Made by a program: the position numbers and the translations under genes | The notes under the pieces: generated by a model | Database searches by the model: none | What the model was told of the DNA's origin: nothing | The model's input: only the letters and a program-made list of their open reading frames with translations | Assembly (NCBI GenBank): GCA_051362555.1 | Contig: CM120641.1 | Span: 310,001-374,000, forward strand | DNA from: Lingula anatina | Lineage: Eukaryota; Animalia; Brachiopoda | Reading direction: 5' to 3' | DNA: 64,000 bases | In this document: positions 1 through 64,000 of the stretch, one piece after another | Position numbering within the stretch: the first letter of the stretch is position 1 | Layout: each line of letters begins with the position of its first letter

Positions 1-495
1 TGATGTCGTACATCTAAACATACAGAAAAGGGAAAAAACATGTTGAAATTGAAAATATCATTTTAGAAACATCATTCTTAAAATGGCCCAACATCTTGCT
101 CTCACAGCTACTTTCTTGATATATCTGATAATTAAGCCAATCTTGGCAAAAAAATGCGTGCACCTTATTATCAATAATTATCCATGGCGGATTGTCACCA
201 GAGCTGCATGAAATGTCCATTTTCCCCAACTCTGTCGTCATGTTTATCCAGGTAACCCTGGTGTTGTCTGTTTTATAGTTGCAGTGCTTCAGACGCATAT
301 GTAACCTTAAATAAGAGAGAATTGAAGAAAACTGAAAAGTCATGTTATTTTTATATATTTTATCTCTTTTTTTTTTCTGTATTATTAATTCAGAGAGAGA
401 GAGGAACTGCAGGTCCAATGACACAAATAAAACAATCATTAGTGTCAGCACTGTCTTGAGTAATAAGTGAAACACAACTGCCTGCTGTACAGTAA

Positions 496-721
496 CACCC
501 CATTTCCATAGATTTTTAGATCGATCTATCCCTGTGGGGAGTCTCACTAGATTACTGTCAGCTTGGCCGGCTTAAGCGTCTGTCCCGCCTACTAAAAGCT
601 GTAAGGGGGTAATTAACTATGGTGCCCGCTCGGCTGACCGCAATTTAGCGTGAACCCCCAGGGAGTTAGGTCGATCTAAATCTTAATCTTTAGATCGATC
701 TAAATCTCTGGGAAAGCACCC
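496..721 (+). mobile_element. ~215-bp MITE family copy (PIF/Harbinger-like), diverged ends
   Basis: Same internal sequence as 3220-3434 (inverted) and 37921-38135; boundaries approximate. Confidence 0.7.
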
Positions 722-1499
722 TATAACTGGGGTTGTAATTGTAAACCACTCTCCAAGGAAATAAAATCTATCAGTAAACATTCCAAACAAGAGAAGTTTT
801 CCTAATATTACATAAAGCATTTTGAAAACTTTCTGTTTTGGACTGAATTAATTTAATGCAAAATGATGACTCCAACGTTAATAAACCATGCGCTGACTGT
901 GACGGTCAGAATTTTCTCGATTTATGGGGTACTGCCATACAATGGTGACCGTATCCGGTCATTCTTCTTTCCTAATTTGTCCGAGTTCCCAGAACTGAGT
1001 ACACCTTTTTATTATTGTCATTATTTACTCATTATTATACTGAATGAAAGCTTTAAAACCTCTAATTGGTGAGCTGAAGACAGTGAAATGTCACCCTGCA
1101 AAATGTAAGCAGACGAACTCTTTCAAGTTTAGTCGAGATCTGTCATTTTCATATTTTACATTGAACCTGTCCGTGATTTTACTGTAATCATCACAATGTC
1201 AGACGATGACTCATTTCTTCGCTCTTGAAATGGCCGCCTAAATGCACACTGCCAAACCAATCTTACTCTTAAGACCTAAGCTTCACATCTTCAATCAACC
1301 GGTTCCAAAACAGCTACGGAGCATGATATATTTTTACTTCATTTGATGTGCAGCAGACGCAGATTTGCGTTACCAGTGTTTATAAAAAATAAATAAAATA
1401 CCACCTGATATAACATAAATGTAGTAGCAAATTAAATGATCATTTTTAGCATTTTGCCCAGAAATTTCATCGAGTGCGGGATTGCAATGAGAGACTTGT

Positions 1500-1615
1500 G
1501 GGAGTTACCAATATGGCGGTGTAGCAAAATGCACCAGGAAAAGATTGTAAACAAGATTTGAGGTCAGAAAAAAAACTAAATATGGTTTGCTGACAATAAG
1601 GATCGGCGTGTAAGT
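1500..1615 (+). promoter_or_regulatory. Putative non-coding first exon / promoter of the aftiphilin gene
   Basis: Locally CpG-richer; YY1-like ATGGCGG near 1513; strong donor GTAAGT at 1610 upstream of the acceptor at 3858. Inference. Confidence 0.45.
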
Positions 1616-2560
1616 AATTTGGTCGTTTATTTTAAATGACAGGTTATTGTTATAATTTACATTTATGGTGAATGTGTAATGATGATGCATAATAATGAGT
1701 TATTATGTACGAGTAATACGACCGATGTCTCAAAAAATATCACGGGCGGTTAATATGAGTTCGCGTCCGATTGATTTTTAATGGTATGTGCTTTATAGCA
1801 AAATCAATCGCATAAAATCGTATGCTTTCATGAAGGACAAGAAAAAATGCCCCTATGATTTCTACTTTCTCTACTTCTGTGTTGATACCTACTCAAGCCA
1901 GGCACTCATTGAGTCACTGTGGAAAATTAATGTAACTAAGAATGATGTTTTTCTAACACACTGGAGATGTTCACTGATTCTGCATAGTAAGGCTCTGTGG
2001 TAATAATCATATAAAGGGTATATTGCACAAGATCTGTTTGTTATTTGTTTTAGCAAATTAATGTGTCATATTAAAATGAGCACTACAGTGCCACACAGCA
2101 CAGTTGACTAGAGAGAACGACTCCAATCACTAGTAAACATAGGAAACGGTCATTCTCAAGAAGATAGATCGATAAAAAGTGAATATATTACTAGGTAATT
2201 AATATTGTTGATCCAACTTGACAAACAAGTATGTTTGTTTATAAATCATCGGGTTGCACACCATATGGCCACTTAATATATATTTCAGATGACCCAACAT
2301 AAACAAATCTTCACACTGAACCATACCAATTTTTCAAAATTGGATCAATGATAATAACCTAGCAATATATTTTGCTTTTAAATAACCTTATTTTGATGCA
2401 AATGACAGTTTTCAGTGTTTATTTGCATCCTGATTCCTTTTATTTAGTGTATTGCACATTTTAGTATGACTAGTGACATGTGTCAGTAGTTCTCATTAAT
2501 CTAGTGGTAAGAGTAGACTAGAAATATGACGGGGTGTCCATGTTACAGTTATATGATGTT

Positions 2561-2593
<33 letters not shown>

Positions 2594-3219
2594 TTTCTTT
2601 ATCAAAGCACAATGCACACCATTTACCCAGACAGGTTTTTCTGCAGCATTCATATCCCCAAAATTATATTTCCCCACATAATACACTGCGGCACTATAAC
2701 TTTCCCCTCTTTAGTTTTTAAAGATGTATTTTTGATAAAATTGTATATTGTCTGTGTTTATTGATAAGACAACAGACAACTTGCATTGATAAAACCAATA
2801 ATAAGTGAAAGTTGACTACATTAAGAAATCACAAGCAAGTTACCTCAAGGGCAGTAGAATGGGCATATTTCTTTCCCACTAAATTGCTTATAACTCATAA
2901 GTTGAATGAACAGGTATTTTCAAAGTCTGGTTTTAGTGTCGCTGCTTGCCGCAGGAGCCTTATTTTTTACACAGCTAATGTGAAGTAGCCTTGGTGTATT
3001 TGTTTTTAATCAACAGCTAACCAGCCACCACTGGTGAAAATTGGATGTTGAAAAAAACTGTAAGGTAGCTTGCTAGTAACATTCAGTATTATAGATAACA
3101 GTGGCTTAGACTTTAAAAGTAAAAGTTTTCTCATAGCTTTGTCTTTAAAATGAAAATATCATTTATATTTGACTGATTTGCCCTTGTTTTGTGTCTGGGA
3201 TGTGCCTGAATGTAACTTA

Positions 3220-3434
3220 GACCCCATTTCCAGAGATTAGATCGATCTACTTTAGATCGACCTAACTCCCTGGGGGTTCACGCTAAATAGCTGTCAGCCG
3301 AGCGGACACGAAAGTTAATTACCCCCTTACAGCTTGTAGTAGGCGGGACGGACATTTAAGCTGGATTATCTGACAGTAATCTAGTGAGACTCCCTGCGGG
3401 GATAGATCGATCTAAAAGCTCTGGGAATACAGCC
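3220..3434 (-). mobile_element. 215-bp MITE with TTA target-site duplication (PIF/Harbinger-like)
   Basis: TTA at 3217-3219 and 3435-3437; imperfect TIR GACCCCATTTCCAGAG...CTCTGGGAATACAGCC; reverse complement of 37921-38135. Confidence 0.8.
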
Positions 3435-3522
3435 TTATTAAATTTATAGTATATACAGCATGCTCTCATGTCAGTTTTCTCATGTTCAAAGAGCACCTGT
3501 TACTTAAAAGCTGTATTTTAAT

Positions 3523-3580
3523 TACGCAGCTCTTCAAATATTGAATTATTAAAGTAATTCAATATTTGAAGAGCTGTGTA
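3523..3580. repeat. Near-perfect inverted repeat (hairpin)
   Basis: CAGCTCTTCAAATATTGAATTA-ttaaag-TAATTCAATATTTGAAGAGCTG: 22-bp perfect arms, extendable through a G-T pair. Confidence 0.85.
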
Positions 3581-3891
3581 TTTAAGCAGGCTAGTCAAGT
3601 TAATATCAAAACCCAATGTTTATGAGCCCTTTTGAGTGTTACACTTCAATTAAACTTGAGTAACATATTTCTCAAATTTTGATTGGTCTACTAGTGTTTT
3701 TTTGTTTTTACATTTCATATTGAATGCAAAATAGGGATTTTTGAGCATTATAAAGAATGCTTTTATTGAACATATACTTATTTAAATCATTCAGAAGACG
3801 TCAGACTTTTAATCAGTCAGTGTTAACTTGAGATAAGATATTGTATTTTTTTTTCCAGATATACTCTTGGAGTTGGCCTTTTCCAAGCAGC

Positions 3892-6800
3892 ATGTCATCT
3901 AACTTCATCCCCATGCTTTCGTCAAGTCCTCCTCCTCTGGATGAGATCCAGTCATTTGACGATGGCTGGGGAACAGAGGATGGAGATGATGAATTTGGAG
4001 GCTTTGCCAGTGCTGAGACAAGCCCTTCAAAGCAGGGACCATTTGGTGATGAGTTTGGGGGCTTTGCAAGTGTAGAAAAAGGTCCAACAAATCAACCATC
4101 TCTTGAAAAATCCAGTAGTGATGATTTTTCCTCAAGCTCAACATCATTAAATAAAGCACCAAACCATACTGAGTTCTGTGGGAATTCCACTCATGACGAC
4201 CCAGGTGATTGGCAAAATTTTGCAGACTTTACCTCTTTTCCGTCTTCATCAGACCCTATCAGTTGTGATGACTGGGTGACAGAGGAGAGAAGTCCCCATA
4301 CTAATAACGAGGAATCAGGTGAAAGTGACTGCAGAGAAGATGCTGCTCCTAACTGTACCTCAGATATGCGTCGGAGCAGCAGTAGTGTTCAGGATGATTT
4401 CAGTCGTTCCACAGTTGACTCAGGAGTGGAGGTGAAAATCAACTCTCAGAACAAGATGGTCAATGGTAACACAGCAGGACAAGATGGCATCCATATGGTT
4501 GTCAGCCCAGTGAGCACTGACGATATTTCATGGGGAGATGATGGATTTAGTGAGTTTACTTCAGGGTCAGTCATTGAAACAAATGAAGAAATTCAGCTGG
4601 CAGAAAATGATATGAATGATGATAGTGAACCTAAGTCTGAAATATCAGAACTTAATAATCAAATTATCGAGAATGCAATTCCAAATTCCTCGGCGTCTCT
4701 TCCAGGAAAAGCATTTTCCAGCTCTTCTTGCAGTGACGAAGATGATACCTTAGCTGATGATAAATGTGAGAAAATGAGGACTTCAGAAAACATTTCCCCT
4801 ACAGAAAATTCAGTAATTCCATCAGATTCAGCCAACCACTGTGTTCAATTGCCATGCAGTTCACAGGGAAACGAGAATAACAATATGTCAGCTACTCCAC
4901 AGTATTTTGATGATACAAACCAAAGTGAATTGGAAGAGGAAGCATCCCAGGATAATGATGGCATTAAGAGGACCTCAGACACTGGTGACGGTATGATCAT
5001 GTCAGGTATGCAATACGATAGTTCTGATAAACATACATTGGCAATGGAAGAGCCAAGTGCAACAGTGTCAGATAATGAAATCTTACCTGGTTCTGGAGAT
5101 GTCAGTTCAGAAAAGTCAGACAACAAAGAGGAAGACTGGCTCGAAGCAGAAATCCAGAATGAGCAGAATTTAACTTTGCAGGATAACAGTACAGGGGAGA
5201 GCAAAGATACAACAAATAAGAATCTTTCCGAGGATTTGTCTTTTAACAGTTTTGACAATAATGATGCCTCGTTTGCAGCTTTCCAGTCAACAGAGGGTGC
5301 TAGTGATGGGGGATGGGCAGCGTTTGAAGACACTGAAGTATCAGGCCAAGATGGCGGTTGGGCAACATTCCAGGATGCCGCACCGGATGGTGCTGTGTCA
5401 GCAGCGGACTTTGGAGACTTTACTGCTTCAGATGATGTTGATGACTTTGGGGATTTCAACAAAAATAACCAGGAGGACGGGGGTGATGATTTTGGCAAAT
5501 TTAGTGTGAAAGAGGACAATGGGGAGGGGGATGATGACTTTGGGGACTTTGGCAATTTTAGCACCATTAAAGAAGATGACTTAAATTTATCAAAGGACAG
5601 TGAGAATGACTTTGGGCAGTTTCAGGAGGATGGCAATGATGACTTTGGTGATTTCAATATGGGTCAAGATGCAGATGACTTTGAAAATTTTGACGATGCT
5701 GGGATTGGGAATGGTTTTGGTGCTTTTGATTCTCATGAGCCTCAGCAGAATGTGTCTCTTTCCAAGGTAAAGTATGCTCTACTCTGTGCATATTGCTAGA
5801 GTGCCATTGAAAATTAAGAAATTGAGATGAAAATAAAATGAAACTTAAAATAAAAGTATTTGTTTTATTTAATATCTTTGTACAAAGACTAATAAGTATA
5901 TATTTTAGTGGCATTGTCTTCAAAATCGCTATTGATTTCTTGTGTCCTTGAAATCATATTAAAAGATTTATTTTGTCATATTTGACCTCCAATGCCAGCC
6001 TTGTGTTCAATCTGTTATCTAAATGTTTTATGTTATATTTCAGACCTCCAATGCCAGCCCTGTGTTCAATCTGTTATCTAAATGTTTTATGTTATATTTC
6101 AGACCTCCAATGCCAGCCCTGTGTTCAATCTGTTATCTAAATGTTTTGTCATATTTCAGACCTCCAATGCCAGCCCTGTGTTCAATCTGTTATCTAAATG
6201 TTTTATGTCATATTTCAGACCTCCAATGCCAGCCCTGTGTTCAATCTGTTATCTAAATGTTTTCCCCAAACAGCAAAGGAGGACGCCTCTTTTTCCTTCA
6301 GCAAACTCTTTGATGTCATATCCACCCAGACAGGAATACAAATGGAGAAACTCTCAGCCAATCAGGGGTATGCATAGAGTGTGCTGCAATGTTGTATGGA
6401 GAATTACTTACCTGAGAAATAATTGATAAGTTATCATTTATGTTTATTTGTGTGATTTTTTAAAAATATTTTGTCCTCTTATACCCTTCAATAAGCCACT
6501 AGGATAGGTTATGTAACTTCTACATCATTTGACTAAAATTTCTTTATACTTATTTAATGAATTTTATTTTCCCACTTCAGGAAGAGCTGTCTGAATGTAT
6601 GGTCTGGTCTCCATGATACAGAGAATACTGAAGCTCTCACATACCAGTGGTCCAAGTCCGTGTCCAATGACAAATTGCTCAAAGCTCTCAACATTGATAC
6701 AAGGAACATTGTAAGTTTTTGTGTGTTTTATGAAAAGTTTTGTAATCATGAGAAAGTCTGCTGTCAAAGGGGTTAACCAAAAAATATAAAAAAATTTTAA

Positions 6801-9800
6801 AAAGTAAAAGTCCAGATTGGTTGCCAGGTATGGACAGACATGTGTTGTCTATAATTCTGTGCTTCCATTTTTTAATAAGAAAATGACATTCAGAAATGAC
6901 TCTGCTTTCATTACTATGGCATGTGCATTTTGCATGACTGCAATACTTAGCCCATTATTTCACTCTATGATAAAATACAATTGGAGTAATTTATTAATTG
7001 GATTTTTGTTCAGTATTTGTTATGTGTCAGAAGTCCTAAATGTTGAGTGTTTTTCTAGCTGATGGGCCACAAAAAGCAGTCCATGCCCATCTTTGCCTCT
7101 CACCTTGGTCTTCTGGAGCCCAGCAAGGGCCCCTTACAGCCTAAGAAAATCCCCCAGCCAGAGAGCCCCCTGGTGGACACAGTGTCCAGTGTACAGCAGT
7201 CTGCCCTCACACCACAGGTATGTCTACTTCAGCAGAAGATTGGAGAGTCTTTAGGGATACTACAGTTGATACATTGATGAGAGTTTGTTTTGGCTGGTAC
7301 AGTTTTCAGTTTACAGCAATGTTCCAAATTCTTCAATGCTTTGGTAATTACTGATACAGTTTGCTACAATGTTCCAAATTCTTCAGTGCTTTGGTAATTA
7401 CTTATACAGTTTGCTACAATGTTCCAAATTCTTCAATGCTGTGGTAATTACTGATACAGTTTGCTACAATGTTCCAAATTCTTCAGTGCTTTGGTAATTA
7501 CTAATACAGTTTGCTACAATGTTCCAAATTCTTCAATGCTGTGGTAATTACTGATACAGTTTGCTACAATGTTCCAAATTCTTCAGTGCTTTGGTAATTA
7601 CTAATACAGTTTGCTACAATGTTCCAAATTCTTCAATGCTGTGGTAATTACTGATACAGTTTTAAATTGCTACAATGTTCCAAATTCTTCAGTGCTTTGG
7701 TAATTACTAATACAGTTTGCTACAATGTTCCAAATTCTTCAATGCTAGGGTAATTACTGATACAGTTTGCTACAATGTTCCAAATTCTTCAGTGCTTTGG
7801 TAATTACTAATACAGTTTGCTACAATGTTCCAAATTCTTCAATGCTGTGGTAATTACTGATACAGTTTGCTACAATGTTCCAAATTCTTCAGTGCTTTGG
7901 TAATTACTAATACAGTTTGCTACAATGTTCCAAATTCTTCAGTGCTTTGGTAATTACTAATACAGTTTGCTACAATGTTCCAAATTCTTCAGTGCTTTGG
8001 TAATTACTGATACAGTTTGCTACAATGTTCCAAATTCTTCAGTGCTTTGGTAATTACTTATACAGTTTGCTACAATGTTCAATATTCCTTGAAAAGTAGC
8101 TGGACTGAATGTCTGCTGGGTGGGAAAACTTCTTGGCCCGTTCTGAAAGTTGCCGACCCAGGCAGATGGTCCAACGTTAATTTCAAACACTGGCTGTGCT
8201 AATTACTGAAAAAATTTGCAACATTGTTCTAAATTCTTGGCACTGTTGTTTTTACTCTGTAGATTTGAACAACATTGACTGATCAAATTTCAGTGTTTTC
8301 TGGGTAGTTCCTGAAATAAGTAAATTAAAAAAATTAGTTTTTGTTCATGTTTGAATTGAGATTTTTGTAACTTAAAACTCTAAACTATGAAATATTAAGT
8401 GTTTGTAACTAGAAAGAAACTTTTCAGTGTGTGTGCATTTCTGATAATGTTGATCCTTGGTTTGCTTTTTGGTATGAATAATTCAAACATCATTGGGGAT
8501 GTATGAGTTTAAGGTATTGGCATTTTATGGCCAGCATTTGGATGGACTCAAACTGTGTTTTATCATGTTGGTAGTTCTATAATTTATTGTTGCTAGGAGA
8601 CTGTCCCCCCAGCAGAGTTTGATTGGAGCACAAGTGGACTACAGAACCCTTTGGATTGTAAGTAATCTGCATGAAATTTTTCTCTTTACCTTACATAGCA
8701 GTATCCTTAGGAATTCCTTCCTCTGTCTTATCACATGTTTACTTACTCATGACAGCAAATGTTTTGATGTATTGAAAGCTCTGTTCTAAGTTCCATTTTT
8801 GAAAAGGTTGAAAAATACAGTAGATAAATTATCAAGAGGAAATACTCAGCATTTGTGACTCAAGTTTTTTATACTTCTTCCCTAAAACCCAATATCTTAT
8901 GTTTGTGTAAATACAAAGTATCACCTGATCAGACTTTTGTGATAAAACTGCTGTCCATGAGATTTTTTGTAGACGGTTGGGTCTTAAGTGTGCCATAGGA
9001 AGATAAAACTGCCAATTGTCTAAAACAAAAGTATTAAACTAATCCAAAGAATGGCATATTTATCATATGTTTAAATGTTTTAACATGACATAATTAAGTT
9101 GTGTATGGTGTTAAACAATGGAAAATTTATATCATCACAAAACATGAGCTTTATCTTCAAATTTTACGTACAAGTTATATCGTTGGTGTCAGCATTTAAA
9201 TAGATTAATTTTTGGAGTATTTCCAAAATGCAGCTATTTACGTTCTTTTCTACCTTTGTTTAACAGCATACCTTTACCCCCTTATCAATTGTAGTAGCAG
9301 AGATAACTGGACAAAAATATGCAATTAAAATTTTTCCCTGCCAGGGAATTTTTTGGCATCCATAAATTCTTTTATACTCACCCGTCATAATTCCTAATAG
9401 AAAAATACCCTGCAAATATTATTGAACTTCAACTGAGTGGTAGAATTTGTGTTAATGTTTGTATTGATTTTACAAATATTTTGTTGATAAGATGAATGAA
9501 AAGTTCAAGATTAATCAAACATGATGTATTTATTGATATATGCAGTCATTAATATACCACAACTTGCCCTGGAATAAATTTTTAAAAATGTAAATAAATA
9601 AATAAACAATGTATCTATTGATATTGCAGACATTAAAATAGCTTAACTTGACCCTGATAAATAAATTAATAGATATATGATGTATTTATGAATATTGCAG
9701 CCACTAATGCAGCACAACTTGACCTAGATTTCTTTGGCAAAAGTTCTACTGGAAAAAGTGGTAAGTCTTTTTAAAATGTTTTATAATATCACTGTTGTAT

Positions 9801-9833
9801 TTGCCAAAATCTCTATGAAGGACTTCCTCATTG

Positions 9834-9869
<36 letters not shown>

Positions 9870-12800
9870 CAAAATTCCCAACAGTACTGCTGATTTCATT
9901 GTGTAGTGATGTCATATTTTGGTGAATCTTTGACTTTCTGGGGGATTTTATTCTGTTAATATATATCAGGCTTTTAATAACAGTTAAGTTTTAGAGTGTG
10001 TTCACAATGAATCTATCATACTAGCTAGAGCCCACTTACTCCACAGGGGACTCTAGCTGAATGCAAACAGATTAACACGCCTCCTGGCATTGCATTGGTG
10101 ATTATAAAAGAACATAGGAAACAAGAGGAATGTGTGTTAATTGCACTAACTAGTACATTACATTCATTGTGATTGCACTCTAACTGAAACTCCCAATTTT
10201 TATTCATTTTTGTTTCTGTATCACTTTTGAAGAAGCTTGTCTTCAATTACGGTTGTTTGAGAGAGAAAGAAAGAGAGAGAGAGAAAGGTATACAACTTTG
10301 TAAAAAAGGTAGTGGGTGCAAAACATCCAGAGAATGATAAAACTATTTTCAAATTGTGAGTGTACCACTTTTATTTTCTTTAGCAGACAATTACAGTTTT
10401 CAGAATCTAATTTGAATAACATTTTATGGCAGTGTGGAATGTTTCAATCAAATGTCATATTTGTTGTGCAGTTACCTCCATGCCAACTTTTTGTTAACTC
10501 TGAAAAAAATGCTATGATATGTAATAGTTACAACTCTTGTATTCATAATGTATTTATAGTTAGTGACACTATTTTAAATGATGGGTAGTTGGGTGTCATC
10601 AAAGGAGAATTCTCACAAAAAGATGACAAGAACTAACAGCAAACAGAGCTGGCAAGGTTTTATTAACCAAAATTATTAACCAAATTTATTGACCAAAAAT
10701 GTAAAGTCACTGTTATAGAAGCAAAATTTTCATGTATTGTACATGTTGGCATTGTTGACTCATTGGTAATACTGCAATTACTGCAAATTAATAACATGGG
10801 CTCAATGCTTGACATAAATTACATAATGTATTATTAGATCTGTTAAGACAAAGGATGTCTTAAAAACAGAAAATATGCTAAAATGCAATCTGAATTATTT
10901 CATCAAAAAGATGAGTGAAGAATATAGTTAAATGGAACACAACTCAAGTGATGTACATATGTTGAGTCATTTTCCAGAAAAAATGAACATTTGAGTCATG
11001 GTAGTGACATAAATTTTGAGTAATACTTGCATGATTTTGACTTGCCCCATTATGTTTACTGTGTTATCCTCAAGTACTCTTTAGTTGGAAAAAAATCAAC
11101 AGTAATAATAAAAATGCAATAAAAAACTGTCATGCAGATATATGTAACTGTCTTGTGAAGGAGCCCAGTGACACAATAGCACTTTGTTTTTAAAGTTATG
11201 TCTTTACCAAACAGACTAAAACTGAGATCAATTTACTTGTTTTGATTGAAAATTTTTAAAATCTTGTTGCCAACAAGAATTATCTTGGAATTTGTTCTCC
11301 AAATTATATTGTTATCAGCACCCTAAAGTCAACAATGCCTGGTTTATAGCTGTACATTCCAGACATTGATAAGACAAGGAAGTGGTAGAGTTTTTCATGT
11401 TCAGATAAGCTAACTTGCCAAGGTGTAGAGATGTGTGTGTGTGTGTGGGGGGTCTGAGTGCAGTTAAAGCTATAAAGTACAGTCATAATTTTCATAAAAA
11501 AGGAAGCTGTAACACACAGAAGTCAAGATTACAACTAGCTGTAACACACAGAAGTCAAGATAAAAACTAGCTGTAACACACAGAAGTCAAGATTACAACA
11601 AGCTGTAACACACAGAAGTCAAAATTACAACTAGCTGTAACACACAGAAGTCAAGATTACAACTAGCTGTAACACACAGAAGTCAAGATTACAACTAGCT
11701 GTAACACACAGAAGTCAAGATTACAACTAGCTGTAACACACAGAAGTCAAGATTACAACTAGCTGTAACACACAGAAGTCAAAATTACAACTAGCTGTAA
11801 CACACAGAAGTCAAGATTACAACTAGCTGTAACACACAGAAGTCAAGATTACAACTAGCTGTAACACACAGAAGTCAAGATTACAACTAGCTGTCTATAA
11901 ATTGAAGCAAACCTGTTGTTACTGGTTGTCTGATTATATTTATATATTCCACTTTTTGATTACTTTCAGTGATGTTTATTTGTTCGCATGAACATATGTG
12001 TCTCAAGTGCAATTTATATCATTTTTTTCTAACATTAATTAGTATGATGACAGTTTTATTCAGTTTTTACTTGTATCTTTATTGCTATCAGAGGAGTTTG
12101 ACATTTTATCTGGTAAGTTTGGTTGTTGTATTATTTCTATGTGTTAGACAGAAGGCTGAACTCAGATATGTATGCCTCTACATGTGTGGAGAAAATTATT
12201 GATCAGTTTCTAGCAAGTTTCCTGATGTTGTTGTTGTTTAATTAAAGGCAGCTCCAGAATTTTCAGGTGGCCCTCTGAGATTTTTCTAATAAATAGGAAA
12301 GAAGCTTTCATGACCTTGACCTTGAACTTGACCATTGGAAAGATCTAGCATATCTGTTATTGGTCAATACTAATCCTCACAATTCTGTAAATATTTTCAT
12401 GTGATGTAGCAAATCATTTTAGTGGGAAAAGTGAGATTGTCATGTAATCTAGACAATTGGAAAGATCTAGCATATCTGTTATTGGTCAATACTAATCCTC
12501 ACAATTCTGTAAATATTTTCATGTGATGTAGCAAATCATTTTAGTGGGAAAAGTGAGATTGTCATGTAATCTAGACAATTGGAAAGATCTAGCATATCTG
12601 TTATTGGTCAATACTAATCCTCACAATTCTGTAAATATTTTCTTGTCAAGTAGCAAATCATTTTAAGAGGGAAAAGTCGGTTTGTCACGAAACCCAGACA
12701 ATTGGAAAGATCTAGCATATCTGTTATTGATCAATACTAATCCTCTGTAAATATTTTTAATGTCATGTAGCAAATCATTTTTAGAGGGGAAAGTGGGATT

Positions 12801-13508
12801 GTTACGTAATTAAGAATATGATGAAATAATTGCCACTTCTTTATGTGCTGGGCATGTATCACTTTCATTTTTACTGAAGAAAGTTATGCATGTTTCTATA
12901 TATTACTTTGCTGTTATTGTCATGTTGCATTTTTTTCACCTGTGTTGTTGCCAGGAGTTCCCTAAGCCACAGATAGACATATTGATATTACTGGACGACC
13001 ACATTACCTGACATGATATCAAATCTATACAGGGAATGGTCTGCTGGGAGTTTGGATTTGTGCTTTTCTTGTTGGTTTCTTCTTTGATCTTCTTTTCATC
13101 TGTTACAATGGCTCCACTTTTCAGAAAATTGTGCAGAAAATTTAGTTGTTAAAATAAATCTTTCTTATGGGGCTGGTAAAAAATCCGTTTTCCATTCTTC
13201 ATATGTATATATGAATGGATCTAAATGAGGCTAAATTTTATTAATTTTTTTTTTTTTCAGCCCTGGAATCAGAGTTTCTTGGAGGATCAGATGTGGACAA
13301 GCCTGAGCCAATCAAATCAATACCGCCACTGGAAAATGTCCTGGCTACCATGCACTTCACACCAACCAGCGGAGCTCAGAAAAAGAAGAACCAACACTTC
13401 AGTCAGGAAGCGCAGGCAGTGATTGCCAAATTCCAAAACTTGGCCTTCATGAAAGCCAAGGTCCTCATGTTCCCTTTAAAAGGCTCTGACCCTACCCCTG
13501 ATCAGTGA
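3892..13508 (+). CDS. AFTPH: Aftiphilin (AP-1/clathrin accessory protein); coding exons 3892-5766, 6219-6367, 6581-6710, 7059-7217, 8597-8657, 9701-9760, (12092-12112), 13261-13508
   Basis: Acidic exon with many DDFGxF and WAAF gamma-ear-binding motifs. GT-AG exons join in phase to give [43 protein letters not shown] and [10 protein letters not shown], which match the aftiphilin C-terminus. Confidence 0.9.
5967..6263 (+). repeat. 57-59-bp tandem repeat (~5 units) spanning an aftiphilin 3' splice site
   Basis: Unit TTTCAG|ACCTCCAATGCCAGCCCTGTGTTCAATCTGTTATCTAAATGTTT, with exon-start positions at 6044, 6103, 6160 and 6219. Confidence 0.9.
7310..8080. repeat. 50-bp minisatellite, ~15 copies, intronic
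   Basis: TACAGTTTGCTACAATGTTCCAAATTCTTCA(A/G)TGCT(T/G)TGGTAATTACT(G/A)A; two variants partly alternate. Confidence 0.95.
11506..11895. repeat. 32-bp minisatellite, ~12 copies, intronic
   Basis: GCTGTAACACACAGAAGTCAAGATTACAACTA repeated head-to-tail. Confidence 0.95.
12335..12810. repeat. ~122-bp tandem repeat, 4 copies, intronic
   Basis: ATTGGAAAGATCTAGCATATCTGTTATTG recurs at ~122-bp intervals. Confidence 0.9.
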
Positions 13509-16500
13509 TCTGCTGTCCAAGGAATATGTGACAATCATCATCATTATTGCTCCTCCTCTATTCTTGTTACAAATCTCTTGATTGACCAATGCCATTGCAG
13601 CCATTTATGAATGAAAAGGTTTTGTGTGAATGCCAGAACAGCTTATTGCAAAATGCCAAATTATTCCTCATATTTTTCCTGAATGTGCATGATCTCTTAA
13701 CATAAGTTTCATTCAGAATTGTGTTGGTTGGTTTACTCAGACTGAGTGAGGGGGCAACTTAAAGGCATTTCAGAATGTGGTGCCTGTTATACTTCTCGAA
13801 TTTAGGGAATTTACTGTGTGCAAAGTAATCTTTTGATTCTTGTAGTAACAAAGGTAAAATACAAGATAGACCATTCTATGTCCATGCTAGCTTATAAGTT
13901 TTCACTTAATGCTGTAAATTGTTGATAAAGGGTAAAAAAAAACCTATATGACTGAGTAACAGAAGTGTAGGACTGACCCTACATATTTCTTTAATAATAT
14001 ACTGTTTTTTTGTTTTTTTTCAAACAGTTTGCTACTTATAACATTGTTTATCAGGCTATAGAAATAAGGAAAGGTAGTAACATAAAGCTAGAACTGTGGT
14101 ACTTGTTGAGGTCAACTCTAGACATCTAGCTCTAATTTGTTAATAGCAGGCGCCCTGAGTTTCAGAATATATTTGAATGATGTCTCTAACACTAGAACCT
14201 GCACATTGTTATTTAAATATAAAAAATATCTACTGGTAGTGGTGATAGAAGCCAGTTTCCATGAAACTTTGAGTCTGTTAACATTGTGATACTGGGTGCA
14301 CGGCCTGTATGTAGGTGAGAATTACAAATAACATAAGGAACAGAAACCACTTTAAACTTGCCATTATTTATTTTTATGAAGAATTTAACGGAATTCCAAG
14401 TTTCATCAAAGTCATTTAAGTCAAGCTTTTGTATGAAATTGTTTTATTTACTTTACAAGTAAGCTACTGGAAACGTAAATATTGAAGGCATTTGATTTTA
14501 ATCATAGAATATATTAAATTTATTATAATAATATTATAATAGTAATATATTAAAATTATTATAATAACAACTCGAGGCTATCATTCCTTATCCCAGTTGG
14601 TATTCAAGTAAAAAAATATATTGTTTTGTGATTGAATTGGTATTTTATTGATTAAAAAAATAAACAAATGGCATCACTAATTTAAATTAGAAACAACCTA
14701 AATGTAGTAAAACAAATGTTTGGTTATCATTTTGCTGCAGATATTCATTTCTTTAAAGGTGCCATATACATGAAGTAGCAGTAGAATTGACTTGTATAAT
14801 ATATGTGTTATTATCAGAGAATTTGCAAAAGTTACTTCATTTGTGAATTTTTTGAATGCATATTTGATACCATGAAGGGAGAATATTTTTATTGGAGTAA
14901 ATGAGTTTTGCAAATTGATACCCAATGTGTAACAACTATGTTTAAATATTAAAACTATGAAAATTATTTCAAAATCAAAATTCAAGATTCTATACAGGGG
15001 TTCCATCAGTTCTTTAATATATATGGTGATGAATTTCATTTGGAAATATTCAAAAATAACATAGAAAATAGATTTGGATACAGCATTTTGAATTACCAAA
15101 TACAAGAAAAGTAATACATATTGGGTAATAATGAAATTCTATTGGAACAGTGTAAAACCATATTTTGGGGTAATTCTGAAATGAAACTTAGTATTTTCGT
15201 CTGCTCTTTGAGTGTTTACAAATATTAATTTCAAGTTCTATGTCCTTTTGTGTGTAATAAAACACTTGTCATTAAACAACGTGCATTATGTGCCAGTAAA
15301 AGTATTGAAATTTCTTCATGAAAGACATTAAGGGTTATAAGGAGCATCTTTGGCAAGCTCAGGAGATCAGTACTTATGTTTCCATTTTTTTTTTCAAAGA
15401 TAATACAATTTATGACCAGGCTACTGTAACATAATGTAATTTAAAAAAACTGAGGCTATAAAACTCGATTATATGATTTTCCTGGACAGGAACACTTGCT
15501 TGTTTTACTGTCTGTGACATAGTCTAGAATTGTTCTTTGTAAAGAAAAACTTTCATTGTTTTTCTCCCCTTCACAATACTGGCCACTTGCCAAGTTTCCT
15601 TCCAGTTATCAAAACAGGATTTAGACGTTAACGACGCCATGTGGTTGTAGCTGTGTCAGTAGGTAGTGTTGTCTAAAATATACCAGTTCATTAGCTAACA
15701 ACACTGTTTTAATAGAACACCAATCCAAGGAGAATTTTTCGGTACTCACAAGGTAGAGAAATATTGCAACAGATAGAAAAACTTTCTCTATTTAATAATA
15801 TATTCTTATAAAAGTAATATTTGCTCTTTACTAGATATAGTATTGTTCCTTGTGGTCTGTTGATATATGTATGACTGATGTGATGATATGTGCAATATAA
15901 CCTGAGACAGTGCTAAACATGAGGTAATGAAGTCAATCCATTCCAAAATATTGGTTTTATGTTAAAAAGAGGGTGCGCTGGGTGAGAGAAGTAGTTTGTG
16001 TTGTTATGTGGACCGCATCAGTTGTCAACTGTTGTTCTTTGGGGTTGTATTTTTGATGTTAGGTGAAGACTGTAAATAATTAAACAGTTGCAATAAAATG
16101 ATTGCTCGAAAGAAATAAAATTTTGTAAGTGTGTACATAATTATAATTATAAAAGCATTTCTTTTTGGTTCACCCTGCAACAGATAAATACCATTTCCGT
16201 TTTATATGAAATAATTATTAAGTTGGAGCAATAATTGCTGAACTATTTGAAGATTTTAAAACTTTTAACCTCAACGTGTGGAGAGGAATAACAACCAGAA
16301 GTCTACAACAACTTCAGTCAGTTTACTGGTGTGGAGTACAGTTCTTTACAAACAACTCTCCATAACATACAAAGCTTTTTGTTTGTTTATACTGGGTGGC
16401 CTTTATTTACTATTTTGTTCATGGGCAAAAAAACAAAAATTCAGCAAGTATGTTTGAATGAAAATTTATTTGAATGAATTTTAAACTTATAAATACAATA

Positions 16501-19500
16501 AATTATTAAATTATTTGACTCTATCTAACACGTTCAACTGTCTTTTAATAACACTGAAGCTTTGCACATATGCTAAAAATGTATTGCATATTTGTTTGTA
16601 GTAAATGTATTTCCTATACATGATAAAATTATTTTCTCTTATTTACAATAAACACTGAAGACAGGCTTGCAGCAGTGCTCAAGTACAGTTAACTTGACAA
16701 TACCTTTTTCACATATGTAAGACAAGAAAGAAAACTGGGAAATTACAAGAAAAGAGCTTTTTCAAACAACTGGAAATTCAGAAAGAACGTTCAGAGTACA
16801 GGCACCAAATTTGTCTGAATTTCAAATGTGTGCCATCACTGGCTATTAAAGACTAAAAGATCAACGCAAGCACTACATAGAAGGTACACAGCACCTAAGA
16901 ATGCAGCAACTTGGTAATAATTAGGAACATTGAACTGAATTCTAGAACAATGGAAGGAAATACATTCCTCTAAACCCATTTTAATTTTCATGAGTCACAC
17001 ATCTTGTACTTCTTACCTTACGTCATTTTGTCTTTCTTCAGTAAAGTTAAGAAAATGAAGATATTAAAACCAAAAAGGTCTCAAAGCTACACTTCATCAT
17101 AAAAACTTAAAATTAGAAAGTTATCAACTTTGATAACCTTTTTTTACAAAATGTTGATATAGAAATCTGAGTAAAAAATATCAATATTATACCTGATAAA
17201 AACATATGTTGCTCTTAAAGCTACCCCATCAACAGGCCTACTCAACTTTTCTATGCAGAAATCTGGTGATGTATCTGCACCTCTTTTGTCTTTATTACGA
17301 ATACTGGTGAAATACTGGAGAAGCAACTAATTAAGCATGCTTCAAACATGGCAAAATTACTAAAACTAAAAGAAGCTTATGATATACAAAAATGTACAAC
17401 TAATTCAAATATATTTATATAAACTTAAATAAATAACATAAATATCATAAGTACAAACATGGTCTGCACAGCTCAGTTCTTTCAACCTAATTAGAAGGGA
17501 AGTGTCTCTGCTCAAGTCTGTTTGGTGTGGTTTCATAGGAATGGACATATATTACTTTCCATCACACAAGAAAGCTAATTACAGTACACTACTGTCCTAA
17601 AACAGAACCTTGACATATGTTTAACAAATGAAGAATAGAATGGCTCACAGTAATCTTAAAAAGCCTGGGAAATTGAATCACAACTTTGCTGCCAAGTTAC
17701 CTTGGTTCTTGTAAAATGTGGGCTGGCAAAAAAAATTCTGGTAAGAAATAACATCAAAAACATCACAATAACAGTCACAAGGATGATATCAGACCATCAA
17801 ATTCAATCTCAACCATCACATACTGGGGGTTCTCAACATCAAACATGTATTGCACCAATACTGGAATCACATCTTCTAAACTACGTTTCATGTGATGTTG
17901 GCAGAGTACTTCACTGCGAGATGGATGTCTGCTGTGCAGGTATATCTGCATGTTTTTATTCTACCACAAGAGGAATATGTTAGACAGGCTTTAAAGACAT
18001 CCAGGGTCGCCTACTACATATGATATGGCAAGCCATCTCCATATTTAACAACCATTTCCTGATGTAAGGTGTTTTTCAATTTAATTTGTGAATAGTATGA
18101 TATGAGAAGCACTATATCTGTCCATTCTGGCAACCATGAACAGAAACATGTAGCTCTCTAGTATAAGGTGGCAGGAGATAATTAATGCCATAAAATTCAG
18201 TCTCAACATTTCATGCAAGTGGATTCATTTCAGGATGGAAATTTGAGATAGGACTTTTTTATGTGAATCTTTACCCCATCCAGGTGGTGTAAGGCAGTAC
18301 CAGCTCTCGAGACTTGACACCTATAGCACTTTCTTCTTTGTGTTACATAATGTAGGACATCTTTCATATTAGAAAATGGACATGTAAACATAACAGATGA
18401 GTTGAAAATCCCTGCAAAAATTCTCTCAGTAAGCAGGCAACAGAGTTAATTAATAGCATACTAGTCTTCTACAGCCAGTGATATTGAGCATTTTGCCACA
18501 GGCCCTCCATACATCTACATCTGGTTGCCCTGACCTCTACAGCTGATGGTCATTAGTAATCTGCAGCCTGTAGCAGTAGTGTGAGGCTACATATACTGTG
18601 TACTGGGCTAGAGAACAAGCACCTGCCTTGACCTGTTATGTAACAACTGGGCTTCACCTGACATATGCCACTACTGCACAGCTCTACTGAGACACCACTG
18701 AAATTATTTCACAATCTAAAATACTGCACAGTTCCACTAAGACACCACTGAAATCATTTCACATTCTACTAAGTTTGACTCAAGTTGCGGCAGGAAATTG
18801 AGATGTGTCACTTAAAAACCAGCCGAAACTTGTTTCCTTAAGTGACAAAACCTTTTGACTCCACTGCTCAAATAAAAGTTTCTTGTAAATTTCAGTAAAA
18901 CTTTGGCTCGTACAACCACCTCACACAACTGTCATGTGCTGCCATTTATTACCAAGCCAGCAACATCAGTGCACACTAACCCTATATGCTCTAGAGTGAA
19001 AAATGGGTTTCACCTAACTTAATAAATGGTTCCTCACCTTGCAGTGGTAGAAGTCGTCTAGTTGTATCACTTTGTATGTTAAGTACAAAATTATTGACCT
19101 CTTCATAAATAAGATCTACATCTTCATATATAAATATAAGATGCAGTTGCAACTGTTGCATAGAATATCAACAGATTAATTTCTGGAGGTGATGGCCTTC
19201 TTAATAGTTTTCATCAATGACAATAAATAATATGAGTACGACCAGATCAACTTTAAAACACCATGATTGATATAAAAAAGATAAAACCTAAGACCCACAG
19301 TTATTTTATGTGACATTTTGTATAAAAATAACAAATATCATTTTCTTTAAACAACACTAAGTAGAGACAATAGTCTTAAATGACAATCTCAAGTTGCTGA
19401 TTTGTATTACAGTATTATTTGACACTATTCCTCCACTCTCTCTATTTCAGTCAGCTGGCCTGCCTGCCTGCCTGCCTGCCTATTCATTATGCAGACGTTC

Positions 19501-20606
19501 ACTGTTCCTTCTTCCCCACGCTCCAGTGATTTATTACACCTTGTTCTCATTGGGAACAAAGCTGACTATGACCTTCACCTGATCATGTGATAACAGCATG
19601 AATATCTTTAAAATCGTCTCACTTGAAAGTATATACCATTTCTCCCACCTTTTGTTTTTATTTTCTTGAATCAAAGCATTTGGAAAGCTGTTAAAAGTAG
19701 CTTTAGGAAAGCACCATGTTTAAACTCAATTGTTGGTCCTGATCTTTCTCTCTTTTTTAATGGATTTTACAAAAATTTTAGAGTGATCTATGCATGCTTA
19801 TCCTCTAAAAGTTCCCATTCCATCAGAGCTGAACTGCATTCTTACTAAATTAATATAAACACTGGTTTACTCCTTTTCCCCACTGTATGTGAACATAAAC
19901 ATATATAAAGTCCATGGCATGAAGGAGACCACTTTGGAAAAAAGAGATCCGCCAAACCAGGTGTCTGTATCAACAGAATACACTGAAACAACACTGTTAT
20001 GTACTAGTCTAGAGAAATACCAGCTAGAGAACAGTATGGGGGTATTCCCTAAATAAACCAGCATAAACAGTGACTTGAATCATTCATACAGAAACCAGCA
20101 TACCTGTGAACTCATTCATATATATTTAATTGGTACAATAATCTCTCTGCATACCAACATCATCGTACCTGTAGGAATTTCTGTAATTTCACACTATCAG
20201 CAAATGAGTTAAGTTTTTAGCTGGCTAGGTTATTTGTTCCAGTTTAGCTCTGTGTAAATGACCAAATGTTATAGCTAAATGAGAGATGCCATGGATACAC
20301 ATGATACAAGTCTATACCTGGAATTATTGAGATCACCTCTGGGAATCCCACTTCAGACATCAATATTATTATTATTATTATATCAACAGATTAAATACTG
20401 AGATCTCTTTCTCCGTCTTTTGCACCACAACAGCAAATGGTCAACATATTTGGAATTCTTCGTACCTCAGCACCAAAACACTTGATCATAATCTTAATCA
20501 ATAAATAATATAATAAAATACTTTTACATTATACAGAAACTGTAGAATTCAGAATCAGCTTTATAGCAGTACATTGTGTCTTGCAGTTCTAAGTCAGAGT
20601 GGCAGC

Positions 20607-21518
20607 CTACATTCCCACTAATACTTGCATTATATTTTCCAGTTCATCATTCCATAAGAGGTCATTTCTGCAACTGTCCACTCCGCAGGAACTTGGTAAC
20701 AAGACGTCCATATTAGAAAATGTCCTTGCCAGGTCATCCGTCGTGATGGGGGTCACGGGGAGTTTTACATTAGGCGAGGCAGGCGATAGAAGATCAAAGT
20801 CACAGCCTGCCATATCAATATCACCTAGAGGATCATCAACTTTGCTAGGACTAGTCCAACATGATGATAGAGAAGAGAGAATACTTGAACCTATGATGTT
20901 TTCATCCTCAAACAGTGAGTTCAGATTGAGAGACGATAACGATTCAACAGTTAAAAGTTTGTCAAGTCCATTTTCAATAGTTGATGCAATGTTTCTCTGC
21001 GGCGTCACAGCATGAGTCCCCAGTATATCTGTTGACCCAGTTAAAGGAACAGAGAGAGCAATAGCTGATGTTGTTGTAAATATTAAAGGTGCTGCAGAGG
21101 AAGAATTGTCACTTGATGGTGTGGAAACTATGGCTGCTGTATCTGAGACAGCAACATTAGGAGTCTTTGGTTCTTCAATATCAGTCTTATTAACATTATT
21201 TCCTATAGAAGATAACTCCAGATGTGTCATATGGTCTTGGCAAGGAATTGGATCCAGTGCCATTTCTTCACATTGAATACTGGGGAGAATGGATGGTTTT
21301 GATGCATCATACACCTTCACCCCCTCCTGACGCAGTTCTTCCTCGATAAACTTCAACGTATTAAATATAAGCACCGACCTCCGCAGACATGGCTCGACTC
21401 TCCTCAATGAGGAGGTCCGTAACTTGCACATGGAGATATTCAAAATGGACTGACGCTGATGTGTGTAGCATTCGAGGTCGGTGTCTTCTTCGTGTTTGCG
21501 CTTAACTCTTCCCAACAT
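20607..21518 (-). CDS. SERTAD2: SERTA-domain protein (SERTAD2/TRIP-Br2/CDCA4 family), single coding exon
   Basis: N-terminal MLGRVKRKH; SERTA domain QRQSILNISMCKL...EPCLRRSVLIFNTLKFIEEEL; C-terminal ELENIMQVLVG. Acceptor at 21583-21584. The symbol names the family, not a 1:1 orthologue. Confidence 0.9.
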   Translation of the reverse strand: MLGRVKRKHEEDTDLECYTHQRQSILNISMCKLRTSSLRRVEPCLRRSVLIFNTLKFIEEELRQEGVKVYDASKPSILPSIQCEEMALDPIPCQDHMTHLELSSIGNNVNKTDIEEPKTPNVAVSDTAAIVSTPSSDNSSSAAPLIFTTTSAIALSVPLTGSTDILGTHAVTPQRNIASTIENGLDKLLTVESLSSLNLNSLFEDENIIGSSILSSLSSCWTSPSKVDDPLGDIDMAGCDFDLLSPASPNVKLPVTPITTDDLARTFSNMDVLLPSSCGVDSCRNDLLWNDELENIMQVLVGM

Positions 21519-21661
21519 TTTTTTCTTATGGTGACCAAATGGAGCTCTCCACTTACCAAGACATTAGTATCCACTTGTTAGCCTGTGAAGAAAAAGGAGA
21601 CATAAATTATTAATTACACGTAAAACGTACATTGTGACCCTGTGAAGAAAAGAAGACATAT

Positions 21662-21838
21662 CTGGGGTAGCGTTAGCAATTTTTTTTTTCGTTTTGCCAA
21701 ATCACCACTTTTTTGTCAATTTGTTATCTAAATGGTGATAAATTTACTAAAATAAGTCAAATCAAGCACTTTTTTGTTTAGCCAATTGAAGTCAGTTTTA
21801 GCATTAGGCTAAACTGGCGAGTGTTAGCGCTACCCCAG
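21662..21838. mobile_element. Short TIR element (MITE)
   Basis: CTGGGGTAGCGTTAGCA ... TGTTAGCGCTACCCCAG inverted termini. Confidence 0.6.
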
Positions 21839-24800
21839 GATATAAATAATATATAATACATACATGAGTACCATGTACAAGTCTGTTGCTAATGTACTAT
21901 CAAAGTAAAATACCCTGACATTAGTATCAGGTCCCAGGGAAATTTACTGACTCTTCCCAAAAGGTAAAAGTTTGTTCTTTTCATAACACTCAAAAAAGTT
22001 TTACCTGTTGTTGTTGTGAAACAACAGTGAAAGGGGTATTCCCCATGTAACACAAATAAACTTAAATTCAATAATCATTAACAAAGCAAAATATGATGCC
22101 GATCACTGAATTGTTTAAAAAAAAAAATGAAAGTGAAATCAAAAATTTTGGAACAAAGCAGACAACTTCCTGATATACTTCAACAAAGAAAGACAAGGCA
22201 ACTCATTCAGGACATACTAACTTTATCAGGGGTCCAGTAACCAAACAAACCCTTAGTAACCCATCGCAAAGCCATCACTGAATCAATATCAGATTTCAGT
22301 TCTGTTTTAAGACAAGTAAACCTACCAGATCATCTTTTGAGCAGAGACAAAACAGAACTACTTCTTCACCATAGCCCCATGAGTCCCGGTACTGGTGGAG
22401 TCAGATATGAATAATGCCCAGGCATGACTCATATAGGGAACACTTCCTCTCCCTCAAAAAGAAGACACGCCGCAATCACAGTCCTTCCACCAATGAAAAC
22501 CCCTCCAACAACACAACTGATTTCTTATCTATCTCTTCTTCCACAAGCAAGCATGGACACCACTTCTAAAGATCTACCCGAGTTCCAGCAAAGTTCCCTT
22601 CCCCTCCATGCTTGTAGCGGCCCCTACCTGCCTGACCTGGCGTAATATTAACTTGCCTGTGCAGCTCCCTTTGTCAGGTCAGCAAAAGGAGGTCACCACC
22701 ACTCACATTAACATGCTGCAGAACGCACTGAGAACACACCACCTTAGGAAACTTACTTGTCTCAATAATGATCAAAATTGACTGGAAGCAAGGAGAATTC
22801 TACTGCTTCTGATCATATCCTGCTTGTCTTTGATAAACATGTTATGAAAGGTGACTGTAAGGTCGACATCATAACACTGTAAAACTTCAAGTAAACAACT
22901 TTAAGCCTACGTAATAATGCAAATGTTATGTGTTTACAACAGAATAGCTTACTTTATATTCACTGCTATATTTTTAAAGAGTATGCATGCACTGAAGAGA
23001 ATTGCTTCACTTATTAGTAAAATTAGCCTATACACTAACAACTAATTTTAATCAAATCCTCCCGCATTGTACTAGTACAATTTCAATAGACTGGAATTAA
23101 GTTTTTCCATGATAACTTCTCATTAGGACATCAAACTTAATAAGGTATCAATCAAACCAATCACACCAATTTCATACCCTAATTTCATCAATAACAAGCC
23201 TGCCTTGGTTAAATGATAATTTCTACCACTGTGCAAAGCTGATAAGTCCCAATTTAACATTTTCCACAAAGCTTGTTAAATGTTTCTCTCACTTACAAGC
23301 CGCCCTGATCCAAGTTGACATGATAACATTCTAAGTAAAAATCCTTCCAACAGCTCTACCTCAATCTTCCCTGTAGACAACTAATTCTGACAGTTTTTCT
23401 TGGAAGAGCTTATTATAGGTTAGCCCTCCAATGCTTGATACCAGTTATCTTTGATTTTCATATCAGGTTGTTTTGCTACTGTCATAAACCAGCTTCAATT
23501 TATCAAGCTTGTTCTTAGAATGGCATAACCCATGACAGAGAACATTGGAAGATCTTTGTTGGTGCCATACATGTCAGCCGGGGTAAAAGAAATTGATGGT
23601 GACAATTCTTAGAATGATTTTATCAGTTATAATCATACTCAAATTATACTTTCGGATGAAAAAAATCATTCAATATACAAGATTATGATATTAAGTAACA
23701 TGTTTACGAAACTAAAAAAAAAGTACAGGGAGAAGGTGGTCTCGTTAACATGGGCTCAGTGAAAAACATTGGATGAGCACTGAAATCAAACCAACTTCAT
23801 TCCAAGTAAGATCAAACATAAAGACCAAGCTTGTCCCAAGCTGTTCAAAAAGAAAGAGAAAACAATTCAGCAGCATTTCATATGTATTTCTTCTTCTCCA
23901 TATGATATCATCTTTCACATCATCTGAGATGTGAATACCTTCACTTAGGGACTATTCTCAGACCCTACCATATTAACAGCAGCTCAATCTAGGTATGGGA
24001 GCCCAGTCAAAGGCCAATGGTCTTCTTCTTTCACAAATTCATATGCAGGCCTAACTTGGACCTAAAATTGACCAAATCATGTCTCTTTATAAATACTAGT
24101 GAACAAAGTTTTCTCCAGAGAGCCATATAGTTTTTAAGACAGCTGGACAGCTTAGGAAAATTTTGGGTAATGAGGGGTAGGGGACTGACTTGTTTGGGTT
24201 GGACTCCTTTTAAATTAGTGACCAAATTACAGATTCATATTTTGGACTCCCCATAACTAAAATCCTGGGTACACCACTGCTTGTGAACCACATGAATTCA
24301 TATCCATGTAAAACTAAAAAGTGGAGGGTGCAGATTGGGAAATTTCACCATCTCTTCTAGCTAGGGCCTTGAACAAACTTTTTTTTTTTCAACATCAATT
24401 TGGGACAACCTTCCCCAGCCCAATATGCTGACTAGAGGAATAATTCAGTGTTGCAGTGAACATCTTTGGTCTTGGTTAATAATGCATATGAAGTCAATCT
24501 TTTTGCCACAAAAACCAACCAAATGCCAGTGTATAGTTTCAAATAGTATAACTAAGAGAAATACCGAAAGACATAATGCTAATATTACCTGAAAAATGAC
24601 ATCTGAAAGAAACTAGCAGAAGAGGCTTTTCCAGTTACTGTGAACCCACGCTCCACCAATAACATAAAGTTTAAGTCCCACATAAGAATTTCAATGCACA
24701 GTATTCAACAGCCCACAAACACGCTCACATTTGAAGATCTTAAACCATTTGAACACTTTCAAATAGGAAATACATACACAATAAAAGTATAGCAAATTTT

Positions 24801-26904
24801 GCCACAACATTTAATTCAAGCAAACACCCAATGACTAACTTTACATTACATGCCAGAGAGGAAATAGCAATGTGCAATAAAACCAATTTTAACTGTTAAA
24901 ATTATACTCAAGAATTACAAGTTTATATTTAAACAGATCCTCGGTGTCAGGGCCTCCCTAGCATACAGATATCTCTATAAATCTGTCTGGATATGTATTG
25001 AGAAAATATAAGCAGGCGATGTGGCTTAAAATCAATATTCTACAGTGGCAACAGTTCAACAAAGTGGCAAGCTAGATCAATGAGACACAACGGAGATATA
25101 ATACTGTGTATTTAGCTAGGACACCAGGCAGATAGTATCTTTCAAACTGGCACTGACAATGGTCACTTTCCATATTGATCAATCTGTATATGTCATCTTA
25201 ATAATGGGGCATTATCTGTCGATTTAATCAACTACTACCAGAATATATATTAGAAAATAAACCCTACCAAAGCAAAAAAAAAACAAAGAAAAATCATGAC
25301 TTTTTTTGTTCATCTTTTCTCCAAATTTCATTACCATCATTCCTACAGAGTTACTCATTCAACAGCCTTGCTTTATTCCTTTGTGAAAATTGGGGCAATA
25401 TGCTGAATCCCTGATTTTGCAGATTCTGTATGTCAATCTCAAATATCAGAATTAAGATATACAATTAGGATGACCTTTCACAATTTTGATGACAGGGAGA
25501 TGCAAATATATTGCAATGTCAGGGAGGCAATATCAAGTTCAAAGCAAAGAAGAAAACTTTCCACTGATTTTGAACATATTTTCCATTCCATCCTGTTGAT
25601 ATAAAGTCAAGGAATGGTAATAATCACCCGCACACCTTTCACCACTGTTAAGTTGTGAGATGAATGCTTGAGAGAGCCAGCCCCCCCCCCCCCCCAATCC
25701 TTCAATCATGAATACCAATGTAGAAATGTTTGCAATTGTGACTGATAACAATTAAAAAAGACACACCAGAATATCAGAGTATTTCAGTGACACTGATCAG
25801 GTACGAGCTAAAGTAATTACTAGTATATTAATTTTTTTAAAATTTATTTTATATTAAATTTAAATTTGACATTAACTCTCCTTTTTTAAATAAATTACAG
25901 TATTAAAATCCAAGAAAGTGAACTAACAACATTTATATATCCCATCTACATCCCAGTTATATCTGTTGAAATAGACATGTTAATTACTTCTCCCTACTTA
26001 CAAGAATAAGAGATGTGTTGACCTGGATGTAAGATAAATATCATGCATCTGTCCAAGAACTGTTCACAGCTATTCATTCATGAATACAATCTTTTCCCAT
26101 TGCTTTTCCTTGGGCGTAATCATTACAACACAACAGCAAATCAGTGGTCTCTGTATTTTACCTATACTATCTCTATTACCAAAAGGCACGTCTTTCTTAA
26201 GAAAGTAAAACTACCCCTACAAATTAACACTACAGGTGAGGTCACTGCGTGTTAATCCAACTTCATCCCATCTTCAGGTCACATTAGCATAGGTCCTCTT
26301 ATTGGAAATTTCTAGCACCAGTCAACAGGTCTGATCATGACCTTAATGGGTTAATGCCCTGATGTTTGACCTGCCACGACTCTCTATTACCCTTCACCTC
26401 ACAGTCCACATTATACACACTTGACTTCTTCTTTGAAGGCAGTGGAAAAATAAAGTGAAAACTCAGATGTTTGAATAGGGTGGTTTCATATCAGTTTAAT
26501 GCAGGAAAGTAAGATCTCAATATAAAAACCATTGCACTGAAGAACTTATTTTCTATTTTCTATTTATTTACTTTATTTTTTTAATGATTATAATTTTTAC
26601 TCAATGTTATTAAAAGACAGGTCAGATATAGTCAATTACGAATATACCACTTATTTTAAACATTTCAGGTGTACAGTTCTGGTGCAAATAAATCATCTTG
26701 AGGCAAACTTAACTTCAAAGCTTCAAATTTGTCACTTGACTTATCACCTAAGATAATCTCCAAAGTTAATGATGGAGTGGTACAGACAGCTGAAGGACTC
26801 AGAGCCTTACTCTGGCAATGCAAAGTAACTAGTTATGTAACACCAAATATGAATCCATATAGCTCCAACACATGACATACTACGAGGAGGCAAAATTTCA
26901 TATA

Positions 26905-26996
26905 TCGTGCTCGCTCGGCTGACAGCTATTTAGCGTGAACCCCCAGGGAGTTAAGTCGATCTAGTTTGGATCGATCTAATCTCTGGGAATGGGGTC
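26905..26996 (+). mobile_element. Truncated copy of the 215-bp MITE
   Basis: GCTCGGCTGACAGCTATTTAGCGTGAACCCCCAGGGAGTT...GGGAATGGGGTC matches the 3' part of 37921-38135. Confidence 0.7.
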
Positions 26997-28550
26997 TTAT
27001 TTAAATCATTTTGTTATAATCACTAAATAAAATATTTGGGCTTATTAGTAACAATTAATTCCATTGCTGACAACAAAACTTGTTTATCTTCGTGTACTTA
27101 CATTCATTTATTTATTTATTTATTTTTTTTTTTTTTGGCTTATTGAAAAAATGGGAAAATATGGCTGGGGTTAAGAGGGCCACCAAGGCCAAAAATGTTT
27201 GTGGCTCCCAAAAAGTCAGAAATCCACCAAGTCGGTAAAATGTCCTCCCTGTAATTTCCATGTGAGAAACCATTTAAAGGCACTTTTTTCTATGCATAAT
27301 GACAATATGATTAAAGTTTCCGCTAGTAGTATTACTTATATGCTAGGATTTACAGAATAAATCAATTTGTTTTTTAATTATGTTTCCTTGTAATGATTTA
27401 CAGTGCATTTTGATGGTTGTACTAGACTTAAGTTAACCATGTATTTCCACAGACATAAAATAAGGTATACAGAGAAAGACTTCATAAAGCATAATAGGTG
27501 TTTGTGATCTCAAACCACAGATTTGTGATCACGAACATTATATCTTAAAGACTAAACTGGTAATTATTTCATGGGGGAAACATTAAGTGATAGTGGTCAT
27601 GAACATCATATGAAAGAGCACAAAAATTTGGCCAACTTTCATCTAGGTCTCTCACTATTTACATACATTCTTCCCAATATCACACTATTAACAATACCAG
27701 AGTACTTAATGTTCTCCCGGAAAACTTTGGCACATGACACTTGTTCATAACATATCCAACATACGGAATAATGATTTTCAACTTGCAACATTGTGCCCAT
27801 GCCTACTATTTTTAAGTTTGTGTCATGAAATCGTAGTATGAGTTGTTAACTCCGCATTCGCTACCACAAATGTGAGGCTTGAGATCACAAACAGCAAGTT
27901 TGTTTATAAGGCGTGGAATGCATGAAAAAGATTTCAGCGTATCGTTCTCTCCCGAACAGGTCATTTCGTTCAAACTGCTGTAGATCATTCATCTTGGGTT
28001 TAACCACAGCAGAAAACTTATAAAATCTAATAGTCAAGCATATGAATCTACCCTCACTTATGGCTGTCTTGGGGAAAATGGTTGGCTTTCTCTGAGTGTG
28101 CAAGACATGAGTGAGAGATGAATTAGATGATGGTGGATGTGCAAACTAGACATTAAAATACAGTTTTTGGGGCTATTTGCTTTCATAAATAAGCACAACA
28201 GTGTCAGAGACTGTATATAGTGCCCATATACTGCTGCAATCACTTTGAGCACTGTGTTCCATATTGCGAATGATCCATGACTTTGTCAAAATTTTTTATC
28301 TGCAGTGAAGTGCAAAAGAAAAAGATACATTTTGGCAATATTTATTATTGGTATTTATCTATTAAAAATCTTAAAAGTAAGTATTTGTCCTAAGATTAGT
28401 TAAACACAAAGTGATTTTTGTACTTTAAAGATAAAATGCGAGTTTAAAATCTTATGCTTATCCCTTTAAAACCAACCCTGATTCCTACGCTGTCGTTACT
28501 ATCGTAGGCCGCAGTTGTGCGTAATAGTTACTTATACAAACGGAACTTAC

Positions 28551-28990
28551 CAGTTTCCCGTTATTTCCAGTAAGTCTTAACAAAGTACTCCCGTTACTAA
28601 TATGTCTCCTATCTATCTAACATATAATTTTCACTGTTGCACAGGCTAAATGAAATCATAACCTACTTTCCTCTTTCTAATCTTAACGTCAATGGAAGTC
28701 CCCGTCTAATTCAAAAACTTACCCCAACTTGTCCTAACACAGCGAAACTTTGTTAGGTTTCACATTAAGTTTCCTTCCCTCGGAAAGTCTCCGCAGTAGG
28801 TCGAATCTTATCTTAGTCGAAGCCACATCTTTAAACCTTGCGCTTTCTTTGTTTTTCGTCTCGAAAAATAAAACTTTGACGTCCTTATTTCAGCAGAAGT
28901 ATAATAATCAATTTTGACCTCTAGGTCAACGTAGGCGATGTGCCCCGCAGAAATGTTCCGGTAGAGTTCTGATTGGTTGACAACAAATAT
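28551..28990 (-). promoter_or_regulatory. Putative first non-coding exon and promoter of the SERTA gene
   Basis: Minus-strand donor CTG|GTAAGT near 28550; CpG-richer tract; CCAAT near 28972. Inference. Confidence 0.45.
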
Positions 28991-29139
28991 ATCCGATAGG
29001 TGGCTGACAAGCACCTGCATCACCGTATCTCACGGGGTAACGACACGCAGATTCAGATTCAGAAGTTTATTGACAATCGCCCTACATCCGGGCATGATCA
29101 AATACAAATGCAAGAAGTAATCCACAGAGTGATTACCAT

Positions 29140-29601
29140 ATACATATCTAATAAAGTAGAAGATGAGTTCCACCTCCTGCTAGAGTGTAAAGCGTATTAA
29201 TAACTCACTACGTGATTCCTTCAGAGGGCAGCTGTCAGATTTCCTACCCCTGGGCGACCTCAGCAATAATAAACTGTTTAATCTTCTTATGGGTGCCCAA
29301 GACATAGACATTCTTAGAATGGTTATGTGTTTTGTAAATAGATGCTTAAAACAAAGAGAACAGGCCCTCTATTAATGCATTGTACTCTCTCCAATGTACT
29401 CATTCTAATTCATCACCTTCATGTATAGATTGCCATAATACATTCCTTATATAACTTATTATAAAGTAACTTATTGATATTATGCTACATGTAAACATTG
29501 AAATCATGTATATTTATTTATATACCTGTTTGTACTGTTGTAGTTAGATGTAATTGTCTTTGTCCTTGATTGTACCTTATTTGTAAAGGTGTATCAATAA
29601 A
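29140..29601 (+). mobile_element. Degraded 3' end of a non-LTR retrotransposon (LINE)
   Basis: Peptide VEDEFHLLLECKAY resembles the C-terminal zinc motif of LINE ORF2; AATAAA near 29596. Confidence 0.5.
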
Positions 29602-30777
29602 GAATCCCATCCTATACGCAAAAAGTTCACATCTGACGTGACCTATTAGTTAGATTATCCATACCAAATATAAAAACATATGTACATGACATGCCATTTA
29701 ATACGGTTTTTAATGTATGATTCAGCTAGTCAAAATTTTAATTTCAAGAGGGGACCATCGGTGTGATTTTTTTTTCAGAAATCGAAGGGGACCGGTCCCC
29801 CCTGGCACCCCCTATATCCCCCTTTAAATGATAACTAATCAAGTTTTATGAACTTTTAAATTGATTTATAATTTTTACCCATCGTGTATGACTTATCTAT
29901 AGATGTTTTTTATCTTTATTATATTTTTATTCATTTTAATTTAATATGATGGTTTTGTTTTTAAGTGTTCAGAGTAATAACAGATGCCAGCCTGATATAA
30001 AATAGGGAAAGAAATAAAAAAATCTTTGTGACCCTCTTCAGCTGTAAATTATTGATTTTCATGACGTAGTGTGCTTCGAAATGAACACCTGGTTAAGATT
30101 AACCATATGCTCCTATTATCTGAAAACAAAAATGGTGACATACAGTACAATGTACATGTATCAACTTTCATTCATGTATTGATATGATAACCAAAGAGTA
30201 TAACAGCACTATACTTTGTCTCTTAAAAAAACTTTTTTATTTCAAAAACACAAAAACAGCCTAAGTCGACATGAACAGGCAATTAAAGGAGTGAAAAAGT
30301 ATTCACAATTTCACATCTATAATAAATTTCAAACTGTTTTATGCCAAATCTTGATTACATGGTAAACGTACAGGACACAAATATTTAGAGATACTTATAA
30401 ATATAAATGTCTTTCAGTGGGAATTCTTTTGAATAATGTACAAATGATGCAAGTTACAGCAAATCAAAGCATGCATCTGCCTAAATAAACAAACTTGCAT
30501 TGCTTGTATTTTGTAATAATGTATGTACCAGCTAGTAATATTCAAGCTCTCTTTTTAGCAGTAACATTCTTAAATCTTACTATGTACAGCGCACTACAGC
30601 CAGAGTTTTGTGTTTCATTTGAAATATTTTTGTGTGTAATGCAACTGGGTTATGTTATGTTCCGTATTTTTATTCAAACATATAAACAAAGGAATAACGT
30701 GCTTTGGAAGTGCTGCTTAGCTTTATTAGATTCAATATGGCTGACCGTCTCAGCTGCGTTCGCACAAAGTGATGACG

Positions 30778-32164
30778 TCATATCAAAACACACTGGTACC
30801 GTAGTGGTACCTTCACTTGTCTGCCAGACCGGGTTATCGTCACTGGTGTGCTCCTTGCCTTCTCTTGTGCAGTTGTTGCTGGCACATCGAGTTTTCCATG
30901 GTCATCTGGCTTTGCAGGCAATTCCACTCTGGAAGCTGCTGCAGGTGAGGTGGGGATCACTGTGGGTTTGATGACGCTGTCCCCTGGCTGTATCTTTGGT
31001 TCCTGGCGTGTGTTTGGTTCCTTGGTCTTTTTGAGGTGTTGCCTGTTTCGCCTCAGTATTCCAGAAGGCGTCTCAATGGTGTATGATCTTTCATCGAGTT
31101 TCTGTAGAACCGTCCCTTTGGTCCAGGTTTTTTGTCCCATCTTGAATGGCTGTAGTCGGACTGTGTCCCCTTCGTCTAAAGCAGGAAGATGGTGAGAGGA
31201 CTTGTTGGCATGCATAGCCTGTTTTGCTTGGCCGTGCTTAATGTCCCGTTTTGTGTGTCTTATGTCAGTGACCTCTGGTTTGAGGAGGGCGGGAGCAGTT
31301 GGTAACATGGTTTTTGTCCTACGGCTCATCAGGCCCTGTACAGGACTGGATAACATTCCTTGAGAAGGAGTGTTCCTGTGATCGAGGATTGCGAGGTAAG
31401 GGTCGCTTCCAGCTTCCTTACATTTCCTCATTATCCGTTTTGCCGTCTTGACCGCTGATTCCGCTTTGCCATTAGCTCTGCTGTTGTATGGACTGATGGT
31501 CATATGAGTGATGTCCCAGGCTTTGCAGAATTTCTGGAACTCCTCAGAAGAGAACTGAGGTCCATTGTCAGAGACAATGCTGTCCGGGATGCCATACCTA
31601 GCAAAATGGGTCTTGAGTTTCTGTATCACTGTTTTGGCATCAGTCGTGGGTAGCATGTCTACTTCCCAAAAGTTGCTGAGGTAGACCGCCGTTATGAGGT
31701 AATCTTTCCTTGATTGGTGAAGATGTCTGTACCAACTTTGGCCCATGGTCGGTCAGGTGTATCATGGCTCATGAGAGGTTCTTTCGGGTTCGCCACTTCA
31801 AAGGCTCTGCAAGTACTAAATCCTGATATGTACTGTAGTCATGAATCTCCTGCGTCATGTTCGGCCAAAAAATGCATTCCCTGGCTCGTCGCAGGCACCC
31901 ATCTATCCCTAAGTGTGACAAGTGGATTTTCTCCTTCATCATAGCGCGTTCACTCATGGGGATGATGACACAATCTCCTCTAAAGATTAGACCATCATGG
32001 ACTGCTAACTCATCTCTGAATGAAAAGTAAGGGTGCACTAATGGTGATAGATGTGCTTTCTCATTTGGCCACCCTTGAAGTATCTGTTGTTTAAGCGCGG
32101 TCATAGTCTGGTCGATTTCCGTTGCTTTCCGGATGACTTCAAGCCTTGATTCCGAGATTGCCAC
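30778..32164 (-). pseudogene. Gypsy integrase region, frameshifted
   Basis: HLSHLGIDGC zinc-binding region; FARYGIPD..VSDNGPQF..S.ANGKAES core, with the first Asp region perturbed; frame break near 31750-31830. Confidence 0.85.
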
Positions 32165-32218
32165 ATACTTTGTTGCGTTTACATTCTCAAATTCTGCCTG
32201 ATGTCCCTCTGTTGTCTG

Positions 32219-34575
32219 TCAGTATGCTCGGGACAGAGTGTCTGCTAGAGTCATCTCTTTGCCGGGTGTGTACGATACAGATGCATTGTATTGCTGCAGT
32301 CGCATAAGCATGCCCTGCAGTCTTTTTGGTGCGTTAGCCAAAGGCTTCTTTATGATGCTTTGAAATGGCTTGTGGTCTGACATCACATTAATCTGTCGAC
32401 CGAAAGTATACTGATGGAACTTCTCAGTGCTCCATACAATCGCCAATATCTCCTTTTCTATTTGAGCGTAACTTGTCTCTGTATCGGTGAGTGCTCGACT
32501 GGCAAAGGTTATCGGCTGTCCTTCTTGGAGCAAGGCTGCCCCGAGTCCAGTTTTGCTTGCATCACACTGGATGGTCAGCTCTTTTTCTGGGTCATAATAG
32601 CGCAGAATCGGTGCTTCGCTCACAAGTTTTTTCACCTCTTGTAGTGCCTTGTCTTGAACACTGGACCAGTTCCATGGAACATCTTTCCTCATCAGCTGCC
32701 TAATTGGTCCCATGGCATCGGATAGTCTTGGGAGGAACCTAGCTAGGTAATTGACAAATACGTTTAGTCGCTGCACTCCTTCGACATCCTCTGGTCTCTG
32801 CATCTGCATCACCGCTTCCACTTTCTTCGGGTCAGGCTTCAAGCCTTCATTGGTGATCAGATGTCCTAGGAAGGTGACTGACTTCTGGCGCAGTTTCATT
32901 TTGTTGGCATTTAGACGTATGCCCAATTCTTGACATCGTTTCAGCAGATTTTTGAGTTTCTCGTCATGGTCTCTTAGAGCTTCCTGGTCTGTTTCTCCTG
33001 TTCCATAGACCATTAGGTCATCTGCGACGCAGATCACACCATCTAAACCATGGATGCATTCATCAAGCTTCTTGGCGAAGATCTCAGATGACACATTCAG
33101 GCCGAATGGCAGTCTCAGCCATCGGTAACGGCCATGCGGAGTGGCGAATGTCGTAAGGAATGACATTTCGTCGTCCAGCTCTACATGCCAATACCCGGCC
33201 TTTAGGTCCATCGTGGAAACTACCCTGGCTTTTGACAACTCGGGTAGCACATCATCCAGGGTGCATAAAGGGAAGTGTTCTCTTCTTAAGGCTTTGTTCA
33301 GTGGTCTAGGGTCTATGCAGATACATAGTTAGCCGGACTTCTTTGTAGCTGTGACCATGGCACTAACCCAGTCGGTTGGCTCATTCACAGGCTTGATCAC
33401 ATGTTTCTCTGTTAGCATGTCAAGCTCCACCTTTATCTTTTGTCTGAGTGCAACTGGAATACGTCTCGATGGTGACACTTCCGGTGTTACCGTTGGGTCC
33501 ACTCGCAGTGTCGCAGTGCCAGGCATGTGTCCCACATCGTCATTGAGCACATCAGCGTATTTCTTGAGGATGGTGCAATTAGTGTCAGTCTCACTTTCAT
33601 TCTGCTGTACGACTGCTATTCGTTCACAATTCTTCGAGTGCACAGAGATAAGCCCCATCTGCTGGCTTGCTGACACTCCTAGAATAGGCATGAGATTGCG
33701 ATCTTCTACAACGATAAATTTCACGGAGTATTTTTTTCCATTGGCTGGGTTGACCATCTTCAGTCTGCATTCACCCAGTGGCTGTTTCAGATTTTTGTCC
33801 CACATCTCTAATGTGCTTGTGGCTGGGTGTATCGTCGTTGTGCCCACATGGTGTCGTATGATTAGATTAACCGATGCACCACAATCAATCTGGAATTTCA
33901 CGGGCTGGTTTCTAATGAGCATGTTTGCATATATGAGCTTGCCGTGGCTCCGTCTCTCTTTGTTAACAGTGTTTACGCCATTTATGATCTCACAATCACT
34001 CTCCTCCTGTGAATCTTCAGTGTGTACAGTGTGCACTTTGTTTTTCTTCTTCTTTTTGCATACAGTGGCGAAATGGTTTCTTCCTTTACATATGCTGCAT
34101 GTCTTTCCCCATGCTGGGCAGGACTCCTTCTTCAGCTCATGCGTCCGCCCACAGAACTTGCATGTTTGAGCGTGTCCATGTGACCTATAACTATGCGGTC
34201 ACGTAGCAGTGTGTCCCCTAGGCATTCACAGAAATTACAGCTCACAGAAATTACAGCTCCAATGATATGTTGATCAAATTTCTCAATAATGGCCCCAACA
34301 GTTCTGTCATCAGCATCACCTTCGAAAGCAAAACCATTATAAAATCGGAGAGCTTCTGTGCCTATTGCATTCAACAGCATGGCGACCTGATATTGCTGTG
34401 GCTGGGATCCAAGATTGGATACGATTGTGTAGTTTCCCCACAGTTGTTTCCATAGATTCCAGTTTTCAACCTTTCCAGACTGGAGATCTAAAGGGCTAGG
34501 GGGTCTGATTCCCGATATAAATCTACTGGATTCCCTCCTACTCCCAGTTTGGTTCTCCTCATCTGACATCGACAT
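32219..34575 (-). pseudogene. Gypsy gag, protease, RT and RNase H with stops and deletions
   Basis: Two CCHC-type knuckles (CKFCGRTH...C, CSICKGRNHFATVC); protease FQIDCGAS; RT LPFGL and VADD; RNase H CDASKTGLGA. In-frame TAA at 33329-33331; gag is shortened. Confidence 0.9.
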
Positions 34576-35431
34576 GATAGGGCCTTGAGTAATAACAGTT
34601 ACTCTGGTGACTGGTAGGTTGTGAACACATACAAATCAAGTGTTCCGGCATACTTACAGGTCTCCAATATGCACAACAAACCACACTAGCAGGGAACATA
34701 GTGTCTCCGATATCTGTATTAATCCTTACTGTTAGCTGGAATGAACCACTTTCTCTTTCCGTGGGTAGAGGGAGGGCTTACCTCGTGTTTAGGTCAAGTG
34801 TCTTCTTTCACACGCTTTCAGGGTGAGAATGAGTATGTCAGTACTTACAGTCTGCGATGCCCTTCCCTATCCTTTTTAGCTGCCACCATGTTATGTTCCG
34901 TATCTTTATACAAACATATAAACAAAGGAATAACGTGCTTTGGAAGTGTTGCTTAGCTTTATTAGATTCAATATGGCTGACCGACTCAGCTGCGTTCGCA
35001 CAAAGTGATGACGTCATATCAAAACACACAACAGGTTACTTTTTCCCCCTGAGTAGCCTGCTTTGGATCACCTACGACCATTAAAATTAACTTATAATTG
35101 CCAGACAACTACCCAAGTGCATAGTCATCATTTAGACCCCATTCCCATAGATATTTAGATCGATCTATCCCCCTGTTAAGCCAGTTTTATTTTGCACAAA
35201 TGATCTATAAGTATTCCTCTGAAAATTCACAGTAAGAAAATAAGCTAACGTTTTTCTTCAGTTTCCTTCATAATAGTTAAAAGGATATACTCTGTATGTA
35301 TGTAATTTAAGTAAATGTGTGAGTTTCACAGCTAAATTATGACATAAATATTATAATTATAAATATGTTTTAATGTTGTAATTTCAATTTATCAAACACC
35401 CACACTATATTATTTTCCATGGTCAGTGTTC

Positions 35432-37795
35432 CTAAACCAAGGTCATTTCTGGGGAGGTGAAGGCAATGACTTTATGGTTGTGTGGGATTGGGACATCACG
35501 TAATGTGAACATCCTTACGCAGTCCATCACCCAGTGAAGAGAATCTTCGTTTTTATCAAAAAATTCACAGCTGGCTGGATTCGACCAGTTCAAATACATA
35601 TCCACCTCTGCATCTTTGGGAATGGACTGCAGCACTTTTTGTAGTAGAAGTTTGGAAATGAGGAGAGAGTCCGCAAACAGGGGTGCCATTCTGTACGCCG
35701 TCTGTCCGGGCTGGACAATCGTGTACCCAGTGATATCTCCACTCTTTTTGTTGATGGCTACAAAAGATTTTGACGATGGTCGAGCTAAATATTTCTCTAA
35801 AAACACTGGTCTTGGAATGGTGTGAATTTCTGTATCATACTTCAGCAGTAAATCAAATGGCACTTTAGATGCTGTCACGACTTCAGTTTCGACATTTTCT
35901 CTTTCTGCTGCCAACCAAGACTCGTTGATTCGCCCCAAAACAAGACCAATACTGTGGGTGGCGACCTGGAAGCCACTGTCATGGAGAATCTGCTGTCTGT
36001 GTAACACAGAAAATACGCCTAAATTTCTACCTCCAACCCGCTTACTTCTCTCTGCCCACATCTTTTTGACTAGATAAAGTAAAAAAAGGGAATTGGTGAT
36101 ATAAAAGGTTTATAACTAACACAGGTGAAATTTGGTATCCCTAAACACTTGATACTTGTAAATATTGTAACAAGAACCAAACACCAGTAGAACAACAGAA
36201 TTTGAAGAAAAAGATAAATAATGGCTGGTATGAGGCTCACATATATAAGTTAAATGTAACAGCACGTTTTGCTCAGATCTCTTTTTGTATTCATGTAACT
36301 CATTTCTTCGTTTCGCCTAAGACTTAGGATACTACAGTATCCCACAGCTCAGGTTTTCCATTACTGACATAAGGTGTGTCTATTGAGGCAAATGAGGCTT
36401 TACTATCTACAGGTGTAGATATAGATGTACATTCTAGAGTGAAAAACTTATTTCAGCTGATCAAACTGTCTTTTCAAACTTCTTGAAATTTTATTAGATA
36501 GATTAACTGTTGCCAAACGACCTCTTTATCTTGATAAATAAAATAGTTAATTACCTATTCCCTTTCCTCTGAGTTCTGGTTTAATAGCGCTAAGACCACC
36601 AAAGGCTTCTTTTTCATCCAAAAGATTGAACAGCATGGAACCTTTCAAAAATGTACATTCTGTCTAAAATAATTTGCGGTAATAGCTATGACTGTTTAAA
36701 AGAAATCAAATATGCCTATTTTTTTTGTAAGATAGGTATGGCAGATAAGAGTAGGTATATAGGAATGGCCAGATTCATCATTAAAACAGATTCAATAACA
36801 TGATACTATGCACTTAATTAAATGATTCATCTTTTACATCTCAAATGTAATTCAAAATGCCTTTATCTGCAAAACTGGATCCAAAAATATAATATAAAAA
36901 CAAAAATATTGGCCATTTCCCTTTCAAGATGTAGGGGAGACTCATAAGGAATACCATACCACTTGGCAAGTGCAACAGAATCTTACATAATTTCAGATCG
37001 ACATGTCCATTCATTTCATGATGTCCATTCGTTTCAGTCATGTGATCAACGAAAAAGGATGGAGTGATCAGAAAAAAAGTGACCACTATGTGTCCAAACT
37101 AAGGCAGTTGACATAAAGATATATACATTGGAACTCACTCAAACTTCCAAGTATTTTTCCTGGATATCAGACAAGGAAAGGTCACGTGGGATACGCCCCA
37201 ACCCCTTCATGGAAAGGTTTTTTCAAAAAAAGAGCGTTTACCAACAACTTTGCCATCCAATTCTGCCACCAGGGCATTGTCTCCGGCAATGTCCACAAAG
37301 GTTTCTATGGTCTCCGGAATATAGTTCCATGACTCAGCATTGTAGATGTCTGTCAGACTTACTGCATCTTTCTTCTGTGCAGATCGGATTTTAATATGGG
37401 AAGATGCGTCTCCTGCACCTGACGAACATGCTCTAAGTCTGCAAGTGCAACATTTATACATTCATGTGAATTGGTCCCGAGCAGACAGACAAATTACATC
37501 ACAATATAAGGAAGATACTGTAGACAGAAAATACCCCAAAATATTGGTTTCGATCCAAGTCCATGTATTTAATATGTCTTAATTTATCATAAAATATCCA
37601 TCAAATTAAATACTGACCACAAAGATTGTCTTAAGGTACACAGTAGAGAAAATTAAGAGTAAAACTGCCCACAGTTGAGATTACATACGCTATGAATTTC
37701 TCTCCCGTGACGCAAGCGCCCCAATCAAAACACATGCAGGGGTAGCCCAATGACGCAGATTTCATTACCCAGTGTCGCAGCATGTTATACGCCAT
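35432..37795 (-). CDS. GNAT acyltransferase, YitH/HolE-like, copy 1; exons 37795-37689, 37438-37242, 36641-36555, 36069-35432 (342 aa)
   Basis: Exons of 107/197/87/638 nt splice in frame at GT-AG sites; acetyl-CoA motif PELRGKGIG; C-terminal YD...R..FL, GY and APLFADS motifs typical of YitH-type double-GNAT proteins. Confidence 0.8.
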
Positions 37796-37920
37796 GTTAG
37801 TGCTGGAAAGGAAATATGCACATGGTATGCAGAGCATTTTAATTTATTTCTATCCATTGGTTGCCAGGTGAACAGGAGCGTCTAGAGGTAATACATGTAT
37901 TTTAGAACTCATATATGTAA

Positions 37921-38135
37921 GGCTGTATTCCCAGAGCTTTTAGATCATTCTATCCCCCCAGGGAGTCTTACTAGATTACTGTCAGATAATCCGACTTAAA
38001 TGTCCTTCCCACCTACTACAAGCCGTAAGGGGGTAATTAACTTTCGTGTCCGCCCGGCTGACAGCTATTTAGCATGAACCCCCAGGGAGTTAGGTCGATC
38101 TCAAGTAGATCGATCTAATCTCTGGAAATGGGGTC
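37921..38135 (+). mobile_element. 215-bp MITE with TAA TSD upstream of GNAT copy 1
   Basis: TAA on both flanks; absent from the equivalent positions of copies 2 and 3. Confidence 0.85.
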
Positions 38136-38384
38136 TAACATTCAGTCACTAAGTCATTATCCAGATTCTGTTAAAATGACCAAAAACAGTTACACTGTAC
38201 ACTCTTACTAAACTGATGGAAAGTTAGAGACAAAAATATTATTTCAAAGTTCACTGTGATGATTGTCACAAAACCTTTGGTATACCAGTGAGTATAGTGT
38301 TAGAAATTACTCATAAACAGATTTTCAAGGTACAAAAGTATACAAAATGTCTTGACTTCTGCACAATAGTTAGTTAGAGATGTG

Positions 38385-39200
38385 AACCCTGGAACATACG
38401 GTAAAAAACTTGAAAATTTCGTCACTTAAAAATTAATTCATATTTTTAACTGCCTGAATCCGACGAATTTTTTCAAAATTACGTTTCCCCAACTCCTGGG
38501 TATGACAAAACTTTCAAAACTCCTACATTAGGGTGCCCTGAGTGTCAGGACCACTGTAAATTAAAACAATAATAACTCTTCCTTTGAGATTCAAAATTCC
38601 GCATGAAATACATTGTAAACAACGCATGGAAATATATTCTATTGTATTTTACCACTAAAACGGCCTTTATTGTAGTAAAACTAAAATCTGTGCTTGTCAA
38701 TAGGGCTTTCGATGCTTTTCTTCCCGGTCATCAAGGCATTCGTTGCTAATGACGTAATGGTGTCACGCGGATTCTTGCGTTCATTCGAGACCAAAATAAC
38801 ATATGGCGCCAAACGCATTAATGCAGACGCAGACGTAAGTTGCGAGTTTTTGTACAGTGCGTCGGATAACGAAAAGCCCAGAATGGCACACATTGTGGAT
38901 ATTAATGTATTTTTAACAAAAAGACAAATATACCTCATGAATCTTATATAGTGTTGTTGTTGTCTGCTTTTCCCGCGGTTTTAAGTAGGTCAACAGTGAC
39001 TATGCGATGTCAGAGAGAGCTCCGTCAGTTAAAATCTCTTAAGAGATTTTAACGAAAAACCGTACGTTTAGGAAAAAAAACCCTGGATTAACTTTGAATG
39101 CAGGAATGGGGTCGCTGACCATTGGTAAGTACGGGAAAATTGCCGTTTACTCCAGGAAAATCCAATTTTTGGCCAAAATGAAGAGTTATTATGACTTTTA
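38385..39200. mobile_element. Probable non-autonomous DNA transposon remnant
   Basis: CpG-richer block not found in the other GNAT units; 39090-39190 resembles the end of the element at 60814-61171. Boundaries uncertain. Confidence 0.35.
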
Positions 39201-40050
39201 GCTAGCTTGCTAACTATTCAAACGTTTTCATGGGATTTATGAAATCAAGATCGAGCTGGGAAAACTGAAATCTAGAACCTAGCCCTTGGGTAATCTTAGG
39301 ATTTTTATCCTTATCGATTTTCATCGTTGTTCCTCGCATATTGTGGAGTATTTATCACTACTTCCAGAGTCACTTTCTGGTGGTGAATAATAATCTGTTT
39401 ATTAGTGCATCTGGATTTCATTATTATTAACTTACCCTTACTTTCACTATCATAAACTTACCCTTAGTTACTTTCATTATCATAAACTTGCCCTTACTTT
39501 CATTATCATTAACTTGAGAATTGTTTTCCTGTAAAGAAATATACCTCCAGATAGGGGAGAGAGGTCAAGATACGCATGCATGCAGGTTTGGGTGTCAGGC
39601 CGTTCTAAATTACCATCTTTAACTTAGAACTAACTAAATCACAGCACTTCAATTTTCCCAAGTGCCATGAGCAGGGGAGGGGGGGTTAAAATTTTTTTGT
39701 TCTATGGGGATAGGGGTAAAAAATAATCGGTAACGATCTCCCGCTGACGATCTTCCGAGGACGGTCTCTTAACAAGTCCTTTGAAAGAATATTGCATTTT
39801 CAACTCGCCCGATCTCCCGATGACGATCTTCCGCGAATGAGGGAACTACGTTTTTTACTTTATTGTGTAATACATGTATTTAATATTCATGTATTTAATA
39901 TATTTATGTATGGATAAAATTTTATGTATAAGATACAATATGAAATAGGCCTAAATCAAATCAAAATCTTGAACAAATAAGAAAATTGCCTTCTCGTCTC
40001 AATTTCCTTTATTTTTTTACTAGTGACAGATCTTGTTTGTATTTCATAAA

Positions 40051-40087
40051 AGTGGCGGATCCAGGATTATTTGAAGGAGGGGGTCCG

Positions 40088-40118
<31 letters not shown>

Positions 40119-40251
40119 GTTTTGGATCAGCTTGTCAAACTTCTCATTTCAAATGGGGAATATAAGTGTGATTTTTTTCAGAAATCAAAGGAGGGGTCAG
40201 GAACCCCCTGCACCCCCCCCCCCCCCCCCCCCCTCCTCTAAATCCGCCACT
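40051..40251. mobile_element. Short TIR element (AGTGGCGGAT...ATCCGCCACT)
   Basis: 10-bp inverted termini similar to those of the element at 48659-48837. Confidence 0.6.
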
Positions 40252-40812
40252 GGGTATTTAGGATTCAAGCTCTCTTTTTAGCAGTTACATTCTTAAATCT
40301 TACTATTAACGGCGCACTGCAACTGGAGTTTTGAGTTTCTTTGAAATATTTTTGTGTGTAATACAACTAAGTTACTTATTCCCCGAGAAGAAGCAGCCTG
40401 CTTCAAATCACACATCACCGCCATTAAAATGATATTTTCATTGCCGGATAACTACATAGTTATCATTTAGAAGTGGAATGGTTATCGTGAAATACTCTTT
40501 GTAAAATGTAATTCTTGTTTTAACGGGTTTTTTTTCTGATACATTTTCTTTAAAATTAACGTTGTCTCTATCTTACAAACGAAAAATTCCATTCTTATGT
40601 TCTACAATCAGTCACTCAATACAAAGCATTTATCAAACAAGTTTTATTTTGCACAAATTATTAATTTTGCATTTATTCCTTTGAAAATTCACTTTGAAAA
40701 TAAGCTGAAGTTTTTATTTTCTCTTCAAAGTTTCCTTAATAATAGTAATAAGGATATATGCATGCAATTTAAATACATATATGAGTTTGCACAGCTAGAA
40801 TTCTGATATGAA

Positions 40813-40855
<43 letters not shown>

Positions 40856-40939
40856 GAGTATCAATGTAAATATCAATATTAATGTCAATCTAATTTGGTA
40901 TTAACAGGCATAAAAAAACATTTTCCTTGATCATTGTTC

Positions 40940-43432
40940 CTAAACCAAGGTTATTTCTGGGGCGGTGAGGGCAATGACTTTATGGTTGTGTGGGATTGGG
41001 ACATCGCGTAATGTGAACATCCTTACACCATCTATCAACCAGCGAAGAGAATCTTTGTTTTTATCAAAAAATTCACAGCTGGCTGGATTCGACCAGTTTA
41101 AAAACAAATCCACCTCTGCATCTTTGGGGATCGACCGCAGCGCTTTTTGTAGGAGAAGTTTGGAAATGACGAGAGAGTCCGCAAAAAGGGGCGCCATTCT
41201 ATACGCCGTCTGTCCGGGCTGGACAATCGTGTACCCAGTGATATCTCCACTCTTTTTGTTGACGGCTACAAAAGATTTTGACGATGGCCGAGCTAAATAT
41301 TTCTCTAAAAACATTGGTCTTGGAATAGTGTGGATTTCCGTATCATACTTCAGTAGTAAATCAAATGGCACTTTAGATGCTGTCACGACTTCAGTTTCAA
41401 CATTATCTCCATCTGCTGCCAACCAAGACTCGTTGATTCGCCCCGAAACGAGACCAATTCTGTCGGTGGCAATCTGGAAGCCACTGTCATGGAGAATCTG
41501 CTGTCTGTGTAACACTGAAAATACGCCTAAATTCCTATCTCCAATCCGCTTACTTCTCTCTGCCCACATCTTTTTGGCTAGATAAGGTAAAAAAGGAATT
41601 GGTGATATCAAAGGTTTAAAGCACTAAGACAGGCTTTGGATATTACAGTATCTCACAGGTCAGGTTTTCCATTACGGATGTAAGGTGTTTCTATTGAGGC
41701 AAACAAGGCTTTACTATCTAGATATAGATGTGAAAAACTTATTTCAGCTAGTCAAACTGTATTTTCAAACTTATTCAAATTTTGATAGATAGGAAAACTG
41801 TTGCCAAACGACCTCTTAAACTTGATAAATAAAATAGTTTATTACCTATTCCCTTTCCTCTGAGTTCTGGTACAATAGCGGCAAGACCACCAAAGGCTTC
41901 TTTTTCATCCAAAAGATGTAACACCACGGAACCTTTTAAGAAACGTACATTCTGTGATTCAAATAATTTGCGATAATAGATATGACTGTATAAAAGAAAT
42001 CAAATATGCCTATTTTTCGCAAGAGCCGCCAGGTATGGCAAATGTAAGAAAGGATATTCCTGTGGCCGGATTCACCATTAAATCAGATTCAATAACATGA
42101 AACTATGCGCTTAATTATATTCTCCATCTTTTACATCTATTCAAAACCATGTGTCAATTCGCATTTCAATGCAAAACTGGATCAAAGTTATGTAATAAAA
42201 TCAGAAATATTGACTTTTTCCCCTTTTAAGATTGCAGGCCTACCCAACTACCAGACTCTGCACCGAATGATCCTGAATTCACCAGTAGATCGGACCAAAC
42301 TAGCCGTTTTCAAGGTGTACGTCAGTAAGCGCTTCGAAGTATCAGACGCGACACCGCTCTTGCCTAGAAGACTATAGTACGCGATGTGATAGTGATGATT
42401 CTCAGCGGGGTTGGAAAGTAGTGTATCTCATCTCGAAATTTGTGTCGGGGTATGATACTGTATTGGGGGATGGTTGAGGGGAGACTCGTAAGGAAAACTA
42501 TGCTAAGGCAAGTGCAACGGATTACGCTCGGATCGACATGTCAATTCATTTCATGATATCCATTCATTTCAGTCATTTGATCAACAAAAAAAAGGACGGA
42601 GTGATCAGAAAAAAGTGACCACAATGCGTCCAAACTAAGGCAATAGAACTAAAAATTTATACACTGGAAGTCACTCAAATTTCCGATTATTTTCCTGGAT
42701 ATCAGACAAGGAAAGATCACCCTAACCCCTTCATGGAAAGTTTTTTTTTTTTTTTTTTTAAAGAACGTTTACCAACAACTTTTCCATCCAGTTCTGCCAC
42801 CAGGAAATTGTCTGCGGCAATGTCCACAAAGGTTTCTATGGTCTCCGGGATGTAGTTCCATGACTCGGCATTGTAGATGTCTGTCAGACTTGCTGCATCT
42901 TTCTTCTGTGCAGATCGGATTATAACACGGGAAGATGCGTCTCCTGCACCTGACGAACGTGCTCTAAGTCTGTAAGTGCAACATGTATCTTGATATTTAT
43001 GTGAATGGGTCCCGCGCAGATTTACCTCAATTATTCAAATCATTGGATACAATATTTATGAGAAATATCACTAAATAAAAAAAAAACGCCATCGAAACAA
43101 AATCTTCCCCAGTCGATATAGTATACTAAATAAAGTTGAAAGACAAACATCACAATATAAAGAAGATATTGTTGACAGAAAACACCCCGTCCATGTATTT
43201 AAAATGTCTTATTTTACCTTACTGCCCCGAAAATATCCTTCGAATTAATTACACACCATAAAGATTGTCTTTAAGTACACAGATGAGTAAATCAAAGAGT
43301 AAAACAGCCCACAGCTGAAGTTACATACGACATGAGATTCTCTCCAGTGACGTAAGCGCTCCGACCAAAAAACACGCGGGGATAACCCAAGGACGCAGAT
43401 TTCGTTACCCAGTGTTGCAGCATGTTATACAT
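40940..43432 (-). CDS. GNAT acyltransferase, YitH/HolE-like, copy 2; exons 43432-43329, 42969-42773, 41932-41846, 41577-40940
   Basis: Same exon phases and near-identical lengths (104/197/87/638); high similarity to copy 1. Confidence 0.8.
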
Positions 43433-44651
43433 ATTGGTAACTGAAAAGGAAATATGCACATGGTATGCAGAGCATTTAAATTTATTTCTATCCATTGGTT
43501 GCTAGGTGAGGAAATCGTCTAGAGGTGATATATATTAGAGCATATACATGTATGTAATATTTAGTCATAATTAGTAGTTAAAATGACCAAAAACAGTTAC
43601 ACTCTTACTAAAATGATGGAAAATTAGAGATAAGAGGCTTCGATTTCTAATTAAAAAACGCAAAAAAAGGACTAGCTGAGTCATAGTTCTAAACGGTACA
43701 AAATGGCGCCATTTTCCCTACAAAACACCATTATTTTCGGGAACTTTGGGCGTGGCCAGAACCTGACGCCAAGGGGGTGAGAGTTGTCATCGCAATCCGA
43801 AGCCTGTCAAGTCCTTAAAAAAACGGACCCCTCCCCCTTCAAAAAATTCTGGATCCACCTCTGAAGATTAAGAAAAGATACTCACGTCGTGGCACCCTTA
43901 TATCTCCTCTCCAGAGAGTGCAGAGAGTTATGCAGGTTTACCGCACAGACCGTCAGCTTATGTGAACCAGTTACTAGGTCTTTTTTCGGTCTATGCGCAC
44001 GGGGGTCGCAGCCAAGAATGCACTTCACGCCCCATAGCCGCCTGTCTCGTCACACGTGACACAATTAGAAAATCGCTATTTTCGAAAATAATATGTGAAG
44101 TTTATAGGGTTAAAACAGCAGAATTGATACGGGGAAAATAAGGAGAAATGTGCATTTTCCCCTCTGCAGAGAGTCCACATTGCCCAGATATCTGTATGGT
44201 AGCAAACTACCATTACTTTTGACAAATGTTTAGGTGCTAGTCTAAAATAAGGGTTTATTTCATTCTACTTCAAACTACTCCAAATATATTAAATTGTTTG
44301 CGCCGATTTCAATAATAAATAAAACAAATCGTTTTTGCCTTTTTTTGTTTCGAGGGTGTTTATTTTAATAATAATAATAATAATCTTTTTTTTTTTTTTA
44401 CAAATAAAGTTGTACGATATAATTTAAACCAGCGTCTTCAAAAGATAACATTTTCAACATCTTCTCTGAGGGACAGAGTAACAAAATAAACTGTTAGAAA
44501 GTACACTGCAGTTTGGAGGCAGAACATGAAAATATAACAGACTAATGAACCAGATGAGTTATATTGGCCCAATAGCACATTGTTCCAATAGCAAAAATCA
44601 TTAGTTGTGGATGCTGCATACGGACCTCTGTGGGTCCATGGTTCAAGCAGA

Positions 44652-44685
<34 letters not shown>

Positions 44686-44809
44686 GAACATTTCCATTCT
44701 TATGTTCTAATTATACTATTGTTATACTTATAAATATGTTTTAATGTTGTAATTTCATTTTCATTTGGTATGAACACCCACACAATACTATTTTCCTTGA
44801 TCAGTGTTC

Positions 44810-47800
44810 CTAAACCAAGGTCATTTCTGGGGAGGTGATGGCAATGACCTTATGGTTGTGTGGGATTGGGACTTCACGGAGCGTGAACATCTTTACACAG
44901 TCTATCACCCAGCGAAGAGAATCTTTGTTCTTATCAAAAAATTCACGGCTGACTGGATTCGACCAGTTCAAAAACATGTCTATCTCCGCATCTTTGGGGA
45001 TCGACCGCTGTGCCTTTTGTAGGAGAAGTTTGGAAATGACGAGAGAGTCCGCAAAAAGGGGCGCCATTCTATACGCCGTCTGTCCGGGTTGGACAATCGT
45101 GTACCCAGTGATATCTCCACTCTTTTTGTTGACGGCTACAAAAGATTTTGACGATGGCCGAGCTAAATATTTCTCTAAAAATAATGGTCTTGGAATGGTG
45201 TGGATTTCCGCATCATACTTCAGCAATAAATGAAATGGCACATTTGATGCTGTCACGACTTCAGTTTCAACATTTTCTCCCTCTGCAGCCAACCAAGACT
45301 CGTCGATTCGCCCCGAAACAAGACCAATTCTGTCGGTGGCGACCTGGAAGCCGTTGTCATGGAGAATCTGCTGTCTGTGCGACACAGAAACTACGCCAAA
45401 ATTCCGATCTCCAATCCGCTTACTTCTCTCTGCCCACATCTTTTTGACTGGATAAGGTAAAAAATGGAATTGGTTATTTTAAATGTTTAGAATCAACACA
45501 GGTTAACATTTGGTAGTTCTACAACATTGGATATTTAAAATATTACAACAAGAACCCACCACCCTTACCAGTGGGACAAAAAATTTAAAAAATAAATAAT
45601 GGTTGAAAGGAGGCTCGCATTAAGAAGTTAAATGTTACAGTTGTACGTTGTACGTTCTAGATAGGGAAAAACTTATTTTATCCGGAAAATGTTAATATTT
45701 GATAAAGAAGTGTGTTGCTCATAAAATGATAGATAAACCTCTAAAAACCTTATAAATAAAATTGTCTTTTACCTATTCCCTTTCGTCTGAGTTCTGGTAC
45801 AATAGCGGCTAGACCACCGAATGCTTCTTTTTCATTCAAAACATTGACCATCACGGAACCTTTAAAACAAAAAGTACGTTCTGTGAGTAGTAAGAGACGA
45901 GGTTTTCAACCTGCATTTTCGGAGGAGGTATATACTTTTAATGTAATTTTTTTAGTGAACCTTGAACTTTTTGAGGAGGAGTGTACTTTCAATGTAATTT
46001 CTTAGTGACCCCTGAAGCAGAAAGGAGGCTTTGCAAGCGAATTTTAATGACAATCATTTTAGTGTAAACGAGGGACGAGCAAATTCTAATGATGATTCAA
46101 TAAAACCTAATAGGAGTTTTTTTTTTAAAGAATAAATATAATTGTATAGCGAGCAAAGAAACGTAAAGGAGGGGTTTGTATGGTTATTTTAGCTATATTT
46201 AATTTCAGGAGTTATTGGAAAAAGTTTTTGATTATTTATTTTATTGAAAGGGCAATTTGAAACCCTTTTTTCTAGAAATGCGCAGAAGAATGCGTTTGGT
46301 GCGCCCTCACCCATCTCGTGTTTGTGAATATACAGCTGAATGCGTTAAGGCTTGCATGAGCTAGAAACCTCTTGAAAATACAATGCATCTAAGCGGTCTG
46401 GGCCAACCATGCAGAAAATTGATTTTGTCATTTCTGATGTCTTCTAGCTGACCCGTGATATGCTTACAAAGGAAAGTTCTAGAATATTTTTGGGAATCAT
46501 TGCAATAATTAAGACACAGAGGGAGTTTTAGAATATACTGGAACTTTGAAAAGTTTTTTTTAATATAAAAATCATAGACACCTAGGTTTCTGCACCTCAC
46601 ATACCGGCAATATATCAAAAGTATTATTGTATGCGCAGTGAACCCATGCGGTCTGCGCCAGCCATGCGGTAAATTGATTTTGCTATCACTGATGTCTCTG
46701 AGCTGACCCGTGTTATACCCACAAAGAAAAGCTCTAGAATATGTTGGGAAACATTGCAATAAGACACACAGAGAGAGTTTTAAATGTACTGGAATTGTGA
46801 AAAGTTTTTTTAATATAAAAATCATAGACGCCTAGATATCTGCACTTTACATACCGGTAATATATGAATATCATTGTACGTATGCGCAGTGCACCCAAGC
46901 GGTCTGCGCCGGCCATGCAGTAAATTGATTTTGTTATTACTGATGTCTCTGAGCTGACCTGTGATACGTTCGCAAAGAAAAGTTCTGTAATATTTTGGGA
47001 AACATTGCATTAAGACACAGAAGGAGTTTTAGAATATACTGGAACTGTGAAAAGTTTTTTAATATAAAAATCATAGACGCCTAGATAACTGCACTTTACA
47101 TACCGGTAATATATGAATATTATTGCACGTATGCGCAGTGCATCCAAGCGGTCTGCGCCATGCCAGCCATGCAATTAATTGATTTCATATGCTAGTACTG
47201 AATACATATGAATAGTATTTGTTATACTATACACGTCCATTAGACCTAAGCGGTCTGTGCCAGCCATGCAATAAATTGATTTCATATACCTGGACTTAGA
47301 ATATATCGTTCAAAAATTTGAGCTGTAAATTCTGCTCTGCGCTATGCATGTGTCTTTCTCTGCACAATCACTCTTATGAATTCTCATAAAAAATCGTATA
47401 TATTTCGCATTTTAGAATTGTAAAATCTTATGAATTATGAAAATTGAAATGTTTAGGAATATAAAATTCGAAATACGAATTCATACAAAAAGTGAATTTT
47501 GGTATTTTGCATTTTTACAAAACGCGAATTTTGAATTGCACAATTTATTATTTCTTACGAATCTTATTTATTTTTCAAACGAAGTACTGTACCTCACAAA
47601 GCTTTTGATCACTACCGTGACCTTAGCCATTCGTCATCTCATATAAATCATTTTACTATGACCTATAAGTTTAATTTAGTTGTAGTAGAATAGAAAATAA
47701 AATCAAAGCAGAAGTAAAATTCATTACAGAAAATATAATAATAAATAAAATGTTGGTAATTGATATTTATATGAATAAAGAATGCGGAGACCTTTGTAGA

Positions 47801-50800
47801 GTAGACTGACACGAAGAACGAAAATGTACTGTGCTTTCTACTTCGCGTAGCAACTAAAGTGGAAGATCATTACACGCTTCTATACACCACAATGGTGACA
47901 CTTTGAATGGCACTGGTTGTATTTGTTCGCTGACCAGCTTTTTGCATTATTCGAGTAAAACGGGGCATGCCTGGACAACGCTCACAATTCAAACAAAAAT
48001 TGTATTTACCTAGGGGAAATGATATCCTTTAACACGACTGTCAGTGTGCAGAATATTTACTGAACGAGATAGACTTGGGATCAGCGAGACCTCGTTTGTT
48101 GTAAAGTCTCCTTATATTTTAGCGACTATAAACACTGTCAGCAACAGTAGACATGAATAGATGTGGTTCTGCTCGACGTGTAACTTTGGAATATAATGCA
48201 GTTTAGTTTGTTGCCTGACAGGTGAAGTCAACCACGATGACCAGCGCAGTCACAATGCGCTTAGTGAGAACCAAACACAGTGAGACTTAATGCCTCAACG
48301 GCGTCGAACGCAGTAACATCACATTGCAACTGGATGCAGTCTACGCTCGTCTAAAAAGGCCATTCGTATTTAAACACACATATTATAAAATATTTTGTTG
48401 AGTCACGAATCTGGAATATTCCTATTATCTTCCGAATTTCAATAGAACATTCCATAACATGATACTCAGAAAAGAGTTGAGACACAGATCTGAGACATCT
48501 CTATTATCTTTTTAGCCGGGTTTAACTGGTTTTTGGTTATTGTATAAAAGCTCCTTAATCAGAATTTCGATAGACACGTTTTATTACACAATTAAAAACA
48601 GTCCATAACATAATACTAAGAAAAAGATATCTGGAATATTCCTTTTATCTTCCGAATTCAGGGGCGGATCCAGAGATATTTTCTGACAGTCTTCCAAATT
48701 ATCTTTGTTGATCCATCCTCATTTTTGACCGTCTTCCGACAGAAAATGTTAGATACCCGTCCATATAAAATCTTGAAAAGACTTGAAATTCTGACCGTCT
48801 TCCGGAAGACCCAGAAGACGGCCTAAATCCGCCCCTGGAATTTCAATAGAAAATTCCGTAACACAATACTAAGAAAAGAGATCTGGAATATTCCTTTTAT
48901 CTTCCGAATTTCAATAGGAAATTCCATAACATGATACTAAGAAAAGAGATCTGGAATATTCCTATTATCTTCCGAATTTCAATAGAACATAATACTAAGA
49001 AAAGAGATCTGGAATATTCCTATTATCTTCCGAATTTCAATAGGAAATTCCATAACATAATACTAAGAAAAGAGATCTGGAATATTCCTATTATCTTCCG
49101 AATTTCAATAGAACATAATACTAAGAAAAGAGATCTGGAATATTCCTATTATCTTCCGAATTTCAATAGAAAATTCCGTAACATAATACTAAGAAAAGAG
49201 ATCTGGAATATTCCTATTATCTTCCGAATTTCAATAGAAAATTCCATTAAAAATGCTGACTCATTGTATTACGCTGCGTATAAATATCCCGTGATTCAAA
49301 GGACACAGGCAGGCAACGCGGATCACTCAGAATTACGGCAGAGCTGTCTTTCCGATAGCGTCGCACACTTAGAAGAGGTCGAAACCGAGAGCGACGTCCA
49401 CCACTTACAAAGCAGGTAAGTAGTTGTTTTAAAAAAAATCACGTGATAAAAAAAATTGTGGGGTATATTAAGTTTCACTCTTGTAGAGACATTCAGTTGA
49501 GAAACATGGATTTGAGCATGAAACTTCCAATAAGTTTGGTCATCAACGGACCTAGCGGAGCCGGCAAGACTACTTTTCTTCAAAATTTCTTAAGATACTC
49601 AGATTTAATGACAGACCATGCTTTTGATAATATTATTTTCGCTTACGCTGTGTGGCAAGAGGCTTACGATCAAATTGAAAAAGAGGTCCCAAAACATATA
49701 ACTTTTATAGAGGGAATACCTAGTGACGAACAATTAGAAGAAATATATGACGCGAAAAAGTATTCGCTTCTTATTTTAGACGACTTATTTAGCGAAAGTT
49801 TCGAGAACCCTAAGATTAAACACATTTTCATACGAAATTCTCATCATAACAACGTGTCGATAATTCTTATTACCCATTCGTTATTTCCCAAAGAAAAGCA
49901 TGCCAGGACAATATCGCTTAACATGCAATATTTAGTACTTATGAAATCTCCTCGCGACCAATCGCAGATCAGGGCGTTGTCTCATCAGGTCTCTTTACAA
50001 AATTCAAAAAAGTTCATAGATATTTACAAAGACGCCACGTCCAAGCCCTACAGCTACCTTTTTATAGATTTCCGTCAAACAACCCCCGAAGAAGTGCGAC
50101 TAAGAACAAATATTTTTCCCGGAGAAACGCATTACGTCTACCTGCCCGTATAAAAAGAAGGTGATTTCGTGTCGCTGCGTCACTTTACAATGAAGTCCGA
50201 ATCCACAAACACGTTCATGCCACATCTTAATTTTCTATCCATAGCCGACAGAAGATTGACAAAAAGCGTGATCGAGAATTCGCCAAATACCCTCATTCGA
50301 AACCTGTGCAATTTAGCTAGTAATCTTTTGCGCAACACTGAGTACAGATTGACTGCACAAGAGAGAAATAAGTTAAGTCATCTCAAAAGTCTCGTGCTTA
50401 AACTAGTGGAGAAACAGAGATCGCTGAAAATCAAGAAGAAAATATTAGCGAAAAACCCTTCATTAGTCAAGGCAATTGTGCAACCAGTGTTGAGACATGT
50501 CAGCGTTTAAAAAGATGGTTATCATAGATGAAACAGAGTTAAACGCTTTGCGAAGGAAATCAAACGCGGATTATTCACCATTACAGGATGAAGTTTTACG
50601 AAAGCAGAATGAACTGAGTTCTGTAATGCAAAGAGAAGACTTACCGTTTGATAAACGCATAAAGTTATACAACGAACTACAAAATGAATATATGCAGGTT
50701 GCCCGAAAAAAACAACCTATCTCTGTAACTATAGAAAATACGCCTACGTCTGCCAATGACTCCACTGAGAACGCGGAACCATCAAAGCGTTTTATCGATA

Positions 50801-53800
50801 CGCAAATATTAGAATCAATTCCCGCGCGGATGCGTAACAAGGCGAATAACATGTTGAGACTCATCGCCAAACACCCCACCCTTTTATCTTACGATGATCG
50901 AGGGTCGCTGATATACGACGGAGAGACTATACAAAACACTAACATAATTGATTTAATAAGTGAATTGTACGTTTCGAGAAAACGAAAGTTTACTCCCGCC
51001 GGATGGTCGATTTTTTTAAAGGGACTAAAACGTATAAATCTTCCTTCTACTCTTATATCCAATACTTTGCGGCGAGAGGAGTTTTTATCTCTACCATCAC
51101 ACACCAGTAAAAATAAAAAGAAACCCCAAACGGGTATGGGGAATAAATTTACGTCGTTTAATATATATTGAAACAAAGACAGCCGTGTATTTTGAAAATT
51201 TATTTAATAAATGTGTTGTTACACTGTTTTATTTGAGTTGTGATTTACAATATCTAGGTAACACAATAAAATTTCTATTTACAAAATCGTATACTACATA
51301 ATCGTTAAAATTGGTATCGTTTGAAAAGTTCGCACTTATCTCTCGCATGGTCTTCCCTCGAAAGCGTTGCGACAGAAAGTAAATTGTGTAGTAACCACAA
51401 ACAACACTCAAACGATCTTGTTACACTTTACTATTATAAGACCACCCTCTTGTCGAATTGTTGTTCAGGAATCGAGTAAAATTATTGTCGTAGTAGCTGG
51501 GGTGACGTCCATAGGAATCAAAAAATTCTGCTGATCCGTCATTTGAAACATAAATGCTGACCCAATGTTCTCCTATTTCGTGATATTTAGCGGTGTTGAC
51601 TATCAGTCCTGCGGGATATGTACTGATATATTGTGGTAGAGTATCCGATGAGAACACGCCTATGAAATGTTTACACGAAATAGGATCCGATTTCATAATA
51701 CAGTCAAGTTGACGGTTATTCATGTTCACGGCTCCATATAAACGGAACGTCTATTGTCAATTTTGATCACAGAGTCAAACTCGGCAAACACAACGAGTAC
51801 GCTGTTATTGATAGGTTTTGTAAACTCCAGAGATACCCCTAGCGACCCCTGGCGCATAGGAGACGAGTAAGGCTGATGCGACTGATCGGGGCTTAAATCG
51901 AACCCGAAAATCGTGTTTCCCGCGTTAAAGGCTTCCCTCGATAACGATACATCTCTATCGGCTTCTTCGGGTTCAATTGTCGAAACGAGGTCGTTAAAAG
52001 GTCTTATATAATTTAATCCCTCATTCGTATCAAAATCTAAATTGTAGGGTTTGAGCGGAATTTGTTCTCCGGCCACGGTTAAACGCAAAGACCGAAGATT
52101 CTGATGTTTAAAGTTGAAGGGATTTAAATCGTACTGTCCCGAAAGGCTAGCGTCCGTCACCATACCCATAAAAATTCTACGCGGTATTTTAGACATGTAT
52201 ATGTTATCCAGAAAAGCACTTCGAACATTATTGGGTATATTGATTATTTTGACTTCTCTTCTCATGATGGGGTAACAAGCCACGTTATTCATCAACATAG
52301 TTTCGTGGGCAGCCTTGAGGCGGGACGAAACTTTAACCCTCCTCGCAAAAAGAGAATTGTTCTTTATCAGCATTTTTTCGTCTTTGGAAGTAGTTCCGGA
52401 CATTAAACAAAAACTATGTTCGCTTCTTCGTAGTTTTATCCTGATGTCTACATTGTTTAATAAAAGTTTCGGCTGTTGAAAAAAATCACATTTTATCTTC
52501 CCCATCATTTCACACTTTCGGGAACGTTGAAACAGCGAATATCTTCGTTTTAAGCCTTCATTAGCGGGATCTCCACTGACATCTGTCAAATCGAACAATC
52601 CGGGTGTATCCGTATACCAAGCTTCGTTGGTCAACCATGACTTTTTCGCAGAACTCCCGTGAAATAATAAGTTTTCCAAGTACGCACGGTAAGCGTAGGT
52701 GTTGTTAGATTCCGTTATGACCGTCCCATTCAATTCAACCTCCACATTCGAAAATAGCGAATGTAACGTATTGTTGACAGGAGCTGTATCCTGTCCGATA
52801 TCTATGTCACTAAAATCATTTTTTACTACTTGCGTTTCCAAATAAAGAACGATATTATTTGGGTCGATATATTCATCCGCGTTTCCTACGATAAGAAATT
52901 CTATTACGGGGGAAGTGTCTGTAACGCTGTTCACCGGTCTCAATTCTTCCACCGATGAATGTTCTATTTGAACTTGAAAAGCATCGCGAATGTTGCTGAA
53001 CAAATCCAGTTCCGTTCGAACAACGCTTTCCATTGTTACTAAAAATTAGTTTTCGCGGAGATGTGTTTGGTTGTGCGTTTTTTAACGCGTCTGGCCTTTT
53101 TTGCTTTTACGTCCTTTTTTATACTCATGCCGTTCATTGTTTTTGTAATAACATCACTGCTTACATAAAGTTTTCTTTTTCGAGTTTTTTCTTTCGCGTG
53201 ACGTGCAGGCTTTTCACCTATGCGAAGTACTACTGCGTGTCTAGCACCGCCGCCTTTTTGTCTTCCGTGGAATTTATTAATTATTCCTTCGCCTGCTTGG
53301 TTCTGATAGTACTTTAAGAGCGCTGTATAGACTGGATCCATCGTTACAGTAAATTTTTGCGTCTAAAATGAAGTGTTACGACGGTCTTTCTTCCTTGGAA
53401 CTGAACAAATTTCCCCGTGTCGTCGGTTATATGGATTTTTATTGTCGACAGTTCGTTAGAGATTAGAGGTACGTAAATAGGCGAATCAAAACTATGCGTG
53501 ATTGTTTCACCGAATTCCCCCTTGATCGGAACTATGCGCAGCAAATTTGCCGATGTGTCACCTACTAGTTGTGGTTTTATAATGTCTGTGTAAACATAGA
53601 GAGAATCGAAGTCGTCCGTCGTATTCGCCGGTTTAGTAGCTGTAGTAACCGCGGATATATTAACGTTATCGAAACCCAACATATTTCCAATGCTCCCGCT
53701 AAAGTGAACGCTTGCTCCCGCTTTCAAATGAACCGTTACCTTTTTCGTAATAATGTTGAATGCAAACCGAATGTTGATTTGGCCTTGAGCAGACATCCCG

Positions 53801-56800
53801 TTATGAATGGCTGTCAATAGGTCATTCACGTGGGGGTAATACCCATTAGACAACCGAAGCGTTTGAGGTTTTTGACCGTCGAAATAATTCAGAGAACTAT
53901 TTTCCACATTATTCCACGTTTTACAATAAAGTATTTCCGTCAAAGCTACTTCATATTGTCCGTGCAAATATAACGACGAGGACAGCTTAGTTCTAAACGC
54001 TTCGGGTCTGTTGCCTGGAAAAAAGTTGAAACTGCTGTTGGAAGGGAGTGTGATGTGAAAGGACGAGGCCATCGTTCCGACTAATCTTCGGAGGCCACAG
54101 CAAATCCTTTTTTATACTGTTTTGACGCGGGATGCGGGGACCCAACTGTTGAATTTGGAAGGCCAACCCTGCCATTTCACGAAATGTTCTTTCGATTTAC
54201 CCTTCCCTCTCGATTTCAAAATTTTTTCAACCCTATACACGTCATCTTTTTTTACGACGCGAATCATTTCTGGTCCATACATGACACCCTCAATCTCCTC
54301 TCCGTCGTAGTCTGCCACCTTGTAGACCGGCGGTGACCTGTTTAAACGTTGCGTTATCGTAAACAACTCCTGCGTCCAACCCTGCTCGTAGCCTTTCGCA
54401 AAGGGGGACCTATGTTTGCTCAATCGAACGGTGTCTCCGACGTTAAATTTGAACTTTGGTTTTTCTAGTTTTTTCCCCCCGTAAAGTTTATTCCATACCG
54501 CGTCCGAATTTTTTTCTTTTGAGGCCTCCGTCGGTGACATGCCTATACTCCGGTGTTTAGCCGCGTTGTACCCCGTCAGCAGTTGGTCGAGTGCGTGTAT
54601 GTACGTCAGCGTACTGTTGGCGGTGAAATATTTAAAAAATTTAGATTTTAAAGTCCTGTTCAGCCGTTCCACGATAGAGCTTTTTCGTTCCGACTTTGTT
54701 GTAAAAAACGATATTCCCTGTTCCTTGAGGTATGCTTGAAATTTCCTATTAGTAAATTCTGTTCCGGCATCTGACTGAAGGATAGCCGGTTTTCGACCTT
54801 CGGATAAAATTTTTTTAAACGCTTCTAAAACACTGTCAGCAGTTTTTGTTTTGATAGCAACAGCCCATGCAAATTTTGAAAATATATCAATCACGGTTAA
54901 AAGGTACTTATAACCCTTGTTGTGCTTAGATATTTTACCGAGGTCGGCTAAATCCGCCTGCCATTGCTGATCTGTACGACCAACCAGGACGCGATTGGTG
55001 CGAAATCTTTTTCTGACGTTGGCGTGTAGCGTATACGTATCTTGCTTGGCCAAAAACTCCTTAATCTGCTTTAGTCCGATTTTCTTTTTATCTCTTCGCG
55101 TCGCTTCATATAATTTCAACGCGCTTCCAAAGCTAGCGGGATTGGAAGGATCGTAATATATTTTCTTCAAGTAATCGTCTGTCTGTCCCTTACTTTTACC
55201 CGCTTGTCGTCTCTTCATCTTTTTCAACTTTAAAAGAGTCTGTATGTCCTTTGCATGGGGTTTTTGTCCACTTCGTCAAAGCCTATGTTTAACAGTGTTT
55301 TCACTGTACTGGGCGTGTACTTAGGTTTTCTTTCGTCGGCGACAAATAGCTGCACTAATTCGCGTCGCTTTTCGGGCGTCAGCGGAACATTTAGTGGATT
55401 CGCAAGTCTCTTCTCGACCGTGTTCATAGTACAGTGCGGACTGTGGCGTTCGTGTTCAACGTCCACTGCATCTCTCAACGGGTCCCAGTCTCTAAGACTG
55501 ACGCGACAGTTAAAACAAAGCACCGCGTCGTCTGTATTTGATGCGTCTTGGTCCCTGTAAAACCCGCTGATGGCTAAAGGTATAGGGTTGATGAGAAGTT
55601 TACCAGGCCAATTGAGAAAACTGAGAATCCTATCTTCTTCTTTACAATAGGGTGTTCGAAAAAACAAGGGCTTGTCTTCTGGTACACAGTCGGTGAATAC
55701 TTTACTGTCATCCATTCTTTAACTGGCTGATAAAATTGTAACTTTTATTTTAATACTCTTTTCGTTAGCCAATCAAAATAGTGCTCTTTGAATTAACCAA
55801 TCAAATCGTCTTATTTCAACCAACCATATATAAAACACGTTATTATAGTCTGCATTTAATTTTCATTTCAGATCGACAGCGACCATGGCACAGTACAAAT
55901 GCGAAGTGTGCGGCGCATCCTTCGACCGCGTCGATAACCTTAAACGACACCGGCTCACCCACACGAAGGAAAAACATGTAGCATGCCCCGAATGCGGGAA
56001 GACTTTTGCTCGTCGAGATAACATGAATAGGCATCTACGCCTCCACCCGGGGACCTCGACGAGTTTGAGCGAAGAACCAGAGGCCTCTTCGGCAGTTAAA
56101 AGACCCAGGATTCAAAGGGGGTCGGGAGCCGCCGACCGCGTCGTCATGCCCGACAATCTTCTACCCCCGGACGTCGACCCGTCGGTTGCCGAAGCGTACG
56201 GAAGCCATTGGAACAGCATACGGACCAGATCCTCGAGGGGTAACAAACTCCAAGACTGGTACAATATTAGATTGACCACCCTTCAACCCGATGCCCTTCG
56301 AGACGACCTGGAGCGGATCTTGGAAGATCAACGCACGGCGTTCAAGATCAACGTGTCGTACGGTTTTTTCTTAAGAAACAACGAGACCGGGCAGTTGAGG
56401 TACTACCACCCCAGCAGCAACAACCACTGCTTCTTAGAAGCGCCCGCTGTGATCCGCCACCGCCAGGATCTCGACGGTTTCTTCCACAACATTACCGCCA
56501 GAGATGTCTTAGAATGTGCTCGACAGGAGAGGCCAAATTCGAAGTGGGTGGTAGACACGGTCACCAACGCCACGTTTTACGTGACGAAGTTAAAGGGTCA
56601 CCCCATCGGGTGCGGGATCGACCTGCCTTCCTTCGTGCTTAAAAACAAGGGTCTCGTTGCCCTGCAAAAAAACAACCGAGGAAAAACGTACCGCGACAAT
56701 CTCTGCCTCTTTCGATGCCTCGCCTTGCACAAAGGTTCATCCGTCAGAGGACTGGAAACAACAACGAAGAAACTGTTTGATAAGTACAGGGAAAGCAAAA

Positions 56801-59800
56801 GAAAATGCAAACACAAAGGTTTCCAAGGCGTGGCGCTCCATCGACTGCACAAGGTGGAAGACCTCTTCGAGGTAAACATCGTCGTGTACGAACTGCAGCA
56901 AAACGAAGACGGGGACGTGTTTGCAGAACTCGTTCGTCGATCAACGGGCAAGCACAAGGACACCATGTCGCTGAACGTGCACGAAAATCATTTTTCGTAC
57001 ATCAGCGACGTGGACAAATACTGCCGCTCGTTTTGCTGTTCGAGGTGCAGCAAAATGTTCAAGAGCAAATGGTCCCTTCAGCGCCACGAACGGACCTGCG
57101 ACGTCCTCGTAGAGCACCGTTTTCCCGGCAAGGCGTACGCTCCCCAGCCCACCGTATTCGACCTCCTCGAAGACGAGGGCATTTTCGTCCCCGAGGAAGA
57201 CAGATACTATCGATATCGGGCGACTTTCGACATCGAGTGTCTGCTACCCCGTACGGAGGAGCCGCAGCACAGCGAAAAGCTGAGCTTAGAACACGAACAT
57301 CGTTTCCTCAGCGTCAGCGTGTGCAGCAACGTGCCTGGTCACACGAAGCCAGAATGCATCGTATCCGAGGACAATCCCGCGCTAGCCGTGCAGCAGTTCC
57401 TAGAAATATTGCAGAATATAAGCCGCGCGGCTGAAAAACTTCTTACCAACAAGTTTGCCTGGATCTTCGAAAAACTTAACGAAAAAATAGATCAAAACAT
57501 TCAAAAAACGATACAGGAAAGTGAAGTCATGGAGGAAGATGAAGAAACCTTAACAAACAAACATTACTTATCAAAACTTAGCCGTAGATTTAGTCAATAT
57601 TTAATGGAATTACCCGTATTAGGTTTCAACAGTGGGCATTACGACCTTAACGCCATGAAAACGCTGTTTTTTCCGTTGTTGTTGGACACCTTGAAATTTG
57701 TCGTAAAACGCAACAACAATTTCATGGTGTTAAAATCGGAACGCCTAAAAATCTTAGACATCTGCAACTATTTGGCTCCCGGATGCAGCTATAGTCAGTT
57801 TTTAAAAGCTTTCGAGTGTGCCGAGTCCAAGGGGTTCTTCCCTTACGAGTGGATGGACTCTTTGGACAAACTCGAGTGTGCAAGTCTCCCTCCACGCGAA
57901 GCGTTTTACTCGAAATTAAAACAAAGTAATATCACTGAGGAGGATTACGCATTGTGTCAACGCGTTTGGCATGAAAACCAGATGCAAACAATGCGCGACT
58001 TCCTCGAGTGGTATAACAACAAAGACGTTGAGCCAATGTTAGAAGCAGTGGATAAAATGTTCGCCTTCTACCTTGAGAGGGGTATTGATATGTTTAAAGA
58101 TGGTATTAGTGTACCAGGTTTGACATTGAAATACCTGTTTCAAAACGTAGGAGACGCATTTTTCACTCTCTTCGACGATAAGCACAGCGATCTTTACTAC
58201 CTTCTAAAAAACGCTATCGTAGGCGGTCCCAGCATCATCTTTCATCGCTACCACGAGAGGAATAAGACCTTTCTTCGAAAGGCGACATCCGAAGCTCCCA
58301 AGCTGTGCAAAAAGATCGTAGGGTACGACGCTAATGCCCTGTACCTGTGGTGTTTGATGCAACCCATGCCCACGGGTACGTTTATACGCAGACGCGAAGA
58401 GTCCGAGTATACGCGTGAATATTCTCACCCGCGAGGCCGTGAGGCCACGTTGTGGTTAGACTGGGTCGCTCGTTCGAGCAATATTCTCATTCGACATCAG
58501 TTCAACGGTACGGAAAAGCGCGTCGGGTACCGTCAGCTACCGGTGGATGGGTTTTGTCGAGAGACGCAGACCGTGTATCAGTACCACGGGTGTTATTTTC
58601 ACGGTCATCGGTGCCATTTAAACCGAAACAAAGATGGCACCTACAAAGAAATAAATGACACGAAAAAGGTCACTATGGAATCTTTACGTATAGAAACTGA
58701 AATTAATAGCGAGTACATTCGGGAATGCGGCTACGATCTCGTCGAAATGTGGGAGTGTGAGTGGAAAAAACTTCAACGCGAAAGCGAGGAAGTGAAGCAT
58801 TTCGTGACACAGTACACACTTCCCACAGAGCACAAATATCGGCTCACGTTCGGCGAGATCCTATTCGCGATTCGCAATGATAATCTGTTTGGCTTCGAGT
58901 GCGACGTAGAAGTCCCGCCGGAACTTAGACCAAAATTTTCAGAAATGCCACCCATTTTTAAAAACACAACCGTTTCCCGCGACGACATCGGTCCTTTCAT
59001 GAAACGTTTCGCTGAAGAAAACCGCATCATGAGTGTCCCGAGACGTTCGTTGATCGGGAGTTTTTTCGGCGAAAAAATTGTTTTGGCGACCCCGCTTTTG
59101 AAATGGTACCTAAACCACGGTCTTTGCGTGACGCGCATCCACCAGGTAGTCGAGTACACCCCGAAAGCCTGTTTCGAGCATTTCGGAAACTCCGTGAGTG
59201 ACGCTCGCAGGGAGGGAGACAGGGACAAGACCAAAGCTATCGTCGCCGACACCATGAAGCTTATCGGCAACTCGGGCTACGGGAAAACGGTGACCAACAA
59301 AGAAACGCACCGAGATGTGCAATATTGCGGCGAGGCAAAAGCCTCACAAAAAGTTAACAGTCACCGTTTTCGGCGTTTAGATAAAATTTGCGAAAACGCG
59401 TACGAGGTCGAGCTTAACAAAAAAATCATCAAATTCGACCTTCCTCTTCAGATAGGCGTGATGGTGTATCAGTACGCCAAGCTACGCATGTTAGAGTTTT
59501 ACTACGACTTCATGCTGAAATTCATGGATCCGTCCGATTTCCAATATTGCGAAATGGACACGGATTCCGCGTACATCGCCTTCTCGGCGGAAAGCTTAGA
59601 AGAATTAGTTAAACCTCACATGAGAGCGCAGTACGAAGCCGAGAAACATCTGTGGTTTCCGCGTACTGACACCCCAGAACACGAAGCCTACGACAAACGC
59701 ACGCCCGGGTTGTTTAAAGCCGAGTGGGTCGGTGACGGTATCGTTGGTCTCTGTAGTAAGACGTACTACTGTTTCGGGGAAAACACCGACCCGAAATTTA

Positions 59801-62286
59801 GCTGCAAAGGGGTCAATAGAAATAGTAATAACATAGATAAAAGTAAGTATTTAGATGTACTTTTAAATAAACAAAGCGGTAGTGGCGTCAATAGGGGGAT
59901 ACGTTTATTTAACAATACTATGTATTCGTATCTTCAACACAGAGACGCCTTTAGTTATTTCTATTCTAAACGAAAAGTGCTAGAAGATGGAGTATCTACT
60001 GAACCCTTAGATATCTAGTGTCTTTTAAATAAAATATGTATACAAGGATCAGCGGTATTTATTTTTTCTTTTCAATGACCTAATGCGCTTTACATACAAG
60101 GTCAGACGCACGGGCACCAAACGCGTTCTTCTGTGGATGTATAAAACTTCTCAAAAAATATTTTCAAGAGGTTTCTAGCTCATGCAAGCCTTAGCGCATT
60201 CAGCTGTACATTCACAAACACGAGACGGGTGCGGGCGCACCAAATGCATTCTTCTGCGCATTTCTAGAAAAAAAGGGTTCCAAATTGCCCTTTCAATGAA
60301 TAAATAATCCAAATTTTTTTTCCGATAACTCCTGAAATTAAATATAGCTAAAAATAACCATACACTCCCCTCCTTTACGCTTCTTTGCTCGCTACACAAT
60401 TATTTAACAAAAAACCTTCTAGGTTTTATTGAATCGTCTTTAAAATTTGCTCGTCCCTCGTTTACACTAAAATGATTGTCATTAAAATTCGCTTGCAAAG
60501 CCCCCTTTCTGCTTCAGGGGTCACTAAGAAATTACATTGAAAGTACACTCCTCCTCAAAAGGTTCAAGGTTCACTAAAAAAATTACATTAAAAGTATATA
60601 CCTCCTCCGAAAATGCAGGTTGAAAACCTCGTCTCTTACTACTTCTGTGTCTTAAATAATGTGCAGTTACAGCTATATGACTGAATAAAGAAATCAAATA
60701 TGCCTCATTAGCGCAAGGTACCCAGGTATGGCAGATAAAAGTTATAAAATATTCTTGTTGCCGGATTCGCCGTTAAATCGGATTCAATGACATGATACTC
60801 TTTGCTTAATTAAAGGGATAACAACTCTTCGCATGGCATTCAAAATTCCACAACAATACATTGAAACACATACAAAATACAATGAATTCCATTTTACCAC
60901 CGAAATGGCAGTTAATGCAACTTTTCTCTGTGCTTGCCATCGGACCACGTGGACTTTGGCTACCCTCTGTAATAATCTCTTCATCATCATCATCATTCAC
61001 AGCCAAAAGTCTTCCACTGTTGGACAGAGGTCTCAGCATGCTTAAGAGATAATTGAAAAACGGACTTACTTTAAATGTCAGAACGGATTCACTAACCATT
61101 GGAAAGTATGGGAAAATCGTCTTATTACGTTTATGGCACTTTTCCCACCAAAATGAACAGTTGTTATCCCTTTAAATTTTTCATCTTTTACATCTACTCA
61201 AAACAATGTGTCCATTAGCTTTTTTGAAAATTTAAAAATACCTCAAAATGTCAAGCTGAATCAATGCTTTTTACTATAATTATCATAAAAATTGGCCATT
61301 TCCCTTTCAAAATGTAGGGGAGAGTCGTAAGGAATAGCATTTCAAGGCAAGTGCATCGAATTACGCTCGGATCGACATGTTCGTTCATGTCAGTCACGTG
61401 ATTAACGAAAATAGACGAAGTGCTCTAAAGAAAAGTGACCACAATGTCTGAAACTAAAGAAGCAACACTAAGGATATATGCACAGGAACTCTAAAACATC
61501 AGAGCATTTTTCCTGGCTATCAACGAAGGAAAGGTCACTTAAAACCCACCCCAACCCTTGCACGGAAAGAGTAAATTGTAACAAAAAAAAGGGATTTACC
61601 AACAACTTTTCCATCCAATTCTGCCACCAGGAAATTGTCTCCGGCAATGTCCACAAAGGTTTCTATGGTCTCCGGGATGTAGTTCCATGACTCGGCGTTG
61701 TAGATGTCTCTTAGACTTAATACATCTTTCTTCTGTGCATATCGAATTTTAACACGGGAAGATGCGTCTCCTGCACCTGACGAACAAGCTCTTAGTCTGC
61801 AAGTGCAACATGTATACATTCATGCATGTGAATGGGTCCCGCACAGATTTACCTCAGTTATTCAAATCATTGGTTACAATATTCATGAGAAATATCACTT
61901 AAAGAGAAAAAATGCCATCGAAACTAAAATCTTTTCGAGTCGATATAGTATACTTAATAAAGTTGATAGACAAATTACATCACAATAAAAGGTAGATACT
62001 GTAGACAGAAAACACCACAAAATATTGGTTTCGATCCAAGTCCATGTATTTAATATGTCTTATTTTATCCTACCGCCAAAAATATCCATCGAATTAAATA
62101 CGGGCCACAAAGATTGTCTTCATGTACACAGTAGAGAAAATCAAAGAATAAAACTGCCCACACTATTGAGGTTACTTACGCTATGAATTTCTCTCCCGTG
62201 ACGTAAGCGCCCCGATCAAAAAACACGCGGGGGTAACCCAAGGACGCAGATTTTGTGGCCCATTGTCGCAGCATGTTATACGCCAT
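44810..62286 (-). CDS. GNAT acyltransferase, YitH/HolE-like, copy 3; exons 62286-62180, 61796-61600, 45859-45773, 45447-44810; Polinton in intron 2
   Basis: Four exons of 107/197/87/638 nt remain open and in phase; the intron flanks match copies 1 and 2 on both sides of the Polinton. Confidence 0.8.
45886..46380 (+). repeat. Left terminal inverted repeat of the Polinton
   Basis: Reverse complement of 60159-60643. Confidence 0.95.
46386..47288. repeat. ~250-bp subterminal tandem repeat (3 units plus partials)
   Basis: GCGGTCTG...CCATGC...ATTGATTT anchor at 46393, 46648, 46899, 47148 and 47250. Confidence 0.9.
48409..49247. repeat. 68/58-bp alternating tandem repeat containing the palindrome GGAATATTCC
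   Basis: ATCTGGAATA anchors at 48881, 48949, 49007, 49075, 49133 and 49201, with earlier units near 48409 and 48629. Confidence 0.9.
48659..48837. mobile_element. 179-bp MITE nested in the Polinton
   Basis: TIR CAGGGGCGGAT/ATCCGCCCCTG; GAATT duplicated at 48654-48658 and 48838-48842; interrupts one repeat unit. Confidence 0.85.
49279..49505 (+). promoter_or_regulatory. TATA box and probable 71-nt leader intron before the ATPase
   Basis: TATAAATA at 49279; CAG|GTAAGT donor at 49416; TTTCACTCTTGTAG acceptor ending at 49486. Confidence 0.55.
49506..50153 (+). CDS. Polinton packaging ATPase (A32/FtsK-like)
   Basis: Walker A GPSGAGKT, Walker B LLILDD, RTISLN, and KPYSYLFIDF motifs; first ATG at 49506. 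Confidence 0.92.
   Translation: MDLSMKLPISLVINGPSGAGKTTFLQNFLRYSDLMTDHAFDNIIFAYAVWQEAYDQIEKEVPKHITFIEGIPSDEQLEEIYDAKKYSLLILDDLFSESFENPKIKHIFIRNSHHNNVSIILITHSLFPKEKHARTISLNMQYLVLMKSPRDQSQIRALSHQVSLQNSKKFIDIYKDATSKPYSYLFIDFRQTTPEEVRLRTNIFPGETHYVYLPV
50190..50510 (+). CDS. Small basic Polinton protein, function unknown
   Basis: Lys/Leu-rich ORF directly after the ATPase that overlaps the next ORF; resembles small conserved Polinton ORFs. Confidence 0.65.
   Translation: MKSESTNTFMPHLNFLSIADRRLTKSVIENSPNTLIRNLCNLASNLLRNTEYRLTAQERNKLSHLKSLVLKLVEKQRSLKIKKKILAKNPSLVKAIVQPVLRHVSV
50497..51171 (+). CDS. Conserved Polinton protein of unknown function
   Basis: 224-aa ORF with KKMVII, G.LIYDG..I..TNIIDLI and P.GW..FLKGL..INLP..LISN, a pattern recalled from Polinton ORFs; AATAAA at 51206. 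Confidence 0.75.
   Translation: MSAFKKMVIIDETELNALRRKSNADYSPLQDEVLRKQNELSSVMQREDLPFDKRIKLYNELQNEYMQVARKKQPISVTIENTPTSANDSTENAEPSKRFIDTQILESIPARMRNKANNMLRLIAKHPTLLSYDDRGSLIYDGETIQNTNIIDLISELYVSRKRKFTPAGWSIFLKGLKRINLPSTLISNTLRREEFLSLPSHTSKNKKKPQTGMGNKFTSFNIY
51229..51723 (-). pseudogene. Adenain-like cysteine protease with one in-frame stop
   Basis: GEHWV (His), FFDSYG (Asp), then KV*QDRLSVVCGYY (Gln, Cys); TAA at 51421-51423 with the frame continuing. Confidence 0.9.
51726..53033 (-). CDS. Polinton major capsid protein (double jelly-roll, PY/F54H12.2-like)
   Basis: ELDLF, IEF.I, PVNNTLHSLFS.VEVELNG, YAYRAYLE.LL, NPFNFKH and FDLSPD motifs; 435 aa. Confidence 0.9.
   Translation of the reverse strand: MESVVRTELDLFSNIRDAFQVQIEHSSVEELRPVNSVTDTSPVIEFLIVGNADEYIDPNNIVLYLETQVVKNDFSDIDIGQDTAPVNNTLHSLFSNVEVELNGTVITESNNTYAYRAYLENLLFHGSSAKKSWLTNEAWYTDTPGLFDLTDVSGDPANEGLKRRYSLFQRSRKCEMMGKIKCDFFQQPKLLLNNVDIRIKLRRSEHSFCLMSGTTSKDEKMLIKNNSLFARRVKVSSRLKAAHETMLMNNVACYPIMRREVKIINIPNNVRSAFLDNIYMSKIPRRIFMGMVTDASLSGQYDLNPFNFKHQNLRSLRLTVAGEQIPLKPYNLDFDTNEGLNYIRPFNDLVSTIEPEEADRDVSLSREAFNAGNTIFGFDLSPDQSHQPYSSPMRQGSLGVSLEFTKPINNSVLVVFAEFDSVIKIDNRRSVYMEP
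53039..53341 (-). CDS. Basic putative core/DNA-condensing protein
   Basis: YYQNQAGEG...F.G.QKGGG followed by a very Lys/Arg-rich tail; lies between the capsid genes. Confidence 0.7.
   Translation of the reverse strand: MDPVYTALLKYYQNQAGEGIINKFHGRQKGGGARHAVVLRIGEKPARHAKEKTRKRKLYVSSDVITKTMNGMSIKKDVKAKKARRVKKRTTKHISAKTNF
53344..54072 (-). CDS. Polinton minor capsid protein (penton, PX)
   Basis: F.ITLPSNSS...FP.N, YEVALTEI, LYVYTDII..QLVGD...LLRIV, YVP and TLHFR motifs. Confidence 0.88.
   Translation of the reverse strand: MASSFHITLPSNSSFNFFPGNRPEAFRTKLSSSLYLHGQYEVALTEILYCKTWNNVENSSLNYFDGQKPQTLRLSNGYYPHVNDLLTAIHNGMSAQGQINIRFAFNIITKKVTVHLKAGASVHFSGSIGNMLGFDNVNISAVTTATKPANTTDDFDSLYVYTDIIKPQLVGDTSANLLRIVPIKGEFGETITHSFDSPIYVPLISNELSTIKIHITDDTGKFVQFQGRKTVVTLHFRRKNLL
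54112..55218 (-). CDS. Polinton rve integrase with C-terminal chromodomain
   Basis: DDE triad in WQADL, QSDAGTEF and VERLNRTLK; chromodomain YRVEKIL...FVKWQGWP..FNSW; first ATG at 55218. Confidence 0.95.
   Translation of the reverse strand: MKRRQAGKSKGQTDDYLKKIYYDPSNPASFGSALKLYEATRRDKKKIGLKQIKEFLAKQDTYTLHANVRKRFRTNRVLVGRTDQQWQADLADLGKISKHNKGYKYLLTVIDIFSKFAWAVAIKTKTADSVLEAFKKILSEGRKPAILQSDAGTEFTNRKFQAYLKEQGISFFTTKSERKSSIVERLNRTLKSKFFKYFTANSTLTYIHALDQLLTGYNAAKHRSIGMSPTEASKEKNSDAVWNKLYGGKKLEKPKFKFNVGDTVRLSKHRSPFAKGYEQGWTQELFTITQRLNRSPPVYKVADYDGEEIEGVMYGPEMIRVVKKDDVYRVEKILKSRGKGKSKEHFVKWQGWPSKFNSWVPASRVKTV
55230..55715 (-). CDS. Single-BIR-domain (IAP-like) protein carried by the Polinton
   Basis: R..SF..WP, LA..GFY, D.V.CFNC...L..W...D, EH..HSP.C: BIR signature with CCHC zinc ligands. 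Confidence 0.88.
   Translation of the reverse strand: MDDSKVFTDCVPEDKPLFFRTPYCKEEDRILSFLNWPGKLLINPIPLAISGFYRDQDASNTDDAVLCFNCRVSLRDWDPLRDAVDVEHERHSPHCTMNTVEKRLANPLNVPLTPEKRRELVQLFVADERKPKYTPSTVKTLLNIGFDEVDKNPMQRTYRLF
55716..55884. promoter_or_regulatory. Divergent promoter between the BIR gene and pPolB
   Basis: CCAATCAAA at 55769 and 55797; TATATAAAA at 55827; Kozak-like GACCATGG. Confidence 0.6.
55885..60018 (+). CDS. Protein-primed family B DNA polymerase (pPolB)
   Basis: Exonuclease motifs FDIE, FNSGHYD and YNNKDV; polymerase motifs YDANALY, KLIGNSGYG and MDTDS; two N-terminal C2H2 fingers; 1377 aa with no stop. Confidence 0.97.
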   Translation: MAQYKCEVCGASFDRVDNLKRHRLTHTKEKHVACPECGKTFARRDNMNRHLRLHPGTSTSLSEEPEASSAVKRPRIQRGSGAADRVVMPDNLLPPDVDPSVAEAYGSHWNSIRTRSSRGNKLQDWYNIRLTTLQPDALRDDLERILEDQRTAFKINVSYGFFLRNNETGQLRYYHPSSNNHCFLEAPAVIRHRQDLDGFFHNITARDVLECARQERPNSKWVVDTVTNATFYVTKLKGHPIGCGIDLPSFVLKNKGLVALQKNNRGKTYRDNLCLFRCLALHKGSSVRGLETTTKKLFDKYRESKRKCKHKGFQGVALHRLHKVEDLFEVNIVVYELQQNEDGDVFAELVRRSTGKHKDTMSLNVHENHFSYISDVDKYCRSFCCSRCSKMFKSKWSLQRHERTCDVLVEHRFPGKAYAPQPTVFDLLEDEGIFVPEEDRYYRYRATFDIECLLPRTEEPQHSEKLSLEHEHRFLSVSVCSNVPGHTKPECIVSEDNPALAVQQFLEILQNISRAAEKLLTNKFAWIFEKLNEKIDQNIQKTIQESEVMEEDEETLTNKHYLSKLSRRFSQYLMELPVLGFNSGHYDLNAMKTLFFPLLLDTLKFVVKRNNNFMVLKSERLKILDICNYLAPGCSYSQFLKAFECAESKGFFPYEWMDSLDKLECASLPPREAFYSKLKQSNITEEDYALCQRVWHENQMQTMRDFLEWYNNKDVEPMLEAVDKMFAFYLERGIDMFKDGISVPGLTLKYLFQNVGDAFFTLFDDKHSDLYYLLKNAIVGGPSIIFHRYHERNKTFLRKATSEAPKLCKKIVGYDANALYLWCLMQPMPTGTFIRRREESEYTREYSHPRGREATLWLDWVARSSNILIRHQFNGTEKRVGYRQLPVDGFCRETQTVYQYHGCYFHGHRCHLNRNKDGTYKEINDTKKVTMESLRIETEINSEYIRECGYDLVEMWECEWKKLQRESEEVKHFVTQYTLPTEHKYRLTFGEILFAIRNDNLFGFECDVEVPPELRPKFSEMPPIFKNTTVSRDDIGPFMKRFAEENRIMSVPRRSLIGSFFGEKIVLATPLLKWYLNHGLCVTRIHQVVEYTPKACFEHFGNSVSDARREGDRDKTKAIVADTMKLIGNSGYGKTVTNKETHRDVQYCGEAKASQKVNSHRFRRLDKICENAYEVELNKKIIKFDLPLQIGVMVYQYAKLRMLEFYYDFMLKFMDPSDFQYCEMDTDSAYIAFSAESLEELVKPHMRAQYEAEKHLWFPRTDTPEHEAYDKRTPGLFKAEWVGDGIVGLCSKTYYCFGENTDPKFSCKGVNRNSNNIDKSKYLDVLLNKQSGSGVNRGIRLFNNTMYSYLQHRDAFSYFYSKRKVLEDGVSTEPLDI
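60159..60643 (-). repeat. Right terminal inverted repeat of the Polinton
   Basis: Reverse complement of 45886-46380. Confidence 0.95.
60814..61171. mobile_element. 358-bp non-autonomous element with TTAA TSD (Kolobok-like)
   Basis: TTAA|AGGGATAACAACT...AGTTGTTATCCCT|TTAA; the insertion is absent at the equivalent intron position of copies 1 and 2. Confidence 0.75.
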
Positions 62287-64000
62287 ATTTATAACTGGAA
62301 AGGAGAAACACACATGATGTGCATAGTAAATTATTTTATTGCTATCCAAGAGGTGATATATTCGAGTATTTTTATAAGATTAAGTCATGGCATTTACCTG
62401 TTAAAATTATCAAAAACGGTTAAACTCTTACTTTAAAAATGATGAACAATAAGAGATGAAAACGTTATTTCAAAGTTCACTGTGATAATTGTCACAAAGC
62501 CTTTGGTATAGGGCGTCAAAAAAGACCAATTTTTAAACAGTTTTTATAGATGAAATTTTATGTAAAAGATTCATTTTAAATATGAAATAAATCAAATTAA
62601 ATCAAAAATAGAAGATGGGCTATTCTGTTGGAATAGTCTATCAATTAAGCAAGAGCTTTTCTGATTTGTCCACAGAAGTGATTTATGTAATTAACGCGTG
62701 GGTAAGATCTTTCACTTAATTAGAACCTTGAAACTTCAACGTAAATAAATTGCGGTAGGCAGGGGAAGGCGACCATCTATCTCCAATTTTTCAAGCCAAG
62801 TTGGAGTTAAGATACCCCAACAAGGATTACTTTGACCGAAATACAGATTGCTGTGGCCGTTAACATATAGTATGATCAGTGATTTGGGGGGGGGGGGGTG
62901 TAAGGGGGTTCCTGATCCCCTCCCTTCGATTTCTGATTAAAAAACGCGCCAAAAAACATCTAGCTGAATAATAGTTCTAAACCGTTCCAAATGGCGCCAT
63001 TGTCCCTCCAAAACACCAATTTGTTGGGACCTTTGGGCGTGAACATGACGCCAAGGGGGTGAAGCTTGGCCTTGCAATCCGAAGTCTGTCAATCCCTAAA
63101 AACGGACTCCCCTTCCCTTCCCCCTTCAAAAAATCTGGATCCACCCCTGATGATTAAGAAAAGATACTCACGACGTGGCACCCTTTTATCTCTTCTTCAG
63201 AAAGTGCTGCAGGTTAACCGCACAGGCCGTCAGCTTGAGAACTCATTTCTCATTTTTTACGGCCGGATTGCACGGGGCACGGGGTCTCGCGGGGTTTCGG
63301 ATAGGAATGCACTTCACGAATTACCCCCCACATTGGACTGTCTCGTCTTACGTAAAACAATAAGTAAAATCGCTATTTTTTCGAAAGTATTATTTGCAGT
63401 TTGTATGGTTTAAACAGAAGAATTGATAAGGGAAAAATAAAGGAGAAAGGTCCAATTCCCCTCAGCAGAGAGTCCGCATTGCCCAGATATCTGTATATAG
63501 CTAACTACCATTACTTTTGATAAATGTTTTGGTGCTGGTCTGTAGTAAGGATTTATTTCATTCTACAAGAGAATTTACTAGTAACCGCTTCAAAATATCC
63601 TTAATATATTCAATTGTTTGTGCCGATTCCCAACTGCATTGCATGCTATTTCAGTAGGGGGGGGGGGGGGGGGGGGATTCGAAAAAACCATTTTTGCCGG
63701 GAAAAGGTCCTCTCTAAGTAAAATTCTATCTAGGAATATATATTTTTCAAAGTAAAATGTCCGTTGTAAAGTAGTGGTTTTGCCAACTCATCTCTTCTCC
63801 CATCATTACTTACTATGTTTGAATTTCGAGTGCTTCAATAAAGAGAATATCAGGATATATGATTTTGCAGTTTCGGAACTGTTTCAATATTGACATGTGG
63901 CAAATTTGGATAGCATATCCCACTGTAAGTCTTATAACAGGTTAGCAGATGCATATGAGTTTATTTTACTTTCAATAACATCTTAAATATCCAAAAGATA

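What the first reader, a model, noticed from the sequence alone, without database searches (positions are those of the whole stretch)
55230..55715. Polinton carries an inhibitor-of-apoptosis (BIR) gene at the head of its integrase unit
Seen: an intact, intronless 161-aa single-BIR, RING-less ORF, divergent from pPolB across 169 bp and ending 11 nt before the integrase ATG. Established: BIR/IAP genes are anti-apoptotic host genes captured by large DNA viruses and are not part of the Polinton core set. Inference: an early counter-defence gene co-expressed with the replication and integration enzymes, supporting a true viral lifestyle. This is the best candidate for an undescribed system here; I cannot verify novelty.
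Basis: partly seen in the sequence, partly recalled or inferred. Interest (0 to 1): 0.85.

Follow-up and report, generated by a model that had tools for sequence, protein, structure and literature searches.

The report
Polinton virus with captured BIR gene
A virus-like mobile element (Polinton) sitting in an animal intron carries a real, selection-maintained fragment of a host cell-death-inhibitor gene that likely soaks up death-promoting proteins while the element replicates; such genes were already noted in Polintons, so this is a new example and not a new system.

Summary
In detail: 55230-55715 (minus strand) is an intronless 161-aa ORF with one zinc-binding BIR domain (Pfam E 5e-12), no RING, 169 bp from the divergent pPolB and 11 nt before the integrase. 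It lies in a 14,758-bp Polinton with TIRs and a 6-bp target duplication; this copy's protease frame is interrupted. Diverged copies in four DNA runs keep the gene, and 11 of the 12 listed BIR-domain differences are synonymous, so it is under purifying selection. Novelty is not supported: Starrett et al. 2021 state that adintoviruses (Polintons) carry IAP homologues, and 2 of 92 other Polinton loci I fetched carry unrelated-looking single-BIR genes, one in the same slot. Early co-expression is not shown: tight spacing runs through the whole six-gene string, and RNA reads are scarce. Likely mechanism (inferred, untested): a RING-less type II BIR that binds IAP antagonists. The scan noted a Maverick-type element with IAP cargo before, on other DNA. 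Open lead: intronless single-BIR "retrogenes" counted as host IAP expansions in bivalves may be Polinton cargo.

The parts
55230..55715 (-). Single-BIR, RING-less IAP-like gene, 161 aa (BIR aa 29-97; UBA-helix-1-like motif aa 136-148, weak)
55716..55884 (.). 169-bp divergent gap with two CCAAT boxes (55769, 55797) and a TATA-like motif (55827); likely bidirectional promoter, not statistically strong
   Evidence: chance of two or more CCAAT about 0.06
55885..60018 (+). Protein-primed DNA polymerase B, 1377 aa, N-terminal C2H2 fingers; no PF03175 hit, so Beta-like by the Starrett definition
   Evidence: tblastn to pPolB of other Polintons
54112..55218 (-). Retroviral-type integrase with C-terminal chromodomain, 368 aa
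   Evidence: rve E 5.5e-16, Chromo E 1.7e-8
53344..54072 (-). Likely minor capsid protein (penton), 242 aa
   Evidence: conserved position and tblastn hits in other Polinton loci; named from the gene order in PMC8097293; no Pfam hit
53039..53341 (-). Basic 100-aa ORF in the PW position
   Evidence: named by position only
51726..53033 (-). Likely major capsid protein, 435 aa
   Evidence: named by position; no Pfam hit
51229..51723 (-). Adenovirus-type maturation protease, interrupted by an in-frame stop at 51421-51423
   Evidence: (Peptidase_C5 E 0.027); the homologue in L027 is one 173-aa frame
49506..50153 (+). Packaging ATPase, 215 aa
   Evidence: Pox_A32 E 5e-9
50190..51171 (+). Two ORFs (106 aa, 224 aa) in the PM and PZ positions
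   Evidence: named by position
45886..46380 (+). Left terminal inverted repeat, starts AGTAGT; preceded by TSD TCTGTG (45880-45885)
   Evidence: 459 of 482 aligned positions match the right arm
60159..60643 (-). Right terminal inverted repeat, ends ACTACT; followed by TSD TCTGTG (60644-60649)

Best explanation
This is an accessory gene of a Polinton (Maverick/adintovirus) family, encoding one BIR domain and no RING, likely cut down from a host IAP gene, that is predicted to act as a sink for IAP antagonists so that the host cell survives while the element replicates and integrates. Shown: the ORF, the BIR fold with its zinc ligands, its place inside the element, its presence in diverged copies, the excess of synonymous change. 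Inferred: (1) origin by truncation of a BIR-UBA-RING host IAP; (2) transcription from the gap shared with pPolB, where it is the first ORF of its strand; (3) its type II groove (L74, W77, D82, E87) binds N-terminal IBM peptides of Smac/HtrA2-like antagonists or processed caspases; (4) lacking a RING it cannot ubiquitinate them or itself, so it works by sequestration and leaves host IAPs free; (5) the death trigger is the element's linear DNA ends and integrase breaks.
For: BIR by profile. AlphaFold model confident over the BIR (pLDDT block means 87-94 for aa 21-100), closest to BIRC6 and XIAP BIR2 (rmsd 1.6-1.7 A over 73-77 columns for XIAP BIR2). Alignment with host BIRs shows the acid before the zinc His (E87) and D82 as in BIR2/BIR3, whereas the four BIR1 rows shown have R or K there (reading this as the type I/II mark is my recalled knowledge). 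Selection: 25 of the 40 listed differences synonymous against 21-29% expected; BIR 11 of 12 (p<1e-5), rest 14 of 28, Fisher p 0.015. Viral IAPs are described as working by neutralising IBM-bearing antagonists (PMC3972657). Recurrent carriage: L027 and L071 and published cases.
Against: No binding or cell assay. RING-less BIR proteins are often not anti-apoptotic and are excluded from 'bona fide IAPs' in PMC11521996. The BIR has insertions and an Asp at a usually hydrophobic position next to the groove, so peptide specificity may have changed. RNA evidence is thin: 8, 2 and 69 reads on 4.5 kb in three runs, both orientations in the best one. Only 40 of 218 differences were shown, the best supported, so the ratio is not a proper dN/dS. 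The UBA trace is 13 residues, noticed after the fact, with no Pfam hit. 90 of 92 related loci show no BIR (many are short contigs), so Polintons do not need it.
Confidence: 0.55

Rival explanations
1. The BIR is a decoy in immune signalling, not cell death: it competes with host IAPs for RIP-kinase/IMD-type partners and damps NF-kB antiviral output.
For: Best structural matches include XIAP BIR2, also in its RIP2K complex (rank 15); the tree puts it weakly on the BIR1/BIR2 side (78/91); a RING-less BIR would act as a dominant negative (established knowledge).
Against: The tree placement is unresolved (68 columns); groove residues are of the IBM-binding type; no partner evidence.
Confidence: 0.2
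2. It works like survivin or BRUCE: a single BIR that binds the histone H3 tail or cell-cycle partners and tethers or times the element, alongside the integrase chromodomain.
For: Single BIR; top PDB sequence hits are BIRC6; ESM Atlas first cluster is named BIRC5.2 fragment (0.93, low recognition value); survivin structures among fold hits.
Against: No long C-terminal helix: the model has short helices and the 64-aa tail holds 6 prolines (the tail model is low-confidence and its alignment was built from UBA-bearing IAPs); the tail resembles an IAP UBA start; survivin scores below XIAP BIR2 by sequence.
Confidence: 0.12
3. The gene is a passenger: captured by chance and carried without function.
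For: RNA nearly absent; the full-length protein has one relative in 1.84 billion representatives; most related Polinton loci lack it.
Against: Synonymous excess concentrated in the BIR; zinc ligands intact in both full sequences; the 12 of 22 indels shown come in clusters that sum to zero or to multiples of three (my reading of its table 4); silence of integrated copies in bulk tissue is expected.
Confidence: 0.06

Closest known systems
Adintovirus/Polinton IAP homologues (Starrett et al. 2021, PMC8502044; leafhopper adintoviruses, bioRxiv 10.64898/2026.07.28.741253)
   Same: IAP-like accessory gene inside a Polinton with pPolB, integrase, capsid, ATPase and protease genes.
   Different: The passages I saw only name the gene (one sentence, map labels next to Mytilus and Pinctada in the Fig. 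S2 text); they give no domain anatomy, selection test or origin. Whether those genes are single-BIR I could not see.
Baculovirus, nudivirus, entomopoxvirus and malacoherpesvirus IAPs
   Same: Host-derived BIR in an invertebrate dsDNA virus; top BFVD fold hits.
   Different: The canonical anti-apoptotic ones have BIRs plus a RING (recalled); this has one BIR, no RING, and sits in a 15-kb integrating element.
Host BIR-UBA-RING IAPs (XIAP, cIAP, DIAP, lophotrochozoan BIRC7-like)
   Same: BIR at about 37-45% identity to their best domains; weak trace of UBA helix 1 and its GF loop after the BIR.
   Different: No other BIRs, no full UBA, no RING, no intron.
Survivin (BIRC5) and BRUCE (BIRC6)
   Same: Single BIR ending EHERHSPxC as in BIRC6.
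   Different: No long coiled-coil helix, no UBC domain.
Vertebrate Mavericks (PMC8097293)
   Same: (AGT)2//(ACT)2 ends, 6-bp TSD, the int-mcp-pw-Mcp-pro module, atp-pm-pz order.
   Different: pPolB is split off from atp-pm-pz and points away from the integrase module, with the BIR gene between them.

Membership tests
BIR domain (PF00653) | Profile score above gathering cut-off | tested here: met
   46.5 vs 22.9 bits
BIR domain (PF00653) | CX2C...W...HX6C zinc site and BIR fold | tested here: met
   C67, C70, W77, H88, C95; fold matches
Bona fide IAP (BIR + RING, definition used in PMC11521996) | C-terminal RING domain | tested here: not met
   No RING hit; no Cys or His in the 64-aa tail
Bona fide IAP | Blocks apoptosis in cells | not testable with these tools
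   needs a cell assay
Type II (IBM-binding) BIR | Groove residues: Leu, Trp, acid at the XIAP E314 position, Glu/Gln before the zinc His (numbering recalled) | tested here: met
   L74, W77, D82, E87 in the alignment; a one-residue insertion makes the D82 register depend on gap placement, and the helix start at residue 84 in the model supports it
Type II (IBM-binding) BIR | Binds IBM tetrapeptides | not testable with these tools
   the complex tool needs chains of 30 residues or more; not run
Survivin (BIRC5) | Long C-terminal helix for borealin/INCENP | tested here: not met
   short helices, proline-rich tail; tail model of low confidence
IAP-type UBA domain | Three-helix UBA after the last BIR | tested here: inconclusive
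   only helix 1 plus GF loop matches: 8.1 bits, 0 of 500 shuffles as high (best 5.7); Pfam UBA_BIRC2-3 not hit
Polinton/Maverick | pPolB and rve integrase, TIRs, 6-bp TSD, (AGT)2 ends | tested here: met
Polinton/Maverick | Intact virion module (MCP, penton, ATPase, protease) | tested here: not met
   all four genes present but the protease frame has an in-frame stop; MCP and penton named by homology and position, not by fold
Beta adintovirus | PolB too divergent for pfam03175 | tested here: met
   no PF03175 hit, while L027 and L071 PolBs hit at E<1e-43
Beta adintovirus | N-terminal OTU domain on PolB | not tested
   no search made for it

The most novel reading that the evidence does not exclude
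Polintons repeatedly and independently capture single-BIR, RING-less pieces of host IAP genes as decoys, and a large share of the intronless single-BIR 'retroposed IAPs' counted as host gene-family expansion in bivalves and other lophotrochozoans (42 intronless genes of hard-clam clade 1; the BIR+PC4 'G3' type) are in fact Polinton cargo, so part of the reported IAP expansion is endogenous virus.
Probability: 0.3. Interest if true: 0.65.

Novelty: new member of a known kind. Interest (0 to 1): 0.35.

Why it matters
As it stands it adds a documented case, with evidence of selection, to a one-sentence published remark that Polintons carry IAP genes, and shows that the cargo is single-BIR and RING-less in all three elements examined here. 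Selection on a host-manipulation gene fits Polintons acting against cell defences. The larger stake is the lead that such cargo is annotated as host IAP (the one database relative is named 'putative inhibitor of apoptosis' in Lingula anatina) and may inflate claimed IAP expansions in marine invertebrates; that is cheap to test on existing genomes.

Tried and rejected
No whole genome is held for this window, so copy number and per-copy dN/dS could not be computed. Direct searches with the BIR protein found no relative in viral contigs (0 of 9 pattern matches) or metagenome contigs (0 of 176); the integrase alone found none in viral contigs (0 of 26). Single-sequence AlphaFold failed (pLDDT 34) and was not used. 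The profile search with alignment A1 returned 38 general BIR proteins and no new close relative. The AU test did not reject one clade for the Polinton BIRs (p 0.31), so independent capture is not proved by the tree. No RNA holder was listed in the run index; that blank is not evidence. Pfam found no UBA in the tail (best: SpoVIF E 0.056, rejected as noise). An Atlas search on the tail alone did not complete, so the tail has no language-model check. The 3-kb left part of the element (46380-49450) gave no blastx hit to other loci and no convincing ORF. Earlier-findings look-ups by sequence and by relatives were empty. Papers without bearing: PMC8905726, bioRxiv 10.64898/2026.10.13.758929 (no mention of IAP, BIR or apoptosis), bioRxiv 10.1101/2023.08.22.554363 (no 'apoptosis'). 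No complex prediction was run: no suitable partner sequence was at hand.

Full report
1. Observation. The ORF at 55230-55715 is on the minus strand, 161 aa, uninterrupted. Pfam gives one family, BIR, aa 29-97, E 5.4e-12, 46.5 bits against a cut-off of 22.9. Zinc ligands C67, C70, H88, C95 are present and the 64-aa tail has no Cys or His, so no RING. The gaps are as stated: 169 bp to the pPolB start, 11 nt to the integrase start. PDB sequence hits are BIR proteins, led by BIRC6, NAIP and XIAP BIR2. An AlphaFold model from a 43-sequence alignment is confident over the BIR and poor at both ends and matches BIRC6 and XIAP BIR2 best; in BFVD it matches baculovirus and nudivirus IAPs.

2. The element. 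It spans 45886-60643 (14,758 bp), begins AGTAGT, ends ACTACT, and is flanked by TCTGTG on both sides; the TIR arms agree at 459 of 482 aligned positions. These ends and the int-mcp-pw-Mcp-pro order are those of vertebrate Mavericks (PMC8097293, section 7 and term passages read). It interrupts an intron of one of three tandem GNAT genes; a paralogous intron shows the empty site. The protease frame has an in-frame stop at 51421-51423. pPolB has no PF03175 hit, so it is Beta-like by the definition of Starrett et al.. The only full-length relative of the BIR protein is XP_013419444 of Lingula anatina, 133 of 161 identical, named 'putative inhibitor of apoptosis'; the other 149 of the best 150 hits among 1.84 billion representatives match through two or more stretches, as multi-BIR proteins do. 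The host is therefore likely a brachiopod (inference). Whether that record lies in a Polinton I could not check.

3. A family gene under selection. Four DNA runs from four studies gave 56, 43, 28 and 25 contigs on the gene, of which 25, 18, 10 and 13 are under 90% alike. In X1 one diverged contig runs from the BIR 5' end into pPolB and others join BIR to integrase sequence, so the arrangement is shared by diverged copies. Of 218 differences the tool showed the 40 best supported: 25 synonymous, 15 not, none a stop; expected synonymous share 0.21-0.29. Within the BIR 11 of 12 are synonymous (p<1e-5), outside 14 of 28 (Fisher p 0.015). For scale, the listed differences were 8 synonymous of 11 in integrase, 6 of 12 in the pPolB N-terminal part and 3 of 6 in penton.

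4. Expression. Three RNA runs (about 6%, 6% and 25% read) gave 8, 2 and 69 reads on 52900-57400, i.e. 0.14, 0.05 and 1.4 reads per kb per million, summed over copies; the best run has both orientations and shows no start, end or joint. The family is close to silent in these samples and co-transcription with integrase is not shown. The 11-nt gap is unremarkable: the next gaps are 39, 2, 5 and 2 nt, so BIR heads a string that includes the capsid genes and 'early' does not follow from position. The divergent gap has two CCAAT boxes and a TATA-like motif, weak on their own (p about 0.06).

5. Other Polintons. An integrase alignment fetched 92 loci (12 from viral contigs; the best 80 of 506 from metagenome contigs). 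A BIR profile built from 491 host domains hit 2 of 92, both among the 18 loci where integrase, pPolB and MCP were all detected. L027 has a 213-aa single-BIR gene divergent from pPolB and upstream of integrase, the same slot as here; of the two loci with that divergent layout one has a BIR. L071 has a single-BIR gene with an intron, near its TIR. Both have PF03175-type polymerases. The window's BIR is 26% and 33% identical to those two (which are 36% identical to each other), while each is 43-52% identical to its best host domain; they form one group in 0 of 200 bootstrap trees (78 rows, being 4 Polinton rows and 74 host domains picked by BLAST, by name or at random from 491; survivin and BIRC6 not included), but the AU test does not reject one clade (p 0.31). 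Repeated capture is likely, not proved.

6. Mechanism. The groove pattern is that of IBM-binding BIRs. A 13-residue stretch at aa 136-148 matches helix 1 and the GF loop of IAP UBA domains (8.1 bits; 0 of 500 shuffles as high), which suggests truncation of a BIR-UBA-RING gene; the match was noticed first and tested after, and Pfam misses it. PMC3972657 (passages) says that type II BIRs bind IBMs and that viral IAPs seem to act by neutralising IBM-bearing antagonists. A RING-less BIR could do that by sequestration alone. I put this at 0.55, an immune-signalling decoy at 0.2, a survivin-like role at 0.12 and a passenger at 0.06. It fails the BIR+RING definition of an IAP (PMC11521996, passages), so it should be called a BIR protein, not a proven inhibitor.

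7. What is known. [quoted passage not shown] In the extracted text of its Fig. S2, 'IAP' stands next to the Mytilus and Pinctada labels; I saw text only, and Fig. S1 was unreadable and may hold domain detail. A 2026 leafhopper preprint lists IAP among adintovirus ORFs (passages; its supplements were not seen). Searches pairing Polinton or Maverick terms with IAP, BIR, PC4 or apoptosis (listings) showed no paper on the anatomy, selection or repeated capture of these genes; the library lacks most subscription journals and Repbase.

8. The lead. PMC7831173 (passages) attributes 42 intronless single-BIR clam genes to retroposition, finds DNA transposons enriched around IAP genes, most such copies silent, and a BIR+PC4 type in clams and mussels. 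L027 has a BIR gene next to a weakly PC4-like ORF. These facts fit Polinton cargo, but I could not test a clam genome; probability 0.3.

9. Verdict. Real, functional by selection, correctly identified as to domain, already known as a kind. New member of a known kind; interest 0.35.

Noticed in passing
window 35432-37500, 40940-43000, 44810-45439 with 61535-61819: Three tandem host GNAT acetyltransferase genes (PF18014 tested on two); the Polinton sits in an intron of the third, and the paralogous intron near 41950 shows the empty site with a single TCTGTG.
   Followed up: partly
window 51421-51423: In-frame stop in the Polinton protease gene; this copy probably cannot mature virions by itself.
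   Followed up: partly
window 46380-49450: About 3 kb inside the element with 250-bp and 58/68-bp tandem repeats and no convincing ORF; an accessory region or subterminal repeat array.
   Followed up: partly
L027 5272-7307: Complete 15-kb Polinton with a 213-aa single-BIR gene followed by a 328-aa ORF with a weak PC4 match (E 0.0015 on its first 140 aa, below cut-off), between divergent pPolB and integrase; recalls the BIR+PC4 'G3 IAP' of clams and mussels in PMC7831173.
   Followed up: partly
L071 609-1095: Complete 13.7-kb Polinton (502-bp perfect TIRs) whose BIR gene is split by a GT-AG intron inside the domain, pointing to capture from genomic DNA, not mRNA.
   Followed up: partly
window 30778-34635: Degraded LTR retrotransposon (gag, protease, RT, integrase-like frames on the minus strand, broken by stops; direct repeats near 30652-30793 and 34888-35029); named by eye from the translations.
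   Followed up: no
window 3832-5799 and 20607-21563: Host coding exons: an acidic, DDFGDF-rich frame (aftiphilin-like, recalled) and a 318-aa frame with a SERTA-like motif (recalled).
   Followed up: no
window 55885-60018: pPolB starts with C2H2 zinc fingers (also in L027) and carries a YHGC(Y)FHG motif of the VSR-nuclease insert kind described for some Polinton polymerases (motif assignment recalled).
   Followed up: no
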